Source of the DNA: an uncultured delta proteobacterium
GTDB lineage: Bacteria > Desulfobacterota > RBG-13-43-22
DNA length: 64,000 nt
Direction of reading: 5' to 3'
Assembly: GCA_963838485.1 (NCBI GenBank)
Contig: CAWIRY010000115.1
Location: 2,323-66,322, forward strand
Notes under the pieces: model-generated
What the model was told of the DNA's origin: nothing
Databases searched by the model: none
What the model saw: the letters and a program-made list of their open reading frames with translations, nothing else
In this document: positions 1 through 64,000 of the stretch, one piece after another
How the letters are laid out: every line of letters starts with the position of its first letter
How positions within the stretch are numbered: the stretch's first letter is position 1
Program-made: the position numbers and the translations under genes

Positions 1-1657
1 AGGTCAACTCCCCGTTCAGGTTGGCTTTCTAATTTTCGCTCCTTAAAGAATTCATCCATGGCCGGAAGATTCTGCAGGAAGATGACTGGTCCTTTGACAA
101 ATACATAGGCATGCTCCAAAACCCTTTCGAGTTCCCGGACATTCCCGGGCCAGGGATGGGTCATGAACAGCCGCAGGACCTTCGGGTCCAGGCCGCGAAC
201 CTCCTTGCCATATTTTTTATTGAGACGGACCATAAAATATTCGATCAGCAAAGGGATATCTTCCCGGCGTTCGCGAAGGGGCGGGAGGGTGATCGGAACG
301 GTACGGAGGCGGTAAAAGAGGTCTTCCCGAAAGATCCCTTCCCGAAGGGCTTCGGACAGATCCCTGTTGGTGGCGCTGATGATACGGGCCTGCATGGGGA
401 TCAATCGGGTTCCCCCTACCCGCTCAAAAACTTTTTGCTCTAAGACCCTTAGGAGTTTTACCTGGAGCTCCGGCTTAAGTTCGCCTATCTCATCCAGAAA
501 TAAGGTCCCTCCCCGGGCCAGCTCAAACCGTCCGACTTTGGAACGAACTGCACCGGTAAAAGCGGCCTTCTCATGGCCGAACAACTCCGACTCCAGGAGG
601 GATTCCGCCAAAGCGGAACAATTTACGGCAACAAAAGGGCCTTCTTTATAAGGCGATTGATTATGGATCGCTTTGGCGATCAGTTCTTTTCCGGTGCCGC
701 TTTCACCTTGAATCAAAACACTCACATCGCTGGCAGCTAAGTCGGGGAGCATCTCAAAAATGCGGGTCATAGAAGGACTTTTGCCGATGATATCCGAGTG
801 GGAATGTCGGCGAGGGATAGACTCCAGCTTTTCTTGTAATTCTATCAAAGGCCGGAAGGATTCCACGGCCCCGACTACCAGGCCGCTACGATCGCGGACC
901 ACGCTGGTATTGACCAACACGGGCAGCTTGGTTCCCTGTTTATCGAGCATCCTAACATCCTGGTCCAACCGGGTAAGTCCAGTCTCCAAGGTGAGGCGTA
1001 AAGGACAATCAGATTGACAAAGATCAGAACGAAAGATTTCCCAGCAAAAGCGTCCCAATACTTCATCACGGCGGTAGCCGGTAATCTTTTCAGCCGTTTG
1101 GTTAAAGGAGATAATCCTCCAGCGGGAATTAATGGTAAAGATGCCCTCGGCCAATTGTTCCAAAAGGGACCCAAAACCCAGGTTTGGCATTTGGGGCATT
1201 AGAGATGGATCGGTAAAATGTCTGGGCTGAATAGCCCCATAGTCGGCGTCCTGAAAACTTAACAGGACCCCGGCGACATGTTTTCCAGGGCCGAAAATGG
1301 GATTGGCCGAGTAAAGGCAGTTAAAGGGATTGCCCTGGGCATCTTCAGCCTTGGCTATTAAGTTCTGCGTGCTCACGCCTTTTCCCAAGGCATTATCCAA
1401 CGCGGATTGCGCTTCGGCTAAATGAGGACCTTGTAGGAAATTGTCCAGAACGAAATGTTCCCCCGAAAACATGTCGCGGCCAAAGAGATGTCTCGCCGTT
1501 TCGTTTGACCCCATAATTCTTAATTTTTGGTCCAATACTACGGTTGCCTCTCCGGCCAGGAGGATTTGGGACTTTCCTTCAAAGTCGTTTTCCTGATCGT
1601 CCAAGTCCTCTGTTACCATTTTTTCATCAGCCGGCTCTTGAGCCCTGTGAGACTTCA
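1..1657 (-). CDS. Sigma-54-dependent Fis-family transcriptional regulator with N-terminal PAS domains. Partial: the C-terminal HTH lies beyond the window start.
   Basis: Minus-strand translation gives MKSHRAQEP...PAS...GKSPSMTRIFEML...VLIQGESGTGKELIAKAIHNQSP...GAVRSKVGRFELARGGTLFLDEIGEL... These are sigma-54 activator AAA+ motifs (GESGTGKE, GAFTGA-like, ESELFGHEKGAFTGA). The ATG is at 1655-1657. The ORF runs off the window edge. Confidence 0.85.
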
Positions 1658-1730
1658 TTGGGGTTTCCTGTCAAGAAGATCGGGAGTCCACTTTTCCCTT
1701 TCCTCTTTTTTTTCTAATTCTTCCTTGGCG

Positions 1731-1988
1731 TTAGCCAAAAATGCGTTTCATTTCTTCGTCCTCCAGAAAAGAGGAGACATTCCAACAAAAAGCCCGAAGG
1801 TGGTTATTGGCCAACCCCGGTTTCAATAATCTGAATACTTCATCAAAGCCCCGGGATTTAACCAGGTCGGACACTTCCCGCAGCCCATGCCAGGCCTTCG
1901 GATCATTGTTTTTGTGGGCATTTTCATAGGCCTGACAAAGATTATTGACTCTGGTTACCGAGCAGCGCTTGCAGCTTCGATCCCCCAT
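1731..1988 (-). CDS. Small hypothetical Cys-containing protein (CKRC motif).
   Basis: 85-aa ORF MGDRSCKRCSV... on the same strand as the regulator, immediately downstream of a strong sigma-70-like promoter. No confident family assignment. Confidence 0.45.
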   Translation of the reverse strand: MGDRSCKRCSVTRVNNLCQAYENAHKNNDPKAWHGLREVSDLVKSRGFDEVFRLLKPGLANNHLRAFCWNVSSFLEDEEMKRIFG

Positions 1989-2031
1989 AATTCAGATCCT
2001 TTTTAAGTGTAGAGTACCCCCCGCATTAGGT

Positions 2032-2059
2032 GGAGAGGGCATTATACACGTTGTCGTTA
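2032..2059 (-). promoter_or_regulatory. Sigma-70-type promoter on the minus strand: TTGACC, 17-nt spacer, TATAAT.
   Basis: The reverse complement of 2032-2059 reads TTGACCccattaacgacaacgtgTATAAT. It lies about 40 nt upstream of the 1988 start codon. Confidence 0.45.
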
Positions 2060-2248
2060 ATGGGGTCAAATAACTTTAAAAAAAATGGGAGATCAACCGC
2101 TTAGGATGGAAAGGCCGGTGGAATAGGGGGGCAGTGAGGAAAAGGTAAAATGTTCTCCTGAAACCTGGTGGAAATACCCGGGGAGCCCCGAGCCGGTATG
2201 ATGGCCGGGGCCACCCGTTAGGCACCAAAGCTTAGAGCTTTATTGGGT

Positions 2249-2602
2249 TCAGAAATTAAAGACTTTGGCTTCGGCGGCCAGATCGATCAAATGGGGTCCC
2301 CCATCCAGGACCATATTGGAAAAGAATTTGGCCTCATCCACCTGACGGGCCTTGGCACAGGGGATTCAGACCCCGATGGGGATCTCGTTTTCCACCAGAT
2401 AGGGCAGATAGTCATCGGGGCAGTCTCCGGTTGCCGTTTTGCCGGACATATCCCGGCTGGAATCGGCCCATCTTACCCCGTCGTCGATAAAAAAGACATC
2501 CACCTTATGTCCTTTGGAATGGGCGATCTTACTGAACTGAAAACACCGGGTGGCACTTCCCACCTCATCTTTGCTCAAGACAAATAAAAAATTGGCCATC
2601 AC
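2249..2602 (-). CDS. DsrE/DsrF (YchN)-like family protein with an in-frame TGA (candidate selenocysteine, UxxC motif).
   Basis: Minus-strand ORF MMANFLFVLSKDEVGS...LPYLVENEIPIGV-[TGA at 2366..2368]-IPCAKARQVDEAKFFSNMVLDGGPHLIDLAAEAKVFNF. The reading frame continues cleanly through the TGA to a TGA stop at 2249-2251. An AAGGAG RBS precedes the start. The total of about 117 aa is typical of the DsrE family. Confidence 0.65.
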
Positions 2603-2620
2603 TTTCTCCTTGTTAAATTT

Positions 2621-3061
2621 TTAATCCCTTATTTGTGTTACAGGGTCTCCAGTTTTAACCTCTCCACTTTCAATGACCTGACAAAAAACGCCTTTGGTCG
2701 GTAAAAGCGAATATCCCTTGTAATTGTAGGTATGAGATCGGGAGAGGTCTTTCCCGAGTTGAATGATTATCAGTTTGGCTTTGCCTACCTGTAGTTTTGA
2801 TCCACAGTCCATGGAGTGGATATCGATTCCTTCGGTTCTGATATTTTCGGCAAAACATCCGGGTTCTGCTGAAAGGCCGGTTTCCCGGCAAAAGGTTTGG
2901 ACATCCTCTTCGGCCAGGAGACTGACCTCCTTTTCCGTTCCGGCATGGGAATCCCCCTCGAGACCCCAGGCCACCCGGAACAGACCAGCCTTAGCATTTT
3001 TTTTCGGTTCGGGCCGTTTTGGACTTAAACACACCCCAAGCACTTTACCGGATTTTTTCAT
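2621..3061 (-). CDS. MOSC domain-containing protein.
   Basis: 146 aa with ...GLEGDSHAG..., a MOSC-like beta-barrel signature. Confidence 0.65.
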   Translation of the reverse strand: MKKSGKVLGVCLSPKRPEPKKNAKAGLFRVAWGLEGDSHAGTEKEVSLLAEEDVQTFCRETGLSAEPGCFAENIRTEGIDIHSMDCGSKLQVGKAKLIIIQLGKDLSRSHTYNYKGYSLLPTKGVFCQVIESGEVKTGDPVTQIRD

Positions 3062-3092
3062 ATCAACCTGTTACTTCCCATTTCGCCCTTTT

Positions 3093-3698
3093 TTATTCAA
3101 AAGCCATTTCCGGTTTCCAAACTTCCCAGACCTTACCCACCAAATCAGGTCCGGGTGTGAGGGTCGTATTCCCCGGCTGCCAACCCGATGGTGTGGCCTC
3201 ACCCGTGGCCCGAACATGCTGGAAGGCCTTGACCTGTCGTAAGAGTTCCGAGACATTCCGGCCGACCGGTGGGGTAACCACCTCCATGGCTTGAATGATC
3301 CCGTCAGGGTCTATCAGGAAACGCCCCCTGATGTCAACACCGGCTTCATCGTCGTAAACCCCATAGACCTTTCCCACCAGTCCCCCGGCATCGGAGAGCA
3401 TGGGAAAGGGTATTCCCCCCTTGACCATTTTGGAAAGTTCCTCTTCATTCCAGATCTTGTGTATAAAACGGCTGTCTGTGCTCACTGAGAGGACCTGGAC
3501 TCCGAGGGCCTTAAATTCTTCATATTTGGAGGCGACCGCCGCCAACTCGGTGGGTCAGACAAAGGTGAAATCACCCGGATAAAAACAGAGTACCACCCAC
3601 TCCCCTTTAAATTTGGAGAGACTGATGTTTTCAAAACCGCCATCGATAAAGGCGTTCACTTCAAAATCAGGTGCGGGTTTGCCCACTTTTGCCGTCAT
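3093..3698 (-). CDS. 2-Cys peroxiredoxin (AhpC/Prx1 family) with an in-frame TGA at the peroxidatic Cys position (candidate Sec-peroxiredoxin).
   Basis: Minus-strand frame: [47 protein letters not shown]-[TGA 3555..3557][28 protein letters not shown]... The canonical FTFVCPTE motif has Cys replaced by TGA. An AGGAGG RBS lies 7 nt upstream of the ATG at 3696-3698. The ORF tracks 3555..3806 and 3093..3545 are the two halves. Confidence 0.85.
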
Positions 3699-3872
3699 GA
3701 TAACCTCCTGTGGTGTGTTGGGGTTTCCTGATTCGACCGATTCCGTCCGGGGTACCCCGATCGGACCCTTTGCCGGCTTTACACAACCATCTTTTGCTTT
3801 AGCCATAATAGTCTCCTTAATGTTTTAGGTAAAACAACTTTGTATTGAATGGACGACTATTGACGATCTCTT

Positions 3873-4628
3873 CTAAGACTTTAAAATTCGTAAGTTCAGC
3901 TTCCGGACAAAATTTTTAAAATCCCGTGTACCACCTCCTTCGCTTACCATTTGCAAAATCCCTTTTGGATCAATAATCTCTATCCCGGAAAGCATGGTGA
4001 CCGGGGTGTCTTTAAAGGCCTCTTTTAAAAGCGGGGTTGAAGTCCCTAAGAGGACCACCTCCCGGCAGGAGGCCGCGGCCCTGAGCAGAGGATCGATGGT
4101 ATTATTGAGAAGTGTCGTTGAAGTGATCAGGGCAATCTGGCATTTAGGCAGCCACTCAAAGGCGGCCTCTTCCGGCAGGATCTCCCCGGGCTGTTCCCAT
4201 TTTTCAAAAATGGTCAGGTGTTTTACCCTCTTTTTCAGTTCGGATACCATTGGGGCAAAGTATCCTACCATACCCACCTCATCCCCGGGGTGGAGATTCA
4301 GGACCTTTAAAATATCCCCTTCCTGTGCTCCATGGATTTGATGATTTATCAGGGCATTGGCCGCGGCCAACCCCACGGTGGCTTCAATTTTTTCACCTGA
4401 ATTGAGCCCGGACAAAAGCGCGCCCACCGGCCGGCCGGCCAAAGGACGGAGGCCATGGAATACGGAACAGCCGCCCGGCAAATCCTGTCGGAAGGTTAAG
4501 GCCAGGCCGGTCCGGCCCGATTCGAGTTGCACCGCTGTATACCCTAAGCCGATACGCACATCTTTGACTTCTTCTTTCATGCCCTTGTCTCGCAGGGCTT
4601 GGATAATCTTTTCCTGTATTTTTGTCAT
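3873..4628 (-). CDS. DUF364/DUF4213-type Rossmann-like domain protein (hypothetical).
   Basis: 251-aa ORF. Domain-level resemblance only. Confidence 0.45.
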   Translation of the reverse strand: MTKIQEKIIQALRDKGMKEEVKDVRIGLGYTAVQLESGRTGLALTFRQDLPGGCSVFHGLRPLAGRPVGALLSGLNSGEKIEATVGLAAANALINHQIHGAQEGDILKVLNLHPGDEVGMVGYFAPMVSELKKRVKHLTIFEKWEQPGEILPEEAAFEWLPKCQIALITSTTLLNNTIDPLLRAAASCREVVLLGTSTPLLKEAFKDTPVTMLSGIEIIDPKGILQMVSEGGGTRDFKNFVRKLNLRILKS

Positions 4629-4630
4629 CG

Positions 4631-5572
4631 TTATCTCCTGACTTCTTTCCCCATGAGGGCAACCAATCCCTGAAGACGTTCTTCCGCCTCTTGGGTCATC
4701 TGCCTGAAAAGTTGGGCTATGGTCACCTCCTCTTTGATCAAGGCCGCGGCCTGCCCCATCAGGAAGACTCCTTTTTCCATGTCACCCTCGGTAACCGCCC
4801 TTCCAAGGGAGGCTATCGTCAGGTCATCAATCTTTTTTTTATTTCCCCCTTTTTTTTCCAGCCCGATGATTTCCCGGGCTTGTTTATTTTTAAGGACCCG
4901 AAACTCCAAACCGGTAAAACGGCCGATAACCGTGGTATCCCCATCCCCGGCCGTCAAAATCGCCTGTTTGTATAAGGGATGAAGTGTGGCTTCCCGGGTA
5001 GCTAAAAGCCGAGTGCCCATTTGAACCGCCTCCGCCCCCAGGGCCAAGGCTGCAGCCGAACCCCGTCCATCGGCAATCCCTCCCGCCGCTATCACCGGCA
5101 GGTCGGTAGCATCCTTGACCAGGGGAACTAAAACCAGGGTGCTTATTTCATCGGGACAGAGATTACCACCGGCTTCTGACCCCATGGCAATCAAGGCATC
5201 CGCCCCGGCCTGATCCGCTCTTTCGGCCATCTCCCGGTTGAAGACAACCTGCAAAACAATCCGCCCGGCCTTTTTGAATCGATGGACCCAGGGAAGAGGA
5301 TCCCCGGCAGAGAAATCAATAACGGGCACCTCTTCGTCGAAAACCACCTCGATGGCTTCCTTGGCTGAGCCCAGACGGAGGGGGATGTTGATGGCAAAGG
5401 GCTTTGCGGTTATCTGGCGAAGCCGCCTAATTTCCTTCCGTAAGTCTTTCGGTTGAAAGGTGGCCGCCGCAATGGTCCCCAGCCCTCCGGCTTCACAGAC
5501 CGCAGCGGCCATATCCGCCCCGGTAATCCAGGCCATGGCCCCCTGGAGAAGGGGATATTGAATTTTAAGCAA
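4631..5572 (-). CDS. Nitronate monooxygenase / FabK-like NAD(P)H-dependent flavin oxidoreductase.
   Basis: 313 aa, MLKIQYPLLQGAMAWITGADMAAAVCEAGGLGTIAA... This is the NPD/FabK TIM-barrel signature. Confidence 0.75.
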   Translation of the reverse strand: MLKIQYPLLQGAMAWITGADMAAAVCEAGGLGTIAAATFQPKDLRKEIRRLRQITAKPFAINIPLRLGSAKEAIEVVFDEEVPVIDFSAGDPLPWVHRFKKAGRIVLQVVFNREMAERADQAGADALIAMGSEAGGNLCPDEISTLVLVPLVKDATDLPVIAAGGIADGRGSAAALALGAEAVQMGTRLLATREATLHPLYKQAILTAGDGDTTVIGRFTGLEFRVLKNKQAREIIGLEKKGGNKKKIDDLTIASLGRAVTEGDMEKGVFLMGQAAALIKEEVTIAQLFRQMTQEAEERLQGLVALMGKEVRR

Positions 5573-5696
5573 GCGGGTTATTGAAGTTTGAATGGCTCAC
5601 CTCCTGGGAAATTCTCATTCTTTTCCCCACCTTGTAGAGGCAAAATTTTCAGCCGGGGTGGCCTGCCGGATATCGATGGAAATCCGATCCGGATGA

Positions 5697-7052
5697 TCAT
5701 TTAACCGCCACCCTTAATTTTGCCAATGCCTGGTGCGCGGCGTTGATCAAAGGGTGCACCGTGGGCGCCGAAGTGAGCAAGGGATGGGTGGCGATCTGCA
5801 TCATATCCAGGTCGCGGACATTCAGCTTAGTCTGTATCCCGATGGCTATGGTATTGATTAACTCACCGACGGAGGGCCCTCCCGACAACTGACCGCCAAG
5901 CAGCGTCCCCCCTTTATCGGCGAAGATCAGCTTGACATTCAGCGGGGATGATCCGGGAAGTACTCCCGGGTGGCGATCCGGGGCAACGGCCTGACCCGTA
6001 ACAATCCTAAATTTCTCTTGTTCACAGGCACGGCAAGTCATCCCGGCGCTGGCCAGGGAAATATCCCCGATCTTGGTTGAAAAGGCAGAGACGGTCCCCT
6101 GAATCTGCCGGAGAACGCGGATACCGTAAATATTGGTTCCGGCGATTCTCGCTTCAGCCGTCGCTGTTGAGGCCAGCCAAACAGGGGCCTCTTTTCTGGT
6201 AAAAAAATCCCGTTTCAAAGCGCAATCACCCACAGCGAAAACATTTTTCGTTCTGGTTCTCATATAAGAATCAACCCATATAGAGCCGCTTTCGGTGCAA
6301 AACAATCCTGCCTTTTTGGCCAAATCAATGTTCGGTTTGCCACCGATGCCCAGGATGACGAGATCGGCGGCCAGGGTCTCTCCGTTATCCAGAGTGACTG
6401 ATTCCACCCGGGTATTTCCATCAATGGATGCGGCCCGCCGATTACAATGAATGACGACCCCAGCCCGCTCCGGTTCCTTGGAGGCATCATCAGAGAATTC
6501 ATCGTCAAAGGCACCGCTAAGAAGCTTCGGCACCATCTCCACGATATGCACCTTGGCCTTGGAGTTGCGGGCCAGTTCGTCGGCAAATTCCACCCCTATA
6601 AAGCCTCCTCCGATGATAACCGCCTGCCTGGCCCTTTGCGCCCTTTCCCGGAGAGCAGTCATGGCCGAAAGGCTTTTTTCAATGGCAAAAACGCCATCTC
6701 TTTCGATGCCGGGAATAGGAGGGATAATGGGCTTGCTCCCGGTGGCCAGGGCCAGCCTCTCATACTGAAGTTCCTGGCTCGATTCCAGGGTCAACTTGGA
6801 GGCTACTGTATCTAAGGAAATCGCTTTGCCGACTATGATTTCTATACCTGCCTTCTCTAAAGGCGCCATACCCATGATGTTCTGGGCCGGGTCAGCCAGG
6901 GTGTGCATCATGTAAGGAATGGCGCAGGGAATTACGCCATCGGCGATTTCCTTGATGACACAAACCGACTTGTCAGGATAAACACTTTTGGCTGTGAGGG
7001 CCGTGATAACCCCTGCAGGTCCCCCGCCGACTATGATGATATTGTAGTTCAT
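5697..7052 (-). CDS. FAD-dependent pyridine nucleotide-disulfide oxidoreductase (NADH oxidase / CoA-disulfide reductase family).
   Basis: 451 aa, MNYNIIIVGGGPAGV (FAD GxGxxG), a VIPCAIPY active-site Cys, and a second Rossmann fold VIIGGGFIGVE. Confidence 0.8.
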   Translation of the reverse strand: MNYNIIIVGGGPAGVITALTAKSVYPDKSVCVIKEIADGVIPCAIPYMMHTLADPAQNIMGMAPLEKAGIEIIVGKAISLDTVASKLTLESSQELQYERLALATGSKPIIPPIPGIERDGVFAIEKSLSAMTALRERAQRARQAVIIGGGFIGVEFADELARNSKAKVHIVEMVPKLLSGAFDDEFSDDASKEPERAGVVIHCNRRAASIDGNTRVESVTLDNGETLAADLVILGIGGKPNIDLAKKAGLFCTESGSIWVDSYMRTRTKNVFAVGDCALKRDFFTRKEAPVWLASTATAEARIAGTNIYGIRVLRQIQGTVSAFSTKIGDISLASAGMTCRACEQEKFRIVTGQAVAPDRHPGVLPGSSPLNVKLIFADKGGTLLGGQLSGGPSVGELINTIAIGIQTKLNVRDLDMMQIATHPLLTSAPTVHPLINAAHQALAKLRVAVK

Positions 7053-7137
7053 TTTATTCTCCTTTCGTCTGTCAGTTTACCCATTAATTATAGGGTGGTG
7101 TCTTTGAATAAAGACCTCATAACCATTTATTTACCGT

Positions 7138-7932
7138 CTATATTTTCCCCCTTCTTCTTAAGGTGTCTTCGTCACTGATCGTTTTGGTGAATCTCTTCTG
7201 ACTCTCATAGATGGAAATGACATGGAGTCCGTTAAAAAAACCCTTGACTTTAAGCAGCTCTTCCCTTCCGACCGGATCAACTCCGCAAGGTCGTAAGGGG
7301 GTATTGAGTTGTATTTCATCGGGAAGGATTTTTTTTGTTATCCGTAAAATCTCTTCGGCATAGTTTATATTTTCTTTTAAGAACATAATTTGCAGTGCAA
7401 GCCTTCCTTGAAAATGTCTTTTGAATTCCTTTAACCCTTCCAGGATTGTATCAAATCTTATGCCTTTAAGGGGTTGATTGATCATTTCAAAAGATTCCTG
7501 TGAGAAGGCATCCAGTTTGCAAATAACGAAATCAGCGCCTGCTAACTCTTTCCTGACATCCTTTCTGCCCATCAATGATGAGTTGGTAATCACGGCAATA
7601 GGCTCTTGCCTGATTGCCTTTACGGCATTAATCATCTGCCCCAAATTTGTTGCCAGGGTAGGCTCGCCCCTTCCCGAGAAGGTAATATAATCTATGGATA
7701 TTTGGGGGAGGGCCCTAATTTCTTCCAAAATATCTTCGTTCGAAACGTACTGCTGACGTGTTGCCGTAAGGGACCCGGTCTTTCCCAACTGACAATAAAG
7801 GCAATCGAAACTGCATATTTTATCCTTTTGTGAAAGCAGGTCCACCCCGAGGGAACTCCCCACTCTCCAAGAAGAAACCGGCCCGTAGATATATTGAAGT
7901 TTTGTTTTCATTGGGGCCACATTCTTACGCAC
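7138..7932 (-). CDS. Radical SAM protein.
   Basis: 264 aa with CSFDCLYCQ (CxxxCxxC) after YIYGPVSSWRVGSSLGVDL. Confidence 0.75.
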   Translation of the reverse strand: MRKNVAPMKTKLQYIYGPVSSWRVGSSLGVDLLSQKDKICSFDCLYCQLGKTGSLTATRQQYVSNEDILEEIRALPQISIDYITFSGRGEPTLATNLGQMINAVKAIRQEPIAVITNSSLMGRKDVRKELAGADFVICKLDAFSQESFEMINQPLKGIRFDTILEGLKEFKRHFQGRLALQIMFLKENINYAEEILRITKKILPDEIQLNTPLRPCGVDPVGREELLKVKGFFNGLHVISIYESQKRFTKTISDEDTLRRRGKI

Positions 7933-7967
7933 CTATGATTTCTTCAATGTCACTGTTGAATTTTGTC

Positions 7968-8606
7968 CTATTTTTCTTTCTCTCCGTAGATCAATTTCGA
8001 CCTTCCGGTCTGGCTCATCTCTTCGGCTATATTTTTGAACTTTTCTCCCAATAAGGCCCCTTCTTCAAGAAAATTTCTTGTATTCTTGGAGCCGAGGAGC
8101 AGGAGCCTGAGATAAAAAAGTAGGCGTAGAAATAGTTTTTCGGGTTTGGCATGCTCCATCAAACAGAATCTCCCTCCCTGCCTGAGAACCCTGGCCACTT
8201 CATCGATGGCCATTGTCCTCTCAACTCCCTTCAATTCATAGAAGGCATGGGAGCAGGTGACCCCATGAAAGGAGTTGTTCTTAAAAGGTAATTGGGCGGC
8301 GTTGGCCTGGACCAGTCTGAGTTGGTTCATATTCAACTTTGTCGCCTTTTCTTTGGCTTTTTTAAGCATCCCCATGGAGAAATCGAGACCGATTACCAGG
8401 CCCTTCTTTCCTGCCCGCTTTCCTAATTCGATGGCCACTGAACCAGTTCCGGTGCAGAGATCCAAAGCCCTGTTTCCTTCTGAGAGATTTGCTTTCTCCG
8501 TGATAAATCTTCTGAGAGAACCCTCGATATCCCGGGAATGTAAGCGGATGATAACGTCGTAAATTCTCGAAAAAAGATCATAATAGATTTGTCTCAGAGA
8601 TTTCAT
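7968..8606 (-). CDS. Class I SAM-dependent methyltransferase.
   Basis: 212 aa with LDLCTGTGSVAIEL (motif I) and LIGLDFS. Confidence 0.8.
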   Translation of the reverse strand: MKSLRQIYYDLFSRIYDVIIRLHSRDIEGSLRRFITEKANLSEGNRALDLCTGTGSVAIELGKRAGKKGLVIGLDFSMGMLKKAKEKATKLNMNQLRLVQANAAQLPFKNNSFHGVTCSHAFYELKGVERTMAIDEVARVLRQGGRFCLMEHAKPEKLFLRLLFYLRLLLLGSKNTRNFLEEGALLGEKFKNIAEEMSQTGRSKLIYGEKEK

Positions 8607-8635
8607 ACTGAATTACGCTTCGAGTCCTGTCTCCT

Positions 8636-9232
8636 TCAGATTAAAAAAATCGCCGCCGCTATCACCGTGGTCCAGAGACCATTCCCCCTGGTAACGCAAG
8701 TGGTGGAAAAGGTGTCCACAATCTTTCCACTCATCCGATAAATTTCCCGTCTCTCGTCATAATCCTTTTGCGGGTCAAAATCGATCCCCAGGGTTGTGGC
8801 CAGCATAGTGGAAGCCAGATCTTCGGCAAAGTCGCTCATGACTTTCTCGTTCTCACCAAAGGCTGAATGTTCGGATAGATATCCATAATGACCTTCGTCC
8901 GTTGGGACTGCCAACCCGATAGAGGCTCCCATTAGTCTTTCGGGTTCATTGGAGCTGATCTCGGCCAGAACACAGTAGGTGATTTGACCCGGTAAAAGTT
9001 CTTTAATCCCGTCATCAAAAGGAATGAGCTTACAATTAGGAGGAAAGATCGAAGAGACGTAGACCAAATTACATTTCTCGATCCCGGCATCCCTCAAAGC
9101 CAGTTCAAAAGACTGCAATTTGGCCTCATGGCGGCCGATCCCTTTGGTGAAGAAGACCTTTTGGGGAACCAGCCAGACCTTATCGAGTTTGCCCGATCCC
9201 CTTCTTTGATTTGATTTGAAAGACGAATTCAA
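8636..9232 (-). CDS. pdaD: Pyruvoyl-dependent arginine decarboxylase.
   Basis: 198 aa with the [10 protein letters not shown] self-cleavage serine site and the overall PvlArgDC pattern. Confidence 0.75.
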
Positions 9233-9253
9233 ACCTTTCCTCCTTAGTTTTTT

Positions 9254-9613
9254 TTATCCATGGGGGATGTCCTTTTGAGGAAGCGTAAACCGGAAGGTAC
9301 TGCCCTTTCCCGGTGTGCTTTCGACCGAGATCGTTCCACCGTGGGCCGACACTATGGCTCTGGCGATGGATAGACCAAGTCCAGATCCTTCCCCGTTTCT
9401 GTTTATCCGGCAAAAGGCATCGAAAACGCAGGGCAAATCTTTTTCGTCAATTCCAATACCGGTATCCGACACCTCAACCATGATGTCGTGTTCCCTTTTT
9501 TCGAGTTTAACAATGACCTTTTCCCCTGGATTGGTGTATTTTATGGCATTATCCAGCAAATTTTTTAAGGATCCGTGGTCAGTCTTTTTAATTTCAATCT
9601 TGCGGGGAAGCAA
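9254..9613 (-). CDS. Histidine-kinase-like ATPase (HATPase_c) domain only. Truncated sensor-kinase remnant with a TTG start; possible pseudogene.
   Basis: 119 aa with the N-box LKNLLDNAIKYT, G1 DTGIGI and G2 GSGLGLSIA, but no HisKA/H-box. The upstream sequence is occupied by the CDF-NifX gene. Confidence 0.45.
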   Translation of the reverse strand: MLPRKIEIKKTDHGSLKNLLDNAIKYTNPGEKVIVKLEKREHDIMVEVSDTGIGIDEKDLPCVFDAFCRINRNGEGSGLGLSIARAIVSAHGGTISVESTPGKGSTFRFTLPQKDIPHG

Positions 9614-10937
9614 CGAATGAATGCTCTTCCCTTCCTATCTCAGATTCCTCAGCCGGGTGCGGTGCGGTAATCGGTTCGCTCTGGTGGTTCCCGAATTTTT
9701 CTATGGTTTCAAGTACCGTCGAACCTTCTTCGGCCCGATAGAGGTCTAGAAAATGGTCTTTCAGCATATGGAAGGAAATCTCCCCGATTTTAGGTGTAAA
9801 AACAATATCCAGATTGTGCTTGATGACAGCCTTGATGACCTTTACCCCCACATGGATCCGGTCTTTTGTTTTAATAAACTCGTTGTAATAAAAATCCTCG
9901 ATCTCCAGGCCATTGCTGTTGAGCTTGAGAATGATGAAATAAGGGGCCCTCCCGAAGTGTCCAAATACTTTCGAATCCAATCCGTTGATATCTCCTACCG
10001 GGATTATTATTGACAGGTCGGTTTGTTTAGACGGTTCTATGTGCACGAAAACCGATTCAATTCCATCATAAGTTTTTATCACACGCTCTTCCACCTGGTC
10101 TGCCAGCTCATGGGCCTTATACACCGTCAAGGAAGGGCTGGTGGTGATGATACATTCCACCATTTTGAATGGCCCGAACTGCCGTATTTTTACCCCTCCC
10201 ACCCCCTTGACGCCCATCATTTTTAATAGTTGGCCTTGTATCTCTTGCTGCAGCTCTGGATCGAGGTTGGCGTCCATCAAAATCAGGATGGGCATCCAGA
10301 CATTCTTCAGGCCGAGACGGATAATAAGCAGGGCAATCAACATGACCACTGCACCCTCCCCGTAAGGGACCCGGTTATAGGCCAACAAAAGACCAGTCAG
10401 AACAACCAGGGAGATGCCTATATCCATAAAAGATTCAGAGGCATTGGCTAACAGGGCCCTCGACTTAATGGCCTCGCCTGTTTCTTTTTCCTTTTTGGCC
10501 ATGAAATAAGCCGCGGCCAGGGAGAGAACAGTAACCAAAACCGGCAGGATCGGAAAGGTATGCAAGGCCGGGATAAGAAATAGTTTTATAAATCCCTGAT
10601 ATAGATTCTCCAACCCAGCCAGGGTAATCAATATTCCAATGACCAGGGTTACGAACGTCTCGGCTCGGTATAATCCATAAGGAAATTTTTTACTTTTTTT
10701 TCGGGAAGCCAGCCAGAGCCCTAACCAGGAGGCGAAGATGGCCACAACGTCAACGCCGCTGTGGAAGGCGTCGGCGATGAGAATTCTGGAATCGAACAGG
10801 GTGCCTATGATAAATTTGCTAAGGGCCAAAAATAAAATCAAAAGGGATGCGGTCAAGGCAACCTTCTGACCCTGTTTAAGGCTATCGGTATGGTCTTTCG
10901 CGGTTTCCATTTTTTTCGTCGAAACTCGGCTAATCAC
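9594..10937 (-). CDS. Cation diffusion facilitator (CDF) transporter fused to a C-terminal NifX/NafY-like (dinitrogenase FeMo-cofactor-binding family) domain.
   Basis: 447 aa. The N-terminus has 6 TM helices and a CDF cytoplasmic domain. The C-terminus reads ...LSIIIPVGDINGLDSKVFGHFGRAPYFIIL...IVFTPKIGEISFHML..., the same motif as the free NifX-like proteins at 15919 and 16510. The true start may be the internal METAKD at about 10910. Confidence 0.7.
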   Translation of the reverse strand: MISRVSTKKMETAKDHTDSLKQGQKVALTASLLILFLALSKFIIGTLFDSRILIADAFHSGVDVVAIFASWLGLWLASRKKSKKFPYGLYRAETFVTLVIGILITLAGLENLYQGFIKLFLIPALHTFPILPVLVTVLSLAAAYFMAKKEKETGEAIKSRALLANASESFMDIGISLVVLTGLLLAYNRVPYGEGAVVMLIALLIIRLGLKNVWMPILILMDANLDPELQQEIQGQLLKMMGVKGVGGVKIRQFGPFKMVECIITTSPSLTVYKAHELADQVEERVIKTYDGIESVFVHIEPSKQTDLSIIIPVGDINGLDSKVFGHFGRAPYFIILKLNSNGLEIEDFYYNEFIKTKDRIHVGVKVIKAVIKHNLDIVFTPKIGEISFHMLKDHFLDLYRAEEGSTVLETIEKFGNHQSEPITAPHPAEESEIGREEHSFVASPQD

Positions 10938-11151
10938 CCTTTAAAAATTGGCGGGTCATAAAAGATCCGCACTGAGGGCAATTTCTTTGGAAACAAGGGA
11001 CACCTGGTTTATGGGGGACCACAAGACGGCATTGGGGACAGATACAGTTCGTAGAAGGCCCTCCCGGCCCGATGGCCCTGATGCCTCTTCCGCCACCGAA
11101 CCCTCTGCCTTTGCCACGTTGTCGCCCGCCTCCCTTGAGCATAAAGGGCAT
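10930..11151 (-). CDS. Glycine-rich small protein with a C-terminal CxxC...CxxC zinc ribbon (DUF5320-like N-terminus); paralog of 15697..15906.
   Basis: MPFMLKGGGRQRGKGRGFGGGRG...CICPQC...CPQCG. An AGGAGG RBS lies 6 nt upstream of the ATG at 11149-11151. The longer ORF-track N-terminal extension is rejected. Confidence 0.55.
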   Translation of the reverse strand: MPFMLKGGGRQRGKGRGFGGGRGIRAIGPGGPSTNCICPQCRLVVPHKPGVPCFQRNCPQCGSFMTRQFLKGD

Positions 11152-11362
11152 GATGACCTCCTTTTGATTATTCCGGAAAGGTTTTTTCTCCCAAGGCCAT
11201 GGGGCAAAGGGCGGTAATGAAGATTTTGTTTGCCTACAGAGAAAAGGGTTGTTTTTAAGAAATTTTGCAAGGCCCACACCCCACCTAAATTTCTACTTCG
11301 TCGCTTTAATAAAGATGAACCTCGGCGGAAAAGCACGAGGTTCTTTGGTTACGGATTGTTAT

Positions 11363-11699
11363 TCATTCTTTGGTTTTCTGTTTTTCCAATTCCCCCAGCC
11401 GTTGCTCAATAGAGCTGAGGATGTCCCGCAATGAAGAAGCCTCTTCTTTGAGTTGAGAGGTTTCTTCTTCGCCGGTTGGGTTATAAGACGGGAAAAACCC
11501 CCGTCTCCTGGCCCAAGGACCGAGAAAATAACTCCCCAGACCCAAGCCCATACCCCAAAGGCCCCGACCCATGCCCCGGCCTCTGCCGAACCAGCCCGAA
11601 CCGGCTGGGTTTCGGAGAGCACCGGTTCCGCAAGTAACCCCGGCCTCCTCCTGTTCTTGGTCCCATTCCCATGGGACCCGTTCGATCAAAACCTGGCAT
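11363..11699 (-). CDS. DUF5320-type glycine-rich / coiled-coil protein with an apparent +1 frameshift near 11625.
   Basis: Frame A reads MPGFDRTGPMGMGPRTGGGRGY..., the canonical DUF5320 N-terminus. Frame B continues ...CGTGALRNPAGSGWFGRGRGMGRGLWGMGLG...NPTGEEETSQLKEEASSLRDILSSIEQRLGELEKQKTKE. Removing one T from tacttgc restores a single ORF. Confidence 0.5.
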
Positions 11700-11759
11700 A
11701 ATGCATTCCTCCTTCTTTGCCAGAGTTGGTTCCCCGAAGGGAACCAGGCTTTCAAGTCA

Positions 11760-12200
11760 TTACAATTCCCTTTTCCCGTTCGACTTAATATAGCTTTCAA
11801 TAGCCTGACGCAGTGTGTCCCGGGCCAGAATGGCGCAATGCTGGTGATCCACCGGAAGCACTGGCAGACTCTTAGCAATCTCTTTTTCATCAATATCCCA
11901 GGCCTCCTCCAGGTCTTTTCCCTTGGCCAGGGCCGCAGCAATCGAGGCACAAGCCCGGCTGACAGCACATCCATTGACCCGAAAGCGGCTCTCCAAAATT
12001 CTATCTCCCTGGATTCTTAAAGAAATCTCCATAGTGTCTCCGCAAGGTCCGATCACCCTGGCATGACCGTCCGGTTGGTCGATGATCCCTTCGTTATAAG
12101 GGCCCAGCCAGAACTGGACGGCCTGACCGGGAACGGATACTGGTTTGTCCTTATCTTTAGAAACCGGCATTGTCGAAAAATGGGCCAAATCGGATGACAT
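11760..12200 (-). CDS. NifU/IscU-like Fe-S cluster assembly scaffold.
   Basis: 146 aa with GPCGDTMEI, the IscU CGD motif, plus further conserved Cys residues. Confidence 0.75.
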   Translation of the reverse strand: MSSDLAHFSTMPVSKDKDKPVSVPGQAVQFWLGPYNEGIIDQPDGHARVIGPCGDTMEISLRIQGDRILESRFRVNGCAVSRACASIAAALAKGKDLEEAWDIDEKEIAKSLPVLPVDHQHCAILARDTLRQAIESYIKSNGKREL

Positions 12201-12218
12201 CGTTTTTTAATCAACTCC

Positions 12219-13100
12219 CTAATCCTTGAGCAGGTGCTCCTGAATTCTTCCCCAGATTGTTTTAATTTCCGCGCCCAGGCCATTTCGACTCCATTCCAAA
12301 ATGGTTTTCCCCTGGATCATGGCCTCGGTTACCGCCGGATCATAGGGAAGGCTTCCGGCCAGGCCCAGTCCCTTCTCCCGGCAATAGGTTTCAATTTGTC
12401 CGGCCATCTCTTTGTTCAGATCATATTTATTGATCAGAACCATCCCCGGGATTTTGAAATAATTACTCAGACTAAGCACGCGATCCAGGTCATGCAGTCC
12501 CAACAGGGTCGGTTCAGTGACGATCAAAACCCCGTCAGCGCCGGTCAGGGAAGAGATCACCGGACAACCGATGCCCGGAGGGCCATCCACCAGGATCAAA
12601 GGCAGTCCTTTTGCTTCGGCCAGATCCTTTGCTTTACCTCGTATGAGGGCCACCAGCATCCCCGAGTTCTCCTGTCCCACCCCTAACTGGGCATGGACCA
12701 TGGGTCCAAAGCGCGTTTCTGAGACATACCATTCCCCGCAAACCGCCAAAGGAAATTCAATGGCCCCGAAAGAACAAAATTGGACACAGACGCCACAGCC
12801 TTCACAGGAGATCGGGTCAACCTGAAAGTCTTCGCTGATGGCCTCAAAACGGCAGACTTCAAGGCAACGGCCGCAGTCCGTACATAACTCCTGGATAATC
12901 TTCGCCTTGAGGCCCCCCATGAATTCCTCTCGGCTTTTGACTTCAGGCGCGAGCAGCAAGTGTAGATCTGGGGCATCCACATCACAGTCGACCAAAACCT
13001 TGTTAGGGATTAGCGCGGCCAGGGCACCGACCAAACTGGTTTTGCCGGTTCCTCCTTTGCCACTCAAAACACATAATTCTTTTATTTTATTTATAGCCAT
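12219..13100 (-). CDS. MinD/ParA-superfamily P-loop ATPase with an inserted 2x[4Fe-4S] ferredoxin domain.
   Basis: 293 aa with the deviant Walker A SGKGGTGKTS and CTDCGRCLEVC / CEGCGVCVQFC. Confidence 0.8.
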   Translation of the reverse strand: MAINKIKELCVLSGKGGTGKTSLVGALAALIPNKVLVDCDVDAPDLHLLLAPEVKSREEFMGGLKAKIIQELCTDCGRCLEVCRFEAISEDFQVDPISCEGCGVCVQFCSFGAIEFPLAVCGEWYVSETRFGPMVHAQLGVGQENSGMLVALIRGKAKDLAEAKGLPLILVDGPPGIGCPVISSLTGADGVLIVTEPTLLGLHDLDRVLSLSNYFKIPGMVLINKYDLNKEMAGQIETYCREKGLGLAGSLPYDPAVTEAMIQGKTILEWSRNGLGAEIKTIWGRIQEHLLKD

Positions 13101-13112
13101 ACCGTTTTGCCT

Positions 13113-13382
13113 TTATTCAATATAGACGGGTACTGCCTCTTGCTGATTAGAAGCGGTAATGGGGTTTGGGGTTGCATCATGGTTAAAACTCCCGTCCTTT
13201 GACTTCCTTAAGATGTCTTTGTTATGGGGCTCGAAAAGAATTAAATCAAACTCCACTGACTTGAGGAAGGCTATGGCAGTCTCCAATGAAACCGTTGAGT
13301 GTATTAACGATCCTTCCTGAACGATTATATATTGGGCCTGGTAATCAGCATTGATGTGTAAAATTTTAACCGGGTTTCTCAT
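13113..13382 (-). CDS. Hypothetical small protein (degenerate receiver-like?).
   Basis: 89-aa ORF between the two MinD-Fd paralogs; weak REC-like pattern KILHI...FDLILFEP. Confidence 0.3.
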   Translation of the reverse strand: MRNPVKILHINADYQAQYIIVQEGSLIHSTVSLETAIAFLKSVEFDLILFEPHNKDILRKSKDGSFNHDATPNPITASNQQEAVPVYIE

Positions 13383-13419
13383 GGCCCTTCCTTTCTGCTA
13401 ATAAGGACAGCCGTTTCCC

Positions 13420-14283
13420 TTAATGTGTTTCTAAATATTTTTTTATGTGCCTCCTGAGGATTTCATGGAATAACCTCTGAAATTTTTCCTTCCATTCCGG
13501 GTGAATTTCAACGAGTGATTGCCCCAGGGCATAACCCTCGGCTATTTTGCGTTCGAAAGGGATTTCCATCAGCAAAGGAATGTCTTTCGATCGCAAATAT
13601 TTTTGAACCTCCTGGTCTCCCATGTCGGCCCGGTTCAGGATGACCCCAAAAGGAATACCTAAGCTTCCGAGGGCGGCTACGGCCAGCTTCAAATCATAAA
13701 GCCCGAAAGGGGTGGGCTTGGTCACCAGGATCGTATAATCCGACCCTTTAACGGTCTGTATGACCGGGCAGGAGGTGCCCGGCGGGGCATCCAGGATGGC
13801 CAGTACATAATTCTTGATTCGTTTTTTAACCTCCCGGATTAAAGGGGGAGACATGGGCTCCCCAACCCGCAACCGGCCATGGACAAAACGAATGACTCCG
13901 GACCAACCCTCTTCTATCTCTCCCAATTCTTTTTTCCCTGGGTTCAGGGCCTTTGGTTCGCAGACCAGGAAGCACCCTCCGCAGGCATGGCACATTTCCG
14001 GAAAAGTCAGGATCGTTTCCCCGAGCACCAAAATGGCCTTGAACTGGCACAATTGGGAACAGGCCCGGCAGTAGGTGCATTTGGTTTCATCGACCACCGG
14101 GATCTGAGCATAAATCGTCTCTTTATTTTCCCATCGGGGCTTCATGAAGATATGGCCGTTGGGGGCTTCCACATCGCAATCCAGGAGTTGGACCGGTTTC
14201 TGCAAAGAAGTCGCCAGGGCCACGGCCACGCTGGTCTTGCCTGTCCCCCCTTTACCGCTGGCTATACTAATGATCACAGACAT
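13420..14283 (-). CDS. MinD/ParA-superfamily ATPase with ferredoxin insert (paralog of 12219..13100).
   Basis: 287 aa with SGKGGTGKTS and CTYCRACSQLC / CHACGGCFLVC. Confidence 0.8.
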   Translation of the reverse strand: MSVIISIASGKGGTGKTSVAVALATSLQKPVQLLDCDVEAPNGHIFMKPRWENKETIYAQIPVVDETKCTYCRACSQLCQFKAILVLGETILTFPEMCHACGGCFLVCEPKALNPGKKELGEIEEGWSGVIRFVHGRLRVGEPMSPPLIREVKKRIKNYVLAILDAPPGTSCPVIQTVKGSDYTILVTKPTPFGLYDLKLAVAALGSLGIPFGVILNRADMGDQEVQKYLRSKDIPLLMEIPFERKIAEGYALGQSLVEIHPEWKEKFQRLFHEILRRHIKKYLETH

Positions 14284-15557
14284 TGGCTCCGGTAATCAGG
14301 GATTGATTGACATACTGGGCAATCAATTCTTCCGGAGCCAGTTGAGGTGCCCCGGTTAACACCTTGATCCCACTTTCATTAAAGAGACTGACCGCCCTTT
14401 GGCCCATGCCGCCGGCGATGATGAGGTGGACCCCTTTTTCACCCAGCCAGCGGGGCAGGAGACCGGGTTCATGGGGGGGAGGGGTGACCAATACTTTTTG
14501 AATAATGTTTTTCCCTTGTAAATCGATTAAGGCAAACTGTTCGCAATGACCGAAATGATTACAAAGTTTCCCCTCGGCCATGGGAATGGCGATCTTTAAA
14601 CTGTCAAGGGTTGAATTTTTTGAGTCTATCATGGGTAATACCTCCGTTATTAGTTTTTTTATTTCCTTTGGGCTTTGGATTGTCGCCGTTATGATCTTTT
14701 CGATAATGTTATCAAGAGCACCTTTCACCGCAGGTGCCGGGTTATGAAGGAGATAGGCCTGCCCTTGATCCCCTTTTTCCATGAGTTGAATGTCAAAAGG
14801 AATACTTCCTAAGAAAGGGACCTTCATGGAGACGGCCGTGCGTTTCCCCCCGTCTTTTTTAAATATGGCCGATTCCTGACCGCAGTGAGGGCAGATATAG
14901 CCACTCATGTTTTCCACCAATCCCATTATGGGCATATTAACCTGGCGGGCAAAAATTGATGGATTTGCGCACATCGGCCAGGGAGATCTCCTGGGGAGTG
15001 GTTACAATAACCGCCTGGGCTTCCGGGATGGTCTGGGCCACGGTCAGGGGCTCATCCCCCGTTCCCGGTGGGGAATCAATGATCAGGAAATCCAGGTCTC
15101 CCCAGATCACATTGGCAATAAATTGGCGAATAACCCCGATCTTCAGGGGACCGCGCCAGATGGTCGGTGAATCCTTGTCAGGCATCAGCACTTCAATAGA
15201 AATCACCTTTAAGAGGTCATTGACAGGAACCGGATGGATTCCCACATTTTCCTGAATGGGGGCCCGGCCATTAAGCCCGAGCATCCGGGGGATGCTCGGG
15301 CCGTGCAAATCCACATCCATCAGGCCGACCTGATAGCCTTTTAGGGATAGTCCTACGGCTAAATTTACCGCTAAGCTGCTTTTCCCGACTCCGCCTTTGC
15401 CGCTCATGATTAATAATTTATTTTTAATCCGGGACAATGACCTGGCGATGGAGGCATCTTCCGCCCGTTGGGATTCATTTCCCGCTTCCGAACCGTGTCC
15501 ACAACTACTCATAACAGAAACTCCTTTCAATTTTTTTGTTTCAAAATTTTTTTTCAA
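14267..15557 (-). CDS. Mrp/ApbC (NBP35) Fe-S carrier ATPase fused to a C-terminal NifX/NafY-like domain. Apparent 1-nt frameshift in a T5 run at about 14950.
   Basis: ORF 14937..15557 ends ...DVRKSINFCPPG*. ORF 14267..14974 continues ...FARQVNMPIMGLVENMSGYICPHCG..., the Mrp CPHC motif, then ...KIAIPMAEGKLCNHFGHCEQFALIDL...HLIIAGGMGQRAVSLF, which is NifX-like. Deleting one T from aatttttgcc fuses the frames. Confidence 0.7.
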
Positions 15558-15696
15558 AAACCCATTTTTGTTTAAGCCCCGCCAAGGGCGCAGTGAGAGG
15601 TGGCACCTCCATTGGCGGGAATCATCCGGCTTTTGCCGGAAAGATATTTCTTGATCCGTCTTGGCCTTCTCGGCGCATAAGCGACCGGATTAATCT

Positions 15697-15906
15697 CTAT
15701 TCCCGAACCATAGTCGTGCCACATTTGGAACACTTTATGGTATTGCAAGGCACTCCCCGGGAATGGGAACTCTTATTCCCGCATTTAGGGCAGAGACAAT
15801 TACCGCCGGCTCCCATGCCGGTACCTCCACCCATTCCTCCTCGTCCCGATCCAAGACCTCCACCTGGGCCTTTTCCTGCCGGACCTGTGCCATCTCTTCT
15901 GGGCAT
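15697..15906 (-). CDS. Glycine-rich DUF5320-like protein with a C-terminal zinc ribbon.
   Basis: MPRRDGTGPAGKGPGGGLGSGRGG...CLCPKCG...CSKCG. Confidence 0.55.
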   Translation of the reverse strand: MPRRDGTGPAGKGPGGGLGSGRGGMGGGTGMGAGGNCLCPKCGNKSSHSRGVPCNTIKCSKCGTTMVRE

Positions 15907-15918
15907 AATTCCTCCTTT

Positions 15919-16281
15919 TTAACTCCAGTGCCCTTCTACATTATGGGCCTGGGCAAAGTTAACTTTTCCTTGTTTATATTGATTTATAGCTTCTTGCACA
16001 AGACCGGAAACCCCTACGGCCACCTGAACCCCTGCTGCCTTTAAAACCTGGTAGGCCTTGGGGCCGCAATTACCGGTCAGAACAACCTTGGCCCCATGCT
16101 CCACAACCGTCTGGGCCGCCTGAATCCCAGCTCCCTGGGGCAATTGCAGATTCTGCCGATTTTCAATGACTTCTAAGGACAAGGTTTCCGGATCCACGAT
16201 AAGGAAATAGCCTGCCCGGCCGAAACGGGGATCGATTGCGCTATCCAAACTTTTCCCTTTAGAACTAATGGCCAGTTTCAT
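15919..16281 (-). CDS. NifX/NafY-like (dinitrogenase FeMo-cofactor family) domain protein.
   Basis: MKLAISSKGKSLDSAIDPRFGRAGYFLIVD...VVLTGNCGPKAYQVLKAAGVQV. A GGAAGGAG RBS precedes the ATG at 16279-16281. The ORF-track 5' extension overlaps the ferredoxin gene in another frame and is rejected. Confidence 0.7.
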   Translation of the reverse strand: MKLAISSKGKSLDSAIDPRFGRAGYFLIVDPETLSLEVIENRQNLQLPQGAGIQAAQTVVEHGAKVVLTGNCGPKAYQVLKAAGVQVAVGVSGLVQEAINQYKQGKVNFAQAHNVEGHWS

Positions 16282-16333
16282 TTTTTTTAAACTCCTTCCT
16301 GATTGATGACTTAACAATTCAAGCACCGCAAAC

Positions 16334-16519
16334 CTACCCTTCGGTAACGGTAATAGCCCCGGTTTCACAGACCTCGAGACAACTTTCGCAACCGAGACAT
16401 TCGTCTCCATTGACCACCACAGCCTTATTATCTTGTAACTCATAGACCCCCACTGGACAGACATCGACGCAGTTTCCATCACCGACACACTTTTCAGTAT
16501 CCACCGTAACTACAAACAT
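16334..16519 (-). CDS. 2x[4Fe-4S] ferredoxin.
   Basis: 61 aa with CVGDGNCVDVCP and CLGCESCLEVC. Confidence 0.8.
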   Translation of the reverse strand: MFVVTVDTEKCVGDGNCVDVCPVGVYELQDNKAVVVNGDECLGCESCLEVCETGAITVTEG

Positions 16520-16869
16520 TTTCTCTGCCCCCTTCTTCCCTTTCTACCCCGGCAGCAGGGAACCTTTAAATTTCCCTGCAAATATTCTCCGATAATCTGA
16601 TCCACTTCTCCAAAGACGGAAAAAGCCACCTGTATTCCCAAATGATTCAATCCCATCCTGTCCTGATCTCGAATTCCACCGCAAATCAGTTGCCCTATTC
16701 CCAGTTGTCTCAGTAGGATTATTTTTTCATCCGGTAGCCAGTGACTGATATCCAATTCTCTTTTGTCCACCAGCCGGTTCTTTTCAATTTCCAGGATTAT
16801 CATTCTCCTGGCACAGTCCAGCCGTGGAGAGACCCGATCTAAAAAAATGGGGATTGCCACTTTTATCAT
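16510..16869 (-). CDS. NifX/NafY-like domain protein.
   Basis: MIKVAIPIFLDRVSPRLDCARRMIILEIE...QLGIGQLICGGI. Confidence 0.65.
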   Translation of the reverse strand: MIKVAIPIFLDRVSPRLDCARRMIILEIEKNRLVDKRELDISHWLPDEKIILLRQLGIGQLICGGIRDQDRMGLNHLGIQVAFSVFGEVDQIIGEYLQGNLKVPCCRGRKGRRGQRKCL

Positions 16870-17114
16870 TTTTAGCCCTCGGTATTAATATAGTATCAAA
16901 AAATATGCCAAGGGGTCGGTTAGACTGTGGGCTGGTCAGTTTGATGGGATGGTGGAGTCTTTCCCCCGGTAAAAATCAGGACTCAGAAGAGTCTAAGTCT
17001 CCGAAAAAAGGAGATTTCGTATTTTCACGGAATGACAAAAATGGGTTGATTCGGATTTATTAAAAGATACTCAGATTGAAATCGTCTGGCAACAGGCCGG
17101 GTTTTGAAAAGCCA

Positions 17115-17165
17115 TTATTTATTGCAAAATGCAATATATTCATTGCATAATTGCATTTTGTAATA
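17115..17165. promoter_or_regulatory. Cluster of TTGCA palindromes/repeats (candidate activator binding site or UAS) between the sigma-54 regulator gene and the NifX-cluster operon.
   Basis: ATTGCAaaaTGCAAT (inverted repeat) at 17121-17135, followed by cATTGCATAATTGCATttt. Confidence 0.3.
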
Positions 17166-17175
17166 ACGGGAGGGA

Positions 17176-18505
17176 TTAAGAGAGGTGTTTTAGTTTCCGC
17201 CAGAGGGTCGTCGGGTGGATACCTAATTCCTGGGCGGCCCGGCCGCGATGGCCCCGATATTTTTCAAGGACTTTTTTAATGATTTCTCCTTCCTGGTCTT
17301 TCAGCCTTTGTCCTGAAGGGCGGGGAGACGGGGGATTCTCCTGAGGTCCCTTTTGAAGCTCGGGAGGCAGATGCCCCAATTGAATAACGGAACCATGGCA
17401 GAGTACAAAGGCATGTTCCAGGATATTTTCCAGTTCCCGGATATTACCGGGATAGGCATAGTTCATTAAGACTTCCAGAACCTTTGGGGATACCTGCGCG
17501 ATTTTTTTTCCGGTTTGAATGTTCAATTTTTGGATGAAGTGTTCGATCAAAAGGGGAAGGTCTTCTCGACGCTCTTTCAGGGTAGGCAGGTCTAATTGCA
17601 GCACCTTCAGTCGGTAATACAAGTACATCCCGAAATCGGACGGTCTCGACTAGGCCTTTCAGGTCTTTGTTGGTGGCTGAGATCAGGCGGGCCTTGACCT
17701 GTTTTGTTACATTCGATCCTAAGGGTTCATAACTTTTCTCCTGTAGCACCCTTAACAACTTGGCCTGTATCGATAAAGGTAAGTCTCCGATTTCATCCAA
17801 GAATAAAGTCCCTCCGTCAGCCAGGGCGAATTTCCCTGGTTTGTCTTTTTTGGCATCGGTAAAGGCCCCCCGCACATAGCCGAAAAGTTCGGATTCCAAG
17901 AGGGTCTCGGGAAGGGCGCTGCAATTAATGGCGATAAAGGGTTTATCTCGGCGAGGGCTTAAATGGTGAATGGCCTTGGCCAGGAGTTCTTTTCCTGAGC
18001 CGCTGGGACCTTGAATCAGGACCGTGCTGTCACTCCGTGCGATATCAGGTAGAAGATTGAAAATTTTTTGGAGAGCATCACTTTTCCCAATGATATCACC
18101 TACATTATATTTTTGTCTGATTTCTTTACGGAGGGCTTCGATGGCCGTCAAGTCCCGAAAAGTCTCCACACCGCCCATTACTTTTCCACGACTGTCTTTT
18201 AAGATAGCCGTGGTTATGCTGATGGGAACGACTTTACCCCGGGCATTCAAGATATTGACCGGCAAATCGACGACATTTTTCCCAACCTTCAAGGTCCGGG
18301 CCAAGGCACAGGCTTCCTGGCAGATGTCGGCCTGAAAGATTTCAAAACATTTCTTGCCGATAGCTTTTTCCCGTGAGAATCCGGTTATGGTTTCGGCCGC
18401 CTGATTGAAGGAGGTAATCACCCGATCATTATTTATGGTAAAGACCCCTTCGGTAATACTATCCAGGATGATTTTTAAAAAGGCAGGGGTGGACTTCATG
18501 ATCAT
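17176..18505 (-). CDS. Sigma-54-dependent Fis-family regulator with a PAS domain. Apparent 1-nt frameshift in a G-run near 17630.
   Basis: ORF 17444..18505 reads ...PAS...VLIQGPSGSGKELLAKAIHHLSPRRDKPFIAINC...ESELFGYVRGAFTDA...LISATNKDLKGLVETVRFRD. ORF 17176..17628 continues YLYYRLKVLQLDLPTLKERREDLPLL...AAQELGIHPTTLWRKLKHL, a Fis-type HTH. Confidence 0.85.
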
Positions 18506-18640
18506 ATTATCCTGGTTTTTAAAGCCTTTTTCAAGGCCTTCTTTTGCTTATTTTTTTTATCCAATGGATGAAAATATATATTTATTTCTCCCCTATATTA
18601 AGGTATATTCAAAAATTCAATACTTTTTGGAGAAGGAGTT

Positions 18641-19984
18641 ATGTTTTTTAAAATCAGTCTTTATTCAGCCTTGATTGTTTTCGGATTCGGGTCGGGTTAC
18701 AAGGTTTTGAGGTGGTTTCAATGCCGGATCGGCGATCAGGCCAAAGGGATCTCGACCGGGGAACGCTTTTCCCAGGCCCTCAGAGGGGTTTTCTCTACAT
18801 TATTTAGCCGAAAATTGTCTCTCCTGGTCAAGATTTGGGTCCTGGAGGTCCTCTTCCAAAAGCAGATAAGCAGAGAAGGTTTTTCCCGTTGGCTCATGCA
18901 CATTTGTATTGCCTATGGATTTTTGTTCCTGCTCCTGATGCACGCCCTGGACCGTTATGTCAGCCAAAAGTTGTTCAGCGGATACGTTGCCACCCTGAAT
19001 CCTTTTCTCTTTCTAAGAAATTTATTCGGGGCCATCCTGTTGATTGGTCTGAGCATCGCTGGATATCGCCGTCTTTTCAACCGGGTTATGCGGCAGACTA
19101 CCCGGGGCATAGATATTTATGCCCTGGTAGTCCTTTCGCTAATAGTTTTTTCCGGGATTTTTTTGGAAGCCACCAAGATTGTTTCCTACCAACGTTATCA
19201 GGAAATGGTTACGGAAAATTCTTCGATATCCGATGAAGGGGAGGCCAGGGCCTTGAAGGCCTATTGGGCCAAGGAATTTGCCGTCGTCTTCCCCCAGACC
19301 CCTCCTGCGGATTCGATAACCTTAAAAAAGGGTCAAGAACTCCATGTCCTTAATTGCGCTTCCTGCCATTCGAAGCCGAGTTCGGCCTTTTTATCTTATG
19401 GACTGGCCAAAGCGATCGGACCAGCAGCAGCCCTGGTGGTGGGTCAAAGCAGTGTCAGGAACTTCCTGTGGTATTTCCATTTCCTGGTTTGCTTTATCGG
19501 CTTGGCCTTACTTCCCTTTACAAAATTTTTTCATCTTTTGACCAGTCCCCTGGTGCTTCTGATAAACGGGGTGATGGACCGGGCTACGGCCCTGCCGGCC
19601 AATATCGCCACCGTTCAGGCCATCGAACTGGACGCCTGCACCCATTGCGCCACCTGCACACTGCATTGTTCGGTGAGGCCGATCTTTCAGCACATCCCCA
19701 ATCTGACCATTTTGCCCTCGGAAAGATTAGCCGCTTTTAAGTCCATGGTTTTTCAAAAAGAGACCGCTTCCAATGAACTTACCCGTTGCCAGGAAGGGGC
19801 TTCCATTTGTACCAACTGCTTTAATTGCACCCAACGCTGTCCCGTGGGGATAGTGGCCAGGAATTGTGGTTTTGCCTGCGGGATGATCTTCAGCATCTGG
19901 GTTGCCCTGATCTGTTCGTCTCCACCCGTGATAGGCATGTGGCCAGGTTCGATCAAGATAAGACCAAGGTCCTTACTCCTTTGA
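18641..19984 (+). CDS. HdrE/DsrM/NarI-like membrane b-type cytochrome domain fused to a 2x[4Fe-4S] ferredoxin domain.
   Basis: Polytopic N-terminus with conserved His pairs, then CTHCATCTLHCS...CTNCFNCTQRCP. The C-terminal 45 aa are of uncertain reading. Confidence 0.6.
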   Translation: MFFKISLYSALIVFGFGSGYKVLRWFQCRIGDQAKGISTGERFSQALRGVFSTLFSRKLSLLVKIWVLEVLFQKQISREGFSRWLMHICIAYGFLFLLLMHALDRYVSQKLFSGYVATLNPFLFLRNLFGAILLIGLSIAGYRRLFNRVMRQTTRGIDIYALVVLSLIVFSGIFLEATKIVSYQRYQEMVTENSSISDEGEARALKAYWAKEFAVVFPQTPPADSITLKKGQELHVLNCASCHSKPSSAFLSYGLAKAIGPAAALVVGQSSVRNFLWYFHFLVCFIGLALLPFTKFFHLLTSPLVLLINGVMDRATALPANIATVQAIELDACTHCATCTLHCSVRPIFQHIPNLTILPSERLAAFKSMVFQKETASNELTRCQEGASICTNCFNCTQRCPVGIVARNCGFACGMIFSIWVALICSSPPVIGMWPGSIKIRPRSLLL

Positions 19985-20316
19985 GCCTAAAGCGTAAGGC
20001 CTTTAGGAATGATGTCTATCTTTCCTTCCAGGGTAATACCTTTAATAGCTGTTATGAATGCGTGACTTGCACGAACACCTGCCCGGTGGTCGTCAATTAT
20101 AAAAATCCCACGGAGGAACTGGGGTTACTTCCCCATCAAATTATGCACAGTTTGAAATTCGGTTTTCAGGAACATATCCTGGGGCCGGGGATGGTCTGGG
20201 AGTGCCTGGGTTGCTATAATTGTCAGGAAAGCTGCCCTCAGGGGGTTCGGGTAACGGATATCCTTTTTGAACTTAAAAATGAGGCCTTTCAACAGGCCGG
20301 AAATCTCAAGGCTTAA
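19981..20316 (+). CDS. HdrC-like 2x[4Fe-4S] protein. Start assigned to the TTG overlapping the upstream stop (TTGA); uncertain.
   Basis: ...CYECVTCTNTCPV...WECLGCYNCQESCPQG. Confidence 0.5.
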   Translation: MSLKRKAFRNDVYLSFQGNTFNSCYECVTCTNTCPVVVNYKNPTEELGLLPHQIMHSLKFGFQEHILGPGMVWECLGCYNCQESCPQGVRVTDILFELKNEAFQQAGNLKA

Positions 20317-20331
20317 AGAGGTAAATTATCA

Positions 20332-21123
20332 ATGCAAATGATTTTGTTTCCGGGCTGCAAAGTCCCTTACTATGTCCCTTCTTATGAGACCTCCAGTCGA
20401 ATGGTTTTAGAAAAATTCGGGATTGAATTAATGGATGTCGAACTGAACTGTTGTGGATACCCCATCCGTTTTCTGGATTTCAAGGCCTTTATTTTCTCTT
20501 CGGCCCGAAATATCGCCCTGGTCGGCGAAAGAGGCTTGCCTTTGCTGTGCCTTTGTAAGTGTTGCTACGGCACCTTGCGGTATGCGGATTTTCTTTTAAG
20601 AAAAAATGAGGCCCTTTTGAAAGAAGTCAACGAGGTATTAAAAGAAGAAGGACTCCGGTATCCTTCCAGGATAGAAATTAAGCATCTTTTAAGTGTTTTT
20701 TTTGAGGACATTGACCCGACCAATATCTGGAAAAAAAATACCCGACCTTTTCAAAATCTTAAAGTGGCCGCCCATTATGGGTGTCATATCCTGCGCCCCC
20801 GGGATGTGGTGCGATTTGATAACCCCGTTAAGCCCGACAGGTTTGAGACCTTGATAGATGTAACCGGAGCCATCAGTGTGGATTGGTCGCTGAGGACTCA
20901 ATGTTGCGGGGAGCCTTTATGGGGGAAAAATAATACATTGGCCCTGCAACTGACCAAGAAAAAAATAGCCAGCGCTAAACAAGCGGAGGCTGATGTGCTT
21001 TGCGTGGGCTGCACTCATTGTCAAATGCAATTTGAGAGAGTACGGGAAATGACGAGAAATGAAGATGACAAAAATCAGAGTTTACCATCCATCTTTTATC
21101 CCAACTGTTGGGACTCAGCTTAG
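20332..21123 (+). CDS. HdrB-like protein with two CCG domains.
   Basis: 263 aa with NCCGYP...CxxC and QCCGEP...CVGCTHC. Confidence 0.8.
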   Translation: MQMILFPGCKVPYYVPSYETSSRMVLEKFGIELMDVELNCCGYPIRFLDFKAFIFSSARNIALVGERGLPLLCLCKCCYGTLRYADFLLRKNEALLKEVNEVLKEEGLRYPSRIEIKHLLSVFFEDIDPTNIWKKNTRPFQNLKVAAHYGCHILRPRDVVRFDNPVKPDRFETLIDVTGAISVDWSLRTQCCGEPLWGKNNTLALQLTKKKIASAKQAEADVLCVGCTHCQMQFERVREMTRNEDDKNQSLPSIFYPNCWDSA

Positions 21124-21213
21124 GCTTGGAGGGCCAGGTCCTGGGAATTGACAAGAAGGTGTTGGATCTGATAGAATCGAGAAATTCCGCTGTTTAAAAC
21201 ATTTGGATGAAAT

Positions 21214-21504
21214 TTAAGCCGGGCCGATAACCCAGTTCTGGATCAAAGAGAGCGTCAGTACCCGGTAATTTTTAAAGACTTTCCCCAGTTCTTCATACTT
21301 GACCTTGGCCAGGGGCGGATACATCATCAGGATCAGGCCGATGGCGATGGGGAGATTGGTCGTATCATATTGGAAGAGATTCCAGAACTGAACTACCTTG
21401 GGATAGAGATAGCCGGACCCTACACCCACCAGCATGGCCAAAAAGATCCACAGGGTCAGAAAACGGTCCAGAAAGGAAAGTTTTTTAGGAGTCGTTTCGG
21501 GCAT
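21214..21504 (-). pseudogene. 5'-terminal fragment (96 codons) of an ACR3 arsenite efflux gene; truncated duplicate of 34474..35565.
   Basis: [25 protein letters not shown]... is about 95% identical to the N-terminus of the full-length copy. Homology to the second copy ends at about 21222. Confidence 0.75.
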
Positions 21505-21610
21505 AGTGTTTCCCTCCTTTTCAGGTTTTAAGAAGGGCCTCGATTTGTTCCTTTATTAATGATTCCGGCGGAATCTTTGAGAATGGACCATTCTCGGAGA
21601 CATAGAACCG

Positions 21611-21844
21611 TCACCCCAGGCCGGTTTGGGAAAGCTTCCTGGCCGACGGTTCCAAATCGAAGCCATTGATTTTAATGGTCGGAGAGCCGAAAAATTGATT
21701 TGTCCTGGCTTCTTCCTCGGTATTTATTAAAATTGGTTCAATCAGGATGTTGAGCTGTTTTTCATCTAACACTTTTTGAACCGCCTCCAGCGCCTTGTCT
21801 TTGGCCGGTCAACCCCGGGTATAAAGGACCTGAATATTATGCAT
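21611..21844 (-). CDS. Thioredoxin_3 (redox-active disulfide protein 2)-like 77-aa protein with an in-frame TGA in place of the first CxxC Cys (candidate single-Sec protein).
   Basis: MHNIQVLYTRG-[TGA 21809..21811]-PAKDKALEAVQKVLDEKQLNILIEPILINTEEEARTNQFFGSPTIKINGFDLEPSARKLSQTGLG*. It aligns in length and motif with the Cys paralog at 42163..42396 (VLGPGCPKCG...FGVISTPAVVVDG). Confidence 0.5.
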
Positions 21845-21896
21845 AATCTCCCCGTACTAAAAAAGTTTTCCATCTCCCGGATGGCAAGCATCAGGA

Positions 21897-22169
21897 TCAG
21901 CCATCGGCATCAGTGCCGGGTTGGATCTCGAGGGGAGGAAATGGGGTTGAGGATTGAGGGTTTGTAGCCTTCTTTTCTGGAGTGGGCTTAGGGGCAGGGT
22001 TTGGCTTGTCCGAATTCGAAGTCTGCTTATTGTCCTCAGAACATTCCTGCTGTTGCGGATTGGCTGAACCGGGGGGAAGGTTTTTTTTCTCCTCGGCAAA
22101 AGAAAAGGACCCGATTAGAATAATCAGTAAAACCAAAAACAGTATTGTCAATATGTTTCGACCTGTCAT
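21897..22169 (-). CDS. Secreted Pro/Gln-rich low-complexity protein (signal peptide).
   Basis: MTGRNILTILFLVLLIILIGSFSFA-EEKKNLPPGSANPQQQECSEDNK... Confidence 0.45.
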   Translation of the reverse strand: MTGRNILTILFLVLLIILIGSFSFAEEKKNLPPGSANPQQQECSEDNKQTSNSDKPNPAPKPTPEKKATNPQSSTPFPPLEIQPGTDADG

Positions 22170-22879
22170 AGCCTATCTTACCTTTATTCCTTTCCAATGT
22201 TTGTTAAATAAAGGTACTATACCCGGCAGCCTCCAATATTTCAATCAATCTTTGTCTCACCGCAATTCGGAGGGCAAAGAGGGCGATAACGCAAGATGGG
22301 TATTTCGTCTCCATAAAAAGAGAGGGGAGTGAAGAGTTGGGATCGCTGACTCAAGATCAATGTTACCGAGGTTTAGGGGATAACCTGCCATATTGTGATT
22401 GAGTTTGGAAGATTTTTTAAAGCTTTGTCTCAATGGCAGCTCTCAACAGAAAGAGGTTCAGGGTTTTGAACTGTGCCGTTAGCCTATTTATGCTTGACAA
22501 TCCTGCTTGTTATACCATTAAAATTACAAAGAATTTTATGGGGAATGCCCCGACTGAAACCCCATAAGATATTGTGATCCTTCCTCAGCGGCTCCGTTCT
22601 TCATGCGTCAATCCAAAATTGCTTTCAATGCTTTGAATATTTTCATGTTCTTCCTGCGAGCAACTTCGGATTGACGCTTATTCGAAATGTGGGAGAATTG
22701 GTTGGAATATCTCGGCCTTGACCTCTGGATGGCTTTGTTTTTTTTGCTTCGGTCCTCTTTATCTTTGAGCTGGCTCTGAGTTTATCACATTGTCCATTTT
22801 TCGGGGACCACTTTACCTCCGAGCACACCGACTGTTCGATGGAACCATTGACCTCAAGGTTGCCAGGATTGGTGTTCAA

Positions 22880-23512
22880 TCACTTTACAAATGACCGCAT
22901 GCAGGCAATAGCTGGCTGGAAATTTTTAGAAGGAAATGACTCAAATTCATAATAACCTTCTCCCTGGCAGGTCAGGCATGGTGTCCCCTGTTTGACCGGA
23001 TAGGCTTCATAGCAGACCGGGCAAATTTGGATCTCTCCTTTTTTATTTTTTTCGTAATACCGAGTGATTTGAACCGGTGCCGAATTTAACATCCTTCTGC
23101 CGGCTGTCAAAATATCTTGAACCAATACAGATAAGGGAAGCTCTTTTTTATCCACCAGACGCATATACCAATTATAAACCTTAGGAAAGGCGGAAAGCCT
23201 TCTGAGATCCATCCAGACCCTATATCCCTGAAGACTTTTTTTATTGTAAAGACTCAAAGCAAATTTATCCCAATCCAGGATCTTCATCCAGCCGTTGCCA
23301 CAGGTGCAGGGGGTGAAGAGTTGGACCGCATCGGGCAGGCAGTGAATCGTTTCTACTATGGCATCGGCCTCCAGTTCACTACCCAATAATTCCTGTGCCC
23401 AATCGACCATAAAACCGCCAATGACCACACCCGGGGCGGCCCAACCATGAAATTTTTCAATTGTTTTAATAAAATCTTCTAATGTCCTTCCACAAATGGT
23501 TTCTTTTTCCAT
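22880..23512 (-). CDS. FmdE/FwdE-family protein with a C-terminal zinc ribbon.
   Basis: 210 aa, ...HGWAAPGVVIGGFMV...CPVCYE...CLTCQGEG. Confidence 0.65.
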   Translation of the reverse strand: MEKETICGRTLEDFIKTIEKFHGWAAPGVVIGGFMVDWAQELLGSELEADAIVETIHCLPDAVQLFTPCTCGNGWMKILDWDKFALSLYNKKSLQGYRVWMDLRRLSAFPKVYNWYMRLVDKKELPLSVLVQDILTAGRRMLNSAPVQITRYYEKNKKGEIQICPVCYEAYPVKQGTPCLTCQGEGYYEFESFPSKNFQPAIACMRSFVK

Positions 23513-23775
23513 GTCTGCTTTCGATCTGTTTTGATGGTTCGTCGGTGCCTGCTTCAGGCAGGCATGAGCGCTTAGTTCGAAAATAGATTTTAGACCACCC
23601 TTGATCTCTGTAGGGGCCTATGTAGAGGCGGGTTTAAAACCCGCCCCTACGGGAGATTTTCATGTTCCGTGACCATCCTGCCTGTTCGGTTTGTGGGGAG
23701 ACCCGCGTAAGGCCTCAGTGTCCGTGACCAAGAGAAAAAGGGATCACGCTTGGACGGAGACCTTTTACAACCCCG

Positions 23776-26700
23776 TTAAACAGGAACTACGTTCACCCGG
23801 GTATTGGAAAAAGAGGCACTGCCGCCGATTGGGTCGGTCAAGCAGACATCCTTTAACAACGGGTCCACGGCCATGATATGGTTAACACAGATCCCCGTAG
23901 CCCGACGGCGGTCCCCAGAAATTTTGTGGCCATCGACCACCACATCATTGGACCCATAGGCCCAGTGACCGTAGTGCCAGGACACGGCCAGGGTCCCCGG
24001 ACGAATCCCTTCAACGATATTGACCCGTGCGATCATAGGCACCAGCCGGTTTTCTCCGTCTTTCAACTCTAACTTCCCGCTGGGATTGTCCACCGAAACC
24101 AACCGCACTCGTTGGTCCTGTTTAATGCCGATTTTTAAGGCATCTTCCCGATGAATCAGGATCTTGTTCTCCGGCCTCAAGGCGATGTTGCTCCAGTAGT
24201 TGGAGATGGTCCGGGAGTGACCGCCGAAGGCCTCTTTATAGGTGATGATCTTAAACGGATATTCTTGACCCCGCTTTAGGGGTTTACCGGCAGAATCGAA
24301 TTCCCCGCCAATAAATGGGACACCACTGAAATATGTCCCGCTGAGGCTGTTTTTTTGGGAAGCCACTTCCTCCACGAAGAGGTGAAACATGCTATTCAGG
24401 GCACTTTTCATTTTATCGCCCTCATAGGCTTGGCTGAAATCTGCAAACCGCCCCCCGCGGTTGAGGACATAAACGACTTTCCGCCATTCATTCTCTGACC
24501 GCAGGGCTTGCTTCCAACGCTTTTCGTTAAAAACAGAAAGGGGCAGATGTCGTCTGGCCTTTTGAAAGAGGGCCATTTCGGCGGCATCGGCTTCAGGGAC
24601 ATCCTCGCCGCCCTTATCTCCAAAGGCAATATTGGCCACTTCTTTAAGATACCAGTCCTCCGGCCGGGTGAATGGTATCCCCTTACCAAAGGCGTCCTGG
24701 CCGAATCCGGAGAGCTTCATCCGGGTTCCCACGGCAATTAAAAATGTTTCCATGCAGATAGGCATCCGTTCACCGTTCACCTCCACTTCTTCGGTGAAGG
24801 GTATGGCCACGGGTTGTCGTACCTTGCCTACTTTGGTGGGCACATCCGGCGTATCGTGTGGCATTCCCCACCGTTCCAGATAGGTCAGATCCGGGACAAT
24901 GTAGTCTGCATACATGGAGGTCTCGCCGATGACAATATCACTGGCAATGAAGAGCGGTACCCGGGCCGGATCCTTGAGCATGTCAATGATATGTTGGGTC
25001 CCGCCGGGTATAGAAAGGGCCGGAGTGCCCATGTGAAGGAAAAGGATTTTCCCGGCATAGGGATATCCGGCTGTGAAGGAGGGGATGACCTCCTGGTAAA
25101 CATTGCCGGTAAAGGGATACCAGGGCCGCTTGGCCGGGTAGCCATGTTCTTTGAAAAGGGTGAAATCTTCATACCGGCTCTTCTCACGAGTAATCCTAGG
25201 CCCAAAGGCTTTAAGAGGTCCGGAATGCATATTCTCCAATGGATAGATACTGTCTGGTTTATCTCCAACCTCATGCCAAGAGCCGCCCCCCTTACTGAGG
25301 CCCCCTTTATAATCGGCATTGCCGATGAGGACATTTAAAGTAATGATCAGACAACCGTTATAATATCCGTCTGTCTGCTGTACCGGTCCCCGATACATCT
25401 CCACCACAGACCTCTTTCCGTGAGAGGTGAACTCCCTGGCCACTTCGATGATGGTCATGATATCCACTCCGCTTTCTTCGGCATACTCCTTTAACGTGCG
25501 GGCCATGGCCTGTTCGGTCAGGAGTTGAAAGGCGCTCTTCACGGACAGGCCTTTCACCTGGGTCTTGACCAGGAGATCTCCTTCTATCGGTTTATTTTCA
25601 TCTTCCGGATCTACGGCAATCAGCCGGCCTGCGCGGGAGACTACCCTCTGTTTGGCTGTGCCGATGCCCGCTTCATCGGCCTTCAACAAGGCTATGGGGT
25701 GTCCTTCTACGATCTTTACCAAGTGGCTGGCGTTGGTCCAGGTCGGTTCATCGTCGGCCTTGGCAGCCCCCTTGTTGGCGTTTTCCAGGTACCGTTGGTC
25801 ATAACGGTTATTTTCCAGTATCCATCGAATCATGGCCATAGCCAAGGCCCCGTGGCCATTGGGTTGGACTGGAAGCCACCAGTTGGCCTTACCGGCATCG
25901 TTGGAGAGCCGTGCATCCACCACCGCGGTCTTCAGACCCCGGTGAAGTTTTCCGGTGGTGACCTTCTCGGCCATGGTCACCAGGCTGAAGTTGGCTGTAA
26001 AAGCCCCGGTTCCCCAGAAAATAACAAACTCGGCGTTAGCCAGGTCGGGTTTCATGTGGTTAGTTTTATGTCCGGTCATCAGGTCATAGGCGATGTGGTG
26101 AGACTGCTCACAAATAGTGGTATGTTCATAATGATTCTTCGATCCAAGGGATAATTCGGTAAACCATTTCATTAATTGGGCACGGCCTGGTTGAATGCGG
26201 CCAGCCAGGAAGACGAAGCCGTTATTTTTCGGTCCGAGATCCGGATGTTCAGGATCAATAAGCTGATCCAGATGTTCTCGATACTTTTTCTTAAATTCAA
26301 CAACACTCAATTCCCCCTTGCCACACTTCTGGGCATCTTCAGCCATTTTTTTTGATAACTCGACATCCCTCATGGCCACTACCTCGTCAAATCCCGGGTA
26401 TGGGCGGCTGTCTCCTGCCTCGGCGAACAACTTGCCTCCGCGGACGACTTCTTCTATGAATTGGTTAAAAGGGATGCTCTGCCACTTATTGGACCCTCGT
26501 TCGCCGGCTCGTTTAAGTACCTTTCGAATCCGGTAGGGATCGTAATAGGTTTGGATACCGGCCTGCCCCTTGGCGCACAGCTTCCCGTCAATAGTCGCCG
26601 CATCCTGGGGGCGGGTCTTATAAGGAATATGGGGGAGAAAAGTCTGAGGGCTGTAAGGACTCCCCGTCAACTTGGCCAGGGTTCCGTCCCAGATTTTGGC

Positions 26701-26952
26701 CTTGATCTGGCAGGATACATGGCATTGGAGGCAGGTGGTATAAATCTGGTTTTGGGGCTGGGCCAGCTCGTATGCGCCCTGGCTGTCTGCCTCTTTGGTC
26801 TCGGTCAGGCCTCCAAAAATTTTGCTTGCCTGAGCGGCCAGGATGGCACATCCCCCCACAAAGGCTGTTGACTGGATCAATTGACGACGAGTAATTCCTT
26901 TTTGCTCGTTTTTCTTGTTTTCTACAGATCGTTGGTCATGTTTGACGCGCAT
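23776..26952 (-). CDS. ttrA: Molybdopterin (bis-MGD) oxidoreductase catalytic subunit, TtrA-like, with a Tat signal.
   Basis: 1058 aa with TRRQLIQSTAFVGGCAILAA (Tat) and CLQCHVSCQ (an N-terminal [4Fe-4S] motif). The size and the B-C-A gene order match tetrathionate reductase. Confidence 0.65.
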   Translation of the reverse strand: MRVKHDQRSVENKKNEQKGITRRQLIQSTAFVGGCAILAAQASKIFGGLTETKEADSQGAYELAQPQNQIYTTCLQCHVSCQIKAKIWDGTLAKLTGSPYSPQTFLPHIPYKTRPQDAATIDGKLCAKGQAGIQTYYDPYRIRKVLKRAGERGSNKWQSIPFNQFIEEVVRGGKLFAEAGDSRPYPGFDEVVAMRDVELSKKMAEDAQKCGKGELSVVEFKKKYREHLDQLIDPEHPDLGPKNNGFVFLAGRIQPGRAQLMKWFTELSLGSKNHYEHTTICEQSHHIAYDLMTGHKTNHMKPDLANAEFVIFWGTGAFTANFSLVTMAEKVTTGKLHRGLKTAVVDARLSNDAGKANWWLPVQPNGHGALAMAMIRWILENNRYDQRYLENANKGAAKADDEPTWTNASHLVKIVEGHPIALLKADEAGIGTAKQRVVSRAGRLIAVDPEDENKPIEGDLLVKTQVKGLSVKSAFQLLTEQAMARTLKEYAEESGVDIMTIIEVAREFTSHGKRSVVEMYRGPVQQTDGYYNGCLIITLNVLIGNADYKGGLSKGGGSWHEVGDKPDSIYPLENMHSGPLKAFGPRITREKSRYEDFTLFKEHGYPAKRPWYPFTGNVYQEVIPSFTAGYPYAGKILFLHMGTPALSIPGGTQHIIDMLKDPARVPLFIASDIVIGETSMYADYIVPDLTYLERWGMPHDTPDVPTKVGKVRQPVAIPFTEEVEVNGERMPICMETFLIAVGTRMKLSGFGQDAFGKGIPFTRPEDWYLKEVANIAFGDKGGEDVPEADAAEMALFQKARRHLPLSVFNEKRWKQALRSENEWRKVVYVLNRGGRFADFSQAYEGDKMKSALNSMFHLFVEEVASQKNSLSGTYFSGVPFIGGEFDSAGKPLKRGQEYPFKIITYKEAFGGHSRTISNYWSNIALRPENKILIHREDALKIGIKQDQRVRLVSVDNPSGKLELKDGENRLVPMIARVNIVEGIRPGTLAVSWHYGHWAYGSNDVVVDGHKISGDRRRATGICVNHIMAVDPLLKDVCLTDPIGGSASFSNTRVNVVPV

Positions 26953-26955
26953 GGG

Positions 26956-28107
26956 TTAATTTCCTCCCTCATTGACAGATTTTGTTGAAAGGATTGGCAG
27001 AAACCGGATGCCCAGATAAAAGAGGGCGATAAATAGGGCCACAGCGAAGGCAAAGACCGACCATTCATGGATCGATGGGAAGTATACGAACTTGAGCCGG
27101 TTATCCGAATAGGCCTCCTGAAGTCCCTTCATGGCCGGGGTTACTTGGCCAGGGATCACCTGGTTCAGGCGAACCGCGAAGTGGGCCACGGCAATCAGCA
27201 GGCCAGCCCATCCGGCATTCAGACGGTTTGCTGGCTTCCGTATCAGCATCACCAATGGAATGATGATTCCGGCCAGAAGGTGAACGATCCAAAAGACGTA
27301 CCAATAGGAACCGAAGAGGATGGACCAGAGCACCGTATAGGTTCTATCCCTTCCATACCACATGGTTACCGAAAATTCCGACCACTCCAGAATGATTACC
27401 AGGAAGAGCAGGCCTACGACTGACCGACTCAAGAGGGATAGGGTCTCCCGGTCCTTGGAAGAATCCGTGAAACAGAAAAAGGCTGCGACAGCTAAGATCA
27501 AGGCAAGGCCGGAAGACAAACCATCGCCAATAGAGAGGACCGGGCCGAGGGAGGTGTGCCAATAGGGACTGGATATCAGGGTGGCGAATTCAGCACCGTT
27601 GCCGCCGGAGAAGATGATGGCCAGGCCCATACCGATCCAGCCGAGGCGGCGGTAGGTCTTGGTTGCTAAGGGATAGGGTTTTATTTCCATGGCCAGGATT
27701 ATGGCGATATAGGCCAAGTAGCCCATCGAAATCCAACTGGAGATGGTCAACAGGGAGAAAAAGTTGGGCCGAAAAAAGACCTCCTGCAGTCGCCACATAT
27801 GCCCCAGGTCGAAGGAGATGATCGTAAGCCCAACCACCAGGTTGACCAGGGACAGCCACAGGGCGGGACGTACCAGGCCACGGAATCGCTCAATTTGAAA
27901 GGCATAACAAACCCAGGCAAAAAAGGAAACCCCCTCTGCCAGGCCGATAAAATAGATTTTTGCGGAAACCCATAATCCCCAGGGGACGTAGCTGCCGTAA
28001 TCGGCGAGCAGATGACCATATATCATCCGCTGCATTACACCGAAAAGGCCCCAGATCATCAGGGCGACCCAGGCAATACCGATGACTTTTTTTTGCGTTT
28101 TTGTCAT
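26956..28107 (-). CDS. ttrC: NrfD/PsrC-family membrane anchor (TtrC-like).
   Basis: 383 aa, polytopic, lying between the Fe-S and catalytic subunit genes. Confidence 0.65.
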   Translation of the reverse strand: MTKTQKKVIGIAWVALMIWGLFGVMQRMIYGHLLADYGSYVPWGLWVSAKIYFIGLAEGVSFFAWVCYAFQIERFRGLVRPALWLSLVNLVVGLTIISFDLGHMWRLQEVFFRPNFFSLLTISSWISMGYLAYIAIILAMEIKPYPLATKTYRRLGWIGMGLAIIFSGGNGAEFATLISSPYWHTSLGPVLSIGDGLSSGLALILAVAAFFCFTDSSKDRETLSLLSRSVVGLLFLVIILEWSEFSVTMWYGRDRTYTVLWSILFGSYWYVFWIVHLLAGIIIPLVMLIRKPANRLNAGWAGLLIAVAHFAVRLNQVIPGQVTPAMKGLQEAYSDNRLKFVYFPSIHEWSVFAFAVALFIALFYLGIRFLPILSTKSVNEGGN

Positions 28108-28119
28108 AAAATTTCTCCT

Positions 28120-29094
28120 TTAAACCAGGTAATAAACAGAAGGGTTCGTTCCTAATTCCTCTTTTAGTCGGGTGACCCGTGAAGAACCTATAAGCTCATG
28201 GGCCAGGCTGTGAAGGTCATGGTAATCCCCGAAATAGGTGGCCCCACCCACACAGGTCGTAACGCAGGCAGGGAGCATGCCCTCACGGAGCCGATGGAGA
28301 CAGAAATGGCACTTCCGGGCGTTTCCGATGGGGGAGCGTTCCCGGTGGGGATCCCGCCGCCACTTTTTGCTGTACTCGAAGTTAGGCCGGGTTTCATAAT
28401 TCATAATCGCCGGGGTAGAGCCCCCATAAAATTCTCCGAAATCCGCTGTGCGTGCGTTGTACGGACAGGCCGCCACGCAGTTGCGGCAACCGATACAAAT
28501 TTCATAATCTATGACCACGACCCCATCTTCTCTCTTCCAGGTCGCCCTGACCGGGCAGACCGGCACACAGGGCGGTTTGTCACATTGCATGCAAGGTCTG
28601 GGGGTGAAGATCCTTCGTACATCCGGGAACTGCCCTACTTCCTGTTCGGGCACGACCCGGTAAACCACGCCCGGGGGTAGATTATTCTCCGTACAGCAGG
28701 ATACGGTGCAGGCCTTACAGCCGATACATTTCTGCTGATCAATCACCATCACCCATTTGCGTTCCCGGACGGGCTTTTTCATGGCTTTCAAAAGTTCTGC
28801 CCGCATCCGTTCCAGGGTGCTGCCCTCGGCAAAGCTTTCCGGATGGTTCAGCGGTTTGGCCTCAGGGGCGGTTTCCAGGGCCAAGGCAGACTTGGCTGTC
28901 AATGACCCCAAAATCCCCATACCACTGATAGCCGCCAGTGAACGGCCAATAAAATTCCGGCGTTCCAAGTCAGCCCCCGTCGCCTCCGCAGTAGATTTTG
29001 TCTGGCGCTGCCTGGAATCTTGGTCCCCTTTCCCCTGGGCGGATCCTTTCTGGGGGCTGGGATTGGATCGATTGGATGAAAACTTTTCGGTCAT
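28120..29094 (-). CDS. ttrB: Four-cluster [4Fe-4S] electron-transfer subunit (TtrB-like) with a Tat signal.
   Basis: 324 aa with [16 protein letters not shown] and multiple CxxCxxCxxxCP motifs. Confidence 0.65.
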
Positions 29095-29251
29095 AAAAAT
29101 CTCCTTTCTAAAATGTGAAGCCGGATAATGATCATAATTCCTGGGCCAAAATGATACCTCTCTGATTCATAACCCAATGGCCTTTCGAACACTAAGCGAA
29201 GATAGAGTCAAGTTAACCCTCCTTCCGCAAATAGTGATGTTATCCATGCCC

Positions 29252-30223
29252 TCAGCTTTCCGTTTGATTTAGATAAATATGATCCGGATGATTGAGGATC
29301 ACTTTGGTGTCCGGCGGAACGCTCGACGTAATCCAGACGTTGCCTCCGATGGTCGTTCTGGCCCCAATAACGGTCTCACCTCCTAAGATAGTGGCATTGG
29401 CATAAATAATCACGTCATCCTCAATGGTTGGATGGCGCTTCTTGTCACGATAAAGATTGCCGGCATTCTGGGGCAGAGAGAGAGCCCCCAGGGTTACTCC
29501 TTGATAGATCCGCACCCGGTTCCCAATCACCGTGGTTTCACCGATGACCACGCCGGTTCCATGGTCGATAAAAAAATACTCTCCGATCTGGGCACCGGGA
29601 TGAATATCGATTCCCGTCCTGCTATGGGCGTATTCAGTCATCATTCGGGGAAGTAAAGGGATGCCCATCCCATGTAACGTATGGGCGATCCGGTAAACGG
29701 TTATGGCAAAAAGTCCCGGATAGCTGACAATAATTTCCGTGTGACTTTTGGCTGCCGGGTCTCCCTCAAAGGCGGCCTGGATATCTTTGATCAGCAGATT
29801 TTTTGTGTTTGGAAGGCTTTGTAGGAACTCGGCGGCTTTTTCATACCCTCGATCGAGGTGAAAGCTGCAAGGCCAATCAAGTTGGTTGCATTCGTGGGGA
29901 AAAGACAAACGGATTTGCTTGACTAATATCTTGTAAAGGGTCTGAATTCCCAAGGCCAGGTTATTTTCTCGCTGATCAGGATTCAAAACTTGATCGCCCA
30001 AATTTCCAGGGAATAGTATTCGTCTGATTTGATCCACCAGTTGGATGACTTCTTCCGGATTGGGTGAGGAAACACTGTCATTGTCCCTTTCCGAGGAAAT
30101 GGGTTCGGACCCATTAAGTAATTCCAAGGCCAGTGAATGGCAAACATCTGAGATGGATTGAGATTGGTAAAACCTTTTCGGGGACGGGTGTGTGGCCAGG
30201 GTTCTCATGCCGATCATCCTCAA
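29252..30223 (-). CDS. cysE: Serine O-acetyltransferase.
   Basis: SATase N-terminal domain plus hexapeptide repeats FFIDHGTGVVIGETTVIGNRVRIYQGVTLG. Confidence 0.8.
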   Translation of the reverse strand: MRMIGMRTLATHPSPKRFYQSQSISDVCHSLALELLNGSEPISSERDNDSVSSPNPEEVIQLVDQIRRILFPGNLGDQVLNPDQRENNLALGIQTLYKILVKQIRLSFPHECNQLDWPCSFHLDRGYEKAAEFLQSLPNTKNLLIKDIQAAFEGDPAAKSHTEIIVSYPGLFAITVYRIAHTLHGMGIPLLPRMMTEYAHSRTGIDIHPGAQIGEYFFIDHGTGVVIGETTVIGNRVRIYQGVTLGALSLPQNAGNLYRDKKRHPTIEDDVIIYANATILGGETVIGARTTIGGNVWITSSVPPDTKVILNHPDHIYLNQTES

Positions 30224-30846
30224 CGTTTTATTTGAAAAATTCCATAGGTTGCCCGAAAATTGGGTAGATGGTTGATCATCTTACCTCTTTTATCCTGATC
30301 CTGGGTATTGATGGCCGTCCATTTAACAATCTCAAAGCCGACTTCCCCTGAAAATCGTTTAAAATCCTTGATGGTGATGACCCGGATATTCGGGGTGTCG
30401 TACCATTGATAAGGAAGCTGGGGGGTGACCGGTGCATAGCCTCTAAACATCAACTGCATTCGTATCCGCCAGTGACTGAAATTCGGAAAACTGACGATCC
30501 CGTTGTGTCCGATGCGCAGTATCGACCGGATCAATTGATCCGGTTCATAAACCAGTTGAAGCGTCTGGCTCAAGACTACATAGTCGAAACTCTTATCCGG
30601 AAAGTCTTCTATCTCTTCATTCAGATCCCCTTGCAGAACGGAAAGTCCCCTTTCGATGCAGCGGGCGGTCTTGGACTCATTCTTTTCGATGCCCTTACCC
30701 TCAATATTCTTTTGGGTCTTCAGGTACAAGAGAAGATCCCCTTCCCCGCAGCCGAGATCCAGTACCCTGGCCCCCGGTTCGATCCAGGAAGCCACCAACT
30801 GCAGGTCAAAACGAATCCCATTATTTTTAAAGTTCACGATAGACAC
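30220..30846 (-). CDS. metW: Methionine biosynthesis protein MetW.
   Basis: 208 aa with VLDLGCGEGDLL, adjacent to metX. Confidence 0.75.
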   Translation of the reverse strand: MSIVNFKNNGIRFDLQLVASWIEPGARVLDLGCGEGDLLLYLKTQKNIEGKGIEKNESKTARCIERGLSVLQGDLNEEIEDFPDKSFDYVVLSQTLQLVYEPDQLIRSILRIGHNGIVSFPNFSHWRIRMQLMFRGYAPVTPQLPYQWYDTPNIRVITIKDFKRFSGEVGFEIVKWTAINTQDQDKRGKMINHLPNFRATYGIFQIKR

Positions 30847-31993
30847 GATCCAAAAATCCCCTGATCATTTCACTTAATTTTTCATTGGGAAGCAGGAAGG
30901 CGTCATGTCCCCATTGGGCTTCGATTTCACAGAAGCTGACATCCTTACCATTTTTTTTTAAGGCCCGTGCAATGGCCTTGGATTGGTAAGTGGGGTACAA
31001 CCAATCAGAGGTAAAGGAGACCACCAGAAATTTGGTCCGAGTTTTAGAAAAGGACTGTACCGCAGATCCGTTGCCGTGTTGGAGACCCAGATCAAAATAA
31101 TCGGCGGCCTTGGTGATATATAAGAAAGAGTTGGCATCGAACCGTTCGACGAATTTTGTGCCCTGATACCTTAAATAGCTTTCCACTTGAAAATCAGCCT
31201 CAAAGTTATAAGAGAAATCATTCTTATCCTGGAGTCGGCGACCGAATTTCTGGCGCATGGATTCATCGGAAAGGTAGGTGATATGCCCGATCATACGGGC
31301 CACTGCCAGGCCTAAGGAAGGGCCAGTCCCCGAGTAGTAATCGCCGCCGTTCCAGTTGGGATCTGCCATGATGGCCTGCCGGGCCACCTCATTGAAGGCA
31401 ATGGCCAGGGCCGAATGTTTAGTGGTCGTCGCCAGGGGGATGGCGGAAATAATCATCTCGGGAAAGAGAACGGACCATTCCAACACCTGCATCCCACCGA
31501 TGGATCCCCCGATAACCGAGAGGATCTTTTTAATACCCAGATGATCCAGCAATTGCCTTTGGGCCAAGACCATGTCCCCAATGGTTACCACCGGAAAGTT
31601 CAAGCCATAAGGTTTATCACTCTTGGGGTTAATAGAAGAAGGCCCGGTTGATCCCAGACAGCTTCCCAGGATATTGGAACAGATGACAAAATATTTATCG
31701 GTATCGATTCCCTTTCCCGGCCCGACCATAATATCCCACCAGCCCGGCTTGTTGTCCTCCTGGGAATAATAGCCGGCCACGTGGGAATCCCCGGATAAGG
31801 CATGTAATATGAGGACAGTATTGTCCTTCTCCCTGTTTAATGTCCCATAGGTTTCATAAGCCAGGGTCAACGGTCCCAGGCGGGTCCCGCATTCCAGAAC
31901 CATCTCATCGGGAGGTTCGGCGAAGGTGAAATATTTTTTTTCCACCACTCCCACGGAGATCCCTTTGGGGTCATTTTCAATATATTCGCTCAA
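30827..31993 (-). CDS. metX: Homoserine O-acetyltransferase. Start tentatively the TTG at 31993, overlapping the metY stop as TTGA.
   Basis: ...VLILHALSGDSHVAGY...GGSIGGMQVLEW... (alpha/beta hydrolase, GxSxG). Confidence 0.75.
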   Translation of the reverse strand: MSEYIENDPKGISVGVVEKKYFTFAEPPDEMVLECGTRLGPLTLAYETYGTLNREKDNTVLILHALSGDSHVAGYYSQEDNKPGWWDIMVGPGKGIDTDKYFVICSNILGSCLGSTGPSSINPKSDKPYGLNFPVVTIGDMVLAQRQLLDHLGIKKILSVIGGSIGGMQVLEWSVLFPEMIISAIPLATTTKHSALAIAFNEVARQAIMADPNWNGGDYYSGTGPSLGLAVARMIGHITYLSDESMRQKFGRRLQDKNDFSYNFEADFQVESYLRYQGTKFVERFDANSFLYITKAADYFDLGLQHGNGSAVQSFSKTRTKFLVVSFTSDWLYPTYQSKAIARALKKNGKDVSFCEIEAQWGHDAFLLPNEKLSEMIRGFLDRVYREL

Positions 31994-33254
31994 TGGGGGA
32001 GTCCCTCTAAAGCCTGTCCCAGGTCCTCGCAAAGATCCTCGGCATCCTCAATCCCTACGGAAAGGCGGATCATATCGGGTCTAATCCCCAAGCTCTGCCG
32101 GGTTTCTTCATCAAAAGAAATATACTGGGAGGAGTATGGGTGAATCACCAGGGTCTTGCAGTCCCCTAAATTGGCCAGGTGATAGATTAAACGAAGCCGT
32201 TTGATAAATTTAAAACAGGCCCCCTGGTCCTTGAGGCCGAAGGTAATCAAACCGCCAAATCCTTTCCCCTTAAACTGGGTCTCCGCCGTAAGGTGGGAGG
32301 GATGGTCTTTGAATCCGGGGTAATTGACCCAAACAACCTCGGGTCTTCCTTTTAAGTATTCGGCGATCAAGGCGGTATTTTTTAAAGTCTCTTTCATCCG
32401 AAGCGACAGGGTGTCCAAACCGAGCATGGTCAAAAAGGAATGAAAGGGGGACTGGGTAGTTCCGAAATTGATATGGTGTTCCCTCCATACCTTATCCAGG
32501 AAGGCCAAAGGCCCCTTGCGGTCGATAAAGGGTTTAAAGTCCGGGAAGCGGTCTTCGGACCAGGGGAAGGTGCCCTTATCGATTACCACACCCCCGACGG
32601 CTGCCCCGTGACCACTTAGATATTTGGTAGTGGAATGAATAACTATATCGGCACCGAACTCAAAAGGACGGCACAAGGTAGGGCGAGGTCAGGGTGTTGT
32701 CCACGACCAGGGGGATCCCCTGACGATGGGCAACATCGGAAATTTTTTTGAGGTTCGGGATATCCAGCTTGGGGTTGCCGATAGTTTCCAGGTAGACAAA
32801 CCGTGTCTGGTTATTGATGGCTTTGGCAATGGCCTCAATGTCAGTGGACTCCACCAGCCGAGCCTGGATACCATATTTCTTAAACACCTTATTAAAAAGG
32901 AGGTACGTGGACATGAAGAGGGAATTCCCGGAAACAAATTCATTCCCCGTCCTGAGCAACGCCATACAGGCATTGGTAACGGCCGGCCATGCCTGATGAC
33001 ATGACGATGGCGCCCTGCCCTCCTTCTAATAGGGTTAGTTTCTCTTCCAAAGTGCGGTTGGTGGGATTGGTTAACCTCATGTAGATATGATCGGCGGTCT
33101 GCCCGGCAAAAGTCTGACTTAAACTTTCCGCAGTCGGATGAAGGTGTGAAGCGGTCTGGAAGATCGGGGACAGGGTCGACCCCTCCCAGGATTCCGGCGA
33201 TTGTCCGGCGTGGATGACTTGGGTGTCAAAATGATATGGGGTTTCGCTTACCAT
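31990..33254 (-). CDS. metY: O-acetylhomoserine sulfhydrylase (PLP-dependent, MetY-like), split over three frames by two 1-nt indels at about 32960 and 32670.
   Basis: Segments ...QVIHAGQSPE...SSGMAG / ...LLRTGNEFVSGNSLF...IPLVVDNTLTSPYL / ...GADIVIHSTTKYLSGHG... Ordered together they give a complete MetY. Confidence 0.7.
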
Positions 33255-33291
33255 AAGGGTCTTCCATCGATTTAAAAGGTTTATCCGTCAA

Positions 33292-33696
33292 TTAGAATTC
33301 CAAAATAGGTTTAAAGACTTGGCATTTTTTACAGATTTCAATCTTGTCGCTCCAATTTTTATGGACTTCACCTTCACAGATGGTCCCGTTTATAAACCAG
33401 CAGAGGAGGCCGGCTTTATATTTCCAAGCCGGACATTGCTTTTTTCTATCGGGAGGGCATTTTTTAATAGTCCAGCAGGGTTTAGAACTTAAGGCTAATT
33501 TCTTTTGTCCCGAAATCAAGAAAAGGATCTGTCGTTCCATGTTGTCTGGAATGTTGCGCCAGCCTTGTTCATAGCTGTGAACGGCCTTAATCGAAGTCAT
33601 CAGAAGTTGGGCCAATTCCTTCTGTGTCAGCCCTAACTGTTTTCGGTAAAAAGCAAATTTTTTACTGTCCATTTTTCCCTCGATAGAGGCATCCAT
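33292..33696 (-). CDS. XRE-family HTH regulator fused to a C-terminal Cys-rich (8 Cys) domain.
   Basis: LTQKELAQLLMTSIKAVHSYEQG (HTH_3), then CWTIKKCPP...CPAWKYKAGLLCWFINGTICEGEV...CKKCQVF. Confidence 0.55.
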   Translation of the reverse strand: MDASIEGKMDSKKFAFYRKQLGLTQKELAQLLMTSIKAVHSYEQGWRNIPDNMERQILFLISGQKKLALSSKPCWTIKKCPPDRKKQCPAWKYKAGLLCWFINGTICEGEVHKNWSDKIEICKKCQVFKPILEF

Positions 33697-33880
33697 AAAT
33701 TAATTTGATTAAAAGATACCACAATGTGGTATAAATGTCAAGAAAAAAATAGTGATTTAAATAACTCAAGGGGATGAAAAGGAAGAGGAATTAGAGTAAT
33801 CCCCTAATTTAAAACCACTTTTTTCGTTATACTGTGGATGGGATAGAGATTACCGGGCGGGGTGGTATGGTATAAGGAGT

Positions 33881-34405
33881 TCATTGATCAAGATTAAAAG
33901 GGGTCAAATACTCGCTTAGCTTTTTTCTGTTTTCCATCGACAGCGGGGGGCAGTCTTCCGCACCTTTTACCCCCTCGGTAACGGCTACGGCAAAAACCAT
34001 ACAGGTCGGTTCTCCGCATTCCCGGCAGTTGGTTTTCGGCAAGATCTTCAGGACCTCAAAGACCTGCGGACGGGGCAGGCTTTCATAGGATGGCTCGATT
34101 TCATCCCGTTTTTCCCAGGCTTCATTAATTTCCCGTTTCAGCCACTCAAGGATCTTATCCGCTTCGCCCTCGTCCTTAAGGGCATTAATGGTGATCTTAT
34201 CGGGATGAACGGTAATGAGCTTACCCTGGGGCCGAAACGTGACGGCCGGGGGGTCTTGATAATACTCGTCGCCGCCAAGCACGGCATTCAGGTAAGGTAA
34301 CACCTCTCTGATATTTTCATCCAGGTGGGCGATGCAGTGCAGGGACTGGAAACTTGGATTGCACTCGGGCCGAAAAATTTCTTTACTATAGCCACTTAGC
34401 AGCAC
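33881..34405 (-). CDS. Hypothetical protein with a C-terminal PF04060-type [4Fe-4S] motif.
   Basis: ...LPKTNCRECGEPTCMVFAVAVTEG...CPP. Confidence 0.45.
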   Translation of the reverse strand: MLLSGYSKEIFRPECNPSFQSLHCIAHLDENIREVLPYLNAVLGGDEYYQDPPAVTFRPQGKLITVHPDKITINALKDEGEADKILEWLKREINEAWEKRDEIEPSYESLPRPQVFEVLKILPKTNCRECGEPTCMVFAVAVTEGVKGAEDCPPLSMENRKKLSEYLTPFNLDQ

Positions 34406-34473
34406 GATCTTATTCTCCTATCTGTTTTTGTTTTTCGCCCTGGACCTTGTGCCTTGTACCTTGAGCCTCTCTT

Positions 34474-35565
34474 TTATGGTTTGCAGGTGACATGACAAAC
34501 ACCGGTCGGCGTTTCTACGGCAAAGGGGAAGTATTTCCGTTTGAACCAGAGGGCTACGTTGACCAGACTGATCAGGACCGGGACCTCGACCAATGGGCCG
34601 ATGACGGCGGCAAAGGCCGCTCCCGATTTGATGCCGAAAACGGCCACGGCCACGGCAATGGCCAGCTCGAAATTATTGGAGGCGGCGGTGAAGCTCAAGG
34701 TGGTGGCCTGTTCATAAGTCGCCTTGACCTTCACGGACATATAGAAAGAGATAAAGAACATGATGACGAAATAGATCACCAAAGGCAGGGCAATACGCAG
34801 CACATCTAAGGGCAATTGGACGATATATTCCCCTTTGAGAGAGAACATGACGATAATGGTGAAGAGCAGGGCGATGAGGGTGATAGGACTGATTTTGGGG
34901 ATGAATTTTTCATGGTACCAAATCTTGCCCTTGATTTTGATCAGGGTGAATCGGGTGATGATCCCGGCAATAAAAGGAATCCCCAGATAAATAAAAACAC
35001 TCTTGGCGATCTGGCCGATGGAGATGTCCACCACCGTGCCTTTCAGGCCGAACCAGCCCGGCAGGATGGTGATAAAGATATAGGCGTAAACGGAGAAAAA
35101 GAGGACCTGAAAGATGGAATTGAAAGCCACCAAACCGGCACAGTATTCGGTGTCGCCAGAGGCCAGTTCATTCCAGACAATGACCATGGCGATACAGCGG
35201 GCCAGACCGATCATGATTAAACCCACCATGTATTCCGGGTATCCGGCCAGAAAAAGGATGGCCAGAAAGAACATGAGGATGGGGCCGATAACCCAGTTCT
35301 GGATCAAAGAAAGCGTCAGTACCCGGTAATTTTTAAAGACTTCCCCCAGTTCCTCATACTTGACCTTGGCTAAGGGTGGATACATCATCAGGATCAGGCC
35401 GATGGCGATGGGGAGATTGGTGGTGTCATATTGGAAGAGATTCCAGAACTGGACCACCTGGGGATAGAGATAGCCGGACCCTACACCTACCAGCATGGCC
35501 AAAAAGATCCACAGGGTCAGAAAACGGTCCAGAAAGGAAAGTTTTTTAGGGGTTGGTTCGGTCAT
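34474..35565 (-). CDS. acr3: Arsenite efflux transporter, ACR3 family.
   Basis: 363 aa, [25 protein letters not shown]... with 10 TM helices. Confidence 0.9.
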
Positions 35566-35670
35566 TTGTCCTCCTTCCTTGTCAGGTGTTAAGAAGAGCC
35601 TTGATTTGTTCTCTGATTAATGATTTCGGTGGAATTTTTGAGAATGAACCATTCTCGGAAATGTAATAGC

Positions 35671-35905
35671 GTCACCCCAAGCCGGTTTGCCATAGGTCCC
35701 TGGCGGAGGGTTCCAAATCGAAGCCATTGATTTTAATGGTTGGAGAGCCGAGAAATTGATTTGTCCTGGCTTCTTCCTCGGTATTTATTAAAATTGGTTC
35801 AATCAGGATGTTGAGCTGCTTTTCATCTAACACTTTTTGAATCGCCTCCAGTGCCTTGTTTTTGGCCAGTCAGCCCTGGGTATAAAGGACCTGAATATTA
35901 TGCAT
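35671..35905 (-). pseudogene. Second copy of the TGA-containing thioredoxin_3-like gene. The in-frame TGA is conserved, but a 1-nt insertion (C at about 35816) shifts the frame after codon 28.
   Basis: MHNIQVLYTQG-[TGA 35870..35872]-LAKNKALEAIQKVLDE, then a frameshift. With the extra C removed it reads through as copy 1 does (...SPTIKINGFDLEPSARDLWQTGLG). Confidence 0.45.
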
Positions 35906-35958
35906 AGTCTCTCCCGCACTGAAAAAGTTTTCCATCTCCCGGATGGCAAGCATCAGGA

Positions 35959-36231
35959 TCAGCCATCGGCATCAGTGCCGGGTTGGATCTCGAGCGGAGG
36001 AAATGGGGTTGAGGATTGAGGGTTTGTAGCCTTCTTTTCCGGAGTGGGCTTAGGAGCAGGGTTTGGCTTGTCCGAATTAGAAGCCTTCTTGTTGTCCTCA
36101 GAACACTCTTGCTGTTGCGGATTGGCTGAACCGGGGGGAAGGTTTTTTTTCTCCTCGGCAAAAGAAAAGGACCCGATTAGAATAATCAGTAAAACCAAAA
36201 ACAGTTTTGTTAATATATTTCGATTTGTCAT
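35959..36231 (-). CDS. Secreted Pro/Gln-rich protein (copy 2).
   Basis: MTNRNILTKLFLVLLIILIGSFSFAEEKK... Confidence 0.45.
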   Translation of the reverse strand: MTNRNILTKLFLVLLIILIGSFSFAEEKKNLPPGSANPQQQECSEDNKKASNSDKPNPAPKPTPEKKATNPQSSTPFPPLEIQPGTDADG

Positions 36232-36265
36232 AACCTTCCTAACCTTTATTCCTTTCCAGCAGGGG

Positions 36266-37480
36266 TTAAATAAAGGTACTATACCCGGCAGCCTCCAATA
36301 TTTCAATCAGTCTTTGCCTCAAGCTATAATACCTCCAGTCCCAAAGCCTCGAGAGAAATTCTTTCCACGGTATAATATGAATGCCATCGTGAATCCGTTG
36401 CTTACGTTCATTGCATACCAGGTAGGCGCTCCTAGGCTGGTAGTCCTGGACGAAGGCCTTCAGGGGACGGAGTTCTGCGCTGCCGATACGAGCGGCGCCC
36501 TTGACTTCGATAGCGATTTCCCCGCGGCCTAATATAAAATCAACTTCCAAACCCGTTTTGGTCCTCCAGAAATTAATCTCATATTCCAGATCACTGTAGG
36601 AACGATGGGCGATGAACTCCATGAGGATAAAATGCTCAAAGGCCCTTCCAAACTGTTCTCCCTTTTGTTCAGGGATATGGCGCCCGGTGAGACCACCGAC
36701 AATTCCAACATCGAACAAATAGAACTTTCCAGCCTTGGTGATGACCTGCCTTTCCTGGCGTTTTTTGTACGGCTCGATCATGATCCCGAGTAAGGTGTCA
36801 ACCAGGATTTGATAATATTCTTTGACGGTTTTAGCATCCACCCCGCATTCCCGGGCGATGTTGGCATAGTTGGTCAATTCCCCGTGGGAATATCCCATAG
36901 CCTCAAAAAATCTTGAAAAGGCTGGAATATTCCGGGTAAGACCTTCATCAAAAACCTCCTCTTTGAGGTAATCCCGGACATAAGACCGAAGCGATTTACG
37001 GTATTCTTCTTCCAGATAATGAGCGGGTATCAGGCCCCTATTTAAGGCCTTGAGGAGATCGAGGTTCCCTATTTCCATAGAAATCAGCGGATGCATCTCG
37101 TAACGCCAGGCCCGGCCTCCCAGGAGGTTGGCCTTGCCCCGTTTCAATTTCCTGGCGCTGGAACCGCATAAAAGGAAACGAAGTCCCTTGTTCTCTATTA
37201 GCCAGTGCACCTCATCAAGCAATTGCGGGACCTTTTGGACTTCATCAATGATGATCGGCTCCTTGAGTTGCTGCGGATTGGATGCCAAGAGCTGTTCTCG
37301 TAACAGATAGGGGCGCTTGGCGAAATCCAGGAAAAGATCAGTTCGCAACAAATCGAACCGCAGGCTTTTAGGGAAAGCCTCTTTAAGGAAGGTTGTTTTT
37401 CCAGTTTTTCTCGGTCCCCAGAGAAAAGCTGACTTTCCTTTCGGAAGGGTGATCCGGATTATTCTTTTGATGTTAACCAT
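36266..37480 (-). CDS. AAA+ ATPase with a DUF4143-type C-terminal domain.
   Basis: 404 aa with the Walker A GPRKTGKTT. Confidence 0.7.
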   Translation of the reverse strand: MVNIKRIIRITLPKGKSAFLWGPRKTGKTTFLKEAFPKSLRFDLLRTDLFLDFAKRPYLLREQLLASNPQQLKEPIIIDEVQKVPQLLDEVHWLIENKGLRFLLCGSSARKLKRGKANLLGGRAWRYEMHPLISMEIGNLDLLKALNRGLIPAHYLEEEYRKSLRSYVRDYLKEEVFDEGLTRNIPAFSRFFEAMGYSHGELTNYANIARECGVDAKTVKEYYQILVDTLLGIMIEPYKKRQERQVITKAGKFYLFDVGIVGGLTGRHIPEQKGEQFGRAFEHFILMEFIAHRSYSDLEYEINFWRTKTGLEVDFILGRGEIAIEVKGAARIGSAELRPLKAFVQDYQPRSAYLVCNERKQRIHDGIHIIPWKEFLSRLWDWRYYSLRQRLIEILEAAGYSTFI

Positions 37481-38129
37481 TAAGGATAATCCTCCTTTTT
37501 AGTTATACTAAAAAGGAATAGTATTCCCTAAGAAATCAACTGTCAACAAGAAAGAGTGGTGGAGCTTTAAGGCTCTCCCCTATCTCCGATGCTATCGAAC
37601 ATTGTTCTGAATGAACCGGACTGGGAACCGGAAAGACGAGGACACTGAGTGATCTCTATTGATATACGGCTTTCTACCGCCTTGAGTACGGTATTCAAAC
37701 CATCCAGTTTCATCTTTCTTGCTTCTTTTCCTACTTCCCTGGGAATTATCAATGATCGGGCGGGACGTAGGTGGTTCGAATTATGAGGCTAAAATGGTCG
37801 AACATATTAAAAGTGAGGGGAGATCAGGAATTATTCTTCCTTCTAAATTAAAAAACTGACTTTTACGGAGTTGTAGTATATTACATAATTAGTATATAGT
37901 GATATAGTTTGAGCTATTGATGTTGTCAAGTAAAATTTAACTGCTCAATTGTCGGATTTAAAAATCCGAATGGACTTAAAATCCAAGACGAAGGAGGTGA
38001 GCTGGATGAAACAAAATCGCATGTTTATTCCGGAAATAATTCCTTTACTTTCTTGCTTGACATTACTTCGTAGTATAATTTACAAATAGTCATGTAAATT
38101 TAATTATTACACGTAAAAAGGATTTTGAT

Positions 38130-38360
38130 ATGAAAACCAGGGTCACCGCCAGGGGACAGGTCTCCATTCCCTCTCTGATTAGAAAAAAGTTCAACATCGA
38201 GCCTGAATCGCAGGTCATCTGGCAGACCAAGGGAAACACGATCAGGGTTATCCCAATCCCCAAAAATCCGGTATCGGCTTTCAGGGGGAAGGGGTCGGGA
38301 AAATACTCTACCGAAAAGATGATCCGGGACCGGCAGGATGAAAGATGTAAAGAAAATTAA
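38130..38360 (+). CDS. AbrB/MazE/SpoVT-family DNA-binding protein.
   Basis: MKTRVTARGQVSIPSLIRKKFNIEPESQVIW... Confidence 0.55.
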   Translation: MKTRVTARGQVSIPSLIRKKFNIEPESQVIWQTKGNTIRVIPIPKNPVSAFRGKGSGKYSTEKMIRDRQDERCKEN

Positions 38361-38379
38361 AAAGTAAGGAGACAATGTT

Positions 38380-38817
38380 ATGTCCGCAGGTAAGGACAAG
38401 GTGTTATTTGTCTGCGTGCATAATTCAGCCCGGAGTCAGATGGCCGAGGCCTTATTGAAAAGAATGGCCGGTGATCGGTATGAGGTGGAGAGTGCCGGGC
38501 TGGAGCCGGGGCAGTTAAATCCCCTGGCCGTGGAGGTCATGAAGGAAATCGGTATTGATATTTCCGAAAATCAGACCAAGAGCGCCTTTGATCTTTTTAA
38601 ACAAGGAAAGTTGTACACCTATGTAATTACGGTCTGCGATGAGACCGAGGTCGAGCAATGCCCCTTTTTCCCAGGGATCACCTCTCGTCTCCATTGGGGT
38701 TTTGCCGATCCTTCCGGCTTTGAAGGAAATCACGAAGAAAAACTGGAAAAGACCAGGCAGGTCCGAGAGGCCATCAGGGATAAGATCGAAGCTTGGCTCA
38801 AGAAGATTAATGATTGA
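38380..38817 (+). CDS. arsC: Arsenate reductase, LMW-PTP / thioredoxin-coupled type.
   Basis: [17 protein letters not shown], the CX5R P-loop. Confidence 0.85.
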
Positions 38818-38874
38818 GAAGCCATAAAGGATAAAATCCAACGCCAAAAATTTTTCCGCCCTTAACTCCTTGAC

Positions 38875-40020
38875 TTAACGCGCGACCATGAAGGTGGCCA
38901 TCAACAGCCCGAACAGAAAGAGACCATAAAGACCGTAAAAGCGGGCATATCCCAAGGAAGCGATCGCTTTTCCCCCGATGGCCGCGCCGACCCCGCCGCC
39001 ACCCATAAAACAAAAGGCCACCAAAGACATGGCCGTGCCCCGGGCCATCTTGGCAAACTCGGTTGCAAAAGTCAGCAGACTCGAATGGGCCAACATGAAT
39101 CCGATACCCAGAAGGGCCACCCCCAGGATCAGCATCAGTACACTGGTTTTGACCCCATATAATAGGAAATCCGCCCCCATGGCCACAATCAGCCCCAATA
39201 CCAAAGTATTCGGCCTGCCGAGATGGGGGACGATTTTTCCCACCAATCGCCCAGTTATGACCGCCCCGGCCCCAAAGGCGGTCAGGGTCAGCCCGATATA
39301 AAGATAGTTGAAATGGAAGAGGTGCTCCGTGTAGGCTCCCAAATAGGAAAAAGAGCCGATGATCAGGATGCCCTCGACCAGTATAATCAAATATATCAGC
39401 AGACTTTTTGAACTGCCGATCAGGTCCAGATAGGGCTTCAGAAACTGACTGTGGGGATTTTTTTTAGAGGAGGCTTCCCGGCCGGTAGAGATGAGTAGGA
39501 TGGTGGCTATCACTGATAAGGCGGCGTAGGTGAAAAAGACCCCACGCCAACTGACAAAGAAGGCGATGGACCCGCCGATAGCCATGCTGAGTCCCTGCCC
39601 TAAAAAGGCGATGCCCATAAAGGTCCCGATGGCCTGCTGCCGCCGCTCCATGGGGACAACGTCGCCGATCAGGGCCAGGGAGATGGGCATGACCGAGGCG
39701 GCAAATATCCCGGTCAGGGCGCGGTAAAGGCCGAGATCCAATAACCCAAGTCCTAAACCACAGAGGGCCGTACCGATGGTGAAGAAGATCATGGAAAAGG
39801 TAATGACCTGCTGTTTCCCGAAGCGGTCGGCCAGGGGGCCGAAGACCAGTTGAAAAAGGCCAAAAGGGATCATATAGGCACTGATAAGCAGCCCGGCCTG
39901 AACCGGAGATACCCGGATAGAGCGGGCGATGGCCGGCAGGATGGGTGAGACCACCCAGTTATCGGCCATGACCACGAACCCGGCCAGACCGAGGATCATA
40001 ATAAGACGATTTTCTTTCAT
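38875..40020 (-). CDS. MFS transporter.
   Basis: 381 aa, 12 TM helices. Confidence 0.75.
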   Translation of the reverse strand: MKENRLIMILGLAGFVVMADNWVVSPILPAIARSIRVSPVQAGLLISAYMIPFGLFQLVFGPLADRFGKQQVITFSMIFFTIGTALCGLGLGLLDLGLYRALTGIFAASVMPISLALIGDVVPMERRQQAIGTFMGIAFLGQGLSMAIGGSIAFFVSWRGVFFTYAALSVIATILLISTGREASSKKNPHSQFLKPYLDLIGSSKSLLIYLIILVEGILIIGSFSYLGAYTEHLFHFNYLYIGLTLTAFGAGAVITGRLVGKIVPHLGRPNTLVLGLIVAMGADFLLYGVKTSVLMLILGVALLGIGFMLAHSSLLTFATEFAKMARGTAMSLVAFCFMGGGGVGAAIGGKAIASLGYARFYGLYGLFLFGLLMATFMVAR

Positions 40021-40074
40021 GGAGATATTTCCTTATAAGGCTGCCCGAGACAGCCATTTGAAGAGGTTTAGATG

Positions 40075-40779
40075 TTAGGTAATAAAAGGGTTGACTATAA
40101 AATAAAGGCCCAGTAACACGATGAGCACCCCGGCCCCGCGACGGAACCATTGGGCGCCGGTCTGCCAGGACTGGTTTTCGATGACTTTACGGACGGCGGC
40201 CGTCGAGCTGCCGGCAATCAGGATGGGCAGGCAATGGCCGATGGCAAACAGCAAAATCAACAGGATCCCGTTGGCTATCTTTCCCTGAACCGTGATGATG
40301 GCCAGGATTGGGGCGATAAAGCCGAAGGTGCAGGACCCGGAAAGAACCCCATAGGCCAGACCCAGGACAAAGGCCCCAAAAATGCCTTTTAAATTCAACC
40401 GATATAATAAGCTGCCGGACATGGAACATTTCTCGACCCCCAGCATCCCCAAAGCCACCCAGATCAGGATCAACCCTATAAGGATCTGCCAGTAGTTACC
40501 CACGTCGCCCAGCATACGTCCCAGAAGGGAACAGATGATGCCGATCAAAGCGATGGTGATAAACAGTCCGGAGGTAAAGGCTACGGAGTAATATCCGGCC
40601 TGTCGGGCCTGGACCGTCTTTTCCTGCCCGGCCACATAGGCCACGATCAACGGGATGGAGGCCAGATGGCAGGGGCTGAAGACCACGCTGATCATGCCCC
40701 AGAAAAAGGCCCCCAGGGCGGCTATATAGGTTTCCCCGACAAGCCAGTCATTGACGGTCAGGAAAATATTTTCCAGCAT
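40075..40779 (-). CDS. ccdA: Cytochrome c-type biogenesis / thiol-disulfide transporter CcdA (DsbD TM domain).
   Basis: 234 aa with two conserved membrane Cys (SPCHLASIPL and a second). Confidence 0.8.
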   Translation of the reverse strand: MLENIFLTVNDWLVGETYIAALGAFFWGMISVVFSPCHLASIPLIVAYVAGQEKTVQARQAGYYSVAFTSGLFITIALIGIICSLLGRMLGDVGNYWQILIGLILIWVALGMLGVEKCSMSGSLLYRLNLKGIFGAFVLGLAYGVLSGSCTFGFIAPILAIITVQGKIANGILLILLFAIGHCLPILIAGSSTAAVRKVIENQSWQTGAQWFRRGAGVLIVLLGLYFIVNPFIT

Positions 40780-40800
40780 GGAAACCTCACCTGTTAAAGA

Positions 40801-41187
40801 TTATTTGACCCCGATCTTTTTTAACTGGCTGACAATATCTTTCTCGCTCATAAACCCTTCATGGCGGAAGACTTCTTTACCGGTTTTATCATAGAAAATC
40901 TGGGTCGGTATGACCTGAATATTGAAAGGCTTGGCCTGTTCCGGGAACTTCCAGACGTCAATAAAAACGACGGCAGCCTTGCCCTGATAATCCTTCTCCA
41001 GCTTGGTCATAATTGGGGCCATCAACTTGCAGGGAATGCAGGCATTGGCCCCCAGGTCAACCAGGGTTACCATGCCTTTGACCGGTACTTCTTTATAGCT
41101 GCCTGCCTGGGATAATTGAACTCCCGTCAAAAATAAAAATCCGATGAGGAGCACACCCGCAATTTTTTGATAAGGCCAATTGTTCAT
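40801..41187 (-). CDS. Membrane-anchored/secreted thioredoxin-family protein (CIPC).
   Basis: 128 aa, signal/anchor followed by LGANACIPCKLMAP. Confidence 0.7.
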   Translation of the reverse strand: MNNWPYQKIAGVLLIGFLFLTGVQLSQAGSYKEVPVKGMVTLVDLGANACIPCKLMAPIMTKLEKDYQGKAAVVFIDVWKFPEQAKPFNIQVIPTQIFYDKTGKEVFRHEGFMSEKDIVSQLKKIGVK

Positions 41188-41206
41188 TTTTTTATTTTCC
41201 TTCCTC

Positions 41207-41488
41207 TTAAATCAGTCCGAATTGAATCAATTTTTTTTCAATCTCCGTTTGAGGGAAAAAACCGGTATGCCTGAAAACCTCCCGGCCGTTTTTGTCAAAG
41301 AACACCTGCACCGGTACGTATTTGATCCCGAAACGAGCCGTTAAAATCACTTCCTGGTTCACATGGACGAAAAGGACATTTAACTTGTCTTTATATTTCT
41401 TCTCCAGGTCGGCCAATATGGGGGTCATCATGTCACAGGGCCCGCAGCCGGTGGCCCCAAAGTCGATCAGACTCGGTTTACCGGACAT
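41207..41488 (-). CDS. Thioredoxin (CGPC).
   Basis: 93 aa, DFGATGCGPCDMMTP. Confidence 0.8.
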   Translation of the reverse strand: MSGKPSLIDFGATGCGPCDMMTPILADLEKKYKDKLNVLFVHVNQEVILTARFGIKYVPVQVFFDKNGREVFRHTGFFPQTEIEKKLIQFGLI

Positions 41489-41605
41489 CCTGGCCCGGTC
41501 TACCGGGTTGTCTCGGGCCAGGATGCTTTGTTTTTTTACCCAGTCTTCATTAAGCCGGACGGATGCTTGCCGAACGAGAGTTTGGATGTAATGACGTTGA
41601 GCCTC

Positions 41606-42130
41606 CTACCTTTTTTGTTGAGTCAAAAGATGCTTCAGCAGGTCACGAGTCTCTTCAAAAGAAGCGCTCCCGATCATCCCTTTGTTCTGGACATAAAAAT
41701 TCTTTAATTCCCCCTCTGTTATGTTGCCGGGCTTTACCTTTTCAGAGAGAAACTTCGTGATTGTCTTTTCTTCTTCATCTCCCGGTTTATGTCCTGCCTT
41801 ATAGGCTTCCTGAAGGACCAATTGCTTGGTGGCCATTTTTTCCAACAGATAAAAGGCATTTCTAATAAGTTGCTTATGTAATGCCGAGTCCGATTGGTTA
41901 ATCTCCCTGGTAAGTTCCGATTCTTTAATGTTCAGACTCCCGGAGGTTAACAGGGTGCCTTTGGGCAGCTTGGACAGGGTTGCCGACTTAAGGGCATCAG
42001 AAGCCAGCCCGTGATATAGTTCCTCAACGGTTTGACCGGCCTGGGCGTTAAATAAGACCAATAAAGACTGGAGCAAGAACAGCAGGATGAGAAAAAATAG
42101 ACTAACAGATAGTGGTTTGCCGGTAGCCAT
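41606..42130 (-). CDS. Hypothetical secreted/membrane-anchored protein.
   Basis: Start taken at MATGKPLSVSLFFLILLF... The longer ORF-track extension overlaps the thioredoxin_3 gene and is rejected. Confidence 0.35.
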   Translation of the reverse strand: MATGKPLSVSLFFLILLFLLQSLLVLFNAQAGQTVEELYHGLASDALKSATLSKLPKGTLLTSGSLNIKESELTREINQSDSALHKQLIRNAFYLLEKMATKQLVLQEAYKAGHKPGDEEEKTITKFLSEKVKPGNITEGELKNFYVQNKGMIGSASFEETRDLLKHLLTQQKR

Positions 42131-42162
42131 AGATTTTCCTTTTTGTATCGGCGTTACCTTGG

Positions 42163-42396
42163 TTATTTTTTTATCCAGGCAAGAATTTCTTCTTTCTTGG
42201 GGACCTTGCCCACCGACATTACCTGGCCGTCCACAACCACTGCCGGGGTGCTGATGACTCCAAAGGTCATTATTTTCATGATGTCGGTGACTTTTTCCAC
42301 CGTGGCCTCCACTCCTACTTCGGCCACCACTTCCTTGACGATTTTTTCGGTTTGTCCGCATTTGGGACATCCCGGTCCAAGCACTTTGATTTCCAT
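42163..42396 (-). CDS. Thioredoxin_3 family protein (redox-active disulfide protein 2).
   Basis: 77 aa, MEIKVLGPGCPKCGQTEK... Confidence 0.8.
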   Translation of the reverse strand: MEIKVLGPGCPKCGQTEKIVKEVVAEVGVEATVEKVTDIMKIMTFGVISTPAVVVDGQVMSVGKVPKKEEILAWIKK

Positions 42397-42408
42397 ATTA
42401 ATGCCTCC

Positions 42409-43350
42409 TTACTGAGAGCTTTTTTCTAAAGAATGGTTGTCCTTGCATATCGTGCATAGTAAATCCACGGGTTCATAAGATTTGCTCTCAAATTGAAGAA
42501 TGGGATGATCGATGTCGAATTTAGATAAGAGCAGGGCCCGTACTTTTTTAGCCAACTCGTCCACCTGGCAGAGCATCTGGTCCGGCACAATCACGTGGGC
42601 CGCCAGGGCGATAATCCCGGAAGAGGGGTTCCAGACATGGAGGTGGTGAAGGCTTTCGATGCCCTCCAGACCCTCGACCGCTATTCGAATGGCCTTCAAA
42701 TCGATACCCGGCGGGGTGGCGTTCATCAAAATGAGCAGAGCTTTCTTTAATAAACTCCAGCCGCTGTAAAGGATCAAGAAAACGATGACCCAGGACACAA
42801 TAGGGTCCAGCCAGTACCAGGGATAAAACAGCCAGATTAGCCCCAGGATAGCCACCCCAAGGGATGTCAGGGCATCGGTCAACATATGGAGAAAGGCACC
42901 GCGCATGTTGAGGTTTTCTTTGGCACCGGCGTGGAGCATCCAGGTAGATATGCCATTGGCCACAACGCCCAGGAGGGCCGCCCCAATGACGATATTTCCG
43001 TGGATGGGGGCCGGATTTTTCAAACGAATCCAGCCTTCCACGGCTATGAACAGGGCGGCTCCGAAGAGGAGGGCCGTATTGAAAACTGCGGCCATGACCT
43101 CCACCCGTTTATAGCCGAAGGTCAGGGAAAGCGTAGGTCCCCGTTTGCCGATTTTCAAGGCCATATAACTGATCAGGATCGAAGCTAAGTCGCTTAGATT
43201 ATGCAAGGCGTCACTGATCAAAGCCATACTGCCGGCCATGATGCCGGCGACGATCTGAACAGCCGGGATGATCAGATTCATCACCATGGTGATGAACAGA
43301 CGTTTGCCCCAGGAGGTTTCCGGGTTGTGATTATGATGATGTGGATCCAT
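42409..43350 (-). CDS. CDF family metal cation efflux transporter (CzcD-like).
   Basis: 313 aa, His-rich N-terminus, 6 TM helices and a CDF C-terminal domain. Confidence 0.85.
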   Translation of the reverse strand: MDPHHHNHNPETSWGKRLFITMVMNLIIPAVQIVAGIMAGSMALISDALHNLSDLASILISYMALKIGKRGPTLSLTFGYKRVEVMAAVFNTALLFGAALFIAVEGWIRLKNPAPIHGNIVIGAALLGVVANGISTWMLHAGAKENLNMRGAFLHMLTDALTSLGVAILGLIWLFYPWYWLDPIVSWVIVFLILYSGWSLLKKALLILMNATPPGIDLKAIRIAVEGLEGIESLHHLHVWNPSSGIIALAAHVIVPDQMLCQVDELAKKVRALLLSKFDIDHPILQFESKSYEPVDLLCTICKDNHSLEKSSQ

Positions 43351-43403
43351 AAGGAATACTGATTAACTATATGAATAATTAGTAATTATTCGATGAAAAA
43401 ATT

Positions 43404-43739
43404 TTACAACCGGGTCATTAAATGATGCTGCTCCCTGGCCTGGGCTTTTAAGAGCTTGGAAACCCCGGTCAGCAGGTCCAGGATTTCGGGGGTTTTTATC
43501 CGGTATAGGATGCGCAGGCCGTCTTTACGGGATTCCAAAATACCGACCTGTTTCAAGATCGAAAGATGCTTGGAGACGTTGGCCTGTTCCTGATTAATGG
43601 CCGGAAATATTTCACAGACGCAGCGTTCCCCATCCTTTAAAAGTTCCAAAATTTGCAATCGCGTAGGCTGGCCCACGGCCTTGAGGATCGAGGCCTGGCC
43701 TTCCAATATCTTTTGTTTCATCTGATTTGATTTTTCCAT
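43404..43739 (-). CDS. arsR: ArsR/SmtB-family metalloregulator.
   Basis: 111 aa with the ELCVCE-like motif (GERCVCEI) and a winged HTH. Confidence 0.85.
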   Translation of the reverse strand: MEKSNQMKQKILEGQASILKAVGQPTRLQILELLKDGERCVCEIFPAINQEQANVSKHLSILKQVGILESRKDGLRILYRIKTPEILDLLTGVSKLLKAQAREQHHLMTRL

Positions 43740-43787
43740 AATGGATTATATAGTTATATTCTTTTCCCTTAAAGTCAAGAAAAAAAA

Positions 43788-44864
43788 TTACAGAAGGGCA
43801 TTAAAGAGAAAACCCACCAGAAGAATTCCCGTTGCCACCACCCCGACAAAGACCGCAATGAGCCGTGGTTTCAAGACCTTTCGCAGGATAATGGTTTCCG
43901 GCAATGATAAGCCGATAACGGCCATCATAAAGGCCAGCACTGTGCCCAGGGCGGCCCCTTTTTCCAAAAGGGCCTGGACTACCGGGATGATCCCGGCGGC
44001 ATTGGAGTACATGGGAACACCCAACAGGACGGCCAAGGGGACCGACCACCAGGCCTCTTTGCCCATGATGGAGGCCATAAAACCAACGGGAACGTAGCCG
44101 TGGATGGCCGCGCCGACAGCGATACCGGCAACAACATACAGCCAGACTTTGCCGACGATGTCTTCGACCGCCTGCCAGGCGTAGTCGATCCGGCTCGACC
44201 AGTTCAGGGTTTCCATGAATAAGGGGGAGCCGTTGGTCCTGATTTCCCGGACCCAATCTTCGATATGGTTTTCCATGTGTAACCGACCGATGACCCAGCC
44301 GCTGACAATGGCAATCATCAATCCGGTCGTCAAATAGAGGAGGGCCACCTGCCAGCCAAAGAGCCCGAACAAAAGCACCAGGGCGATTTCATTGACCATG
44401 GGGGCAGAGATCAGGAAGGACAAAGTGACTCCCAAAGGTACCCCGGCTTCGACAAAGCCAATAAATAAAGGGATGGCCGAGCAGGAGCAGAAAGGGGTGA
44501 CGATTCCCAGGCCGGCGGCCAGAACATTTCCGGCCGATTCCTTTTTGTCGGCTAAAATAGCCCTGGTTTTTTCCGGGGTAAAGAAAGAGCGCAGGATCCC
44601 CACTCCAAAGACCACCAGGGTAAGGAGCATCAGCACCTTGGGGACATCGTAGAGAAAAAAGGCGATGGCCTCGGCCAAATGAGTGCCTCTGTTCAGGCCA
44701 AACAAATCAAAGGTCAACCACTCGGTGAGTTTGGGCAATTGATAATAGAAAATCCACCAGGCCATCAAGGCCACCAACAGGATAAGCAGTTTTTTTCGCA
44801 GGCTTATTTGGCCGGAATTTTCATTGATCCTTTGAATACATTCACAGGAAACGGTGTCGTTCAT
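43788..44864 (-). CDS. arsP: DUF318/ArsP-family permease (organoarsenical efflux type).
   Basis: 358 aa with the TPFCSCSAIP motif. Confidence 0.7.
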   Translation of the reverse strand: MNDTVSCECIQRINENSGQISLRKKLLILLVALMAWWIFYYQLPKLTEWLTFDLFGLNRGTHLAEAIAFFLYDVPKVLMLLTLVVFGVGILRSFFTPEKTRAILADKKESAGNVLAAGLGIVTPFCSCSAIPLFIGFVEAGVPLGVTLSFLISAPMVNEIALVLLFGLFGWQVALLYLTTGLMIAIVSGWVIGRLHMENHIEDWVREIRTNGSPLFMETLNWSSRIDYAWQAVEDIVGKVWLYVVAGIAVGAAIHGYVPVGFMASIMGKEAWWSVPLAVLLGVPMYSNAAGIIPVVQALLEKGAALGTVLAFMMAVIGLSLPETIILRKVLKPRLIAVFVGVVATGILLVGFLFNALL

Positions 44865-44995
44865 CTTTGTTTTTTATTCCTTTTCAGCGGTTTTGATTTT
44901 TTATTAAACCACTTTATGACTATGTAGTAATATAGTTATAAAATGAGGAATGTCAAGAAAAAATTGAAACATGGAGAGGTATTTTTGAAGGTCCA

Positions 44996-45026
44996 TAAAA
45001 AAGCCGTCTCAAAGGCGGCTTTTTGT
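44996..45026 (-). terminator. Rho-independent terminator; bidirectional (A-run / hairpin / T-run).
   Basis: aaaaaaGCCGTCtcaaaGGCGGCttttttg, downstream of the minus-strand gene 45053..45325. Confidence 0.6.
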
Positions 45027-45052
45027 TTTAGCCTGAAAACGGCGGCGGTTTT

Positions 45053-45325
45053 TTAGGTTCTTTTCAGGATTTCGAGGGCCTGCTCATATTCCCTCAGCCT
45101 TTGCTCCCAGATTTTCAGCTCCTCATGGTCTTTCAGCCACATCTCAAAATCAAGGTTCTTGGCTGCCTGCAGGTCCGGCTCGAGAGTCTGCAGAAATGCC
45201 TCTGTAGTCATGCCAAATTTTTTTTCTCTGGCCAGAAGGGCCTTTTTCTGTTGGCCAATAACCCTACGGCACAGCGAGATCTCTCTGCCGATGGAGATCT
45301 CGTACTCATCTGTGTGCATGATCAA
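45053..45325 (-). CDS. Hypothetical protein.
   Basis: 90-aa ORF with its own terminator. Confidence 0.4.
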   Translation of the reverse strand: MIMHTDEYEISIGREISLCRRVIGQQKKALLAREKKFGMTTEAFLQTLEPDLQAAKNLDFEMWLKDHEELKIWEQRLREYEQALEILKRT

Positions 45326-45609
45326 CTCTCTGCTTTAGAGGTTTGATAAGAATTTACATTTAGGATGGAAAGAGTATAATATAAACAGAAAGAGTGGTCA
45401 ATGAAGAAAGGGGCCTGCTTCCCCTCAGATTTAGATTAGGGGAGGGGGGGCAAGCAGTTTAATCCTCTTGACAGCGGCTTTATTTTTAAATAAATTTAAT
45501 ATAATAACCAAGAAAGGAGGGGGGAGATCAAAGGAAATAAAAAAATCAATTAGAAACCTCATTACTTGTTAATATCTTTAACCTTTATCTAAAAAGGGAG
45601 ATCAAGGGC

Positions 45610-47055
45610 ATGGAAGAAAAAAAACAGGGCATAAACGAAGACTGGATGTCTTTATGGATTGGGCTGTTTATATTCATTCTGTCCATGGGGGTATTTATCG
45701 GGGCTGACATCCTTGGATTTGGTGTAAACGCGGCAATATGGACGAATTTATCAAAGGCATTAAGTCCTATATCCAAAGCCTATAGCGGTTTGGGCGGAGT
45801 AGGATCCCTCATTGCGACCTATCTATTTCTACTCATTGTTATGACCATCAGTGCGAAAATCTTGAAAGCCGATATTAAGCGGTTTATCGGAGGTTTTACC
45901 GCCGTTTTCTTGATCAGCTATATCTGCTGGATCATCGGAAGCTGGGCCCATGTGGCCGTCACAATACCCCCTGATATGAAGAAATTCGGAATCTCCTGGT
46001 CGTTGAAACTGACGCCTGAAGGGGGGTTTATTGTTGCGCTGGTCGCCGGCCTGATCGTCGGTAATTTTTTTCCTGGTTTTGCCGAAGCCATAAAGGAGGG
46101 TGTAAGGCCTGAATTATACATCAAGACCGCCATTGTCATTCTGGGTGGATTTTTGGGTATTACCGCGGCAGAAAAGTTGGGACTGGCCACAGCAGTAATG
46201 TTCAGGGGGCTGTGTGCAATCGTCGAGGCTTACCTGATTTACTGGGCCTTGGTCTATTTCGTTGCCAGGAAATACTTTAAATTCAGCCGGGAATGGGCAG
46301 CACCTCTGGCTTCAGGCATATCGATATGTGGTGTGTCCGCGGCCATAGCCACGGGTGCGGCAATAAAGGCCAGGCCGAAGATCCCCATCATGGTATCTTC
46401 ACTGGTGGTTATCTTTGCCGTTGTCGAGCTATTGGTACTCCCGTTTCTTGCGGAGAAGTTTGTCTGGAAAGAGCCGATGGTCGCGGCGGCCTGGATGGGA
46501 CTGGCGGTTAAGACCGACGGAGCGGCGGTTGCCAGCGGCGCTGTCACTGAATCTCTCATAAGGGCCAAGACACTCGAGATGACGGGGGTGAACTATAAGG
46601 AAGGCTGGATGATAGGGACAGCGGCCACGGTGAAGGTATTTATTGATATTTTTATAGGGGTCTGGGCCTTTATCCTGGCCATAATCTGGTGTACTGTTAT
46701 AGAATGCAGACCGGGAGAAAAGTTCCGACCAGGTCAGATATGGGAGAGGTTCCCAAAGTTTGTTATCGGCTATGTGATTACCTTTCTTATCATTTTATTT
46801 ATCGGGATGAAATTACCTGGGTTGATGGGCAAAACAAAGGCAGCCATGGGGGAAGGTAATATCTTCAGGGTAATATTCTTCGTGATGACCTTTTTCACCA
46901 TCGGTGTCATGTCTAATTTTAAAAAGCTTTGGGAAGAAGGGATCGGCAAATTAGCCGCCGTTTATCTGATCTGTCTCTTCGGGTTTATCATCTGGATAGG
47001 GCTGTTCATCTCCTGGATATTTTTCCATGGGGTGCATCCCCCTTTGGTAGGATAA
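45610..47055 (+). CDS. Polytopic integral membrane protein (putative transporter; YeiH/UPF0324-like resemblance uncertain).
   Basis: 481 aa, at least 12 predicted TM segments, with an RBS before the start. Confidence 0.5.
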   Translation: MEEKKQGINEDWMSLWIGLFIFILSMGVFIGADILGFGVNAAIWTNLSKALSPISKAYSGLGGVGSLIATYLFLLIVMTISAKILKADIKRFIGGFTAVFLISYICWIIGSWAHVAVTIPPDMKKFGISWSLKLTPEGGFIVALVAGLIVGNFFPGFAEAIKEGVRPELYIKTAIVILGGFLGITAAEKLGLATAVMFRGLCAIVEAYLIYWALVYFVARKYFKFSREWAAPLASGISICGVSAAIATGAAIKARPKIPIMVSSLVVIFAVVELLVLPFLAEKFVWKEPMVAAAWMGLAVKTDGAAVASGAVTESLIRAKTLEMTGVNYKEGWMIGTAATVKVFIDIFIGVWAFILAIIWCTVIECRPGEKFRPGQIWERFPKFVIGYVITFLIILFIGMKLPGLMGKTKAAMGEGNIFRVIFFVMTFFTIGVMSNFKKLWEEGIGKLAAVYLICLFGFIIWIGLFISWIFFHGVHPPLVG

Positions 47056-47118
47056 AATGAATTTGAAAGAATTTCCTGAAAAATCAATAGACCTTCCTGA
47101 GCCAGAAAGGAGCTATTT

Positions 47119-47277
47119 ATGGCTGAAGAACTTAAAATAGTCGACGAATTAAAGGAGATGGAGTACGAACCCCTTCTTCCCATAGAGAAAAAACTTATAG
47201 GTTATAGCCTGATAATCGGGGTGGTTCTTCTTGGACTGCTTATCTGGGCCAGTTATACCTTCTTCCCCGGACAGTAA
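47119..47277 (+). CDS. Small single-TM protein (52 aa), possibly an accessory subunit of the upstream transporter.
   Basis: AAAGGAG RBS 7 nt before the ATG. MAEELKIVDELKEMEYEPLLPIEKKLIGYSLIIGVVLLGLLIWASYTFFPGQ. Followed by a strong GC hairpin. Confidence 0.3.
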   Translation: MAEELKIVDELKEMEYEPLLPIEKKLIGYSLIIGVVLLGLLIWASYTFFPGQ

Positions 47278-47293
47278 AGGATATTCATCACTG

Positions 47294-47327
47294 CAGCCCT
47301 GCTGCCGTCAAGGGCAGCAGGGCTCCA
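47294..47327 (+). terminator. Strong GC-rich hairpin (12-bp stem) after the transporter operon. No immediate U-tract.
   Basis: gcAGCCCTGCTGCCgtcaaGGGCAGCAGGGCTcc. Confidence 0.3.
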
Positions 47328-47541
47328 ATGATGGAAATCAGGGTTTTTATTAACTACCGGTAATAATTGAAAAGGGTTGTCGTGCTGGTTTTGTTTTGAT
47401 AAGCTTTCCCGATTCTCAGGATAAGCCTCATTTATACATCCAGGGAAGGCCGGAGGATGGCTCACCATTTTCTCTTGGAAACCATGGCCCGTGGGGGGAG
47501 TCAGGCCCGGGGGAGGAGGGGAATTCGCTCCTTGCCAATGT

Positions 47542-48579
47542 TCAAAGTTTAGGGCATCCCCGACAGGGAGGAGCCAGGTTCCCCTTGTTAAAAGAACGAC
47601 GAAAACGACTATAATCCTTTTTCCGCCAGATATCTCTCAGCGGTTCCTGGTTAATATTTCCAAACACCAGGCGCTCATAGGGCTTTTCTTTTCCCTGCCG
47701 GAGAAATTTACCGCCAGGGATCATCAGGTTGGTGAATACGCAGGGGGTCACGGAACCATCTGAGGCTACACATAAAGCCCGGCGGATATTTTCGGTGCAC
47801 TCTTGGCGTTTTCCGAGAAGGGGTGGCAGATTGAAATGGATCGGCAAGCCGCTTTGCGCCCCGGTTCGGACCACCCCCTGAAGAATATTTTCCAATTCTT
47901 TATATTTCCCTTCCGTGGCTGGTTGGATGGTTTCTAATTCCAATTCCGGTTGGGCCACGAAATCCAGAGTACTTATGACCACCTGACTGATGTCCAGTCC
48001 CTGCAAAAGGGAGGTCAAAAGGTCCAAATCTTTCATTCGGGAGCGAAACAACATATAGGCTATATGGATAGCCGGTTTCCGGCTGTTGGCCCGTTTTTTT
48101 TCCCGATTCAGGGTTCGGATGGTTTCCAATATCTGTTCCAGTCTGGTTCCCCGGCGGATACTATCATTATGGAAGTCCGCTCCAGCCAGGGAGAAGGCCA
48201 CGACATCCAATTCAGAGGCCACCAAACGGGTTATCCGCTCCGGGTTCAAGAGCATCCCGTTGGTGGTCGTCCCTACCCGACATCCGGCGGCCTTGGCTAT
48301 GGCGGTCATAGTAAAAAATTCCGGATGGAGAAAAGGTTCCCCCCAACCCTGTAAATGAACCATTCGGGATAGGGCGAAAGCCGATTGGAGTCTCTTGAAG
48401 GATTCCAAAGGAAGATATCGATTCTGCCAGATATCCCGGTAGGCCGTGCGAGGGCAATAACAGCAGGCTGCCGGACAATCCGAAGTGACCTCCACCTGAA
48501 TCCAGTCGAAACGAGGCTCAAACAATGAAAATAGCCTGGTCCATCGGTAAGCCGACCTCTCTTTTTCTGAATTATTCAT
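47542..48579 (-). CDS. Radical SAM protein with a C-terminal SPASM/twitch Cys-rich domain.
   Basis: 345 aa with CPAACCYC (CxxxCxxC) and a C-terminal CVASDGSVTPCVF...CRGCPK. Confidence 0.8.
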   Translation of the reverse strand: MNNSEKERSAYRWTRLFSLFEPRFDWIQVEVTSDCPAACCYCPRTAYRDIWQNRYLPLESFKRLQSAFALSRMVHLQGWGEPFLHPEFFTMTAIAKAAGCRVGTTTNGMLLNPERITRLVASELDVVAFSLAGADFHNDSIRRGTRLEQILETIRTLNREKKRANSRKPAIHIAYMLFRSRMKDLDLLTSLLQGLDISQVVISTLDFVAQPELELETIQPATEGKYKELENILQGVVRTGAQSGLPIHFNLPPLLGKRQECTENIRRALCVASDGSVTPCVFTNLMIPGGKFLRQGKEKPYERLVFGNINQEPLRDIWRKKDYSRFRRSFNKGNLAPPCRGCPKL

Positions 48580-48588
48580 TCTAAAACT

Positions 48589-48675
48589 TTATGTCATTGG
48601 TTGATGGTCACTGTGACTACCTTCTCCATACCCGTGTTCTGGAAAGTGCCATTTATCTTGAAAGGCTGAATCCAT
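48589..48675 (-). CDS. Candidate 28-aa micro-ORF 10 nt upstream of the rSAM/SPASM gene (possible RiPP-type precursor); weak evidence.
   Basis: MDSAFQDKWHFPEHGYGEGSHSDHQPMT*. No clear RBS. An alternative 32-aa frame is also open. Confidence 0.15.
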   Translation of the reverse strand: MDSAFQDKWHFPEHGYGEGSHSDHQPMT

Positions 48676-48722
48676 GCTGAAAATACTGGCATTAAGAAAC
48701 CGGTAACCCCTATCGGTCTTAT

Positions 48723-48911
48723 TTACCACCAACTTGCAACCTTATCATGAGAAAAGATAAGCTCCACCAGTTTGGCGTAATCCACCTCTCCTTCATAAAG
48801 AGAAAAACTATCCGCCTCGTTTTCCTCGGAAAGGATTTTGGCTAATTTAAGGACTTCCTCAGTAGGCCTGGATCGATAAATGTGTAAGAGTTTCATGGCT
48901 ACCTCATTCAA
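48723..48911 (-). CDS. DsrH/TusB-like small protein (tentative).
   Basis: 62 aa, MKLLHIY...SFSLYEGEVDY...VASWW, which resembles the TusB/DsrH pattern. It follows a DsrE-DsrF-like gene pair. Confidence 0.4.
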   Translation of the reverse strand: MNEVAMKLLHIYRSRPTEEVLKLAKILSEENEADSFSLYEGEVDYAKLVELIFSHDKVASWW

Positions 48912-49033
48912 GGTTCAAGGTTCAAGGTACGAGGTATAAAGTTTAAAGAAAAACCACATGCCGGATATTTGTATCTCCCATCAAAAGTTTTTCAATACCC
49001 ATTCCTTTTGAGGGCACCACAAGGCATGAAAAA

Positions 49034-49122
49034 GGATTCGGGGGTCCGGGGGTCAAGGATTCAAGTGAAAGGGTTGAATTAAAACCCCTTGAACCCTCGA
49101 CCCCTGGAATCCTGGAACCCTA
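49034..49122. repeat. Member of a dispersed short intergenic repeat family (GGATTCAAG...AAAACCC...TTGAACCC, imperfect palindrome).
   Basis: Shares about 60-70 nt with 62187..62265. Related GGTTCAAGG tandem or half copies occur at 48905..48940, 51019..51052, 61154..61186 and 34438..34472 (reverse orientation). Confidence 0.6.
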
Positions 49123-49130
49123 TTTTCGAA

Positions 49131-50988
49131 CTAAAAGGGAACTATAAAATCCATTTCTTTTAATTTTTGACCCAATTGTTCATAGGTAATGGGCTGAAAC
49201 CCATACTTCTCCACATTGGCCGGGACGTTGGAATATAATTCACCCTCCATATCCAGGACTGTGCGTCTTCAGCCACGATTGGACAAAGTTAGCATTAAAG
49301 GAGTTTGCATTTAGATAGCTGGTCTGGGCAAAAGTGGCTATAATTTAAATAGCCATAGAAAGGAACAAGAGGATGGAAACAGCAATCGCCCAGAAAGTGG
49401 ATCAGGAAGAAAGAGCACCGCAGGGAAGCGCGGCAAAACTCATCAGGGAAATTCGGACTAAGAACCGCAGGAAGTTCTCCTCAGAAGACAAGATCAGGAT
49501 TGTACTTGAAGGATTCCGAAAGGAACAACCCATCTCAGACCTCTGTAGAAGAGAGGGCATTTCATCTGCCCTTTACTATTCATGGCTCAAGGATTTCATG
49601 GAAGCAGGCAAGGCGCGCCTTAAGGGTGACAGCCTGAGAGAGGCAAACAATATTGAAGTCAAGGAACTCCGGTCAGAAAACGGCAGGCTGAAAGAGCTGG
49701 TAGGAGAACAGGCCCTGCATCTGCAGCTTTTTAAAAAAAGTCTGAATCCGTAGCGGAAGGCTGGTACCGGAAGATGGATGGGAAGAGCAGAGAGGATCTG
49801 ATCGTGAAGATAGAGAAGCAGGAAGGCAAGAAGGGTGAGGCGCTCAGAGACCTGGATATACCAAGGTCTACCTATTACACCTGGCGGAAGGCCTATCAGT
49901 CACAGGGGATAGAAGGCGTTACCAAGACAAAACCCTCAGCCAAACGTATATGGAACCGACTGAGAGCGGTTGAGGTCGAGCAGGTGCTTGAAATTGCTCG
50001 CCTTACTCCAGAGCTTTCTCCAAGGCTTCTGGCTGTGAAGATCAGCGATGAAGAGGTCTTCTCAGTGTCAGAATCAACGGTCTATCGGATACTGAGGGAC
50101 AATAACCTGATAGCTCCCCGTCCACTTCCGGAGATGCCGGCTGAGAAACAGTGGAGGCATAAGACCGCTCATCCTGATGAACTTTGGCAGTGTGACGGAA
50201 CAAGCCTTTTTGTCATAGGATGGGGATACTACAAGCTCATCCCTGTTGAGGATGATTACTCACGAAAAATAATAGCTCATGACTTACGGCCTGATGAAAC
50301 AGGATTCAGCGTATCGGACATAATGGAGATGGGCATAGAGAACGCCAGAAGAGAAGGGCATCTGGTTGCCGCCATGCCGAAACTTTACACAGACAATGGC
50401 TCAGGCTTTGCCTCAAAGGTCCTTGCCGGGTATCTGGACGTCCATGGGATAAGACATATCTTCGGCACCCCATATCATCCTCAGGGCAGAGGGAAGATTG
50501 AGCGATTCAATCGGAGGATCAAGGAGAAGCTATGCCTTATGGTTTACTGCTCTCCCGATGAGCTCAAAAAGGCAATTGATGAGGCCATAGCAATCTATAA
50601 CGCTACCCCGCATGAAGCATTGAACAACGTATCCCCCAATGATGTCTATGCGGGAAGAAAGGAGGCCATTCTACAGAAGAGAAAAGAAAAAAAACAATTG
50701 ACCATGCAGCGGAGGAAACAGTACAATTTATACGGCAATGGGATTAACAATGATGGCTCAGATCAGTATCAAAGTGCAAACTCGCTATGACAAAATCTGT
50801 CCAAAAAGGTCTGAAGATATACAATCCAGGACCCAATCCAGATTTTCGCGAAAAGGCTCGGTCATTTCCACTTCATGATCAAGGACAAAGAAATACACCG
50901 AGTTATTCTCTGCAGCCAAGCCCAGGGTTGAGCGAAGCCCTTCCCAGTCTTCCTCCTTGGATCTTATTAAGAAAGCCACTTTTTTCAT
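49131..50988 (-). pseudogene. DsrF/TusC-like gene split by an IS insertion (N-terminal part 50824..50988, C-terminal part 49131..49258).
   Basis: N-terminal part [40 protein letters not shown]...DWVLD. C-terminal part VLDMEGELYSNVPANVEKYGFQPITYEQLGQKLKEMDFIVPF*. Both junctions carry GTCCTGGAT. Confidence 0.6.
49259..50823 (+). mobile_element. IS3-family insertion sequence: orfA 49373..49753, an A7 slippery site at about 49733, orfB 49774..50790 with an rve DDE domain. Imperfect terminal IRs TGTGCGTCTTCAG... / ...CTGAAGATATACA. Flanked by a 9-bp direct repeat ATCCAGGAC.
   Basis: OrfA has an HTH and leucine zipper (…LKDFMEAGKARL…ELVGEQALHLQLFKK). OrfB has DDE residues (DGT.., ..TDNGSGF.., ..E). 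The ends begin with TG and end with CA. Confidence 0.85.
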
Positions 50989-51055
50989 GTTGTTGTTCTC
51001 TCTTTATTACTGGTTTTTCCCCGGCCCCTTGACCCCTCGAATCCTGGACCCCTTT

Positions 51056-51364
51056 TTACATCACGATATAACGGTCCACTTCGTCGATCATCTCACCGTG
51101 GCGGGCCTGGGTGCCGAAATCTTTATCCCCTATTCCGGGGGCCGGCTTCCCTTTCAAGCCTTTAGATTCATAACTCACATTGCACAGGGATTTTTTCCCG
51201 AGACCGATCAACTCTTTGAACTCAGGTTCCTGGGTCAACATGACCCCTTTGTGGGTAAAGAAGAGAATCACTTCTTTGCCGGCCGCTTCGGCGGCCTTGG
51301 TGATTTCGATCACATGTCTGAGGTTTTTATCGGAGGAAACGAAGATCCCCAATTTTTCAGCCAT
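51056..51364 (-). CDS. DsrE/TusD-like family protein.
   Basis: 102 aa, MAEKLGIFVSSDKNLRHVIEITKAA...ILFFTHKGV... Confidence 0.65.
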   Translation of the reverse strand: MAEKLGIFVSSDKNLRHVIEITKAAEAAGKEVILFFTHKGVMLTQEPEFKELIGLGKKSLCNVSYESKGLKGKPAPGIGDKDFGTQARHGEMIDEVDRYIVM

Positions 51365-51379
51365 GACCTGCTCCTTATT

Positions 51380-51616
51380 TTATTTTTTCTTGACGTAAAA
51401 ACGGACAAACCCCTGGTCTTCTTTTTCTCCAAGATAGGTGTTTCCCGTACGATTGGTCCAGCCGGGCAGGTCATTTCTGGTCCCCGGATCGGTACTCATA
51501 ATCTCTAAGATCTGTCCGGATTTTAGGGTTTCAATAGCCTTTTTGGTTTTTAAAACCGGCATAGGGCAACTGAGTCCCCGGGCATCCAAAGTTTGATCGG
51601 GTTTAATATCTTCCAT
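51380..51616 (-). CDS. TusA-like sulfurtransferase (CPxP).
   Basis: 78 aa, LDARGLSCPMPVLKTKKA. Confidence 0.85.
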   Translation of the reverse strand: MEDIKPDQTLDARGLSCPMPVLKTKKAIETLKSGQILEIMSTDPGTRNDLPGWTNRTGNTYLGEKEDQGFVRFYVKKK

Positions 51617-51839
51617 GATGATTTCCTCCTTTTTGGATAAACTATAAGTTTACAACCGGATGTTGTCAAATGGTAATTTTTGGAAATTTTTCCTTGAAGA
51701 TGTCCGGCCCCAAGCCTAATTTATAGGTTTACAGCCCCGGCTTTTTTTAGTAAGACGGTCATTAATGAAAGTAACCGTTCGGAGTTTAAGGGCGAAGTTT
51801 AGAAAAATAGTTGGGAAGGAATAAAAACGACTTCAGGGT

Positions 51840-53957
51840 ATGGGAAAAATCGATTACCAAAAAAATCTAACCAAGACCCAGCAGGAGGCGGTTTTTTCAC
51901 CGGACGGGCCTACCTTGGTCATTGCCGGGGCCGGAAGCGGAAAGACCCGCACCCTGGTCTATCGGGTGGCCTGGCTGGTTGAAAACGGGATTCCCCCGGA
52001 AAGGATCCTTTTGTTGACCTTTACCCGGAAGGCTTCCCAGGAGATGCTCCGCCGGGTGGAAATCATGCTGGAGAGGTCCTGCCAGGGAGTGGCCGGCGGG
52101 ACTTTCCATTCCTTAGCCTATAAAATCTTGCGGATTCATGGGGCCGCTATCGGTCTTAAAGGACCTTTATCGGTGTTGGATCGGAAGGACAGTGAGGAGA
52201 TTGTCGGCAAGATTATTAAAGAGAATGGATGGGACAAAAATAAGGATCGACCGGATAAAAAGGAATTTATGGAGCTCTTGAGTCGTATTGTCAACCGAGG
52301 CCAAAGCTTCGAAGAAGGGCTTTCCAATTCATTTTTCGAGACGGATTCTAACTTAGCCCAACTCAAGGATCTGAACCTGGAGTATGAGGCCTTTAAAAGA
52401 CAGCATGGCTTGCTTGATTATGATGATCTTTTAAGTCAGTGTCTGCACCTCTTCAGGCAGGAAACCCAGGTGGTCCAAAAACTGGCCTCTTTTTATCACT
52501 ATGTTTTAGTGGATGAATATCAGGACACCAATTTACTCCAGGCCGAAATGGTCCGCCATCTGGCCAGGGGAAATGTCATGGTGGTTGGGGATGATTCCCA
52601 ATCCATTTACGGATTTCGGGGTGCCCACTTTAAAAATATCCTAGACTTTCCAAATCAATATCCCGGGACCCGTCTCATCAAATTGGAGGAAAACTTCCGC
52701 AGCTCCCAGCCGATCCTGAATCTGGCTAATAAGGTCATCAGTTATTCCAAAGAGCGATACAGCAAGTGCCTCTTTTCCCGGTTTAAAAAGGGAGAACCGC
52801 CTTGTTGTCTCGAAGTGCCTTACGAAGAGACCCAGTCCCAGTATGTCACCCAGCGACTTCAGGAATTCCATAACCAGGGGATCCCCTGGGAGGAAATGGC
52901 CGTCCTTTTTCGGGCCGGCCATCATTCCTTTAACCTGGAAGTGTTTCTCCAGAAGCAGGGCATCCCTTTTAAGAAATACGGCGGCCGTCGCTTTGTGGAA
53001 GGGGCCCATATTAAAGATCTCTTGTCCTACTTAAAGGCAATCCACAATCCCAAGGATGTTTTGGCCTGGGAAAGGATCTTGAAACTTTTAGAGGGGTTGG
53101 GACCCAAAAGGGCCCAGGAGATCGTCGAGCGGATGGCGGTCTGCCCGGACTGGCCCTCACGCCTGGAATGCCTTTCTCAATACCCTCGCCTGAAATCTCA
53201 GCTTAAAGATTTTTCGGCCCTGTTCCTGGCGCTGATCGACCAACCCCTTCAGACGCCAACCCAGGCCCTGGAAACGATCTGGGGATATTATAAAAATCTG
53301 TTGCCCGGCCTGTATGAGGAACCGCAGCGCCGGCAGAAAGAGATCGAAGAAATCATCCGGGTCAGCTATAATTATACCGAGACGGAGGCCTTGTTAGGCG
53401 ATTTGAGCCTTGAGGTCTATGAGGAACGAGGCAATCTTGAAAAGGACCGATTGATCCTGTCTACCGTCCATTCGGCCAAAGGTCTGGAGTGGAGGATCGT
53501 TTTCATCATCTGGCTGGCGGAAGGCCGTTTTCCTTCCAACCATGCCCAGATGGATCCGGAGGAAATGGAAGAAGAAAGGCGACTCCTTTATGTGGCCATC
53601 ACCAGGGCTAAAGAAAAGCTATTTATGACCTGTCCGCTCACCCTTTCTCAGAGGGACGGCGGGTGGCAGAAGAATGACCTCTGTCACTTCATCGCCGACA
53701 TCCCTGAAGAGACATTGGCCCGGCAAGGAAGACCGAGCCTGAATCATCCGCCGCGGGTGGAATCAGATTATGTTCATGAAATCCAACCGGAAGATGATAA
53801 TGGTTTTTTAAAAGGGACCAAGGTCTTCCATCCCCTCTTTGGCAATGGGGTCATCCAGGAACCGCCCCGAGAGAGAAAGGTCCGGGTCCTCTTTAAACGA
53901 TACGGCTCCAAGGTCCTTCACCTGGATTATGCCCGTCTGGAAAGAGGGGATTCTTAA
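51840..53957 (+). CDS. UvrD/PcrA/Rep-family ATP-dependent DNA helicase.
   Basis: 705 aa, AGAGSGKTRTL Walker A, ...VDEYQDTN..., and the remaining SF1 motifs. Confidence 0.85.
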   Translation: MGKIDYQKNLTKTQQEAVFSPDGPTLVIAGAGSGKTRTLVYRVAWLVENGIPPERILLLTFTRKASQEMLRRVEIMLERSCQGVAGGTFHSLAYKILRIHGAAIGLKGPLSVLDRKDSEEIVGKIIKENGWDKNKDRPDKKEFMELLSRIVNRGQSFEEGLSNSFFETDSNLAQLKDLNLEYEAFKRQHGLLDYDDLLSQCLHLFRQETQVVQKLASFYHYVLVDEYQDTNLLQAEMVRHLARGNVMVVGDDSQSIYGFRGAHFKNILDFPNQYPGTRLIKLEENFRSSQPILNLANKVISYSKERYSKCLFSRFKKGEPPCCLEVPYEETQSQYVTQRLQEFHNQGIPWEEMAVLFRAGHHSFNLEVFLQKQGIPFKKYGGRRFVEGAHIKDLLSYLKAIHNPKDVLAWERILKLLEGLGPKRAQEIVERMAVCPDWPSRLECLSQYPRLKSQLKDFSALFLALIDQPLQTPTQALETIWGYYKNLLPGLYEEPQRRQKEIEEIIRVSYNYTETEALLGDLSLEVYEERGNLEKDRLILSTVHSAKGLEWRIVFIIWLAEGRFPSNHAQMDPEEMEEERRLLYVAITRAKEKLFMTCPLTLSQRDGGWQKNDLCHFIADIPEETLARQGRPSLNHPPRVESDYVHEIQPEDDNGFLKGTKVFHPLFGNGVIQEPPRERKVRVLFKRYGSKVLHLDYARLERGDS

Positions 53958-53959
53958 CC

Positions 53960-55354
53960 ATGGCCGGCCATCCCTTTGAGCGTTTGAGTTATGACCTGGA
54001 ATACGATCAGGGCCTGTCCTATCTTTACAATTTACAAAAATTCGGTATGAAATTCGGCTTATCCAAGACGGAAAATCTGCTCCGAGCCTTTAATAACCCT
54101 GAAAGACACCTCCGTATGATCCATGTGGCCGGCTCCAATGGAAAAGGTTCGGTGGCGGCCATGTTGTCCTCCATCTACAATCGCGCCGGATATAGGGTCG
54201 GATTATTTACCTCGCCGCATCTGATCGATTTCCGGGAGCGGTTCCAAATTAACGGCCGGATGATCTCCAAAGAGAAAACCCTGGAGTTGGTTAAAGAGAT
54301 CAAGGAAAGGACCGATCCTAATGAGCCCCCGACCTTTTTTGAATTTGTCACGGCCATGGCCCTGCTTTATTTCTATCGAGAAAAGGTGGATCTGGCTATT
54401 ATGGAGGTTGGGCTTGGGGGGCGACTGGACTCCACTAATATCATCGAACCCCTGATAACTGTTATCACTACCATCTCCCTGGAGCATCAGGAATATCTTG
54501 GGGAAACCCTGGGAAAAATCACCCTGGAAAAGGCCGGAATTATTAAACCTAAAATTTTTTTGGTAACCGGGGTCGAACAAAAAAAAGTCCAACGTCTTCT
54601 GGAAAAGGTCTGTCATGAAAAACAGGCCCCCATGTTGCTGGCCGGAAGGGATTTTAAGACAAGAAAGATAGGGCAGGGGAGATTTAGCTATTTGGGATTT
54701 TATAGTTCGGAGTTCGGAATGACAGAACAGTCCGAAGTTCGGAGTTCGGGGTTCGGAGTGGAAGAGGGTGTTCCGAAATTAAATGGGCTCCGCTCGGGCC
54801 TGCTTGGGGATCATCAGATCCGAAACGCCGGTCTGGCCCTTACGGTTATCGATTGTTTAAAGAAAAAATTTCCGGTTAACACAGAAGCTATTCGGGAAGG
54901 GCTTTTGAAGGTGGCTTGGCCGGGGAGGATGGAGGTTTTATCCGAAAGGCCCTGGATCGTCCTGGATGGGGCTCATAATCCCGGGGCCATGAAGACCTTA
55001 GCCCAAAACCTCCCCCGGGTGTTTTCCTATAAAAGGCTTTTGCTGATCATCGGGATGATGAGGGATAAGGCGATTGAGCAAACTTTTAAGTATATGATCC
55101 CCCAGTCCGATATCGTTTTTTTGACCCGGGCCGAATACGACCGCTCAGCCGACCCGGAGACCTTAAGACCTTTTGTCGAGGGGAAAAGTCTGCCCTGCCG
55201 TATTTCAAAAGATATTCCCACAGCCATACAACGAGCCAGGCAGGAAGCCGACCCAGAGGATTTGATTTTAATTACCGGATCACTTTTTATTGTAGGCGAG
55301 GCTCGAGCCTGGTGGGGAAGAGAAGGGTTAAGCCCGAACCCCAATGAAGGTTGA
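53960..55354 (+). CDS. folC: Bifunctional folylpolyglutamate synthase / dihydrofolate synthase.
   Basis: 464 aa, HVAGSNGKGSVAAM. Contains an in-frame repeat-derived insert at about 54700-54780. Confidence 0.85.
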   Translation: MAGHPFERLSYDLEYDQGLSYLYNLQKFGMKFGLSKTENLLRAFNNPERHLRMIHVAGSNGKGSVAAMLSSIYNRAGYRVGLFTSPHLIDFRERFQINGRMISKEKTLELVKEIKERTDPNEPPTFFEFVTAMALLYFYREKVDLAIMEVGLGGRLDSTNIIEPLITVITTISLEHQEYLGETLGKITLEKAGIIKPKIFLVTGVEQKKVQRLLEKVCHEKQAPMLLAGRDFKTRKIGQGRFSYLGFYSSEFGMTEQSEVRSSGFGVEEGVPKLNGLRSGLLGDHQIRNAGLALTVIDCLKKKFPVNTEAIREGLLKVAWPGRMEVLSERPWIVLDGAHNPGAMKTLAQNLPRVFSYKRLLLIIGMMRDKAIEQTFKYMIPQSDIVFLTRAEYDRSADPETLRPFVEGKSLPCRISKDIPTAIQRARQEADPEDLILITGSLFIVGEARAWWGREGLSPNPNEG

Positions 55355-55496
55355 CAAGAGTCTGATATGGTCACCCTTTGGGGGTTATTGAAAAGTGAGA
55401 GGGGACCAAATATATTAGGCGGTTATCTGTTGTAATAGGGGAAAAGATGTGCTAAAAAGTCGGTACAGGTTTTATCTCAGAGTTAGGGAGTTGAAT

Positions 55497-57782
55497 ATGC
55501 CCAACCGGTTTTGGACCCTGGGGATTCTGATTTTTTTACTAATCATCTTGGGGGTGCCCCTTTCTTCCCGACCCGCAGAAAACCTTACAACCATGGGGAC
55601 GGGATCAGGCAAAGAACCCTGGGATATTGAGGCCCGAGAGTTGACCTATGATAAAGACACCGATATCTATACGGCCATTGGAGAAGTGGTCATCAAACAG
55701 GGCACTCAGGTCTTAAAGTGTGATTATGCCCAGGTGGATCACCAAACCATGATTGCCAAGGCCCGTGGGCATGTGCAATTTACTTCAGCCGGGGATGAGA
55801 TGCAGGGAGAGGAATTGACGGTCGATTTAAAGACAAAAAACGGGGAAGTACAAAAAGGACATCTTTTCTTAAAAAAGAATCATTTTTACGTTACCGGTGA
55901 GGAGATTTATAAAATCGGAGAATCCACCTATCGGGTCCAAAACGCGACTCTGACCTCTTGTGATGGGGAAAATGTGCCTTGGGAGATAAAGGCCAAGGAC
56001 TTAGTGGTCACCACCGAGGGTTATGGACAGGCTTGGGGCCCCTCCTTCCTGATAAAAAATTTTCCCATTTTATATTCTCCTTATGCGGTATTTCCGGCCA
56101 AGACCACCCGCCAAAGCGGCTTATTGATGCCCCAGCAGGGATATTCAAGCCGTGATGGCTACACGTTTGACCTCCCTTTTTATTGGGCCATTTCTCAGAA
56201 TACCGACGCTACCTTTTACGAGTATTTGATGACTCGCCGAGGATTGATGCAAGGGGCGGAATATCGGTATGCCCTTTCTCCCCAATCCAAGGGCACCATG
56301 ATGATGGATTATCTCCATAAAGACGGGGCAAGCCAGGAAGAATTCGATAAAGGAGATATCAGTCAACCCTATTCGGAACGGTATTGGTTCCGTTCCAAGA
56401 TGAATCAGGGACTTCCGGCCAATATGGATCTGAAAATGGATCTGGATTGGGTCAGCGACCAGGATTATCTGAAAGAATTTCTGGGTACCCCTGACGGCCT
56501 GAACCGTAATCGACAGTACTTTTTAAGTGAATTTAGTCGGGACCTGGATGATGAAACCCAACTCCTGCGGAGAAATGCCGCGGTACTCACCAAGAACTAC
56601 GGGGCCTATAATTTTACCGGGGGGTTCACCTATTATCAGGACACAACCAATGTCAATAATACCTTGAATCAGCTTCCCTACGCCCGTTTTGACAGTATCA
56701 AACAGGAATTCTTGAAAAACTTTTTTCTGCAATGGGGGTCTTCCTACAACAACTTTTGGCGCAACGAACTGGATCGCGGACAGGTGCTGGAATTGACCCC
56801 GACCGTTTACTATCCCTACAAATTTAGAAGTTATCTTAATCTGGAAGCCTCCCTTGGGGCAACCGAGGACTTATATCAGGTCGACAATAAACAGAGTGAT
56901 TCCGTTGATTCTTGGGGAAATCGTTCGGTTCCCAACTTCCGGTTGGATACGTCAACCGATTTTCAAAGGGTCTTTGACATTGAGGGAGACGAGGTTCAAA
57001 AAATCAAACATACCATCCGACCTCAAATCATCTATAATTATATCCCGGATATTAAGCAGGACTCCCTTCCCGGTTTTATTTCGGCTATTGCCAAGACCAA
57101 TACCCTGACCTATTATTTGATCCAAACCTTTACGTCAAAGTCGTTGCTGGGAAAGAGTCCGCAAGGGGAGGACCTTTTCGGCTACCGGGATTTTCTTTCC
57201 TTGAAATTATACCAGACCTATGACATTAATGTGGCCCAGGAAGGGTCCGTCACTACTACCACGACTATCCCCACCCCCATCAACACCATCCCCATTGTCC
57301 CTCTTACCGCTACGACCGGGAGCTCCACTTCTTCAACGACTGTCTCCCCCACTACTACTACTACCACCACGGTCACTTCACAACCCTTTTCCGACGTTAC
57401 CGCTGAACTGGATTTAATCCCCCGCCAGAATCTAACCTTAAGGTCCAGCGTGGGCTGGTCCCCATATACCAATCGGCTGGATACACAAACGCACAACTTG
57501 ACCCTCTCTGACAAGGCAGGCGATCGGGCCTATATAGAATATTTATCCACCTCAGGGGACCAGTTCCGACAGGTCAATGCCAACTTATACTGGAAAATCA
57601 GTTCCATCTGGGCGGTTAATTTTCTTACCCAATATTCCCTGGACCAGAATAAAAGTTATCAAACTACTATGGGAGTGGCTTATACCCATCAGTGTTGGGG
57701 TATAAAAGTCAATTACATGGATCAGCCGGGTAATTCAACAATACTCTTTTCTTTTTCTTTAAAAGGGTTGGCCGAGTTTTAA
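55497..57782 (+). CDS. lptD: LPS-assembly outer-membrane protein LptD (OstA).
   Basis: Signal peptide, an OstA N-terminal domain, a C-terminal beta-barrel ending ...LFSFSLKGLAEF, and an internal Thr-rich low-complexity segment. Confidence 0.8.
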   Translation: MPNRFWTLGILIFLLIILGVPLSSRPAENLTTMGTGSGKEPWDIEARELTYDKDTDIYTAIGEVVIKQGTQVLKCDYAQVDHQTMIAKARGHVQFTSAGDEMQGEELTVDLKTKNGEVQKGHLFLKKNHFYVTGEEIYKIGESTYRVQNATLTSCDGENVPWEIKAKDLVVTTEGYGQAWGPSFLIKNFPILYSPYAVFPAKTTRQSGLLMPQQGYSSRDGYTFDLPFYWAISQNTDATFYEYLMTRRGLMQGAEYRYALSPQSKGTMMMDYLHKDGASQEEFDKGDISQPYSERYWFRSKMNQGLPANMDLKMDLDWVSDQDYLKEFLGTPDGLNRNRQYFLSEFSRDLDDETQLLRRNAAVLTKNYGAYNFTGGFTYYQDTTNVNNTLNQLPYARFDSIKQEFLKNFFLQWGSSYNNFWRNELDRGQVLELTPTVYYPYKFRSYLNLEASLGATEDLYQVDNKQSDSVDSWGNRSVPNFRLDTSTDFQRVFDIEGDEVQKIKHTIRPQIIYNYIPDIKQDSLPGFISAIAKTNTLTYYLIQTFTSKSLLGKSPQGEDLFGYRDFLSLKLYQTYDINVAQEGSVTTTTTIPTPINTIPIVPLTATTGSSTSSTTVSPTTTTTTTVTSQPFSDVTAELDLIPRQNLTLRSSVGWSPYTNRLDTQTHNLTLSDKAGDRAYIEYLSTSGDQFRQVNANLYWKISSIWAVNFLTQYSLDQNKSYQTTMGVAYTHQCWGIKVNYMDQPGNSTILFSFSLKGLAEF

Positions 57783-58333
57783 ACTCCATCAGGGTGGTCT
57801 ATAAAAAACAGGCCTTGTTATGCTCTAAGGACGGGCTGTTACGGTGCACCCTCTTCAAGTCCGGCCTGAAAGGGCCTTACTCTATTTTTAACCTTTTCTT
57901 TTCCTTCCAAGAAAAAACCCGGCCAACCGCCAGGGCCTATTGTCTAAAGATCCCGATTTTTATTTGATAAGCCGGAAACCAGGCCTTCGCCTTTCATTGC
58001 GAACAGGGCCGTGGGTAGACAGGGTTGGCCCCCAACCCGAAGACAGTAACTTGCCCGGGCAGGGATTGCTTTACTTTACTTGTCATGCCAGACTTTTTAC
58101 GAAGCCGTCATTTTTGATGGACTCGTAAAAACCCGTCATTCCCGCGCAGAGCCTGTCCTCGACCCGATCGGGGACGGGAATCCAGGCCAGGCGTAACGAA
58201 TTAAAAACACTGGATTCCCATTTCCACGGGAATGACTAAAATGGGTGCTTGCGGACTTTTTACGAAGCCGTCATTTTTGATGGACATTTTTTTTGATTTA
58301 TGTTTAATTTAATATTTTTGAAATAAAAAGGCC

Positions 58334-59239
58334 GTGGATAAGATCCGTCAAATCATCGAAGAATTTCTAAAACAAAATGAGGCCGAAAGAAGGTTGGCCC
58401 TTCATTCCCTGCGGGGGTATCGCCAGGATTTGGAGGAGTTTTTGAAATATCTCACCCTTCAGGGGGTAGAGGATCTTGGGCAATTAGATCTGCCTTTGTT
58501 AAGGGGTTTTCTAAGCGCGCTGCACAAGAAAAATAAAAAAAGCACGGTGGCCCGAAAAATGGCCGCCCTTCGGTCCTGTTTTGGTTATGCCCAGAAGAAG
58601 GGATGGGTTCTGGAAAACCCGGTAGCCCATGTTCGAACGCCCAAGATCGAAAAAACGATTCCTCCTTTTCTGACGGAAAAAGAGGTGGAGCACTTGCTGC
58701 AAGAGCCGATTGCCGATTCCTGGTTGGAGCTTCGCGACCAGGCTTTCTTGGAGCTCTTTTATGCCTCCGGGTTGCGGTTGAGTGAATTAACCCATCTGAA
58801 CTGGAGTTCCCTGGATCTTTCCCTGGGTCTGGTCCGGGTCCTCGGAAAGGGGGGGAAGGAAAGGATTGTCCCGGTGGGACGGAAGGCCATCGGGGCCTTA
58901 AGCCAATATTACCAGGCCTTGATGCAGGCACAAAAAAGATCGGAATTTAAGATCAACGACCCTCAGGCCGTGTTTTTGAACCGGTCCGGGGAAAGGGTCA
59001 GCGATCGGACTGTAGCCCGCAGAATGAAAAAACGGGTTGTAGGGGTAGATTTGTCACCCACCATCAGCCCCCATGCCCTGCGTCACAGCTTTGCCACGCA
59101 CTTATTGAATGCCGGGGCCGACCTGCGGGTCGTCCAGGAAATGTTGGGACATACCTCCCTGTCCACAACCCAGAAATACACTCATGTCAGCATGAGTCAT
59201 TTGCTTGAAGTCTATCGAAAGGCCCATCCAAGGGGGTAA
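58334..59239 (+). CDS. xerC: Tyrosine recombinase XerC/XerD.
   Basis: 301 aa with the R..HxxR..Y catalytic motifs ([10 protein letters not shown]...TQKYTHV). Located upstream of hslVU. GTG start. Confidence 0.85.
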
Positions 59240-59240
59240 G

Positions 59241-59768
59241 ATGTTTGAAGGAACAACCATATTGGCCCTGCGTCATCAGGGGAAGGTAGTCATTGCCGGT
59301 GACGGTCAGGTCACCATGGGACAGACGGTGATGAAACATCGGGCCAGGAAGATCCGGCGTCTGTATCATGATCAAATCCTGACCGGGTTTGCCGGCTCCA
59401 CCGCCGACGCCCTGACCCTGTTTGAAAGGCTGGAGGTCAAACTGGAACAGTTTAGCGGGAATTTGACCAGGGCGGCGGTGGAGATGGCCAAGGATTGGCG
59501 CACGGATAAGATCTTACGACGCCTGGAGGCCTTATTACTGGCGGCAGATAAGGACCATATATTGATATTGTCCGGAACCGGCGATGTCATGGAGCCGGAC
59601 GACGAGGTGGCGGCCATTGGTTCCGGCGGCCCTCTGGCCTTGTCGGCGGCTAAGGCCCTGTTGGGGTTTTCCACTCTTAGCCCAACGGACATTGCCCGGG
59701 AGGCCATGAAGATTGCCGCTTCCCTGTGCATTTACACCAACGAACAGATTGTTTTGGAGGAATTATAG
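59241..59768 (+). CDS. hslV: ATP-dependent protease subunit HslV.
   Basis: [27 protein letters not shown]..., with Thr near the N-terminus. Confidence 0.9.
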
Positions 59769-59769
59769 A

Positions 59770-61150
59770 TTGGTCGATAATTACTTAACACCCAGGGAGA
59801 TCGTCTCTGAACTGGATAAATATATCGTCGGGCAGGATGCGGCTAAACGAACGGTGGCCATTGCCTTGCGGAACCGCTGGCGAAGGCAGCAGGTTCCGGA
59901 AGCGATTCGGGATGAGATCGCCCCTAAAAATATTATCATGATCGGCCCCACCGGGGTGGGAAAGACAGAGATCTCCAGACGGCTGGCCCGATTGGCCCAA
60001 TCTCCTTTCCTCAAGGTGGAAGTGACCAAATTTACGGAAGTGGGCTATGTGGGAAGGGACGTGGAATCCATGGTTCGGGACTTGACCGAGCTGGCCATTA
60101 ATATGATCAAGGGAGAAGAAAAACAAAAGGTCATGTCCAAGGCCCGGGAAATCGCCGAAGAACGTTTATTGGACTTGTTGCTTCCCCCAAAGTCCGAGAC
60201 CTCCAAGCCCGAAGAACCGGCCGGGCAGGAAAAGATTCTGGAAGTGGTCCGAAAACCCATCAACGAACCTTTATCCACGCGGGAAAAGCTCAGGAGCCTT
60301 TTTCGAGAAGGAAAATTGGAAGAGCGTTACGTGGATATGGAAATATCCCAAAGGGTGGTTCCCTTGGTCGAGATCTTTTCCAATGTGGGGATGGAAGAGA
60401 TGGACCTCAACCTGAAGGACATGTTCGGTAATCTTTTTCCCAAAAAAACCAAGCGGCGCAAGGTCAAGGTCCCGGAGTCCTTTGAGATGCTGGTTCAGGA
60501 GGAGTCTCAGCGTCTGATTGATATGGACAAGGTGACCGAAGAGGCCATCCGCAAGGTGGAACAAACCGGGATCATCTTTTTAGACGAGATCGATAAAATC
60601 GCCGGGCGGGGTTCCAGCCAAGGTCCGGATGTCTCCCGAGAAGGGGTTCAGCGGGACCTCTTGCCCATTGTCGAAGGATCCCACGGTGACCACCAAATAC
60701 GGGATGGTTCGAACCGATCACATCCTGTTTATTGCTTCCGGGGCCTTTCATAATTCCAAGCCGTCCGATTTGATTCCGGAATTGCAGGGGCGGTTTCCCA
60801 TCCGGGTGGAATTGAATTCCCTGACTCAGGAAGACTTTATCCGTATTTTAACCGAGCCCCAGTCGGCCTTGACCACCCAATACTTGGAATTGATGAAAAC
60901 CGAAGGGATCACCTTAACTTTTTTATCCGAAGCCGTGGCTGAAATCGCCCGTATCGCCTATAATGTCAATCAAAGGACGGAAAATATCGGGGCCCGCAGG
61001 CTGCATACCATTATGGAGAGATTGTTGGACGATTTGTCTTTCGAAGCCCCGGACCAGGCCGAAAAAAGCTGCACCATTACGGCCGAATACGTCCGAAATA
61101 AACTGTCGGCCATTGAAGAGAATGAGGATCTGAGCCGGTATATCCTGTAG
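59770..61150 (+). CDS. hslU: ATP-dependent protease ATPase subunit HslU. Apparent 1-nt frameshift in a C-run near 60690.
   Basis: ...[18 protein letters not shown]...FLDEIDKIA...[13 protein letters not shown] | [22 protein letters not shown]... Confidence 0.85.
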
Positions 61151-61175
61151 AAAAGGTTCAAGGTGCAAGGTTTGA

Positions 61176-62144
<969 letters not shown>

Positions 62145-62186
62145 TAAGGGGAATCCTGTACCCCAAAGGCAGCGACGAAATAGGCA

Positions 62187-62265
62187 AGAGGATTCAAAGG
62201 GTCATGGGCCCGAGGATTCAAGTGAAAGGTCTGGAAATTAAAACCCTGGAATCCTTGAACCCTGG
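62187..62265. repeat. Second full copy of the GGATTCAAG / TTGAACCC intergenic repeat, between argB and argD.
   Basis: gaggattcaagtgaaagg...aaaaccctggaatccttgaaccc. Confidence 0.6.
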
Positions 62266-62279
62266 TTTCACACTCAGAG

Positions 62280-63497
62280 GTGGATATTTTGACGGAATCC
62301 CAAAAAAACATCGATCAGATTGTGCAACGGGCCAATAGGGTCCTGATGCACACCTATGCCCGAATCCCGGTAGCCTTGGTCAAAGGGCAGGGGTGCCGGG
62401 TTTGGGATCAGGACGGGCGTGTTTATCTGGATTTTTTGGCCGGTATCGCCGTAACGGCCTTAGGACATAGTCATCCAAGGGTCGTGGAAAGCCTGAAGGA
62501 CCAAGCGGAAAAGATTTTTCATACTTCCAACCTGTATCACATCGAACCCCAGATTGCCCTGGCCGAAAAACTCGTTGCCCATTCGTTTGCCGACCAGGTT
62601 TTTTTCTGCAACAGCGGCACCGAGGCCAACGAAGGGGCCATCAAGCTGGTCCGCCGGTATTCCCATGAAAAATTCGGGCCCGAGAAAACCACCATCCTCT
62701 GTATGAAAAACAGCTTTCATGGTCGGACCCTCGGATCTCTCTCGGCCACCGGTCAGGTGAAATTTCAAAAGGGCTTTGGACCCTTGGTTCCTGGTTTTTC
62801 CTTTGTGCCTTTTAATGATCTTCCGGCCTTGGACCGAAATTGGGACCATTCGGTTTGTGCGGTCATGATGGAACCCATCCAAGGCGAGGGGGGCGTTCGG
62901 GTCCCTGACCCGGACTATCTCAAAGAGGTAAAAAAAAGGTGTCAGGAGCGTCAGGCCTTATTGATCTTGGATGAGGTCCAGACCGGCTTGGGACGTACCG
63001 GGTCCTTGTTTGCCCATGAACAGTTTGGCGTCCAACCGGATATCATGACCCTGGCCAAGTCCTTGGGAAATGGTCTGCCTATCGGGGCCTTGCTGGCCAC
63101 CAAGGAGGTGGCCGGCGCTTTCCAGCCGGGGACCCATGCGGCTACCTTTGGCGGAAATCCCCTGGTAACGGCCGTGGCCCTGACGGTTCTGTCGATCATT
63201 TCAGAGGAAGGGTTCCTGTCCCGGGTGAAACAAACAGGGGCCTTTTTCAAGGATCGCCTGAATGAGTTAAAGGGGGAATTTACCCAGGTAATTGAGGTCC
63301 GGGGCATGGGTCTCCTCCTGGGTATGGCCTTGGACCGACCGGGAAAGCCTTATGTCGAGGCTTGTTTTGATAAGGGCTTATTAATCAATTGTACGCAAGA
63401 CACGATCCTGCGGTTTACGCCGCCTTTGGTTGTTGAAGAAGAAGACGTTGAGTCCTTGATCAAGGTCTTGAGGGAACTTTTGAAAAAGGGATTATAA
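62280..63497 (+). CDS. argD: Acetylornithine aminotransferase (class III PLP aminotransferase).
   Basis: 405 aa, ...LILDEVQTGLGRTGSLFAHEQFGVQPDIMTLAKSLGNG... Confidence 0.85.
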   Translation: MDILTESQKNIDQIVQRANRVLMHTYARIPVALVKGQGCRVWDQDGRVYLDFLAGIAVTALGHSHPRVVESLKDQAEKIFHTSNLYHIEPQIALAEKLVAHSFADQVFFCNSGTEANEGAIKLVRRYSHEKFGPEKTTILCMKNSFHGRTLGSLSATGQVKFQKGFGPLVPGFSFVPFNDLPALDRNWDHSVCAVMMEPIQGEGGVRVPDPDYLKEVKKRCQERQALLILDEVQTGLGRTGSLFAHEQFGVQPDIMTLAKSLGNGLPIGALLATKEVAGAFQPGTHAATFGGNPLVTAVALTVLSIISEEGFLSRVKQTGAFFKDRLNELKGEFTQVIEVRGMGLLLGMALDRPGKPYVEACFDKGLLINCTQDTILRFTPPLVVEEEDVESLIKVLRELLKKGL

Positions 63498-63575
63498 AAG
63501 ACAAGCCTGAAAGCCACAGACGGAAGAAAAGGGTGCCTCTCCCGAAATGAATGCTCATGAAGAAATGGTTGCCCT

Positions 63576-64000
63576 ATGAAAAGAGACTTTCTGAAATTAA
63601 GCGATCTGACGGCCATTGAAATCGAGTCCATCTGGAAAAGGTCCAGGGAATATAAGGAAGGCCGGGTTCAGGATTTGCCCTTAGATGGGAAGAATATCGG
63701 CCTCCTTTTTGAAAAACCTTCCACCAGGACCCGGCTTTCCTTTGAAGTGGCTATTGTTCAGACCGGGGGCTATCCCGTGTTTATTAGCAGCCGGGATACC
63801 CAGATGATCCGCAATGAACCCTTGAAGGATACGGCCCGGATCTTGTCCCGATACCTGAATGGCTTGGTGGTCCGCACCTTTGCCCAGAAGACCTTGGAGG
63901 ACCTTTCCCAATACGGCACTATCCCGGTCATCAATGCCTTGAGTGATCTTTACCATCCGGCCCAGATCCTGAGCGACTTATTTACGATTTGGGAAAGGAA
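63576..64000 (+). CDS. argF: Ornithine carbamoyltransferase (partial, N-terminal part).
   Basis: MKRDFLKLSDL...LLFEKPSTRTRLSFEVA... The STRTR carbamoyl-phosphate motif is present. The ORF runs off the window. Confidence 0.8.
   Translation, partial: MKRDFLKLSDLTAIEIESIWKRSREYKEGRVQDLPLDGKNIGLLFEKPSTRTRLSFEVAIVQTGGYPVFISSRDTQMIRNEPLKDTARILSRYLNGLVVRTFAQKTLEDLSQYGTIPVINALSDLYHPAQILSDLFTIWER

Follow-up and report, generated by a model that had tools for sequence, protein, structure and literature searches.

A DsrE-like gene of an uncultured deltaproteobacterium with an in-frame UGA that is probably read as selenocysteine

We find that a minus-strand gene in the 64-kb stretch of DNA analysed here (the window) most probably encodes a 116-residue selenoprotein of the DsrE/YchN fold, in which codon 78, a UGA, would be decoded as selenocysteine (Sec) by way of a bacterial SECIS element located inside the open reading frame (ORF). 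We put the probability of this reading at about 0.9. It upholds the interpretation given in a preliminary description of this DNA, which had seen a DsrE-family protein with an in-frame TGA forming a UxxC motif, and it makes the gene a real, routine member of a selenoprotein family that is already known. Because DsrE-like UxxC selenoproteins have been published, the scientific gain is small. The branch to which the gene belongs is widespread in sulfate-reducing Desulfobacterota and could help those who seek the function of the family. Feature coordinates are collected in Table 1.

Table 1. Positions of the DsrE-like gene, its elements and other features of the window
Feature	Position	Strand	Remarks
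DsrE-like selenoprotein CDS (predicted)	2249..2599	(-)	116 codons + terminal TGA; DsrE/YchN fold
Ribosome-binding site AGGAG	2606..2610	(-)	6 nt upstream of ATG; direct sequence reading
Start codon ATG (likelier start)	2597-2599	(-)	AGGAG spacing; orthologue M-A-N-F starts
In-frame UGA, codon 78, predicted to be read as Sec	2366..2368	(-)	Cys-aligned in orthologues
Codon 81, Cys (TGT), putative resolving/partner cysteine of U-x-x-C	2357..2359	(-)	invariant Cys81
Predicted bacterial SECIS hairpin inside the ORF, GGCCCGUC-AGGUG-GAUG(A)GGCC	2330..2351	(-)	codons 84-90; conserved fold
Apical loop of the predicted SECIS, AGGUG, 5 nt	2339-2343	(-)	hairpin fold
Terminal stop TGA	2249-2251	(-)	translation; second TGA in frame
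MOSC-domain (Moco sulfurase C-terminal) gene	2621-3061	(-)	ends 21 nt before DsrE-like start codon
Candidate Sec-peroxiredoxin	3093-3806	(-)	TGA 3555-3557, FTFV-U-PTE, Cys-aligned
PAS + sigma-54-activator regulator ORF	1-~1655	(-)	556 open codons, runs off window start
Cation-efflux (CDF) protein fused to Nitro_FeMo-Co (NifX-like) domain	9594-10937	(-)	domain match
SBF/Acr3-like carrier	34474-35565		
ArsP permease	43788-44864		
ORF with integrase core (rve) + HTH, probably IS-element transposase	49774-50790	(+)	domains

An in-frame TGA within a DsrE domain

The preliminary description had reported a 78-aa ORF that ends at a TGA and whose frame continues for 38 more codons of clean DsrE-like sequence. 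The ORF listing indeed contains a minus-strand ORF (2366..2602, 78 aa) with a GTG start and a TGA end. We consider the ATG of Table 1 a likelier start than this GTG, judging from the sequence around it; since all orthologues begin with M-A-N-F at the ATG, the part preceding the TGA is 77 aa long rather than 78, while the TGA end and the continuation of the frame stand as described. Translation of 2246-2602 on the minus strand gives MANFLF...ENEIPIGV, a stop, IPCAKARQVDEAKFFSNMVLDGGPHLIDLAAEAKVFNF and another stop, with exactly 38 sense codons between the two TGA codons. The motif around the first of these, GV-U-IPC, would read U78-I-P-C81 and is of the UxxC type.

Read through with Cys in place of the stop, the protein matches the Pfam DsrE domain (PF02635) over positions 3-116 of 116 with an E value of 5.6e-18 and 65.7 bits (cutoff 22.7), confirming family membership over the full length; the 77-aa product covers positions 3-68 only, about the first two thirds. 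The continued frame goes far beyond chance. Among 5.8 billion proteins searched, 1249 homologues were found; those that match best have 116 aa and cover 100% of the query at 70-80% identity. With the C-termini of the 116-aa homologues, the 38 codons beyond the TGA share about 75% identity. When 19 homologues are aligned, Cys occupies position 78 in 19/19, in the context G-[VI]-C-T-P-C-A, and few parts are better conserved than the 38 residues at the C-terminus. P0002, from Desulforhabdus amnigena, is one such natural Cys homologue. Translation, Pfam and the homologues' C-termini therefore all bear out the clean DsrE-like continuation.

Public databases contain the exact 77-aa product, which falls into a cluster of 25 members at 90% identity. 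The 15 cluster members listed are all 77-78 aa long, and several of them go under the name 'tRNA 2-thiouridine synthesizing protein D' or TusD, which looks like a systematic mis-annotation of this branch: the gene and its close relatives, at least 24 of them, are databased as 77-78-aa proteins without the active site, where the proper reading would be a 116-aa selenoprotein.

Since the PDB sequence search gave only a weak DsrE match (E 0.04), a fold search was needed. For this we took P0001, the closest Cys homologue, whose AlphaFold2 model is confident (pLDDT 94, pTM 0.87) and has residue 78 closing strand 75-78 directly before helix 79-84. Foldseek matched this model in the PDB to Escherichia coli YchN (1jx7, TM 0.81), Allochromatium vinosum DsrE (2hy5_A) and E. 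coli TusD (2d1p_A), and further to a Sulfolobus DsrE/DsrF-like protein. Residue 78 pairs with Cys78 of DsrE 2hy5_A, in a sequence alignment that is weak by itself (E 0.04) but has the fold match behind it. In A. vinosum DsrE, Cys78 binds sulfur and is essential in vivo (PMC3397948). Sec would accordingly sit, as had been suggested, in the position of the conserved active-site Cys.

Sec- and Cys-forms across species

We searched 185,579 species, each represented by one genome, at the nucleotide level with the pattern GGN RTN TGA AYN CCN TGY GCN N7 MGN N7 GAYGA, for which about 0.5 matches are expected by chance according to our own base-frequency estimate. The pattern was matched in at least 120 species genomes, nearly all of them Desulfobacterota or "delta proteobacterium" assemblies. 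The TGA lies in frame at the same codon in all matches listed (at least 120 loci), and nearly all matches listed have the DsrE-like N-terminus, the 38 conserved codons and a stop, the exceptions being a few contig-end or damaged copies. One direct orthologue with TGA (L070) comes from the MAG of "Olavius sp. associated proteobacterium Delta 1". As a matched control, the identical pattern with TGY for TGA was run on metagenome contigs, and we compared 83 unique full-length Sec-forms among the matches listed with 97 unique Cys-forms.

Codon 78 encodes Cys in 97/97 Cys-forms, in a C-x-x-C motif. Cys81 is kept in all 83 Sec-forms (among the matches listed) and in all 97 Cys-forms, and over the same two sets Cys19 is conserved in 179/180 and Cys60 in 172/180. 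The preliminary description had asked for conservation of Cys or Sec at this position and had held that its reading would fail if orthologues ended at the TGA and the codons beyond it were not conserved. We find the opposite: orthologues carry either Cys or, in at least 120 species genomes, TGA, and the downstream codons are conserved.

The nearest neighbour of 82 of the 83 Sec-forms (among the matches listed) is another Sec-form, identity being 76% within the Sec and Cys groups and 73% between them, and the Sec-forms have residues unlike those of the Cys-forms at Ile79, Gln86 and Val87. In these sequence comparisons the Sec-forms look like one old clade, so that the 120 genomes do not amount to 120 independent origins; being mutual nearest relatives, they owe part of their shared sequence to inheritance. 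The branch motif, U-I-P-C-A-x-x-R-Q-V-D-E together with an almost invariant SECIS, occurs in at least 120 species.

A few Cys-forms resemble former Sec-forms, among them P0017, L130:139-179 (-) and L164:677-717 (+). P0017 has the residues of the Sec branch, but with Cys (G-V-C-I-P-C-A-N-A-R-Q-V-D-E). In L130, CGUCAGCUCGACGAG is preserved; its stem is still complete, and the loop reads GCU instead of GGU. To judge from their sequences, they may be recent Sec-to-Cys reversions with fossil SECIS elements. Two different Sec-form copies, L009 and L020, lie on separate contigs of JBEKPW01 (Syntrophobacteraceae SPRUCE 473), and the Sec-form can therefore be paralogous within a genome.

A hairpin in the reading frame tied to the TGA forms

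A search for a SECIS element downstream of the TGA, which the preliminary description had proposed as a check, revealed a hairpin that spans 14-35 nt past the UGA, with a UGA-to-loop spacing of 22 nt. In the window the hairpin has 8 bp, with a bulged A and a single G.U pair, and as an isolated 26-nt sequence it folds with an MFE of -11.9 kcal/mol (z = -3.0; matched by 1 of 200 shuffles). When the U of UGA is numbered 1, its core reads C22-G23-U24-C25 / A26-G27-G28-U29-N30 / G31-A32-C33-G34, that is, 4 bp and a 5-nt loop AGGUN, and this core is intact in 119/119 distinct Sec-form sequences among the matches listed. The SECIS loop of E. coli fdhF is likewise of this kind, AGGUC, in which G23 and U24 contact SelB. 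The rule for bacterial SECIS elements is a distance of 16-37 nt between UGA and apical loop (PMC10778597), and the apical loop is small and contains a guanosine (PMC1088965); the window hairpin agrees with both.

Since the search pattern itself fixed columns 22, 23 and 31-35, the matched TGY control run was required. The 4-bp core is intact in 83/83 Sec-forms (among the matches listed) versus 2/97 Cys-forms, and the loop AGGUN is present in 82/83 Sec-forms among the matches listed. The same difference is visible codon by codon when the 83 Sec-forms listed are set against the Cys-forms. For Arg85 the Sec-forms use CGT throughout (83/83), and the Cys-forms use CGC (33), AGA (20), CGT (19), CGG (14), AGG (7) and CGA (4). 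At codon 86 the Sec-forms again have a single codon, CAG (83/83), where the Cys-forms encode Asn, Lys, Gly, Gln, Asp or other residues; codon 87 is GUN (Val) in 82/83, against Leu, Met or Ile. Asp88 is GAC in 82/83 Sec-forms (Cys-forms: GAC 54, GAT 43) and Glu89 is GAG in 78/83 (Cys-forms: GAG 42, GAA 55). Elsewhere in the Sec-form genes, Arg18 and Arg49 are encoded by several codons (six at Arg18), and the mean synonymous-codon entropy of these genes is 0.31 bit at codons 85-89 versus 1.34 bit at 60 other conserved codons. Third-position pairwise identity elsewhere is 0.45 in Sec-forms and 0.44 in Cys-forms. With synonymous sites elsewhere saturated, the frozen block of codons is not explicable by recent common ancestry. 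The matched comparison offers a clean textbook case of an in-ORF SECIS that freezes synonymous sites and dictates Gln86 and Val87.

The lower stem adds a signal in two registers: C21 pairs with G37 in 26/27 sequences, with A35 bulged as in the window, and in the alternative register U21 pairs directly with A35. The mean stem extension is 2.88 bp versus 2.37 +/- 0.06 upon shuffling of the 3' flanks among sequences, 0 of 2000 shuffles being as high. In a single-register 8-bp model the pair counts do not exceed those of column shuffles, the signal being visible only with the two-register reading. RNAalifold predicted only the invariant 4-bp core, with a covariation term of about zero; as the core hairpin is invariant, it contains no compensatory changes. 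Single-sequence folding of 59-91-nt segments was no better than shuffles. Searches with Rfam returned no SECIS family and only chance matches, both over the whole window at the gathering threshold and over 2250-2450 at E <= 10. Because the hairpin is specific to the Sec-forms, their synonymous sites are frozen, and Gln86 and Val87 are fixed, we predict that it is a bacterial SECIS. The proposed check thus yielded a hairpin that is conserved at the nucleotide level in the Sec-forms listed and, with 2 exceptions among 97, absent from the Cys-forms.

These data also bear on three other readings of the TGA. According to the first, it is a genuine stop, only a 77-residue DsrE fragment is made, and the 38 codons are the untranslated remnant of a pseudogene or split gene. 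Gene callers do read the gene in this way, as the database entry of the exact 77-aa product attests, and some termination at UGA is to be expected under selenium limitation. However, the 77-aa product would be deprived of the last third of the DsrE domain, including the active-site position, nor would an untranslated remnant keep an uninterrupted frame and about 75% protein identity in at least 120 species whose synonymous sites are saturated. A genuine stop would also leave unexplained a hairpin specific to the TGA forms, and we regard it as very improbable.

We assign an equally small chance to read-through of the UGA without Sec machinery, either by near-cognate insertion of Trp or Cys or because UGA has been reassigned to sense. 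UGA-to-sense reassignments and leaky UGA codons exist in bacteria, and the Sec machinery is not seen in the 64-kb window: it contains no tRNA gene at all, hence no tRNA-Sec, and the 20 window ORFs checked include no selA, selB or selD. Yet UGA still terminates the window gene and is the terminal stop in 25/83 Sec-form genes among the matches listed, the window gene included, from which it follows that UGA is still a stop in these organisms, against a reassigned code. The homologues, moreover, always have Cys at the recoded position, which is the signature of Sec and not of Trp or Gly, and the hairpin, with the geometry and loop of a SECIS, is strictly tied to the TGA forms. The hosts, finally, are Desulfobacterota, reported as the phylum richest in selenoproteins (PMC1794560).

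The third reading is that the TGA stems from an error of sequencing or assembly, or that a Cys codon (TGT or TGC) recently mutated to a stop in this genome alone. A single substitution would be enough, and Cys-forms are abundant, but this reading is effectively refuted by the TGA found at the same codon in all independent assemblies among the matches listed (at least 120), in Sec-forms that make up a clade of their own with Ile79, Gln86 and Val87.

Host, gene neighbourhood and relation to known systems

With no Sec machinery in the window, we infer the Sec competence of the genome from the SECIS, from the phylum of the host and from another candidate selenoprotein that the window encodes. Deltaproteobacteria have the most selenoprotein families (PMC1794560). 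A systematic scan of the window for TGA-split ORFs gave 39 mechanical candidates, of which only the DsrE-like gene and a peroxiredoxin gene about 1.2 kb from it seemed plausible as Sec candidates. The peroxiredoxin TGA lies at the peroxidatic position, in the known TxxU type, and read-through yields a full AhpC-TSA + 1-cysPrx_C protein (E 3e-39), whose true start is likely a later Met and not the upstream ATG at 3806. By eye, a possible hairpin GGCG-GCGGU-CGCC starts 11 nt past this TGA; the computed minimum-energy fold of the stretch differs from it and is no better than shuffles. Given this second TGA gene, the organism probably uses Sec. The peroxiredoxin TGA split is also seen in L001 and L071, the two loci with the same neighbourhood as the window.

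The DsrE-like gene belongs to a minus-strand run that also comprises genes for a methyltransferase, a radical SAM protein, a pyridine-nucleotide disulfide oxidoreductase, an NMO protein, a DUF364/DUF4213 protein, the candidate Sec-peroxiredoxin and a MOSC protein. Since only 21 nt separate the MOSC gene from the DsrE-like start, these two sulfur-handling domains are probably co-transcribed. Of 102 informative loci among the matches listed, however, only 3 (the window, L001 and L071) have the MOSC gene upstream, and no neighbour family is found in more than 16 of 120 loci among the matches listed; a DsrE-family paralogue, too, is not recurrent among the neighbours of the 120 loci listed. The neighbourhood is thus not conserved, and the substrate is not deducible from context. 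On the downstream side, the PAS/sigma-54 family recurs in about 13 of 120 loci among the matches listed, and in the window a strong sigma-70-like promoter match (TTGACC-17-TATAAT, 2069-2041, minus strand) lies between the DsrE-like and PAS/sigma-54 genes. The upstream redox/metal run (3873-10937, minus strand) includes DUF364/DUF4213 ('putative heavy-metal chelation'), an NMO-family FMN enzyme, the pyridine-nucleotide disulfide oxidoreductase, the radical SAM protein, a UbiE-type methyltransferase and the CDF protein with its NifX-like domain. Together with the more distant ArsP and SBF/Acr3-like carrier, this run may mark a stress or metal-handling region.

We propose the following mechanism. 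At UGA78 the ribosome would meet the downstream hairpin, whose loop AGGUG would serve as a bacterial SECIS and recruit SelB.GTP.Sec-tRNA(Sec), so that selenocysteine would be inserted in place of termination. Translation would then proceed over 38 codons to the true stop, which is also a TGA but has no SECIS behind it. Sec78, at the end of the strand and the start of the helix, would take the place of the persulfide-carrying Cys78 of DsrE and TusD, with Cys81 one helical turn further on. The two would form a couple in which the selenolate of Sec78 attacks a sulfane-sulfur or disulfide substrate and the intermediate is resolved by a 78-81 selenenyl-sulfide. This is the most likely chemistry as suggested by fold and motif, to which we turned because the gene neighbourhood gives little.

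A more far-reaching idea, which we think doubtful, is that the Desulfobacterota-wide branch constitutes a functionally distinct Se-dependent carrier or reductase of persulfide/perselenide, for example one that supplies sulfur for the maturation of Mo-cofactor or metal clusters. NifX-like, NifU-like or Mrp/MinD-type Fe-S genes are near about 10-15% of the other loci among the matches listed, and such a sulfur-supply reading finds no support in neighbourhoods that vary so much.

Among characterised systems, DsrE (DsrEFH of A. vinosum) and TusD (TusBCD of E. coli) share the fold of the window protein (Foldseek TM 0.73-0.78), but no DsrF/DsrH or TusC/TusB genes are adjacent to the DsrE-like gene in the window. 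TusD is the sole match of the window protein among NCBIfam models at E <= 1, and the equivalog cutoffs for TusD/DsrE are not reached (TIGR03012, 22.3 vs 89.25 bits; NF001237, 21.5 vs 92). Because these scores fall below the cutoffs and partner-subunit genes are not adjacent, the window protein is not DsrE or TusD proper. Its Cys81, Cys19 and Cys60 also lack a counterpart at the aligned DsrE positions (Cys81 faces Ala81). The best structural match, E. coli YchN (1jx7), is a stand-alone single-domain DsrE fold of almost the same length (117 vs 116 residues); it has 17% identity to the window protein and, unlike the latter as predicted here, is not a selenoprotein.

SaoD, of the CD2369 family in the SAO system, is DsrE-related and has an invariant CxxC and one further invariant Cys; its members are reportedly never selenoproteins and lie in a conserved SAO gene neighbourhood (Haft preprint 2022). 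The window family is SaoD-like in its C/U78-x-x-C81 and Cys19, whereas no SAO neighbourhood is found at the window locus.

The closest known system is the DsrE-like selenoprotein family itself. It was described as a new family (Pfam02635, UXXC) in the Sargasso Sea study of Zhang, Fomenko & Gladyshev 2005 (PMC1088965), a DsrE-like selenoprotein is listed for Desulfovibrio vulgaris (PMC1794560), and three DsrE-like selenoprotein genes, two belonging to Delta 1, are listed for the Olavius symbiont metagenome (PMC1976440). The family still figures as "DsrE-like protein, PF02635, UxxC" in a 2026 review, which describes such families as functionally uncharacterised (PMC13188914). The statement in the preliminary description that DsrE-like selenoproteins are a described family in deltaproteobacteria is thus accurate, with publications from 2005-2007 that include Olavius Delta 1, and the alignment to the family that it called for shows the UxxC motif as published (PMC1088965, PMC13188914). 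Like the window gene, the family has the PF02635 domain, UxxC at the DsrE active site, Cys-containing homologues, a SECIS in the ORF over the A-R-x-V codons and mainly deltaproteobacterial hosts. The two Sargasso sequences (VPIYI-U-GGCAEARGV...) differ from the window protein in that identity is only 31%, over the C-terminal 51 residues. In the pairwise comparison with AACY01115178 (E 3e-5), U, C, A, A-R and V are in register. With 31% identity and the key residues in register, the window gene belongs to the same family, in a different branch that spans the Desulfobacterota and has a near-invariant SECIS of its own.

Follow-up and report, generated by a model that had tools for sequence, protein, structure and literature searches.

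A predicted selenocysteine peroxiredoxin gene (prxU) and a DsrE-like UGA-containing neighbor in an uncultured delta proteobacterium

A single gene, prxU, occupies positions 3806..3093 on the minus strand of the stretch of DNA analyzed here (64 kb from an uncultured delta proteobacterium, hereafter the window), and it encodes a peroxiredoxin of the Prx1/AhpC fold whose peroxidatic residue is predicted to be selenocysteine (Sec); the probability of this reading is put at roughly 0.93. The enzyme, a bacterial antioxidant of an ordinary type, falls within a selenoprotein family that is already known and curated and has a wide distribution; genes of this type are frequently found in anaerobes and are often annotated wrongly. 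The precedent for the family is the selenocysteine-containing peroxiredoxin PrxU of Eubacterium acidaminophilum, reportedly described by Söhling et al. in 2001. Sec-containing peroxiredoxins (TxxU) are an experimentally verified prokaryotic selenoprotein family (PMC13188914), and both Prx and DsrE-like (UxxC) selenoproteins are typical of anaerobic Deltaproteobacteria, in which the former are frequent (PMC13188914, PMC1794560).

The prxU gene and its in-frame UGA codon

The complete prxU coding sequence (3093..3806, minus strand) comprises 237 codons including Sec84, ends with a TAA stop (3095..3093), and carries the AhpC-TSA and 1-cysPrx_C domains. It is listed as two minus-strand open reading frames (ORFs), 3555..3806 (83 aa, ending in FYPGDFTFV) and 3093..3545 (150 aa, with a TTG start), which have a common frame and are separated by just the TGA at 3557..3555 and three further codons; the separate "ORF" 3545..3093 arises because a TTG chances to come after the TGA. 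Read through, the frame yields a full AhpC/TSA plus 1-cysPrx_C protein (Pfam, E=5e-39 for AhpC-TSA), and the proposal of the sequence-only reading that the two ORFs are one peroxiredoxin gene is thereby borne out. The same reading had described FTFV-TGA-PTE in frame at the peroxidatic Cys, and this too is confirmed: the UGA (codon 84, 3555..3557) falls on the peroxidatic Cys column, within the motif PGDFTFV-U-PTE (P77-G-D-F-T81-F-V-U84), at the U of the P-x-x-x-T-x-x-U signature. Translation starts at ATG 3806 rather than at the internal Met37, as had been implied by the originally proposed span of 3093-3806; a Shine-Dalgarno sequence, AAGGAG (3813..3818, minus strand), lies 6 nt upstream of this ATG, an equivalent AAGGAGG precedes the orthologous ATG in those related loci that were displayed, and with the upstream start the protein gains an N-terminal extension that is both conserved and functional.

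The assignment to the PrxU type, likewise suggested from the sequence, is supported by the NCBIfam equivalog NF040737 (peroxi_PrxU), against which the protein (with U read as C) scores 393.4 bits, over the curated cutoff of 270. Since the match runs from residue 6 to residue 234 and covers profile positions 2-233 of 233, the profile takes in the N-terminal extension as well; the second-best NCBIfam model, AhpC, reaches 196 bits, well under its cutoff of 272. Membership in NF040737 is shared with PrxU of E. (Peptoclostridium) acidaminophilum, which resembles the window protein in having Sec in the PxxxTxxU motif, in being without the canonical C-terminal resolving Cys, in having its selenocysteine insertion sequence (SECIS; predicted in the case of the window) in the coding region right after the UGA, and in its origin in an anaerobe. 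Firmicutes-type PrxU matches carry FTFV-U-ATE and a more divergent N-terminal motif, C-x-R-P, whereas the window protein belongs to a FTFV-U-PTE branch with C-V-x-P-A-x-G-P.

In a DNA-level survey, for which one genome per species was scanned, 80 prxU loci (L001-L080) were returned, and the codon homologous to the prxU UGA is TGA in 79 of them and TGC in one. These loci fall under about nine phylum-level labels (Deltaproteobacteria/Syntrophorhabdaceae, Chloroflexota, Nitrospirota, Ignavibacteria, Planctomycetota, Negativicutes/Peptococcaceae, Zixibacteria, Acidobacteriota, and Actinomycetota), and they include a "delta proteobacterium" MAG that shares ~93% nucleotide identity with the window. 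The in-frame TGA is beyond chance, because it lies exactly on the catalytic Cys column and recurs in 79 of 80 related loci taken from independent assemblies, and the PrxU protein is conserved on either side of it under strong purifying selection. These observations bear directly on the possibility that the TGA is a nonsense mutation, leaving a pseudogene or a split gene that makes an 83-aa fragment and possibly a separate 150-aa product from the TTG. Such a scenario would agree with the two ORFs given by gene callers, with the 150-aa fragments found in databases, and with other apparently disrupted genes in the window; it is nevertheless extremely improbable, given the same TGA at the catalytic codon across the survey, the purifying selection on both of its sides, and the covarying hairpin that follows it (see below), and given that a fragment could not function with one half of the thioredoxin fold missing.

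The survey also speaks to a second alternative, namely that the TGA arose through faulty sequencing or assembly or is a strain-level variant, the true codon being TGC or TGT and the product an ordinary Cys peroxiredoxin. In two Acidobacteriota MAGs, L048 (TGC) and L060 (TGA), the prxU genes (position 4247 in both) differ at 2 of 705 nt, with one difference at the active-site codon, and the SECIS of the L048 Cys form is still intact; the pair reflects either a switch between Sec and Cys that took place very recently or a variant introduced by assembly and, because no more than these 2 of 705 nt differ, is taken to mean that single-base Sec/Cys switches do occur. Possible indel errors elsewhere in the window would also favor an error. 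Against this stand the closest relatives of the window gene, L001 (98% amino acid identity) and L002 (92%), which come from independent assemblies and both have TGA and the same hairpin, as well as the presence in the window prxU of a loop constraint typical of Sec genes (R-GU-Y, see below) and the conserved TGA of the adjacent DsrE-like gene, so that an error or variant is considered highly unlikely.

At the protein level, 5.8 billion proteins were searched for PrxU homologs, and the best 120 matches were classed by the residue at the Sec site, which is Trp (FTFV-W-PTE) in 69 and Cys in 31. Fragments account for 17 of these 120 matches and are mostly ~150-aa C-terminal pieces split at the TGA; the nearest entries (89-100% identity) are solely 150-aa C-terminal fragments. 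Both the 150-aa fragments and the W at the site are signatures of unrecognized Sec codons. The frequency of W among these matches could instead be cited in favor of an alternative genetic code in which TGA specifies Trp (or Gly). This explanation retains almost no probability: TGA is an ordinary stop in the window, where many genes that terminate at TGA have another stop 1-3 codons further on and where TGA closes 13 of 44 long ORFs, and a TGA=Trp code is excluded on that ground; moreover, Trp cannot serve as a peroxidatic residue, the true homologs have Cys, and the host lineages, with their approximately nine phylum-level labels, use the standard code. Recoding of the UGA at 3557..3555 as Sec during translation of prxU is thus the preferred reading, and it would depend on an RNA signal of the kind considered next.

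The hairpin downstream of the prxU UGA

A bacterial SECIS-type hairpin with the arrangement UUGG-C-GGC / GGUC / GCC-U-CCAA, supported by folding and covariation, is located at 3526..3545 on the minus strand, with one C·U mismatch in its stem and the apical GGUC at 3537..3534. The sequence-only reading had pointed to a SECIS-like hairpin beginning about 11 nt after the UGA; the hairpin itself stands on both covariation and minimum free energy (MFE) folding, and its spacing is to be corrected, as UUGGCGGCGGUCGCCUCCAA (3545..3526) starts 9 nt after the A of the UGA. An RNA fold of the region after 3555, which the same reading had proposed as a check, returns precisely this hairpin as the MFE structure of the isolated region (-9.2 kcal/mol). 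Its apical loop starts 17-18 nt after the UGA, inside the 16-37 nt range published as a rule for the apical loops of bacterial SECIS elements (PMC10778597).

With the U of the UGA counted as position 1, the consensus of the region is UGA CCN ACN GAR YUN NCG GCR GUY GCC NNC AAR, in which positions 13-21 are paired with 32-24 around G22-U23. Covariation was tested on a gapless alignment of 79 sequences, with slid registers and 500 shuffles as controls. Standard pairs are formed in 84.8% of the cells, seven of the nine pairs show changes on both sides, and the covariation score is 0.261, as opposed to 0.07-0.11 in every slid register, with none of the 500 shuffles reaching the observed value. Part of the stem pairing is to be expected without selection on the RNA, because three stem pairs are forced by Ala and Val codons. 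The most informative pairs involve synonymous third positions: no sequence leaves pair 18-27 open, and five pair types occur there (GC 64, AU 6, GU 3, UA 3, CG 1); for pair 21-24 the counts are 48 AU, 28 GC, and one unpaired; unconstrained third positions close by use all four bases.

The loop provides a control that is tied to the UGA itself. All 75 unique Sec-form sequences have G22 and U23, an invariance that is also forced by the Val codon; the flanking purine and pyrimidine (R-GU-Y), whose coupling is not codon-forced, are present in 74 of the 75. For comparison, 11 Cys-form genes encoding the same peptide or variants of it at 1-2 residues were assembled (a metagenome scan for such controls yielded only five loci), and R-GU-Y is found in six of them, the rest having UGUG, UGUC, AGUG, UGUU, and CGUG (74/75 versus 6/11, Fisher p=7.5e-5). 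As R-GU-Y is relaxed in Cys forms with a near-identical peptide, the loop constraint tracks the UGA and not the peptide. Some Cys-form genes keep the entire hairpin, and such whole hairpins are probably relics of recent Sec-to-Cys conversion.

Some properties of the element are less typical. Like the bacterial SECIS elements described by the E. coli fdhF type and the bSECISearch consensus, the prxU hairpin lies within the ORF right after the UGA and has an apical loop with an invariant GU; unlike that consensus, it has a short stem that contains an internal mismatch and shows no clear bulged U, and it matches no Rfam model. The loop GGUC is presumably the same tetranucleotide as that of the E. 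coli fdhF SECIS, with its GU placed, by our count, one nucleotide nearer the UGA than in fdhF. The C·U mismatch of the window hairpin occurs where most relatives have C-G. The thermodynamics of the hairpin are unexceptional (z = +0.56 for 71 nt, -0.32, and -1.24 for the isolated hairpin), and for this reason thermodynamic significance is not relied upon in the SECIS assignment. When the whole window was searched with Rfam at gathering thresholds, the SECIS family was not found, and a permissive search of 3400..3650 likewise gave no SECIS, the sole match being a chance fungal snoRNA (E=6.3). On the basis of the aligned sequences, the prxU hairpin is a well-supported predicted SECIS, which, with its apical R-GU-Y loop, would recruit SelB·GTP·Sec-tRNASec to the ribosome.

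Selenocysteine use and the prxU neighborhood

A second gene with an in-frame TGA lies ~1 kb downstream of prxU in the same gene string. This predicted DsrE-like selenoprotein gene (2249..2599, minus strand; PF02635) has 116 codons including Sec, with the motif GV-U-IPC, its UGA at 2368..2366, and its true stop, also TGA, at 2251..2249; it is listed as a 78-aa ORF that ends at the TGA 2368..2366, and the frame goes on for 38 codons (...IPIGV-U-IPC-AKARQ...). Both the TGA and the 38 downstream codons are conserved in L001 and L002. At the corresponding site, CxxC is present in at least 82 of 120 full-length homologs and WxxC in 6 of 120. A candidate SECIS (GGCCCGUC / AGGUG / GAUG-A-GGCC; 2330..2351, minus strand) has a stem that begins 14 nt after the UGA; the hairpin GGCCCGUC-AGGUG-GAUGAGGCC (2351..2330) is the MFE fold (-11.9 kcal/mol, z = -1.9) and is also predicted in L001 and L002, either alone or inside a larger structure, for a total of three sequences. 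DsrE-like proteins are a listed UxxC selenoprotein family (Zhang & Gladyshev, PMC13188914), and the neighboring gene matches that family (PF02635, UxxC) in its DsrE domain, in U-x-x-C, and in the GGU of its post-UGA hairpin loop. Its product is a protein other than PrxU, and its relevance here is limited to Sec decoding, for which it is independent evidence, and to a possible operon shared with prxU.

Between the two genes lies a MOSC-domain gene (2621..3061, minus strand; PF03473), with gaps of 31 and 18 nt around it, and it is probably on the same transcript as the two predicted selenoprotein genes; a promoter and terminator scan returned nothing above chance. Immediately upstream of prxU is a DUF364/DUF4213 gene (3873..4628, minus strand) that is syntenic in L001 and L002, and the gene order DUF364-prxU-MOSC-dsrE-like is kept in both. 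The sequence-only reading had placed the organism among Sec users, and this view gains independent support from the DsrE-like UxxC gene near prxU, the sequence of which suggests that Sec decoding takes place in the organism. Among the ~38 ORFs scanned in the 64 kb window, no selA, selB, or selD was detected by Pfam and NCBIfam scans, and ARAGORN found neither tRNA-Sec (selC) nor any other tRNA in the same 64 kb.

Other places in the window were considered as potential selenoprotein genes and rejected. The in-frame TGA at 32691, which joins 178 and 232 open codons, lies in a frame-shifted MetY-like gene whose upstream frame is not protein-like, and neighbors resembling CoA-disulfide reductase, radical SAM, and methyltransferase proteins, of which Sec forms exist elsewhere, are here without readthrough potential. 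The MetY-like gene, for an O-acetylhomoserine-sulfhydrylase-type PLP enzyme (~31990..33290, minus strand), is broken over at least two frames, its N-terminal part stopping at the TGA 32942 and its C-terminal part corresponding to ORF 31990..32676; it is a pseudogene or the product of indel errors and is not a selenoprotein gene. Similarly, an Mrp/NUBPL-type P-loop ATPase (14267..15557, minus strand) is represented by two overlapping ORFs in different frames, which cover PF10609 positions 2-160 and then 159-245 plus a Nitro_FeMo-Co domain, and the frameshift is either that of a real pseudogene or an indel error. In view of the apparent frameshifts in these two genes, the sequence quality of the window is regarded as imperfect.

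Further genes were noted in passing. The segment 9594..16488 (minus strand) contains Nitro_FeMo-Co (dinitrogenase cofactor-binding-like) genes, CbiA/ParA-type ATPases with 4Fe-4S motifs, and a cation-efflux/Nitro_FeMo-Co fusion, and it looks like a metal- or cofactor-handling neighborhood upstream of the prxU string. An efflux protein (43788..44864, minus strand) matches SaoE, from the Sec-assisted organometallic system, below threshold (135 bits, cutoff 325), and an IS481-family transposase (49774..50790, plus strand) scores 168 bits, under its cutoff of 224.

Catalysis, the N-terminal cysteine, and the family

The nearest solved structures are typical 2-Cys enzymes of the Prx1 class (human Prx2, E=7e-51), which align to PrxU residues 38-221 only. 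With typical 2-Cys peroxiredoxins (human Prx2, PDB 7kj1/1qmv; Salmonella AhpC), PrxU has in common the fold, the active-site Pro, Thr, and Arg, and the C-terminal arm region. It differs from them in having Sec for the peroxidatic Cys, Thr at the position of the GEVCPAGW resolving Cys, 37 additional N-terminal residues that include an invariant Cys, and Cys74 where Prx1 enzymes have Phe. The "2-Cys" label that had been attached to the protein therefore does not hold in the canonical sense, as the resolving Cys of EVCP is replaced by Thr in EATP (GEVCPAGW in human Prx2, GEATPSGW here). No Cys follows the active site in the window PrxU or in the 79 TGA-form loci, and the canonical resolving Cys is missing from all 44 of the 44 database sequences that bear the N-terminal motif; the sole two family members with E-x-C-P-x-x-W are without that motif. 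Short Cys-form relatives that lack the N-terminal motif (P0108, P0117, and P0120) carry additional cysteines in ...RACQ... and ...GKVCEIW..., which are possible alternative resolving positions in this sister branch.

The N-terminal extension (codons 1-37; 3696..3806, minus strand) consists of K-D-G-C8-V-K-P-A-K-G-P-I, in which Cys8 is encoded at 3785..3783, and, after it, a linker of ~20 residues that is variable. Among TGA-form loci, Cys8 is conserved in 73 of 73, Val9 in 72 of 73, Gly14 in 73 of 73, and Pro15 in 69 of 73; residues 17-36 are variable in sequence. The spacing from Cys8 to Sec84 is 74-78 codons across loci, and in 47 of 63 loci an ATG stands seven codons before this Cys. Entropies at the three codon positions of the extension are 0.79, 0.58, and 1.69, and selection therefore acts on it at the protein level. 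The other family-specific Cys, Cys74 (VVL-C-FYPGD; codon 3585..3587, minus strand), lies 10 residues before Sec84 at a position that is Phe in typical Prx1 and is invariant in 79 of 79 loci; TGA-form loci have no Cys columns besides Cys8 and Cys74.

The Cys8 motif is found in Sec and Cys forms alike, and in planctomycete Cys forms it sits after a signal peptide. In the planctomycete Cys-form loci L081 and L084 and on the P0013 contig, the next genes encode VKOR and a thioredoxin-like protein, or Lactamase_B and rhodanese proteins, which suggests an exported version of the enzyme with its own redox partners. In the AF2 monomer of a natural Cys-form relative, the mean pLDDT is 85 for the domain, which is modeled confidently, but only ~59 for the motif and ~45 for the linker.

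In the proposed catalytic scheme, the selenolate of Sec84, set in the P77-x-x-x-T81-x-x-U84 / Arg160 active site, would reduce hydroperoxides and be converted to a selenenic acid. As PrxU does not have the canonical resolving Cys of the C-terminal arm, the oxidized Sec84 would most likely be resolved either by the invariant Cys8 of the tethered N-terminal arm (or by Cys74), giving a selenenylsulfide, or through direct reaction with a thiol reductant, for example thioredoxin. A more specific model, put forward tentatively and at rather less than even odds, is that the PrxU family works not as a "1-Cys-like" Sec peroxiredoxin but as an atypical two-residue enzyme, its resolving thiol having been relocated from the C-terminal arm to the tethered N-terminal Cys8, the Se-S bond forming within or between subunits and being reduced by thioredoxin. 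Within the searchable literature, a role of the PrxU N-terminal Cys arm was not found, the returns being confined to citations of Söhling et al. (2001) that give no detail of the mechanism.

The possibly new element is thus a mechanistic one, in that the PrxU family is without the canonical resolving Cys yet has an invariant N-terminal Cys motif, from which a resolving role for Cys8 (or Cys74) may follow. The family is also systematically mis-annotated, most database homologs being cut at the UGA or read as Trp (the latter in 69 of the 120 best matches); for annotation, the two prxU fragments should be merged into one Sec gene, and the DsrE-like neighbor should be extended through its UGA. Together, prxU and the predicted DsrE-like selenoprotein gene mark the deltaproteobacterium-like organism as a probable selenocysteine user.

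What the first reader, a model, noticed from the sequence alone, without database searches (positions are those of the whole stretch)
18641..21123. Split HdrE-ferredoxin / HdrC / HdrB-like membrane-bound oxidoreductase divergent from a sigma-54 regulator
A NarI/HdrE-like di-heme membrane domain is fused to a two-cluster ferredoxin. It is followed by an HdrC-like protein and then an HdrB-like protein with two CCG domains. Together these give a DsrMK/HdrDE-type quinone:thiol-disulfide module, but with an unusual domain split: the membrane domain is N-terminal to the Fe-S domain, the opposite of QmoC. The second gene appears to start at a TTG overlapping the first stop (TTGA). The same TTGA coupling is seen at the metY/metX junction.
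Basis: partly seen in the sequence, partly recalled or inferred. Interest (0 to 1): 0.5.

Follow-up and report, generated by a model that had tools for sequence, protein, structure and literature searches.

The report
Frameshifted membrane cytochrome–HdrC fusion plus HdrB
The reported three-gene "split" comes from a single missing base: the locus is really two genes, a membrane cytochrome fused to two iron-sulfur domains plus an HdrB-like partner, and the family is uncharacterised and has a likely built-in c-type heme site.

Summary
The three-gene split and the TTGA coupling are not real.

- **Split:** every relative examined encodes one 557-583 aa protein: the 120 best protein hits and 80 genome loci. 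The window lacks one C in a C-run at 19857-19858. Restoring it gives CPVGIVAQELWFCLRDDL, as in orthologs.
- **More frameshifts:** the HdrB-like gene (C-run at 21100-21102; true end 21197), the sigma-54 regulator, a ParA/NifX-like gene, metY (twice) and hslU are also frameshifted. dN/dS stays near 0.15 across the break. Consensus errors or very recent lesions are therefore the likely cause.
- **True unit:** two genes. The first has a NarI-type five-helix domain with four conserved heme-b histidines, then two 2x[4Fe-4S] domains, the second HdrC-like. The second is an HdrB-like protein with all ten non-cubane-cluster cysteines.
- **Membrane domain first:** this order is normal for HdrF/EMO/EtfD proteins.
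- **New observation:** the outward-facing loop between helices 4 and 5 carries a family-wide CxxCH plus a conserved Met. A profile of the loop alone hits only c-type cytochromes in the PDB (best E=3e-5).
- **Status:** the family is unnamed and seen only in uncultured Thermodesulfobacteriota. In distant relatives the fusion sits where hdrC sits in the neighbouring soluble set of a MetF/MetV-HdrB-HdrA-MvhD gene cluster.

The parts
18641..20316 (+). One gene (558 aa after repair): NarI-like membrane cytochrome domain, ferredoxin domain 1, linker, then HdrC-like ferredoxin domain 2. In the window it is broken by a 1-nt deletion.
   Evidence: The 120 best protein hits are 410-622 aa; 109 of them are 553-622 aa and cover 98-100% of the repaired protein, and the shorter ones are partial proteins, mostly on 2-5 kb contigs. 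All 80 genome loci give one contiguous tblastn match. Alignment A1. Pfam and NCBIfam results.
19853..19858 (+). Frameshift site: GTGGCC^AGG, with one C missing after 19858 (CCC in relatives, CC here).
   Evidence: Indel list against L001 and L002. Restoring the C gives CPVGIVAQELWFCLRDDL, which matches orthologs.
19859..19984 (+). Out-of-frame tail of ORF1 (42 codons plus TGA). It contains the chance 'TTGA' at 19981-19984 and is not coding in this frame.
   Evidence: The orthologs conserve the other frame here. dN/dS in that frame is 0.12-0.21.
18899..18943 (+). Helix 2 with His87 (18899-18901) and His101 (18941-18943), the predicted ligands of the proximal and distal heme b.
   Evidence: Invariant in 74 sequences. 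Present in 61 and 62 of 63 distant representatives.
19478..19534 (+). Helix 5 with His280 (19478-19480) and His298 (19532-19534). The spacing is 18 residues, as between H233 and H251 in SaEMO and, from memory, between H187 and H205 in NarI.
   Evidence: Present in 63 of 63 representatives. EMO ligand positions come from the paper read. NarI numbering is from my own knowledge.
19205..19369 (+). Core of the outward-facing loop between helices 4 and 5. It carries Met189 (19205-19207) and C239-A-S-C242-H243 (19355-19369), a predicted covalent heme c site.
   Evidence: CxxCH is present in 78 of 78 full-length genome-locus members, with 25 different middle-residue pairs. C239, C242, H243 and M189 are each present in 62 of 63 representatives. 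The loop profile hits only c-type cytochromes in the PDB, best E=3.1e-5. Family-mean net charge of the loop is -3.7, against +5.0 and +4.6 for the cytoplasmic loops.
19613..19855 (+). Ferredoxin domain 1, with Cys motifs CTHCATCTLHC and CTNCFNCTQRCP (2x[4Fe-4S]).
   Evidence: Pfam Fer4_8. The Cys residues are conserved.
20032..20244 (+). Ferredoxin domain 2, HdrC-like, with motifs CYECVTCTNTCP and CLGCYNCQESCP (2x[4Fe-4S]).
   Evidence: PDB HdrC chains match at E=3e-17. TIGR03290 gives 62.8 bits and the QmoC model 64.7 bits, both below their cutoffs.
20332..21197 (+). HdrB-like gene (288 aa after repair) with two CCG/non-cubane-cluster domains. One C is missing from the run at 21100-21102.
   Evidence: All ten cluster Cys align with HdrB 8rvv_B, E=4e-44. 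This gene lies immediately downstream in 72 of the 80 loci.
17176..18505 (-). Divergent PAS plus sigma-54 activator (440 aa in relatives), itself split by a 1-nt insertion near 17626.

Best explanation
The locus holds two genes, not three.

**Gene 1 (18641-20316)** encodes one 558-aa protein. It has a five-helix NarI-type membrane domain with four histidines for two b hemes. The long outward-facing loop between helices 4 and 5 carries a CxxCH plus Met site, which probably binds a c-type heme covalently. Two cytoplasmic 2x[4Fe-4S] ferredoxin domains follow, and the second is HdrC-like.

**Gene 2 (20332-21197)** encodes an HdrB-like protein with both non-cubane [4Fe-4S] sites.

The apparent split of gene 1 and the early stop of gene 2 are each caused by one base missing from a C-run. 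These are most likely consensus errors in the assembly. A very recent inactivating mutation is the less likely alternative.

**Inferred mechanism.** Electrons enter at the outer face of the membrane, from menaquinol at the distal heme b and/or from a periplasmic cytochrome through the built-in heme c. They then pass through heme b(distal), heme b(proximal), four cubane clusters and the two non-cubane clusters of HdrB. There a cytoplasmic disulfide or sulfane substrate would be reduced. A DsrC-type protein is one candidate but is not shown. The chain could also run in reverse.

Shown here: the gene structure, the conservation of cofactor ligands and the fold class. Inferred: heme c binding, the electron partners, the substrate and the direction of flow.
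For: **Single gene**
- All 80 genome loci give one contiguous match.
- The junction in orthologs reads CPVGIV(A/S)Q(D/E)LWFCL.
- Against two relatives of 89-92% identity, the window has a 1-nt gap at 19855-19859 and another at 21100.

**Error-like pattern**
- The 78-aa gene, the ParA/NifX-like gene, the sigma-54 regulator and metY (twice) are also frameshifted. So is hslU.
- dN/dS is 0.15 over the repaired gene, including across the break. The two intact relatives give 0.165 against each other.

**Cofactors**
- The His, Cys and Met ligands are conserved.
- The HdrB Cys residues align with solved HdrB.
- The AF2 model has pLDDT 82.9. Its best PDB fold matches are EtfD 9OJN (E=8e-5), HdrC chains, and NarI (TM-score 0.49-0.54 normalised to NarI).
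- The loop profile hits only c-type cytochromes.

**Topology**
- Family-mean net charges are +5.0 and +4.6 for loops 1 and 3, and -0.1 and -3.7 for loops 2 and 4.
- This matches the five-helix, N-terminus-out, C-terminus-in topology of EMO.
Against: - No reads are available, so a sequencing error cannot be told apart from a real, very recent mutation.
- Only 5 of the 8 single-base indels listed lie in homopolymers.
- Heme c binding rests on sequence alone. Pfam cytochrome c models reach only E=0.06-0.14 on the window's loop.
- The conserved Met lies upstream of CxxCH, unlike in classical class I cytochromes c.
- No substrate or partner gene is conserved next to the pair in the window's clade.
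- In EMO the homologous non-cubane clusters only relay electrons, so HdrB here need not be catalytic.
Confidence: 0.8

Rival explanations
1. The frameshifts are real. The organism carries recently inactivated pseudogenes of the fusion gene and of hdrB, for example in a lineage undergoing genome decay.
For: At least eight single-base frame changes fall in seven conserved genes within about 50 kb. Three of the eight indels listed are not in homopolymers. There is also a gene fragment and a synteny break directly after hdrB at 21190-21504.
Against: dN/dS shows no relaxation of selection (0.15). The affected genes include housekeeping ones such as metY and hslU. Both lesions in this operon are contractions of C-runs, which is a typical base-calling error.
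Confidence: 0.13
2. One reading: a genuine three-gene module in which the HdrC-like protein is translated separately from a TTG that overlaps the upstream stop (TTGA coupling).
For: The ORFs and the TTGA exist as described.
Against: No ortholog is split in this way among the 120 best protein hits or the 80 genome loci. The break falls inside ferredoxin domain 1, directly after the last Cys-Pro of its second cluster motif and before the conserved helix ELWFCLRDDL. The 42-residue ORF1 tail has no counterpart in any ortholog. The TTG is an internal Leu codon.
Confidence: 0.03
3. The function differs: the pair is a membrane anchor and electron relay for a larger HdrA-containing complex. HdrB would act only as a wire, and no disulfide would be reduced.
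For: In distant relatives (45-50% identity) the pair sits in the order MetV, fusion, HdrB, HdrA-like, MvhD, MetF, next to a soluble MetV-MetF-HdrC-HdrB-HdrA-MvhD set. In other distant loci it sits next to HdrA-like, NuoE-, NuoF- and FdhA-like genes. In EMO the homologous clusters only relay electrons.
Against: In the window's own clade (57-91% identity) no hdrA, mvhD or metF gene is adjacent. All ten HdrB cluster cysteines are retained, including the one that EMO has lost.
Confidence: 0.25
4. The conserved CxxCH is not a heme c site. It would instead be a periplasmic thiol/disulfide or metal-binding motif, and the module would be a plain quinol-dependent di-heme b enzyme like DsrMK or HdrED.
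For: There is no biochemical evidence for heme c. Pfam cytochrome c models do not reach significance on the single window sequence.
Against: C, C and H are conserved in 62 of 63 representatives while the two middle residues vary freely, with 25 variants. A conserved Met is available as the sixth ligand. The loop profile retrieves only c-type cytochromes, aligned on the helix plus CxxCH, best E=3.1e-5. The loop is predicted to face outward, where heme attachment takes place.
Confidence: 0.25

Closest known systems
EMO / EtfD / HdrF (ETF:(methyl)menaquinone oxidoreductase; PDB 9OJN; HdrF1-3 of Desulfobacterium autotrophicum)
   Same: It has an N-terminal five-helix NarI-type heme b domain followed by an HdrC-like 2x[4Fe-4S] domain and HdrB-type non-cubane clusters, in the same order and with the same topology. 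EtfD is the best fold match (E=8e-5). The proximal and distal His on helix 5 are 18 residues apart, as in SaEMO (H233 and H251). Rare family members of 711-716 aa carry fused CCG domains, giving exactly this architecture.
   Different: Here HdrB is a separate polypeptide, there is a second ferredoxin domain (four cubane clusters rather than two), and the loop between helices 4 and 5 carries a conserved CxxCH plus Met. No etfAB or glpAB genes are adjacent. All ten HdrB cysteines are kept, whereas EMO has replaced one.
HdrED of Methanosarcina and DsrMK(JOP) of sulfate reducers
   Same: A NarI-type cytochrome b is linked to an HdrC/HdrB-type catalytic unit that reduces a disulfide or trisulfide in the cytoplasm. 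In DsrMKJOP, the cytochrome b DsrM receives electrons from the periplasmic heme c protein DsrJ, which is the arrangement proposed here within a single polypeptide.
   Different: In HdrD and DsrK the ferredoxin and CCG parts are fused, and the membrane subunit is separate. DsrK has only one non-cubane cluster, whereas this protein has two. No NCBIfam model of these families comes near its cutoff: HmcF 19.6 against 750, TmcB 16.7 against 735.
QmoC
   Same: An HdrC-like ferredoxin domain and an HdrE/NarI-like membrane domain sit in one protein. The QmoC model matches the C-terminal ferredoxin domain.
   Different: The domain order is reversed, there is only one ferredoxin domain, and Qmo has no HdrB partner. 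The score is 64.7 bits against a cutoff of 300, and the match covers only model positions 12-96.
Soluble HdrABC and the MetFV-HdrABC-MvhD complex
   Same: The HdrB-like subunit aligns over its full length with solved HdrB (E=4e-44). Ferredoxin domain 2 aligns with solved HdrC (E=3e-17). In distant relatives, the fusion sits where hdrC sits in the neighbouring soluble set of such a gene cluster.
   Different: This module is membrane-anchored through a cytochrome domain. In the window's clade there is no adjacent hdrA, mvhD or metF. TIGR03288 (HdrB) scores 211.8 against a cutoff of 345.

Membership tests
NarI-type di-heme cytochrome b (PF02665) | A Pfam match above the gathering score and a NarI-like fold | tested here: met
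   PF02665 scores 29.8 bits on the window ORF and 38.2 bits on P0001, against a cutoff of 22.9. The match is partial. Foldseek against NarI 1Q16_C gives TM-score 0.54 normalised to NarI. TIGR00351 narI scores 23.5 against a cutoff of 105.55, so this is not NarI itself.
NarI-type di-heme cytochrome b (PF02665) | Two His on helix 2 and two His on helix 5 as axial ligands of two b hemes | tested here: met
   H87, H101, H280 and H298 are invariant in 74 sequences and present in 61-63 of 63 distant representatives. Actual heme binding cannot be tested here.
HdrB (CoB-CoM heterodisulfide reductase subunit B) | Two CCG domains with ten Cys that bind two non-cubane [4Fe-4S] clusters | tested here: met
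   All ten Cys align with 8rvv_B and 5odc_B. PF02754 matches twice.
HdrB (CoB-CoM heterodisulfide reductase subunit B) | The equivalog model cutoff (TIGR03288) | tested here: not met
   211.8 bits against a cutoff of 345.15. The protein is HdrB-like, not the methanogen enzyme.
HdrED / DsrMK | A separate membrane cytochrome b subunit plus one cytoplasmic subunit that fuses the ferredoxin and CCG domains | tested here: not met
   Here the ferredoxin domains are fused to the membrane domain, and the CCG protein is separate.
DsrK | A single non-cubane cluster site | tested here: not met
   Both sites are complete here. The DsrK feature is taken from the paper read.
QmoC | N-terminal HdrC-like domain, C-terminal membrane domain, and the equivalog cutoff | tested here: not met
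   The order is reversed, and NF038018 scores 64.7 bits against a cutoff of 300.
EMO / EtfD / HdrF | A single polypeptide in the order membrane domain, HdrC-like domain, CCG domains | tested here: not met
   In 72 of 80 loci the CCG protein is a separate gene directly downstream. Only rare variants of 711-716 aa are fused.
EMO / EtfD / HdrF | Genomic association with etfAB or glpAB | tested here: not met
   These genes were not seen next to the pair in the window, L001, L002, L083, L084 or L085.
c-type cytochrome (class I-like heme attachment) | A CxxCH motif in an extracytoplasmic segment with a conserved distal ligand | tested here: met
   CxxCH is present in 78 of 78 and 62 of 63 members, and M189 in 62 of 63. 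The loop has net negative charge and is predicted to face outward. The loop profile hits only c-type cytochromes, best E=3.1e-5.
c-type cytochrome (class I-like heme attachment) | Covalently bound heme | not testable with these tools
   This needs heme staining, mass spectrometry or a solved structure.
Translationally coupled overlapping genes (TTGA) | The downstream start codon is a real start that is conserved in orthologs | tested here: not met
   The TTG at 19981 is an internal Leu codon of a continuous ORF in all orthologs.

The most novel reading that the evidence does not exclude
The family is a previously undescribed type of respiratory membrane module. A NarI-type di-heme b cytochrome has acquired its own periplasmic c-type heme, giving three hemes in one polypeptide, and is hard-wired through four cubane clusters to an HdrB-type site. 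This would let uncultured Thermodesulfobacteriota exchange electrons directly between periplasmic cytochromes or quinol and cytoplasmic Hdr chemistry. In the distant clade it would also tie a MetFV-HdrAB-MvhD methylene-tetrahydrofolate reductase to the membrane, a possible answer to how that step of the Wood-Ljungdahl pathway is coupled to energy conservation.
Probability: 0.4. Interest if true: 0.7.

Novelty: new variant of a known kind. Interest (0 to 1): 0.4.

Why it matters
**For the scan.** The feature that made this finding look unusual is an artefact. The window carries about one frameshift per few kilobases.

**For biology.** Heterodisulfide-reductase-type modules anchored by NarI-like cytochromes are central to energy conservation in methanogens (HdrED), sulfate reducers (DsrMK) and syntrophs (EMO). 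The repaired locus belongs to an unnamed family with thousands of metagenomic members and no cultured representative among the hits listed. It combines those parts in a different way and adds a probable c-type heme on the outer face.

If the heme is real, this would be a compact route from the periplasmic cytochrome pool to cytoplasmic Hdr chemistry. In related genomes it would give a membrane link for the methylene-tetrahydrofolate reductase complex.

Tried and rejected
- **Source of the window.** An exact-sequence look-up of the window's HdrB-like ORF found no record. The best genome match is 88% identical, so reads or the source assembly could not be traced.
- **Sigma-54 promoter.** A strict GG-N10-GC scan found nothing upstream of the fusion gene in the window, L001, L002, L004 or L084. 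A TGGCAT-N5-TTGAT element lies instead upstream of the 119-aa gene on the other side of the regulator. The idea that the divergent regulator controls this operon therefore has no support.
- **Named families.** No NCBIfam model passes its cutoff.
- **Pfam cytochrome c models.** On the single window loop they reach only E=0.06-0.14. The family profile against PDB sequences was needed to reach significance.
- **AlphaFold database fold search.** The library was not available.
- **Literature.** Searches for a NarI plus HdrC fusion with CxxCH found nothing describing this architecture. PMC10553843 mentions a different heme-c/CCG protein next to HdrA in HotSeep-1, and I could not compare it.
- **Programmed frameshifting.** Rejected, because every ortholog is in a single frame.
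- **Selenocysteine read-through of the TGA at 19982.** Rejected, because that TGA is not in the conserved frame.
- **Multiheme cytochrome partner.** None is encoded in the window.
- **Model coordinates.** They are not returned, so heme-ligand geometry, including the M189-H243 distance, could not be measured.
Full report
**1. What is in the sequence**

Their Pfam content matches the description. ORF1 hits Nitrate_red_gam (PF02665, 29.8 bits against a cutoff of 22.9, partial match) plus a 4Fe-4S dicluster domain. ORF2 hits a 4Fe-4S dicluster domain. ORF3 hits two CCG stretches.

ORF1 and ORF2 overlap by 160 nt in different frames. The last 42 residues of ORF1 (VARNCGFACGMIFS...) and the first 10 or so of ORF2 look non-native, while the other frame across the overlap reads ...QELWFCLRDDLQHLGCPD.

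**2. The split is a frameshift**

I joined the two frames conceptually and searched a 5.8-billion-protein collection. The 120 best hits (47-91% identity) are all single proteins. Of these, 109 are 553-622 aa long and cover 98-100% of the joined query. The shorter hits are partial proteins, mostly on 2-5 kb contigs.

A scan of one genome per species found at least 470 relatives. The best 80 each give one contiguous tblastn match over residues 1 to about 555. At the junction the orthologs read CPVGIV(A/S)Q(D/E)LWFCLRDDL.

Two contigs with 89-92% nucleotide identity and the same gene order were fetched as L001 and L002. Against both, the window has a single-base gap at 19855-19859, where the relatives have GCCCAGG or TCCCAAG and the window has GCCAGG. 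Adding one C after 19858 restores a 558-aa ORF that reads CPVGIVAQELWFCLRDDL.

The break falls directly after the last Cys-Pro of the second cluster motif of the first ferredoxin domain. It lies in front of a conserved helix with invariant W410 and L417, so it is inside a domain and not in a linker. The 'TTGA' at 19981-19984 is an internal Leu codon followed by an out-of-frame TGA (T-P-L-S-L-K in orthologs).

**3. The window is full of such lesions**

The HdrB-like ORF is also truncated. Relatives have TATCCCCAACTG and the window has TATCCCAACTG (gap at 21100). Repair gives a 288-aa protein ending ...YPQLLGLSLGLEGQVLGIDKKVLDLIESRNSAV at 21197, against 290 aa in the relatives.

I ran tblastn of the relatives' proteins against the window. 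It shows frame changes in these genes:

| Gene | Approximate position |
|---|---|
| 78-aa gene | 11640 |
| ParA/NifX-like gene, 414 aa | 14950 |
| Sigma-54 activator, 440 aa | 17625 |
| Fusion gene | 19856 |
| HdrB-like gene | 21100 |
| metY (two changes) | 32983 and 32675 |

hslU is also split, with the AAA_2 profile broken at position 102/103 (60584-60753). The 1058-aa molybdopterin enzyme and its NrfD partner are intact.

dN/dS of the repaired fusion gene against L001 and L002 is 0.15. In the 43 codons just after the break it is 0.12-0.21. The two intact relatives give 0.165 against each other. There is no sign of decay.

Both lesions in this operon are contractions of C-runs. Base-calling or consensus error is the most economical explanation, at about 0.85. 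Very recent real mutations cannot be excluded without reads. The source assembly is not in the searchable collections.

**4. What the repaired unit is**

*Gene 1, membrane domain.* The AF2 model of the 91%-identical ortholog P0001 (pLDDT 82.9) has long helices at 2-27, 81-111, 123-146, 156-181 and 269-310. Family-mean net charges are +5.0 and +4.6 for loops 1 and 3, and -0.1 and -3.7 for loops 2 and 4. This gives a topology with the N-terminus outside and the C-terminus inside, as in NarI and EMO. It also agrees with the cytoplasmic Fe-S domains at the C-terminus.

H87 and H101 lie on helix 2. H280 and H298 lie on helix 5, 18 residues apart, as H233 and H251 are in SaEMO and, from my own knowledge, H187 and H205 in NarI. 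All four are invariant in 74 sequences. They are present in 61-63 of 63 representatives at the 50%-identity level, which share only 31-47% identity with the window's membrane domain. The di-heme b reading stands.

*Gene 1, iron-sulfur domains.* Two CxxCxxCxxxC(P/S) pairs lie at residues 333-343 and 390-400, and two more at 471-481 and 522-532, giving four cubane clusters. The second domain is HdrC-like: solved HdrC chains match at E=3e-17, TIGR03290 scores 62.8 bits and the QmoC model 64.7 bits, both far below their cutoffs.

*Gene 2.* It aligns over its full length with solved HdrB (E=4e-44), and all ten cysteines of the two non-cubane clusters are in register. It scores 211.8 bits on TIGR03288, against a cutoff of 345. 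An HdrB-like gene lies immediately downstream of the fusion gene in 72 of the 80 loci.

*Fold.* The best PDB fold match of the fusion protein is Mycobacterium smegmatis EtfD/EMO (9OJN, E=8e-5). HdrC chains and NarI follow (TM-score 0.49-0.54 normalised to NarI).

**5.

The 90-residue loop between helices 4 and 5 contains NCASCH (C239, C242, H243; window 19355-19369). CxxCH is present at this place in all 78 full-length family members from the genome loci, with 25 different middle-residue pairs. It is present in 62 of 63 distant representatives. M189 (62 of 63) and W209 (61 of 63) are conserved in the same loop. These positions are therefore as conserved as the heme b ligands.

A profile built from the loop alone (A4, 92 positions) was searched against all PDB sequences. 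The 60 best matches are c-type cytochromes or cytochrome c-bearing subunits. The best are the flavocytochrome c heme subunit 3vrd_A (E=3.1e-5) and CcoP (E=1.6e-4). The alignments printed for the top three matches cover the helix that precedes CxxCH and the motif itself. The loop is predicted to face the periplasm, where heme c is attached.

I infer a covalently bound, His/Met-ligated heme c sitting next to the distal heme b. This is an inference. No coordinates or biochemistry were available to test it.

**6. Context**

In the window and its nearest relatives the pair stands alone. A PAS plus sigma-54 activator (L001, L002, L084) and/or a universal stress protein (L083, L084) lies upstream. 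L083 has no activator gene next to the pair, but it has further HdrD-like genes downstream.

I found no -24/-12 element in front of the fusion gene. A conserved TGGCAT-N5-TTGAT element lies at about 16895-16910 on the minus strand, in front of the gene cluster downstream of the regulator. The regulator therefore more likely serves that cluster.

In distant relatives (45-50% identity) the pair is embedded in larger clusters. L085 has the order MetV-like (PF12225), fusion, HdrB, HdrA-like (1016 aa), MvhD (FlpD), MetF (MTHFR). Beside it lies a soluble paralogous set, MetV-MetF-HdrC-HdrB-HdrA-MvhD. In about 30 of the 80 loci an HdrA-like gene follows the pair, and in smaller subsets NuoE-, NuoF- and FdhA-like genes follow as well. 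In those genomes the fusion sits where hdrC sits in the soluble set. It may therefore act as a membrane-anchored HdrC.

Three representatives of 711-716 aa have the same membrane domain with CxxCH, one ferredoxin domain and fused CCG domains. This is the HdrF/EMO architecture.

**7. How it most likely works**

Electrons would pass between the outer face of the membrane and the cytoplasm. At the outer face the donor would be menaquinol at the distal heme b and/or a periplasmic cytochrome acting through the built-in heme c. The path would then run through heme b(distal), heme b(proximal), four cubane clusters and the two non-cubane clusters of HdrB, where a disulfide or sulfane substrate would be reduced or oxidised.

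The parallel is DsrMKJOP, where the heme c protein DsrJ feeds the cytochrome b DsrM and then DsrK. HdrED and EMO are further parallels. The substrate is unknown. A DsrC-type protein is a reasonable guess for a Thermodesulfobacteriota organism, but nothing here shows it. A pure relay role, as in EMO and perhaps in the distant clade, is the main functional rival.

**8. Comparison with known families and novelty**

The module works like HdrED, DsrMK and EMO, but it fails the architecture tests for each of them and for QmoC (see the membership table). No NCBIfam model names it.

The 240 listed hits, taken from about 933 and 2,993 scoring proteins in two searches, carry only generic names and come from metagenomes or MAGs of Thermodesulfobacteriota, formerly 'Deltaproteobacteria'. 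The membrane domain defines 433 clusters at 50% identity. My literature searches found no description of this architecture. PMC10553843 mentions a different heme-c/CCG protein next to HdrA in HotSeep-1.

I rate the repaired module as a new variant of a known kind.

**9. Verdict**

The headline feature, an unusual split with TTGA coupling, is an artefact. The underlying two-gene module is real and conserved, and it is moderately interesting because of the probable built-in heme c and its link to Hdr/MetF complexes in related genomes. Interest: 0.4.

Noticed in passing
window 11640, 14948, 17626, 19858, 21100, 32675, 32984 and 60584-60753: Single-base frame changes relative to close relatives occur in at least seven conserved genes: a 78-aa gene, a ParA/NifX-like gene, the sigma-54 activator, the fusion gene, the HdrB-like gene, metY (twice) and hslU. 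The window's consensus is unreliable for indels.
   Followed up: yes
window 31986-31995 (metY/metX junction): The window has an extra T at 31994 relative to both relatives, right at the metY stop / metX start. In L001 the overlap is TTGAGTGA, whereas in the window metY ends at the TGA inside TTGA.
   Followed up: partly
window 21190-21504: Synteny with L001 and L002 ends at 21190, just before the repaired hdrB stop codon at 21195-21197. A 96-aa N-terminal fragment of an SBF/ACR3-type transporter follows (21214-21504, minus strand). It is 95.6% identical to part of a 360-aa gene elsewhere on L002 (15192-15461). In the relatives metW/metX/metY follow directly, while in the window they lie at 30220-33254. 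This is either a rearrangement or an assembly join.
   Followed up: partly
window about 16895-16910, minus strand: A conserved sigma-54-type element is present: TGGCAT-N5-TTGAT in the window and L001, and TGGCATCTTTATTGCT in L002. It lies 25-40 nt upstream of the 119-aa gene at 16510-16869, downstream of the activator gene. It is the likely target of the divergent regulator, rather than the hdr-like operon.
   Followed up: partly
L085 1-21683; also L039, L034, L074, L062: In relatives of 45-50% identity the pair lies within the order MetV-like, fusion, HdrB, HdrA-like, MvhD, MetF, next to a soluble paralogous MetV-MetF-HdrC-HdrB-HdrA-MvhD set. In other loci it lies next to HdrA-like, NuoE-, NuoF- and FdhA-like genes. 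This suggests a membrane-anchored form of the methylene-tetrahydrofolate reductase/Hdr complex.
   Followed up: partly
proteins P0128, P0141, P0230 (711-716 aa): These carry the same membrane domain with the CxxCH loop, followed by one ferredoxin domain and two fused CCG domains (the HdrF/EMO-like order). They link this family to the single-polypeptide enzymes.
   Followed up: no
alignment A1, proteins P0006, P0007, P0057 (residue 396 of the repaired protein): Some members have Gly in place of the third Cys of the second cluster motif of ferredoxin domain 1 (CYRGTQ). This suggests a [3Fe-4S] or otherwise altered cluster in those lineages.
   Followed up: no
window 23776-29094, minus strand: An intact cluster encodes a 1058-aa molybdopterin oxidoreductase, an NrfD-type membrane protein (383 aa) and a 4Fe-4S protein (324 aa). 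An FmdE-like gene lies at 22880-23512. The cluster is syntenic with L001. The N-terminus of the large protein contains an RRQLIQS motif that looks like a twin-arginine export signal; no signal-peptide tool was run.
   Followed up: no
window 11300-16869, minus strand: A conserved cluster downstream of the sigma-54 activator encodes NifX/NifB-like (Nitro_FeMo-Co) proteins, ParA/MinD-type ATPases with ferredoxin domains, a small ferredoxin and a NifU_N protein. It is shared with L001 and L002, and its function is unclear.
   Followed up: no

Follow-up and report, generated by a model that had tools for sequence, protein, structure and literature searches.

A 64,000-nucleotide stretch of DNA from an uncultured delta proteobacterium (hereafter the window) carries two direct repeats around a long interval of genes, and it may be asked whether these repeats are the edges of an inserted block. 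By local alignment, positions 21221..22259 (copy 1) and 35282..36321 (copy 2) were identical at 956 of 1038 positions (92.1%), with three 1-nt indels. Both copies lie in the same orientation (reverse strand), 13,022 bp apart. The preliminary description of this DNA was right about the presence and orientation of the repeats; its coordinates were one base off and its 93% identity is 92%. No other repeat family reaching 60 nt is present in the window. Outside both borders identity fell to the random level (about 25-30%) within a few bases, and homology resumed past neither border. The repeat pair is most likely a genuine genomic feature, the front end of an arsenite-export operon. With a probability of roughly 0.6, copy 1 is what is left of a second such operon (small ORF, DF-family selenoprotein gene and acr3 arsenite-resistance gene) at a rearrangement hotspot, and not the edge of an inserted block.

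At its upstream end the repeat begins with the stop codon of an ATPase gene; a promoter, a signal-peptide ORF of 90 aa, a DF gene of 107 codons and the start of acr3 follow in that order. The repeat had been described as acr3; about 75% of it is promoter plus two intact genes, and the remainder is the acr3 5' end. The sigma-70-like promoter (TTGAAA-17-TATAGT, consensus match only) was identical in copy 1 (22216..22244, reverse strand) and copy 2 (36278..36306, reverse strand). The small ORF (21897..22169 and 35959..36231, both reverse strand) was intact in both copies and in the single module of a relative, L165, with an omega of 0.16 between the copies. It encodes 90 aa with an N-terminal hydrophobic helix followed by a Pro/Lys/Asn-rich tail, had no match in Pfam and is a predicted small secreted protein with a signal peptide. 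Because promoter, small ORF and DF gene are all intact in copy 1, we infer that this copy probably still expresses the small-ORF and DF proteins.

The DF gene occupies 21521..21844 in copy 1 and 35582..35905 in copy 2 (both reverse strand). It has two in-frame TGA codons, codon 12 (21809..21811; 35870..35872 in copy 2) and codon 78 (21611..21613; 35672..35674 in copy 2). Residues 4-99 of the product matched profile positions 1-95/96 of NCBIfam NF049942 at 100.5 bits (cutoff 70), and Pfam DUF2703 was matched at 25.6 bits (cutoff 23.6). Both TGA codons aligned with the sole invariant cysteines (C12, C78) of 32 Cys/Cys homologues and were present in copy 1, copy 2, L165 and a second relative, L169. 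Between the intact copies, 14 synonymous and 14 non-synonymous codon differences were counted (omega 0.22), with frame and both TGA codons retained. Starting 15 nt after the second TGA, a SECIS-like hairpin was found in copy 1 (GAGAAUG-GUC-CAUUCUC, 21579..21595, reverse strand) and conserved in copy 2 with loop GUU (35640..35656, reverse strand). Its perfect 7-bp stem and G-U-containing loop were also kept in L165. For the first UGA, no convincing conserved hairpin was found, and no selA, selB or selC was seen within the 64-kb window. Among 147 cluster representatives of the DF family, 48 were Cys/Cys, 55 stopped exactly at the second position and about 8 looked U..U. For a Cys/Cys homologue used as proxy (P0127, 39% identical), the AlphaFold2 model (pLDDT 95) was beta-alpha-beta-alpha-beta-beta-alpha, and its best PDB matches were SelW-related proteins and thioredoxins; by this proxy only, a thioredoxin-like fold is predicted for the DF protein. 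The gene is predicted to encode a double-selenocysteine thioredoxin-like protein of the DF family.

Copy 2 runs on into a full-length ACR3-family arsenite efflux gene (34474..35565, reverse strand; 363 aa) with a complete TIGR00832 match (461.7 bits, cutoff 282.8). A PF04060 Fe-S protein gene comes next, an arrangement common to many acr3 loci. In copy 1, as noticed before, only the start of acr3 is present and homology stops abruptly. This stub (21214..21504, reverse strand) has 96 codons, of which ~94 are homologous, up to 21221, before the ending 'PA*'. It covers SBF profile positions 1-42 of 191 and does not encode a complete transporter; arsenite export would be a capacity of copy 2 only. 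The stub and copy 2 differed by 12 synonymous and 4 non-synonymous changes (omega 0.09), and the copy 1 branch of the stub carried 3 synonymous versus 2 non-synonymous differences. Long neutral decay of the stub fitted poorly (P about 0.002 pairwise; P=0.0045 pooled over the whole copy 1 branch). The test for a young stub had few counts to work with (P=0.028 in the worst case; P=0.09 for the stub alone). Because non-synonymous changes are few, the stub was most likely cut off recently.

The borders of copy 1 record how it was joined to its surroundings. At the left junction, ~30 nt of filler (21191..21220) separate the acr3 stub from the end of HdrB-side homology. The HdrB-like CCG-domain gene (20332..21198, forward strand) converges on the stub and belongs to a backbone orthologous to L165 and L169. 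On the other side, copy 1 alone has an upstream flank, here called u62 (22260..22334, reverse strand), homologous to the sequence that precedes the single module of L165 and L169 (54/62 identical to L165) and unrelated to the flank of copy 2. Through AAGA microhomology it is joined to a 160-nt segment (22325..22482, forward strand) matching L169 17192..17351 in inverted orientation. With short microhomology, filler and an inverted piece, these junctions look like illegitimate recombination; the inverted segment needs one extra event in the history proposed below. Copy 2 adjoins a self-contained AAA_14/DUF4143 ATPase gene unit with its own promoter (36319..37555, reverse strand), which has a different neighbourhood in every relative. 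The right border of copy 2 (36321..36319) is exactly the native-frame stop codon of the ATPase gene, a match that may be explained only partly by the fact that the ATPase forms a discrete gene unit; near 36337, one inserted nucleotide puts the last 5 codons of this gene out of frame. No transposase, integrase or target-site duplication was associated with the repeats and no mobile-element genes lay at their borders; the nearest rve transposase is at 49774..50790.

The same junctions bear on the quality of the assembly. Copy 1 could be a fragment of a co-occurring related population that was built in chimerically, or the contig could be misjoined at the repeat. The reads were error-prone, several other genes are split, and lineages about 8% apart share sampling sites. 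The only same-species sequence found was a short contig of an independent assembly, L171, which matched 32698..22659 at 99.95% and ended ~400 nt before copy 1; the 1-nt indels against it each frameshift one assembly only. A misjoin at the repeat, however, would yield a single hybrid copy, whereas here both copies are full and each is flanked on either side by unique sequence, and a chimeric copy 1 would require two independent joints 1.1 kb apart. Moreover, the microhomology and filler at the joints are typical of real illegitimate recombination, and 92% is the highest identity of copy 1 to any available relative. An artefact is therefore considered improbable.

The gene content given earlier for the 13,022-bp interval was recovered in full. 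On the reverse strand are genes for FmdE (22880..23512), a TtrA-like Mo enzyme (23776..26952), NrfD (26956..28107), a 4Fe-4S subunit (28120..29094), a CysE-like protein (29252..30223), MetW (30220..30846), MetX (30827..32032), MetY (31990..33254), an XRE/two-CW regulator (33292..33696) and the PF04060 Fe-S protein (33881..34405). The TtrA-like enzyme scored 505 bits against NF011567, below the equivalog cutoff of 1750, and is classed no more closely than as a TtrA-like molybdopterin oxidoreductase.

Six relatives of the same genus (TtrA 89-94% identical in amino acids) were compared, and none had two module copies. Their structures do differ, as the preliminary description had considered, and single-copy versions are found in L165 and L169. 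Each of these two has one module, with the upstream flank kept by copy 1 and the downstream context kept by copy 2, namely the rest of acr3 and then the Fe-S gene. Window positions 22321..21221 corresponded to L165 3432..4537 at 91.4% identity. In both relatives the rest of acr3, the Fe-S gene, XRE, TtrBCA and FmdE follow DF-acr3 in the same order and without repeats. The XRE-TtrBCA-FmdE core was present in 6/6 relatives; in the four others its flanks were entirely different, and the island is therefore regarded as a hotspot. At the same MetW|HdrB junction, L169 carries 2.5 kb of additional DNA. At the place of the window's XRE-MetYXW-CysE-TtrB arrangement, relatives keep a 57-aa MetY stub, and for this reason the order in the window looks older than theirs.

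These comparisons speak against the earlier suggestion that the 13-kb block is an old insertion into an acr3 locus, and more broadly against a repeat-bracketed unit that was inserted there or that excises or amplifies through its repeats. Recombination between the copies is physically possible, as had been proposed, since they share identical runs of 96, 73, 66 and 62 nt; tracts of such length (up to 96 nt) could allow deletion or amplification through RecA. A mismatch of 8%, however, strongly lowers recombination (mismatch-repair barriers), and deletion between the repeats would remove the sole intact acr3. Like a composite transposon or excisable island, the locus has a gene block between direct repeats; unlike one, its repeats are operon 5' ends and not IS elements, they contain no recombinase and they have no target-site duplication. 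Nor do the relatives either have or lack the block as a whole: its genes stand without repeats in L165 and L169, and its core is in all six. A mobile or inserted unit is thus very improbable. Because their order is already that of the single-copy relatives, the interval genes would be long-standing downstream neighbours of DF-acr3.

If copy 1 is what remains of a second operon, that operon may have arisen within the lineage or been imported. For the first route, a unit of ~14 kb (u62, module, acr3, Fe-S, XRE, Met, CysE, TtrBCA, FmdE and spacer) would have been duplicated in tandem, with the novel joint at 22325..22334. Nearly all of the second unit, between acr3 codon ~96 and the 3' end of HdrB, would then have been deleted, and the ATPase unit would later have replaced the upstream flank of copy 2. 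The 8% divergence of the copies would reflect later allelic replacement by homologous recombination between lineages, not age. The splitting of single-copy flanks between the copies is as predicted for a segmental duplication, and the joint at u62 shows microhomology. Strongly patchy identity (the window Fe-S gene is 93-98% identical to L169 and 77-85% to L165) indicates active gene flow. Against this route, the copies were no closer to each other (91.7%) than to the L165 orthologue (copy 1, 92.0%; copy 2, 91.2%; backbone 91-93%), and the midpoint root lay ~4 substitutions from the node joining them. A perfect 14-kb tandem repeat would also be unstable, yet purifying selection seems to have acted on the copy 1 acr3 throughout most of the divergence, and at least three further events are needed. 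In-lineage duplication is a tentative proposal, less likely than not.

Alternatively, one module may have come from a lineage of the same genus that is distinct at species level, taken up by transformation or some other form of transfer, entering through illegitimate or one-sided homologous recombination and being truncated afterwards or arriving as a fragment. Equidistance of copy 1, copy 2 and L165 agrees with such an import, and the low omega of the stub is expected for two functional alleles from different genomes. Several related lineages share a sample (L165 and L170 in ERZ25039477; L164, L166 and L169 in ERZ25039489), and identity along the region is mosaic. No donor lineage was identified, however, and neither copy is clearly foreign, since the ancestral upstream flank is with copy 1 and the ancestral downstream context with copy 2. 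Import, too, is a tentative proposal and would fall short of an even chance.

For the second-operon remnant we infer the following order of events. At a hotspot within a highly plastic island of metalloid and thiol-redox genes, the FmdE|HdrB junction, a second module would have been placed by illegitimate, microhomology-type recombination, derived either from a ~14-kb duplication junction or from imported DNA of a sister lineage. A deletion reaching the HdrB 3' end would have cut the acr3 of copy 1 recently. The result resembles a segmental duplication of an operon fragment with a truncated pseudogene: there are two direct copies, one ending mid-gene, the junctions have microhomology and filler, and the flanks of single-copy relatives are split between the copies. 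It differs in that the copies are as diverged as sister-species orthologues while the stub nevertheless looks young. A simple course of duplication and decay therefore does not fit unless lineages exchanged DNA or a second operon stayed functional for a long time.

Taken as a structure, the locus is unremarkable: an operon is partly duplicated in an island prone to shuffling, within a metagenome-assembled genome. It illustrates that a rearrangement cannot be dated from the percent identity of its repeat copies where lineages exchange DNA, that a gene stub can be dated by the absence of non-synonymous decay, and that 1-nt assembly errors can pass for pseudogenes in long-read metagenome-assembled genomes. 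More useful as a lead are the genes themselves, with the DF protein beside acr3. The DF family is related to Pfam DUF2703, whose thioredoxin-fold members occur in ars clusters (PMC6514093). The present protein agrees with the DF family (NF049942) in its profile score above cutoff, in having both invariant Cys positions occupied (here by TGA) and, through P0127, in thioredoxin-like fold topology. Its gene stands directly upstream of acr3, as does that of the Cys-form homologue in L044 (arsR-arsC-arsC-DF-acr3), and in L050 the DF gene is near acr3. It departs from the family in that both redox positions are predicted to be Sec and that the gene occurs twice in 14 kb, each time with its own promoter and small secreted-protein ORF.

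A functional parallel may be drawn with ArsD, likewise a small thiol-based, thioredoxin-fold protein encoded beside an arsenite pump gene; in contrast to DF, ArsD partners with the ArsA ATPase and not with Acr3, and no sequence relationship between the two was found. DF proteins are not known to have binding or transfer activity. By this analogy, DF might be a selenol-based arsenite-handling partner of Acr3, acting in As(III) binding or delivery or in maintaining a thiol/selenol redox relay via Sec12/Sec78, as ArsD serves ArsA, and the second, separately promoted small-ORF and DF copy might be an adaptive dosage or sub-functionalised unit and not debris; this is speculative and rather unlikely. 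The repeated encoding of a double-selenocysteine protein of the uncharacterised DF family directly upstream of acr3 provides a testable link between selenium use and arsenite resistance. If the proposed role is true, the retention of two such double-Sec genes would suggest that arsenic resistance depends on selenium in these sulfate-reducer-like bacteria.

The repeat structure is considered real, and copy 1 is read, with a probability of roughly 0.6, as what is left, after a recent truncation, of a second small-ORF/DF/acr3 operon copy located in a rearrangement hotspot, and the 13-kb block between the copies as native. Local alignment placed the two direct repeats at 21221..22259 (copy 1) and 35282..36321 (copy 2), with a spacing of 13,022 bp. 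The preliminary description of the pair held, apart from coordinates one base off and an identity of 93% that should read 92%: 956 of 1038 aligned bases were identical (92.1%), with three single-base indels. At both borders identity dropped to background inside a few bases. Further repeats of at least 60 nt were absent from the 64-kb window.

All genes of the repeat are located on the minus strand. The repeat starts with a TGA triplet (36321..36319 in copy 2) and contains a sigma-70-like promoter (TTGAAA-17-TATAGT) of the same sequence in both copies, a small ORF of 90 aa, a 107-codon ORF for a DF-family (seleno)protein with two in-frame TGA (codons 12 and 78) and, as last element, the first ~94 codons of acr3. 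The small ORF encodes an N-terminal hydrophobic helix followed by a Pro/Lys/Asn-rich tail and gave no Pfam match; a read-through extension of it (TGA-TCC-TGA-TGC) was dropped, the frame not being kept in copy 2. Between the small ORF and DF, a conserved hairpin CCATCCGGGAGATGG followed by AAAACTTTTT was observed on the minus strand (21870..21884 and 35932..35946), and the spacer stretch 21851..21896 is identical between copies at 44 of 46 nt, above the repeat average. The hairpin could be an attenuator or a processing site. The window as a whole had zero Rfam matches at gathering thresholds. In copy 2, acr3 extends to 363 codons and scored 461.7 bits against TIGR00832 (cut-off 282.8). In copy 1, homology is lost at 21221 and the frame stops after two more codons, which leaves the 96-codon stub already described. 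Only copy 2 can provide arsenite export. Given the intact ORFs and identical promoter of copy 1, the small protein and the predicted DF selenoprotein are probably still produced from it.

For comparison with relatives, two contig collections were searched, and no genome of the same species was found. A contig scan with Acr3 returned relatives all at or below 89% amino acid identity and no nucleotide match to the non-acr3 part of the repeat; the best match in a metagenome scan with TtrA was 73% (amino acids). A larger protein collection searched with the TtrA-like protein yielded 18 sequences in one cluster at 90% identity, which led to six same-genus loci (L165-L170). The XRE-TtrB-NrfD-TtrA-FmdE core is common to all six, with wholly different flanks that include ArsR/CDF/Trx/DsbD modules, AFOR/ThiS, Met genes and DF-acr3. 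Two DF-acr3 modules were present in none (0 of 6). L165 and L169 share the order u62 (in the window, the 62-75 nt just past the right border of copy 1), small ORF, DF, acr3, Fe-S gene, cytochrome-like gene, XRE, MetY stub, TtrBCA, FmdE, MetYXW and then reversed HdrB, with three extra genes ahead of HdrB in L169. Copy 1 plus 62-75 nt past its right border matched the module of these relatives with its upstream flank (91.4% to L165), and copy 2 plus the rest of acr3 and the Fe-S gene matched that module together with what lies downstream of it (88.4% to L165). TtrBCA was 92-93% identical to that of the relatives, and the HdrB side, up to window position 21190, 91-93%. The flanks of a single-copy module are thus split between the two window copies.

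The genes between the copies are therefore old neighbours of DF-acr3. The preliminary description had raised the possibility that the block was inserted into an acr3 locus. Versions with a single module do exist (L165, L169), but the block genes are found there too, beside DF-acr3, so that an inserted or excisable block is very improbable. In L165, L166, L168 and L169 the XRE region is joined directly to TtrB (window 33125 to 29135). At this joint, a 57-aa ORF in L166 (697..870) and L168 (2739..2912) consists of the N-terminal ~41 MetY residues plus read-through, so that the window order XRE-MetYXW-CysE-TtrB looks like the older one there. Compared with the window, 4 kb (MetY-MetX-MetW-CysE) have been deleted at this joint, and stubs left by deletion recur in this island.

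At the right junction of copy 1, u62 meets a 160-nt segment (22325..22482) through AAGA microhomology; in inverted orientation, this segment matches the variable MetW|HdrB junction of L169. The segment is non-coding and may act in regulation or be prone to recombination. A motif like RTGTTACCNAGRGG is repeated around it in the window and in L169 (17160..17400). Between this segment and FmdE, ~400 nt were unmatched. At the left junction, ~30 nt of filler lie between the end of the HdrB-side homology and the stub. In a search, homology did not resume past either border and 22260..22879 yielded no remnant of the ATPase or of acr3; the junctions of copy 1 also showed no transposase-like or integrase-like sequence and nothing resembling a target duplication. 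The 'GGCCGATAA' resemblance between the region downstream of HdrB in L169 and the stub start covers ~9 nt with no further homology and is at most tentatively meaningful.

Copy 2 is abutted on its right by a gene for an AAA_14/DUF4143 ATPase (36319..37555, minus strand). Its homologues are all 386-387 aa long, with ...LWDGGIIA* as C-terminus. Five codons ahead of this terminus the window gene contains one inserted nucleotide, and the stop of its native frame coincides with the triplet that opens the repeat; a 404-aa ATPase truncated and fused at the repeat border was thereby ruled out. Across the window and three other loci (L161, L163, L164), nucleotide identity of ~83% extends from ~50-75 nt upstream of the ATG to the exact stop, the conserved upstream part including an own TTGACA promoter and the palindrome TTTTAGT..ACTAAAA, and the flanks are unrelated in each of the four genomic contexts. 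The ATPase occurs in more than 120 protein clusters at 75% identity or above. Conservation up to the stop codon with unrelated flanks marks a discrete, independently placed gene unit, and the right border of copy 2 is therefore the 3' border of this unit.

The assembly was checked against L171, a same-species Logan contig (run ERR12036783) 99.95% identical to window 32698..22659. It confirmed this part of the block, with the order MetY-MetX-MetW-CysE-TtrBCA-FmdE-spacer, but ends ~400 nt short of copy 1. Two 1-nt indels separate the contigs: an extra C at window 32678 splits metY and is absent in L171, and an extra G (25285) splits TtrA in L171 only. As each disrupts one assembly only, the window's split genes with apparent 1-nt frameshifts are probably consensus errors from noisy long reads and not pseudogenes (metY at 32678 and 32940..32985, ParA/Mrp-like gene at 14940..15000, sigma-54 activator C-terminus at 17420..17480, ATPase at ~36337, HdrB C-terminus at ~21100). 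An assembly chimera at copy 1 is considered unlikely. Consensus errors cannot produce 81 substitutions or a 1-kb insert.

For dating of the copies, identities over 1,039 bp were compared: 91.7% between copy 1 and copy 2, 92.0% between copy 1 and L165, 91.2% between copy 2 and L165, and 96.6% between L165 and L169. Changes per branch were 34 (copy 1 terminal), 41 (copy 2 terminal) and 32 (internal), and the midpoint root was placed ~4 substitutions away from the node joining copy 1 and copy 2; hence divergence between the copies matches that of the species backbone. The stub differs from copy 2 by 12 synonymous and 4 non-synonymous changes (omega 0.09), three of the latter in codons 2-4. Under neutral drift since the split, 4 or fewer non-synonymous changes in 16 have a P of about 0.002. 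Changes were polarised by L165 and L169, distant acr3 outgroups being saturated at synonymous sites, and 3 synonymous and 2 non-synonymous changes were assigned to the copy 1 branch of the stub. The neutrality test for this branch gave P=0.0045 with the synonymous rate pooled over three genes, 0.028 in the worst case and 0.09 for the stub alone. The low non-synonymous load implies that most divergence arose between functional acr3 genes and that truncation was recent.

The Fe-S gene of the window (33881..34405) is 93-98% identical to L169 and 77-85% to L165. Outside this gene L165 and L169 group as sisters, with 97.8% identity across TtrBCA and 92% across the module region. Such patchiness points to DNA exchange between lineages, and the mosaic indicates frequent homologous exchange among co-occurring lineages. 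The 8% divergence of the copies may therefore be allelic and not a measure of age. For the origin of the second copy, one tentative proposal is a tandem duplication of ~14 kb with later deletion and allelic replacement; import from a sister lineage is about equally likely.

The genes of the window form a metalloid and thiol-redox island. Right of copy 2 are genes for an LMW-phosphatase-type ArsC, an MFS transporter, a DsbD-like membrane protein (40075..41187, minus strand) with a thioredoxin, CDF transporters and an ArsP-type permease. DsbD-like protein and thioredoxin accompany acr3 in many loci. An IS element with an rve-family transposase with HTH domains (49774..50790, plus strand) lies ~13 kb right of copy 2, and no link between it and the repeat was found. 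The TtrA-like enzyme scored far below the TtrA equivalog cut-off (505 vs 1750 bits), and its substrate may relate to arsenic or sulfur chemistry. In distant TtrA-like loci (~70% amino acid identity; L081-L091, L104, L154), a PAS/sigma-54 activator is located ~1.5 kb upstream of TtrB (window counterparts 17444..18505 and 23776..29094), often with a PF04060 Fe-S protein and an SBF/Acr3-like transporter, or a true acr3, nearby. Matches to the sigma-54 promoter consensus near the Ttr genes did not exceed chance.

With Cys in place of the TGAs, the DF ORF scored 100.5 bits against NCBIfam NF049942 'DF family (seleno)protein' (cut-off 70) and passed the Pfam DUF2703 threshold. The same ORF is terminated by TGA, so the genetic code is standard. 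A metagenome scan with the DF protein returned zero matches, as did a word-indexed protein search, the latter because gene callers truncate Sec genes. Exhaustive HMMER search with the inter-TGA segment yielded 147 cluster representatives. Cys occurs at both positions 12 and 78 in 48 of them; 55 have Cys at 12 and end exactly one residue before 78 (Sec read as stop), and in 8 the ORF begins after position 12 and stops at 78, the U..U pattern of the window. When aligned to 32 Cys/Cys homologues, the TGA positions correspond to the only two invariant cysteines, the remaining invariant residues being F51, S54, P55, D63, R79 and P92. Both TGAs are present in copy 1, copy 2, L165 and L169 despite varying codons around them. 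A perfect 7-bp hairpin (GAGAAUG-GUY-CAUUCUC) 15 nt past the second TGA is conserved in three sequences; downstream of the first TGA no convincing hairpin was seen. The closest full-length Cys/Cys homologue (39% identical to the window DF) was modelled by AlphaFold2 with a pLDDT of 95 and thioredoxin-like topology, its best solved matches being SelW-related proteins and thioredoxins, every E above 1e-3.

Cys-form DF genes were found 3 nt upstream of acr3 in an operon arsR-arsC-arsC-DF-acr3 (L044) and within a cluster acr3-Trx3-DF-Trx-DsbD (L050). In L050 the DsbD-like/thioredoxin genes (7712..8821) directly follow DF, an arrangement that may reflect a thiol relay directed to the periplasm and connected with DF/Acr3. 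DUF2703 proteins were previously noted in a Rhodococcus ars cluster (PMC6514093); a DF selenoprotein together with acr3 was not found described in literature searches. The repeat structure is an ordinary kind of genome scar, and the part worth pursuing is the putative double-Sec DF gene coupled to acr3.
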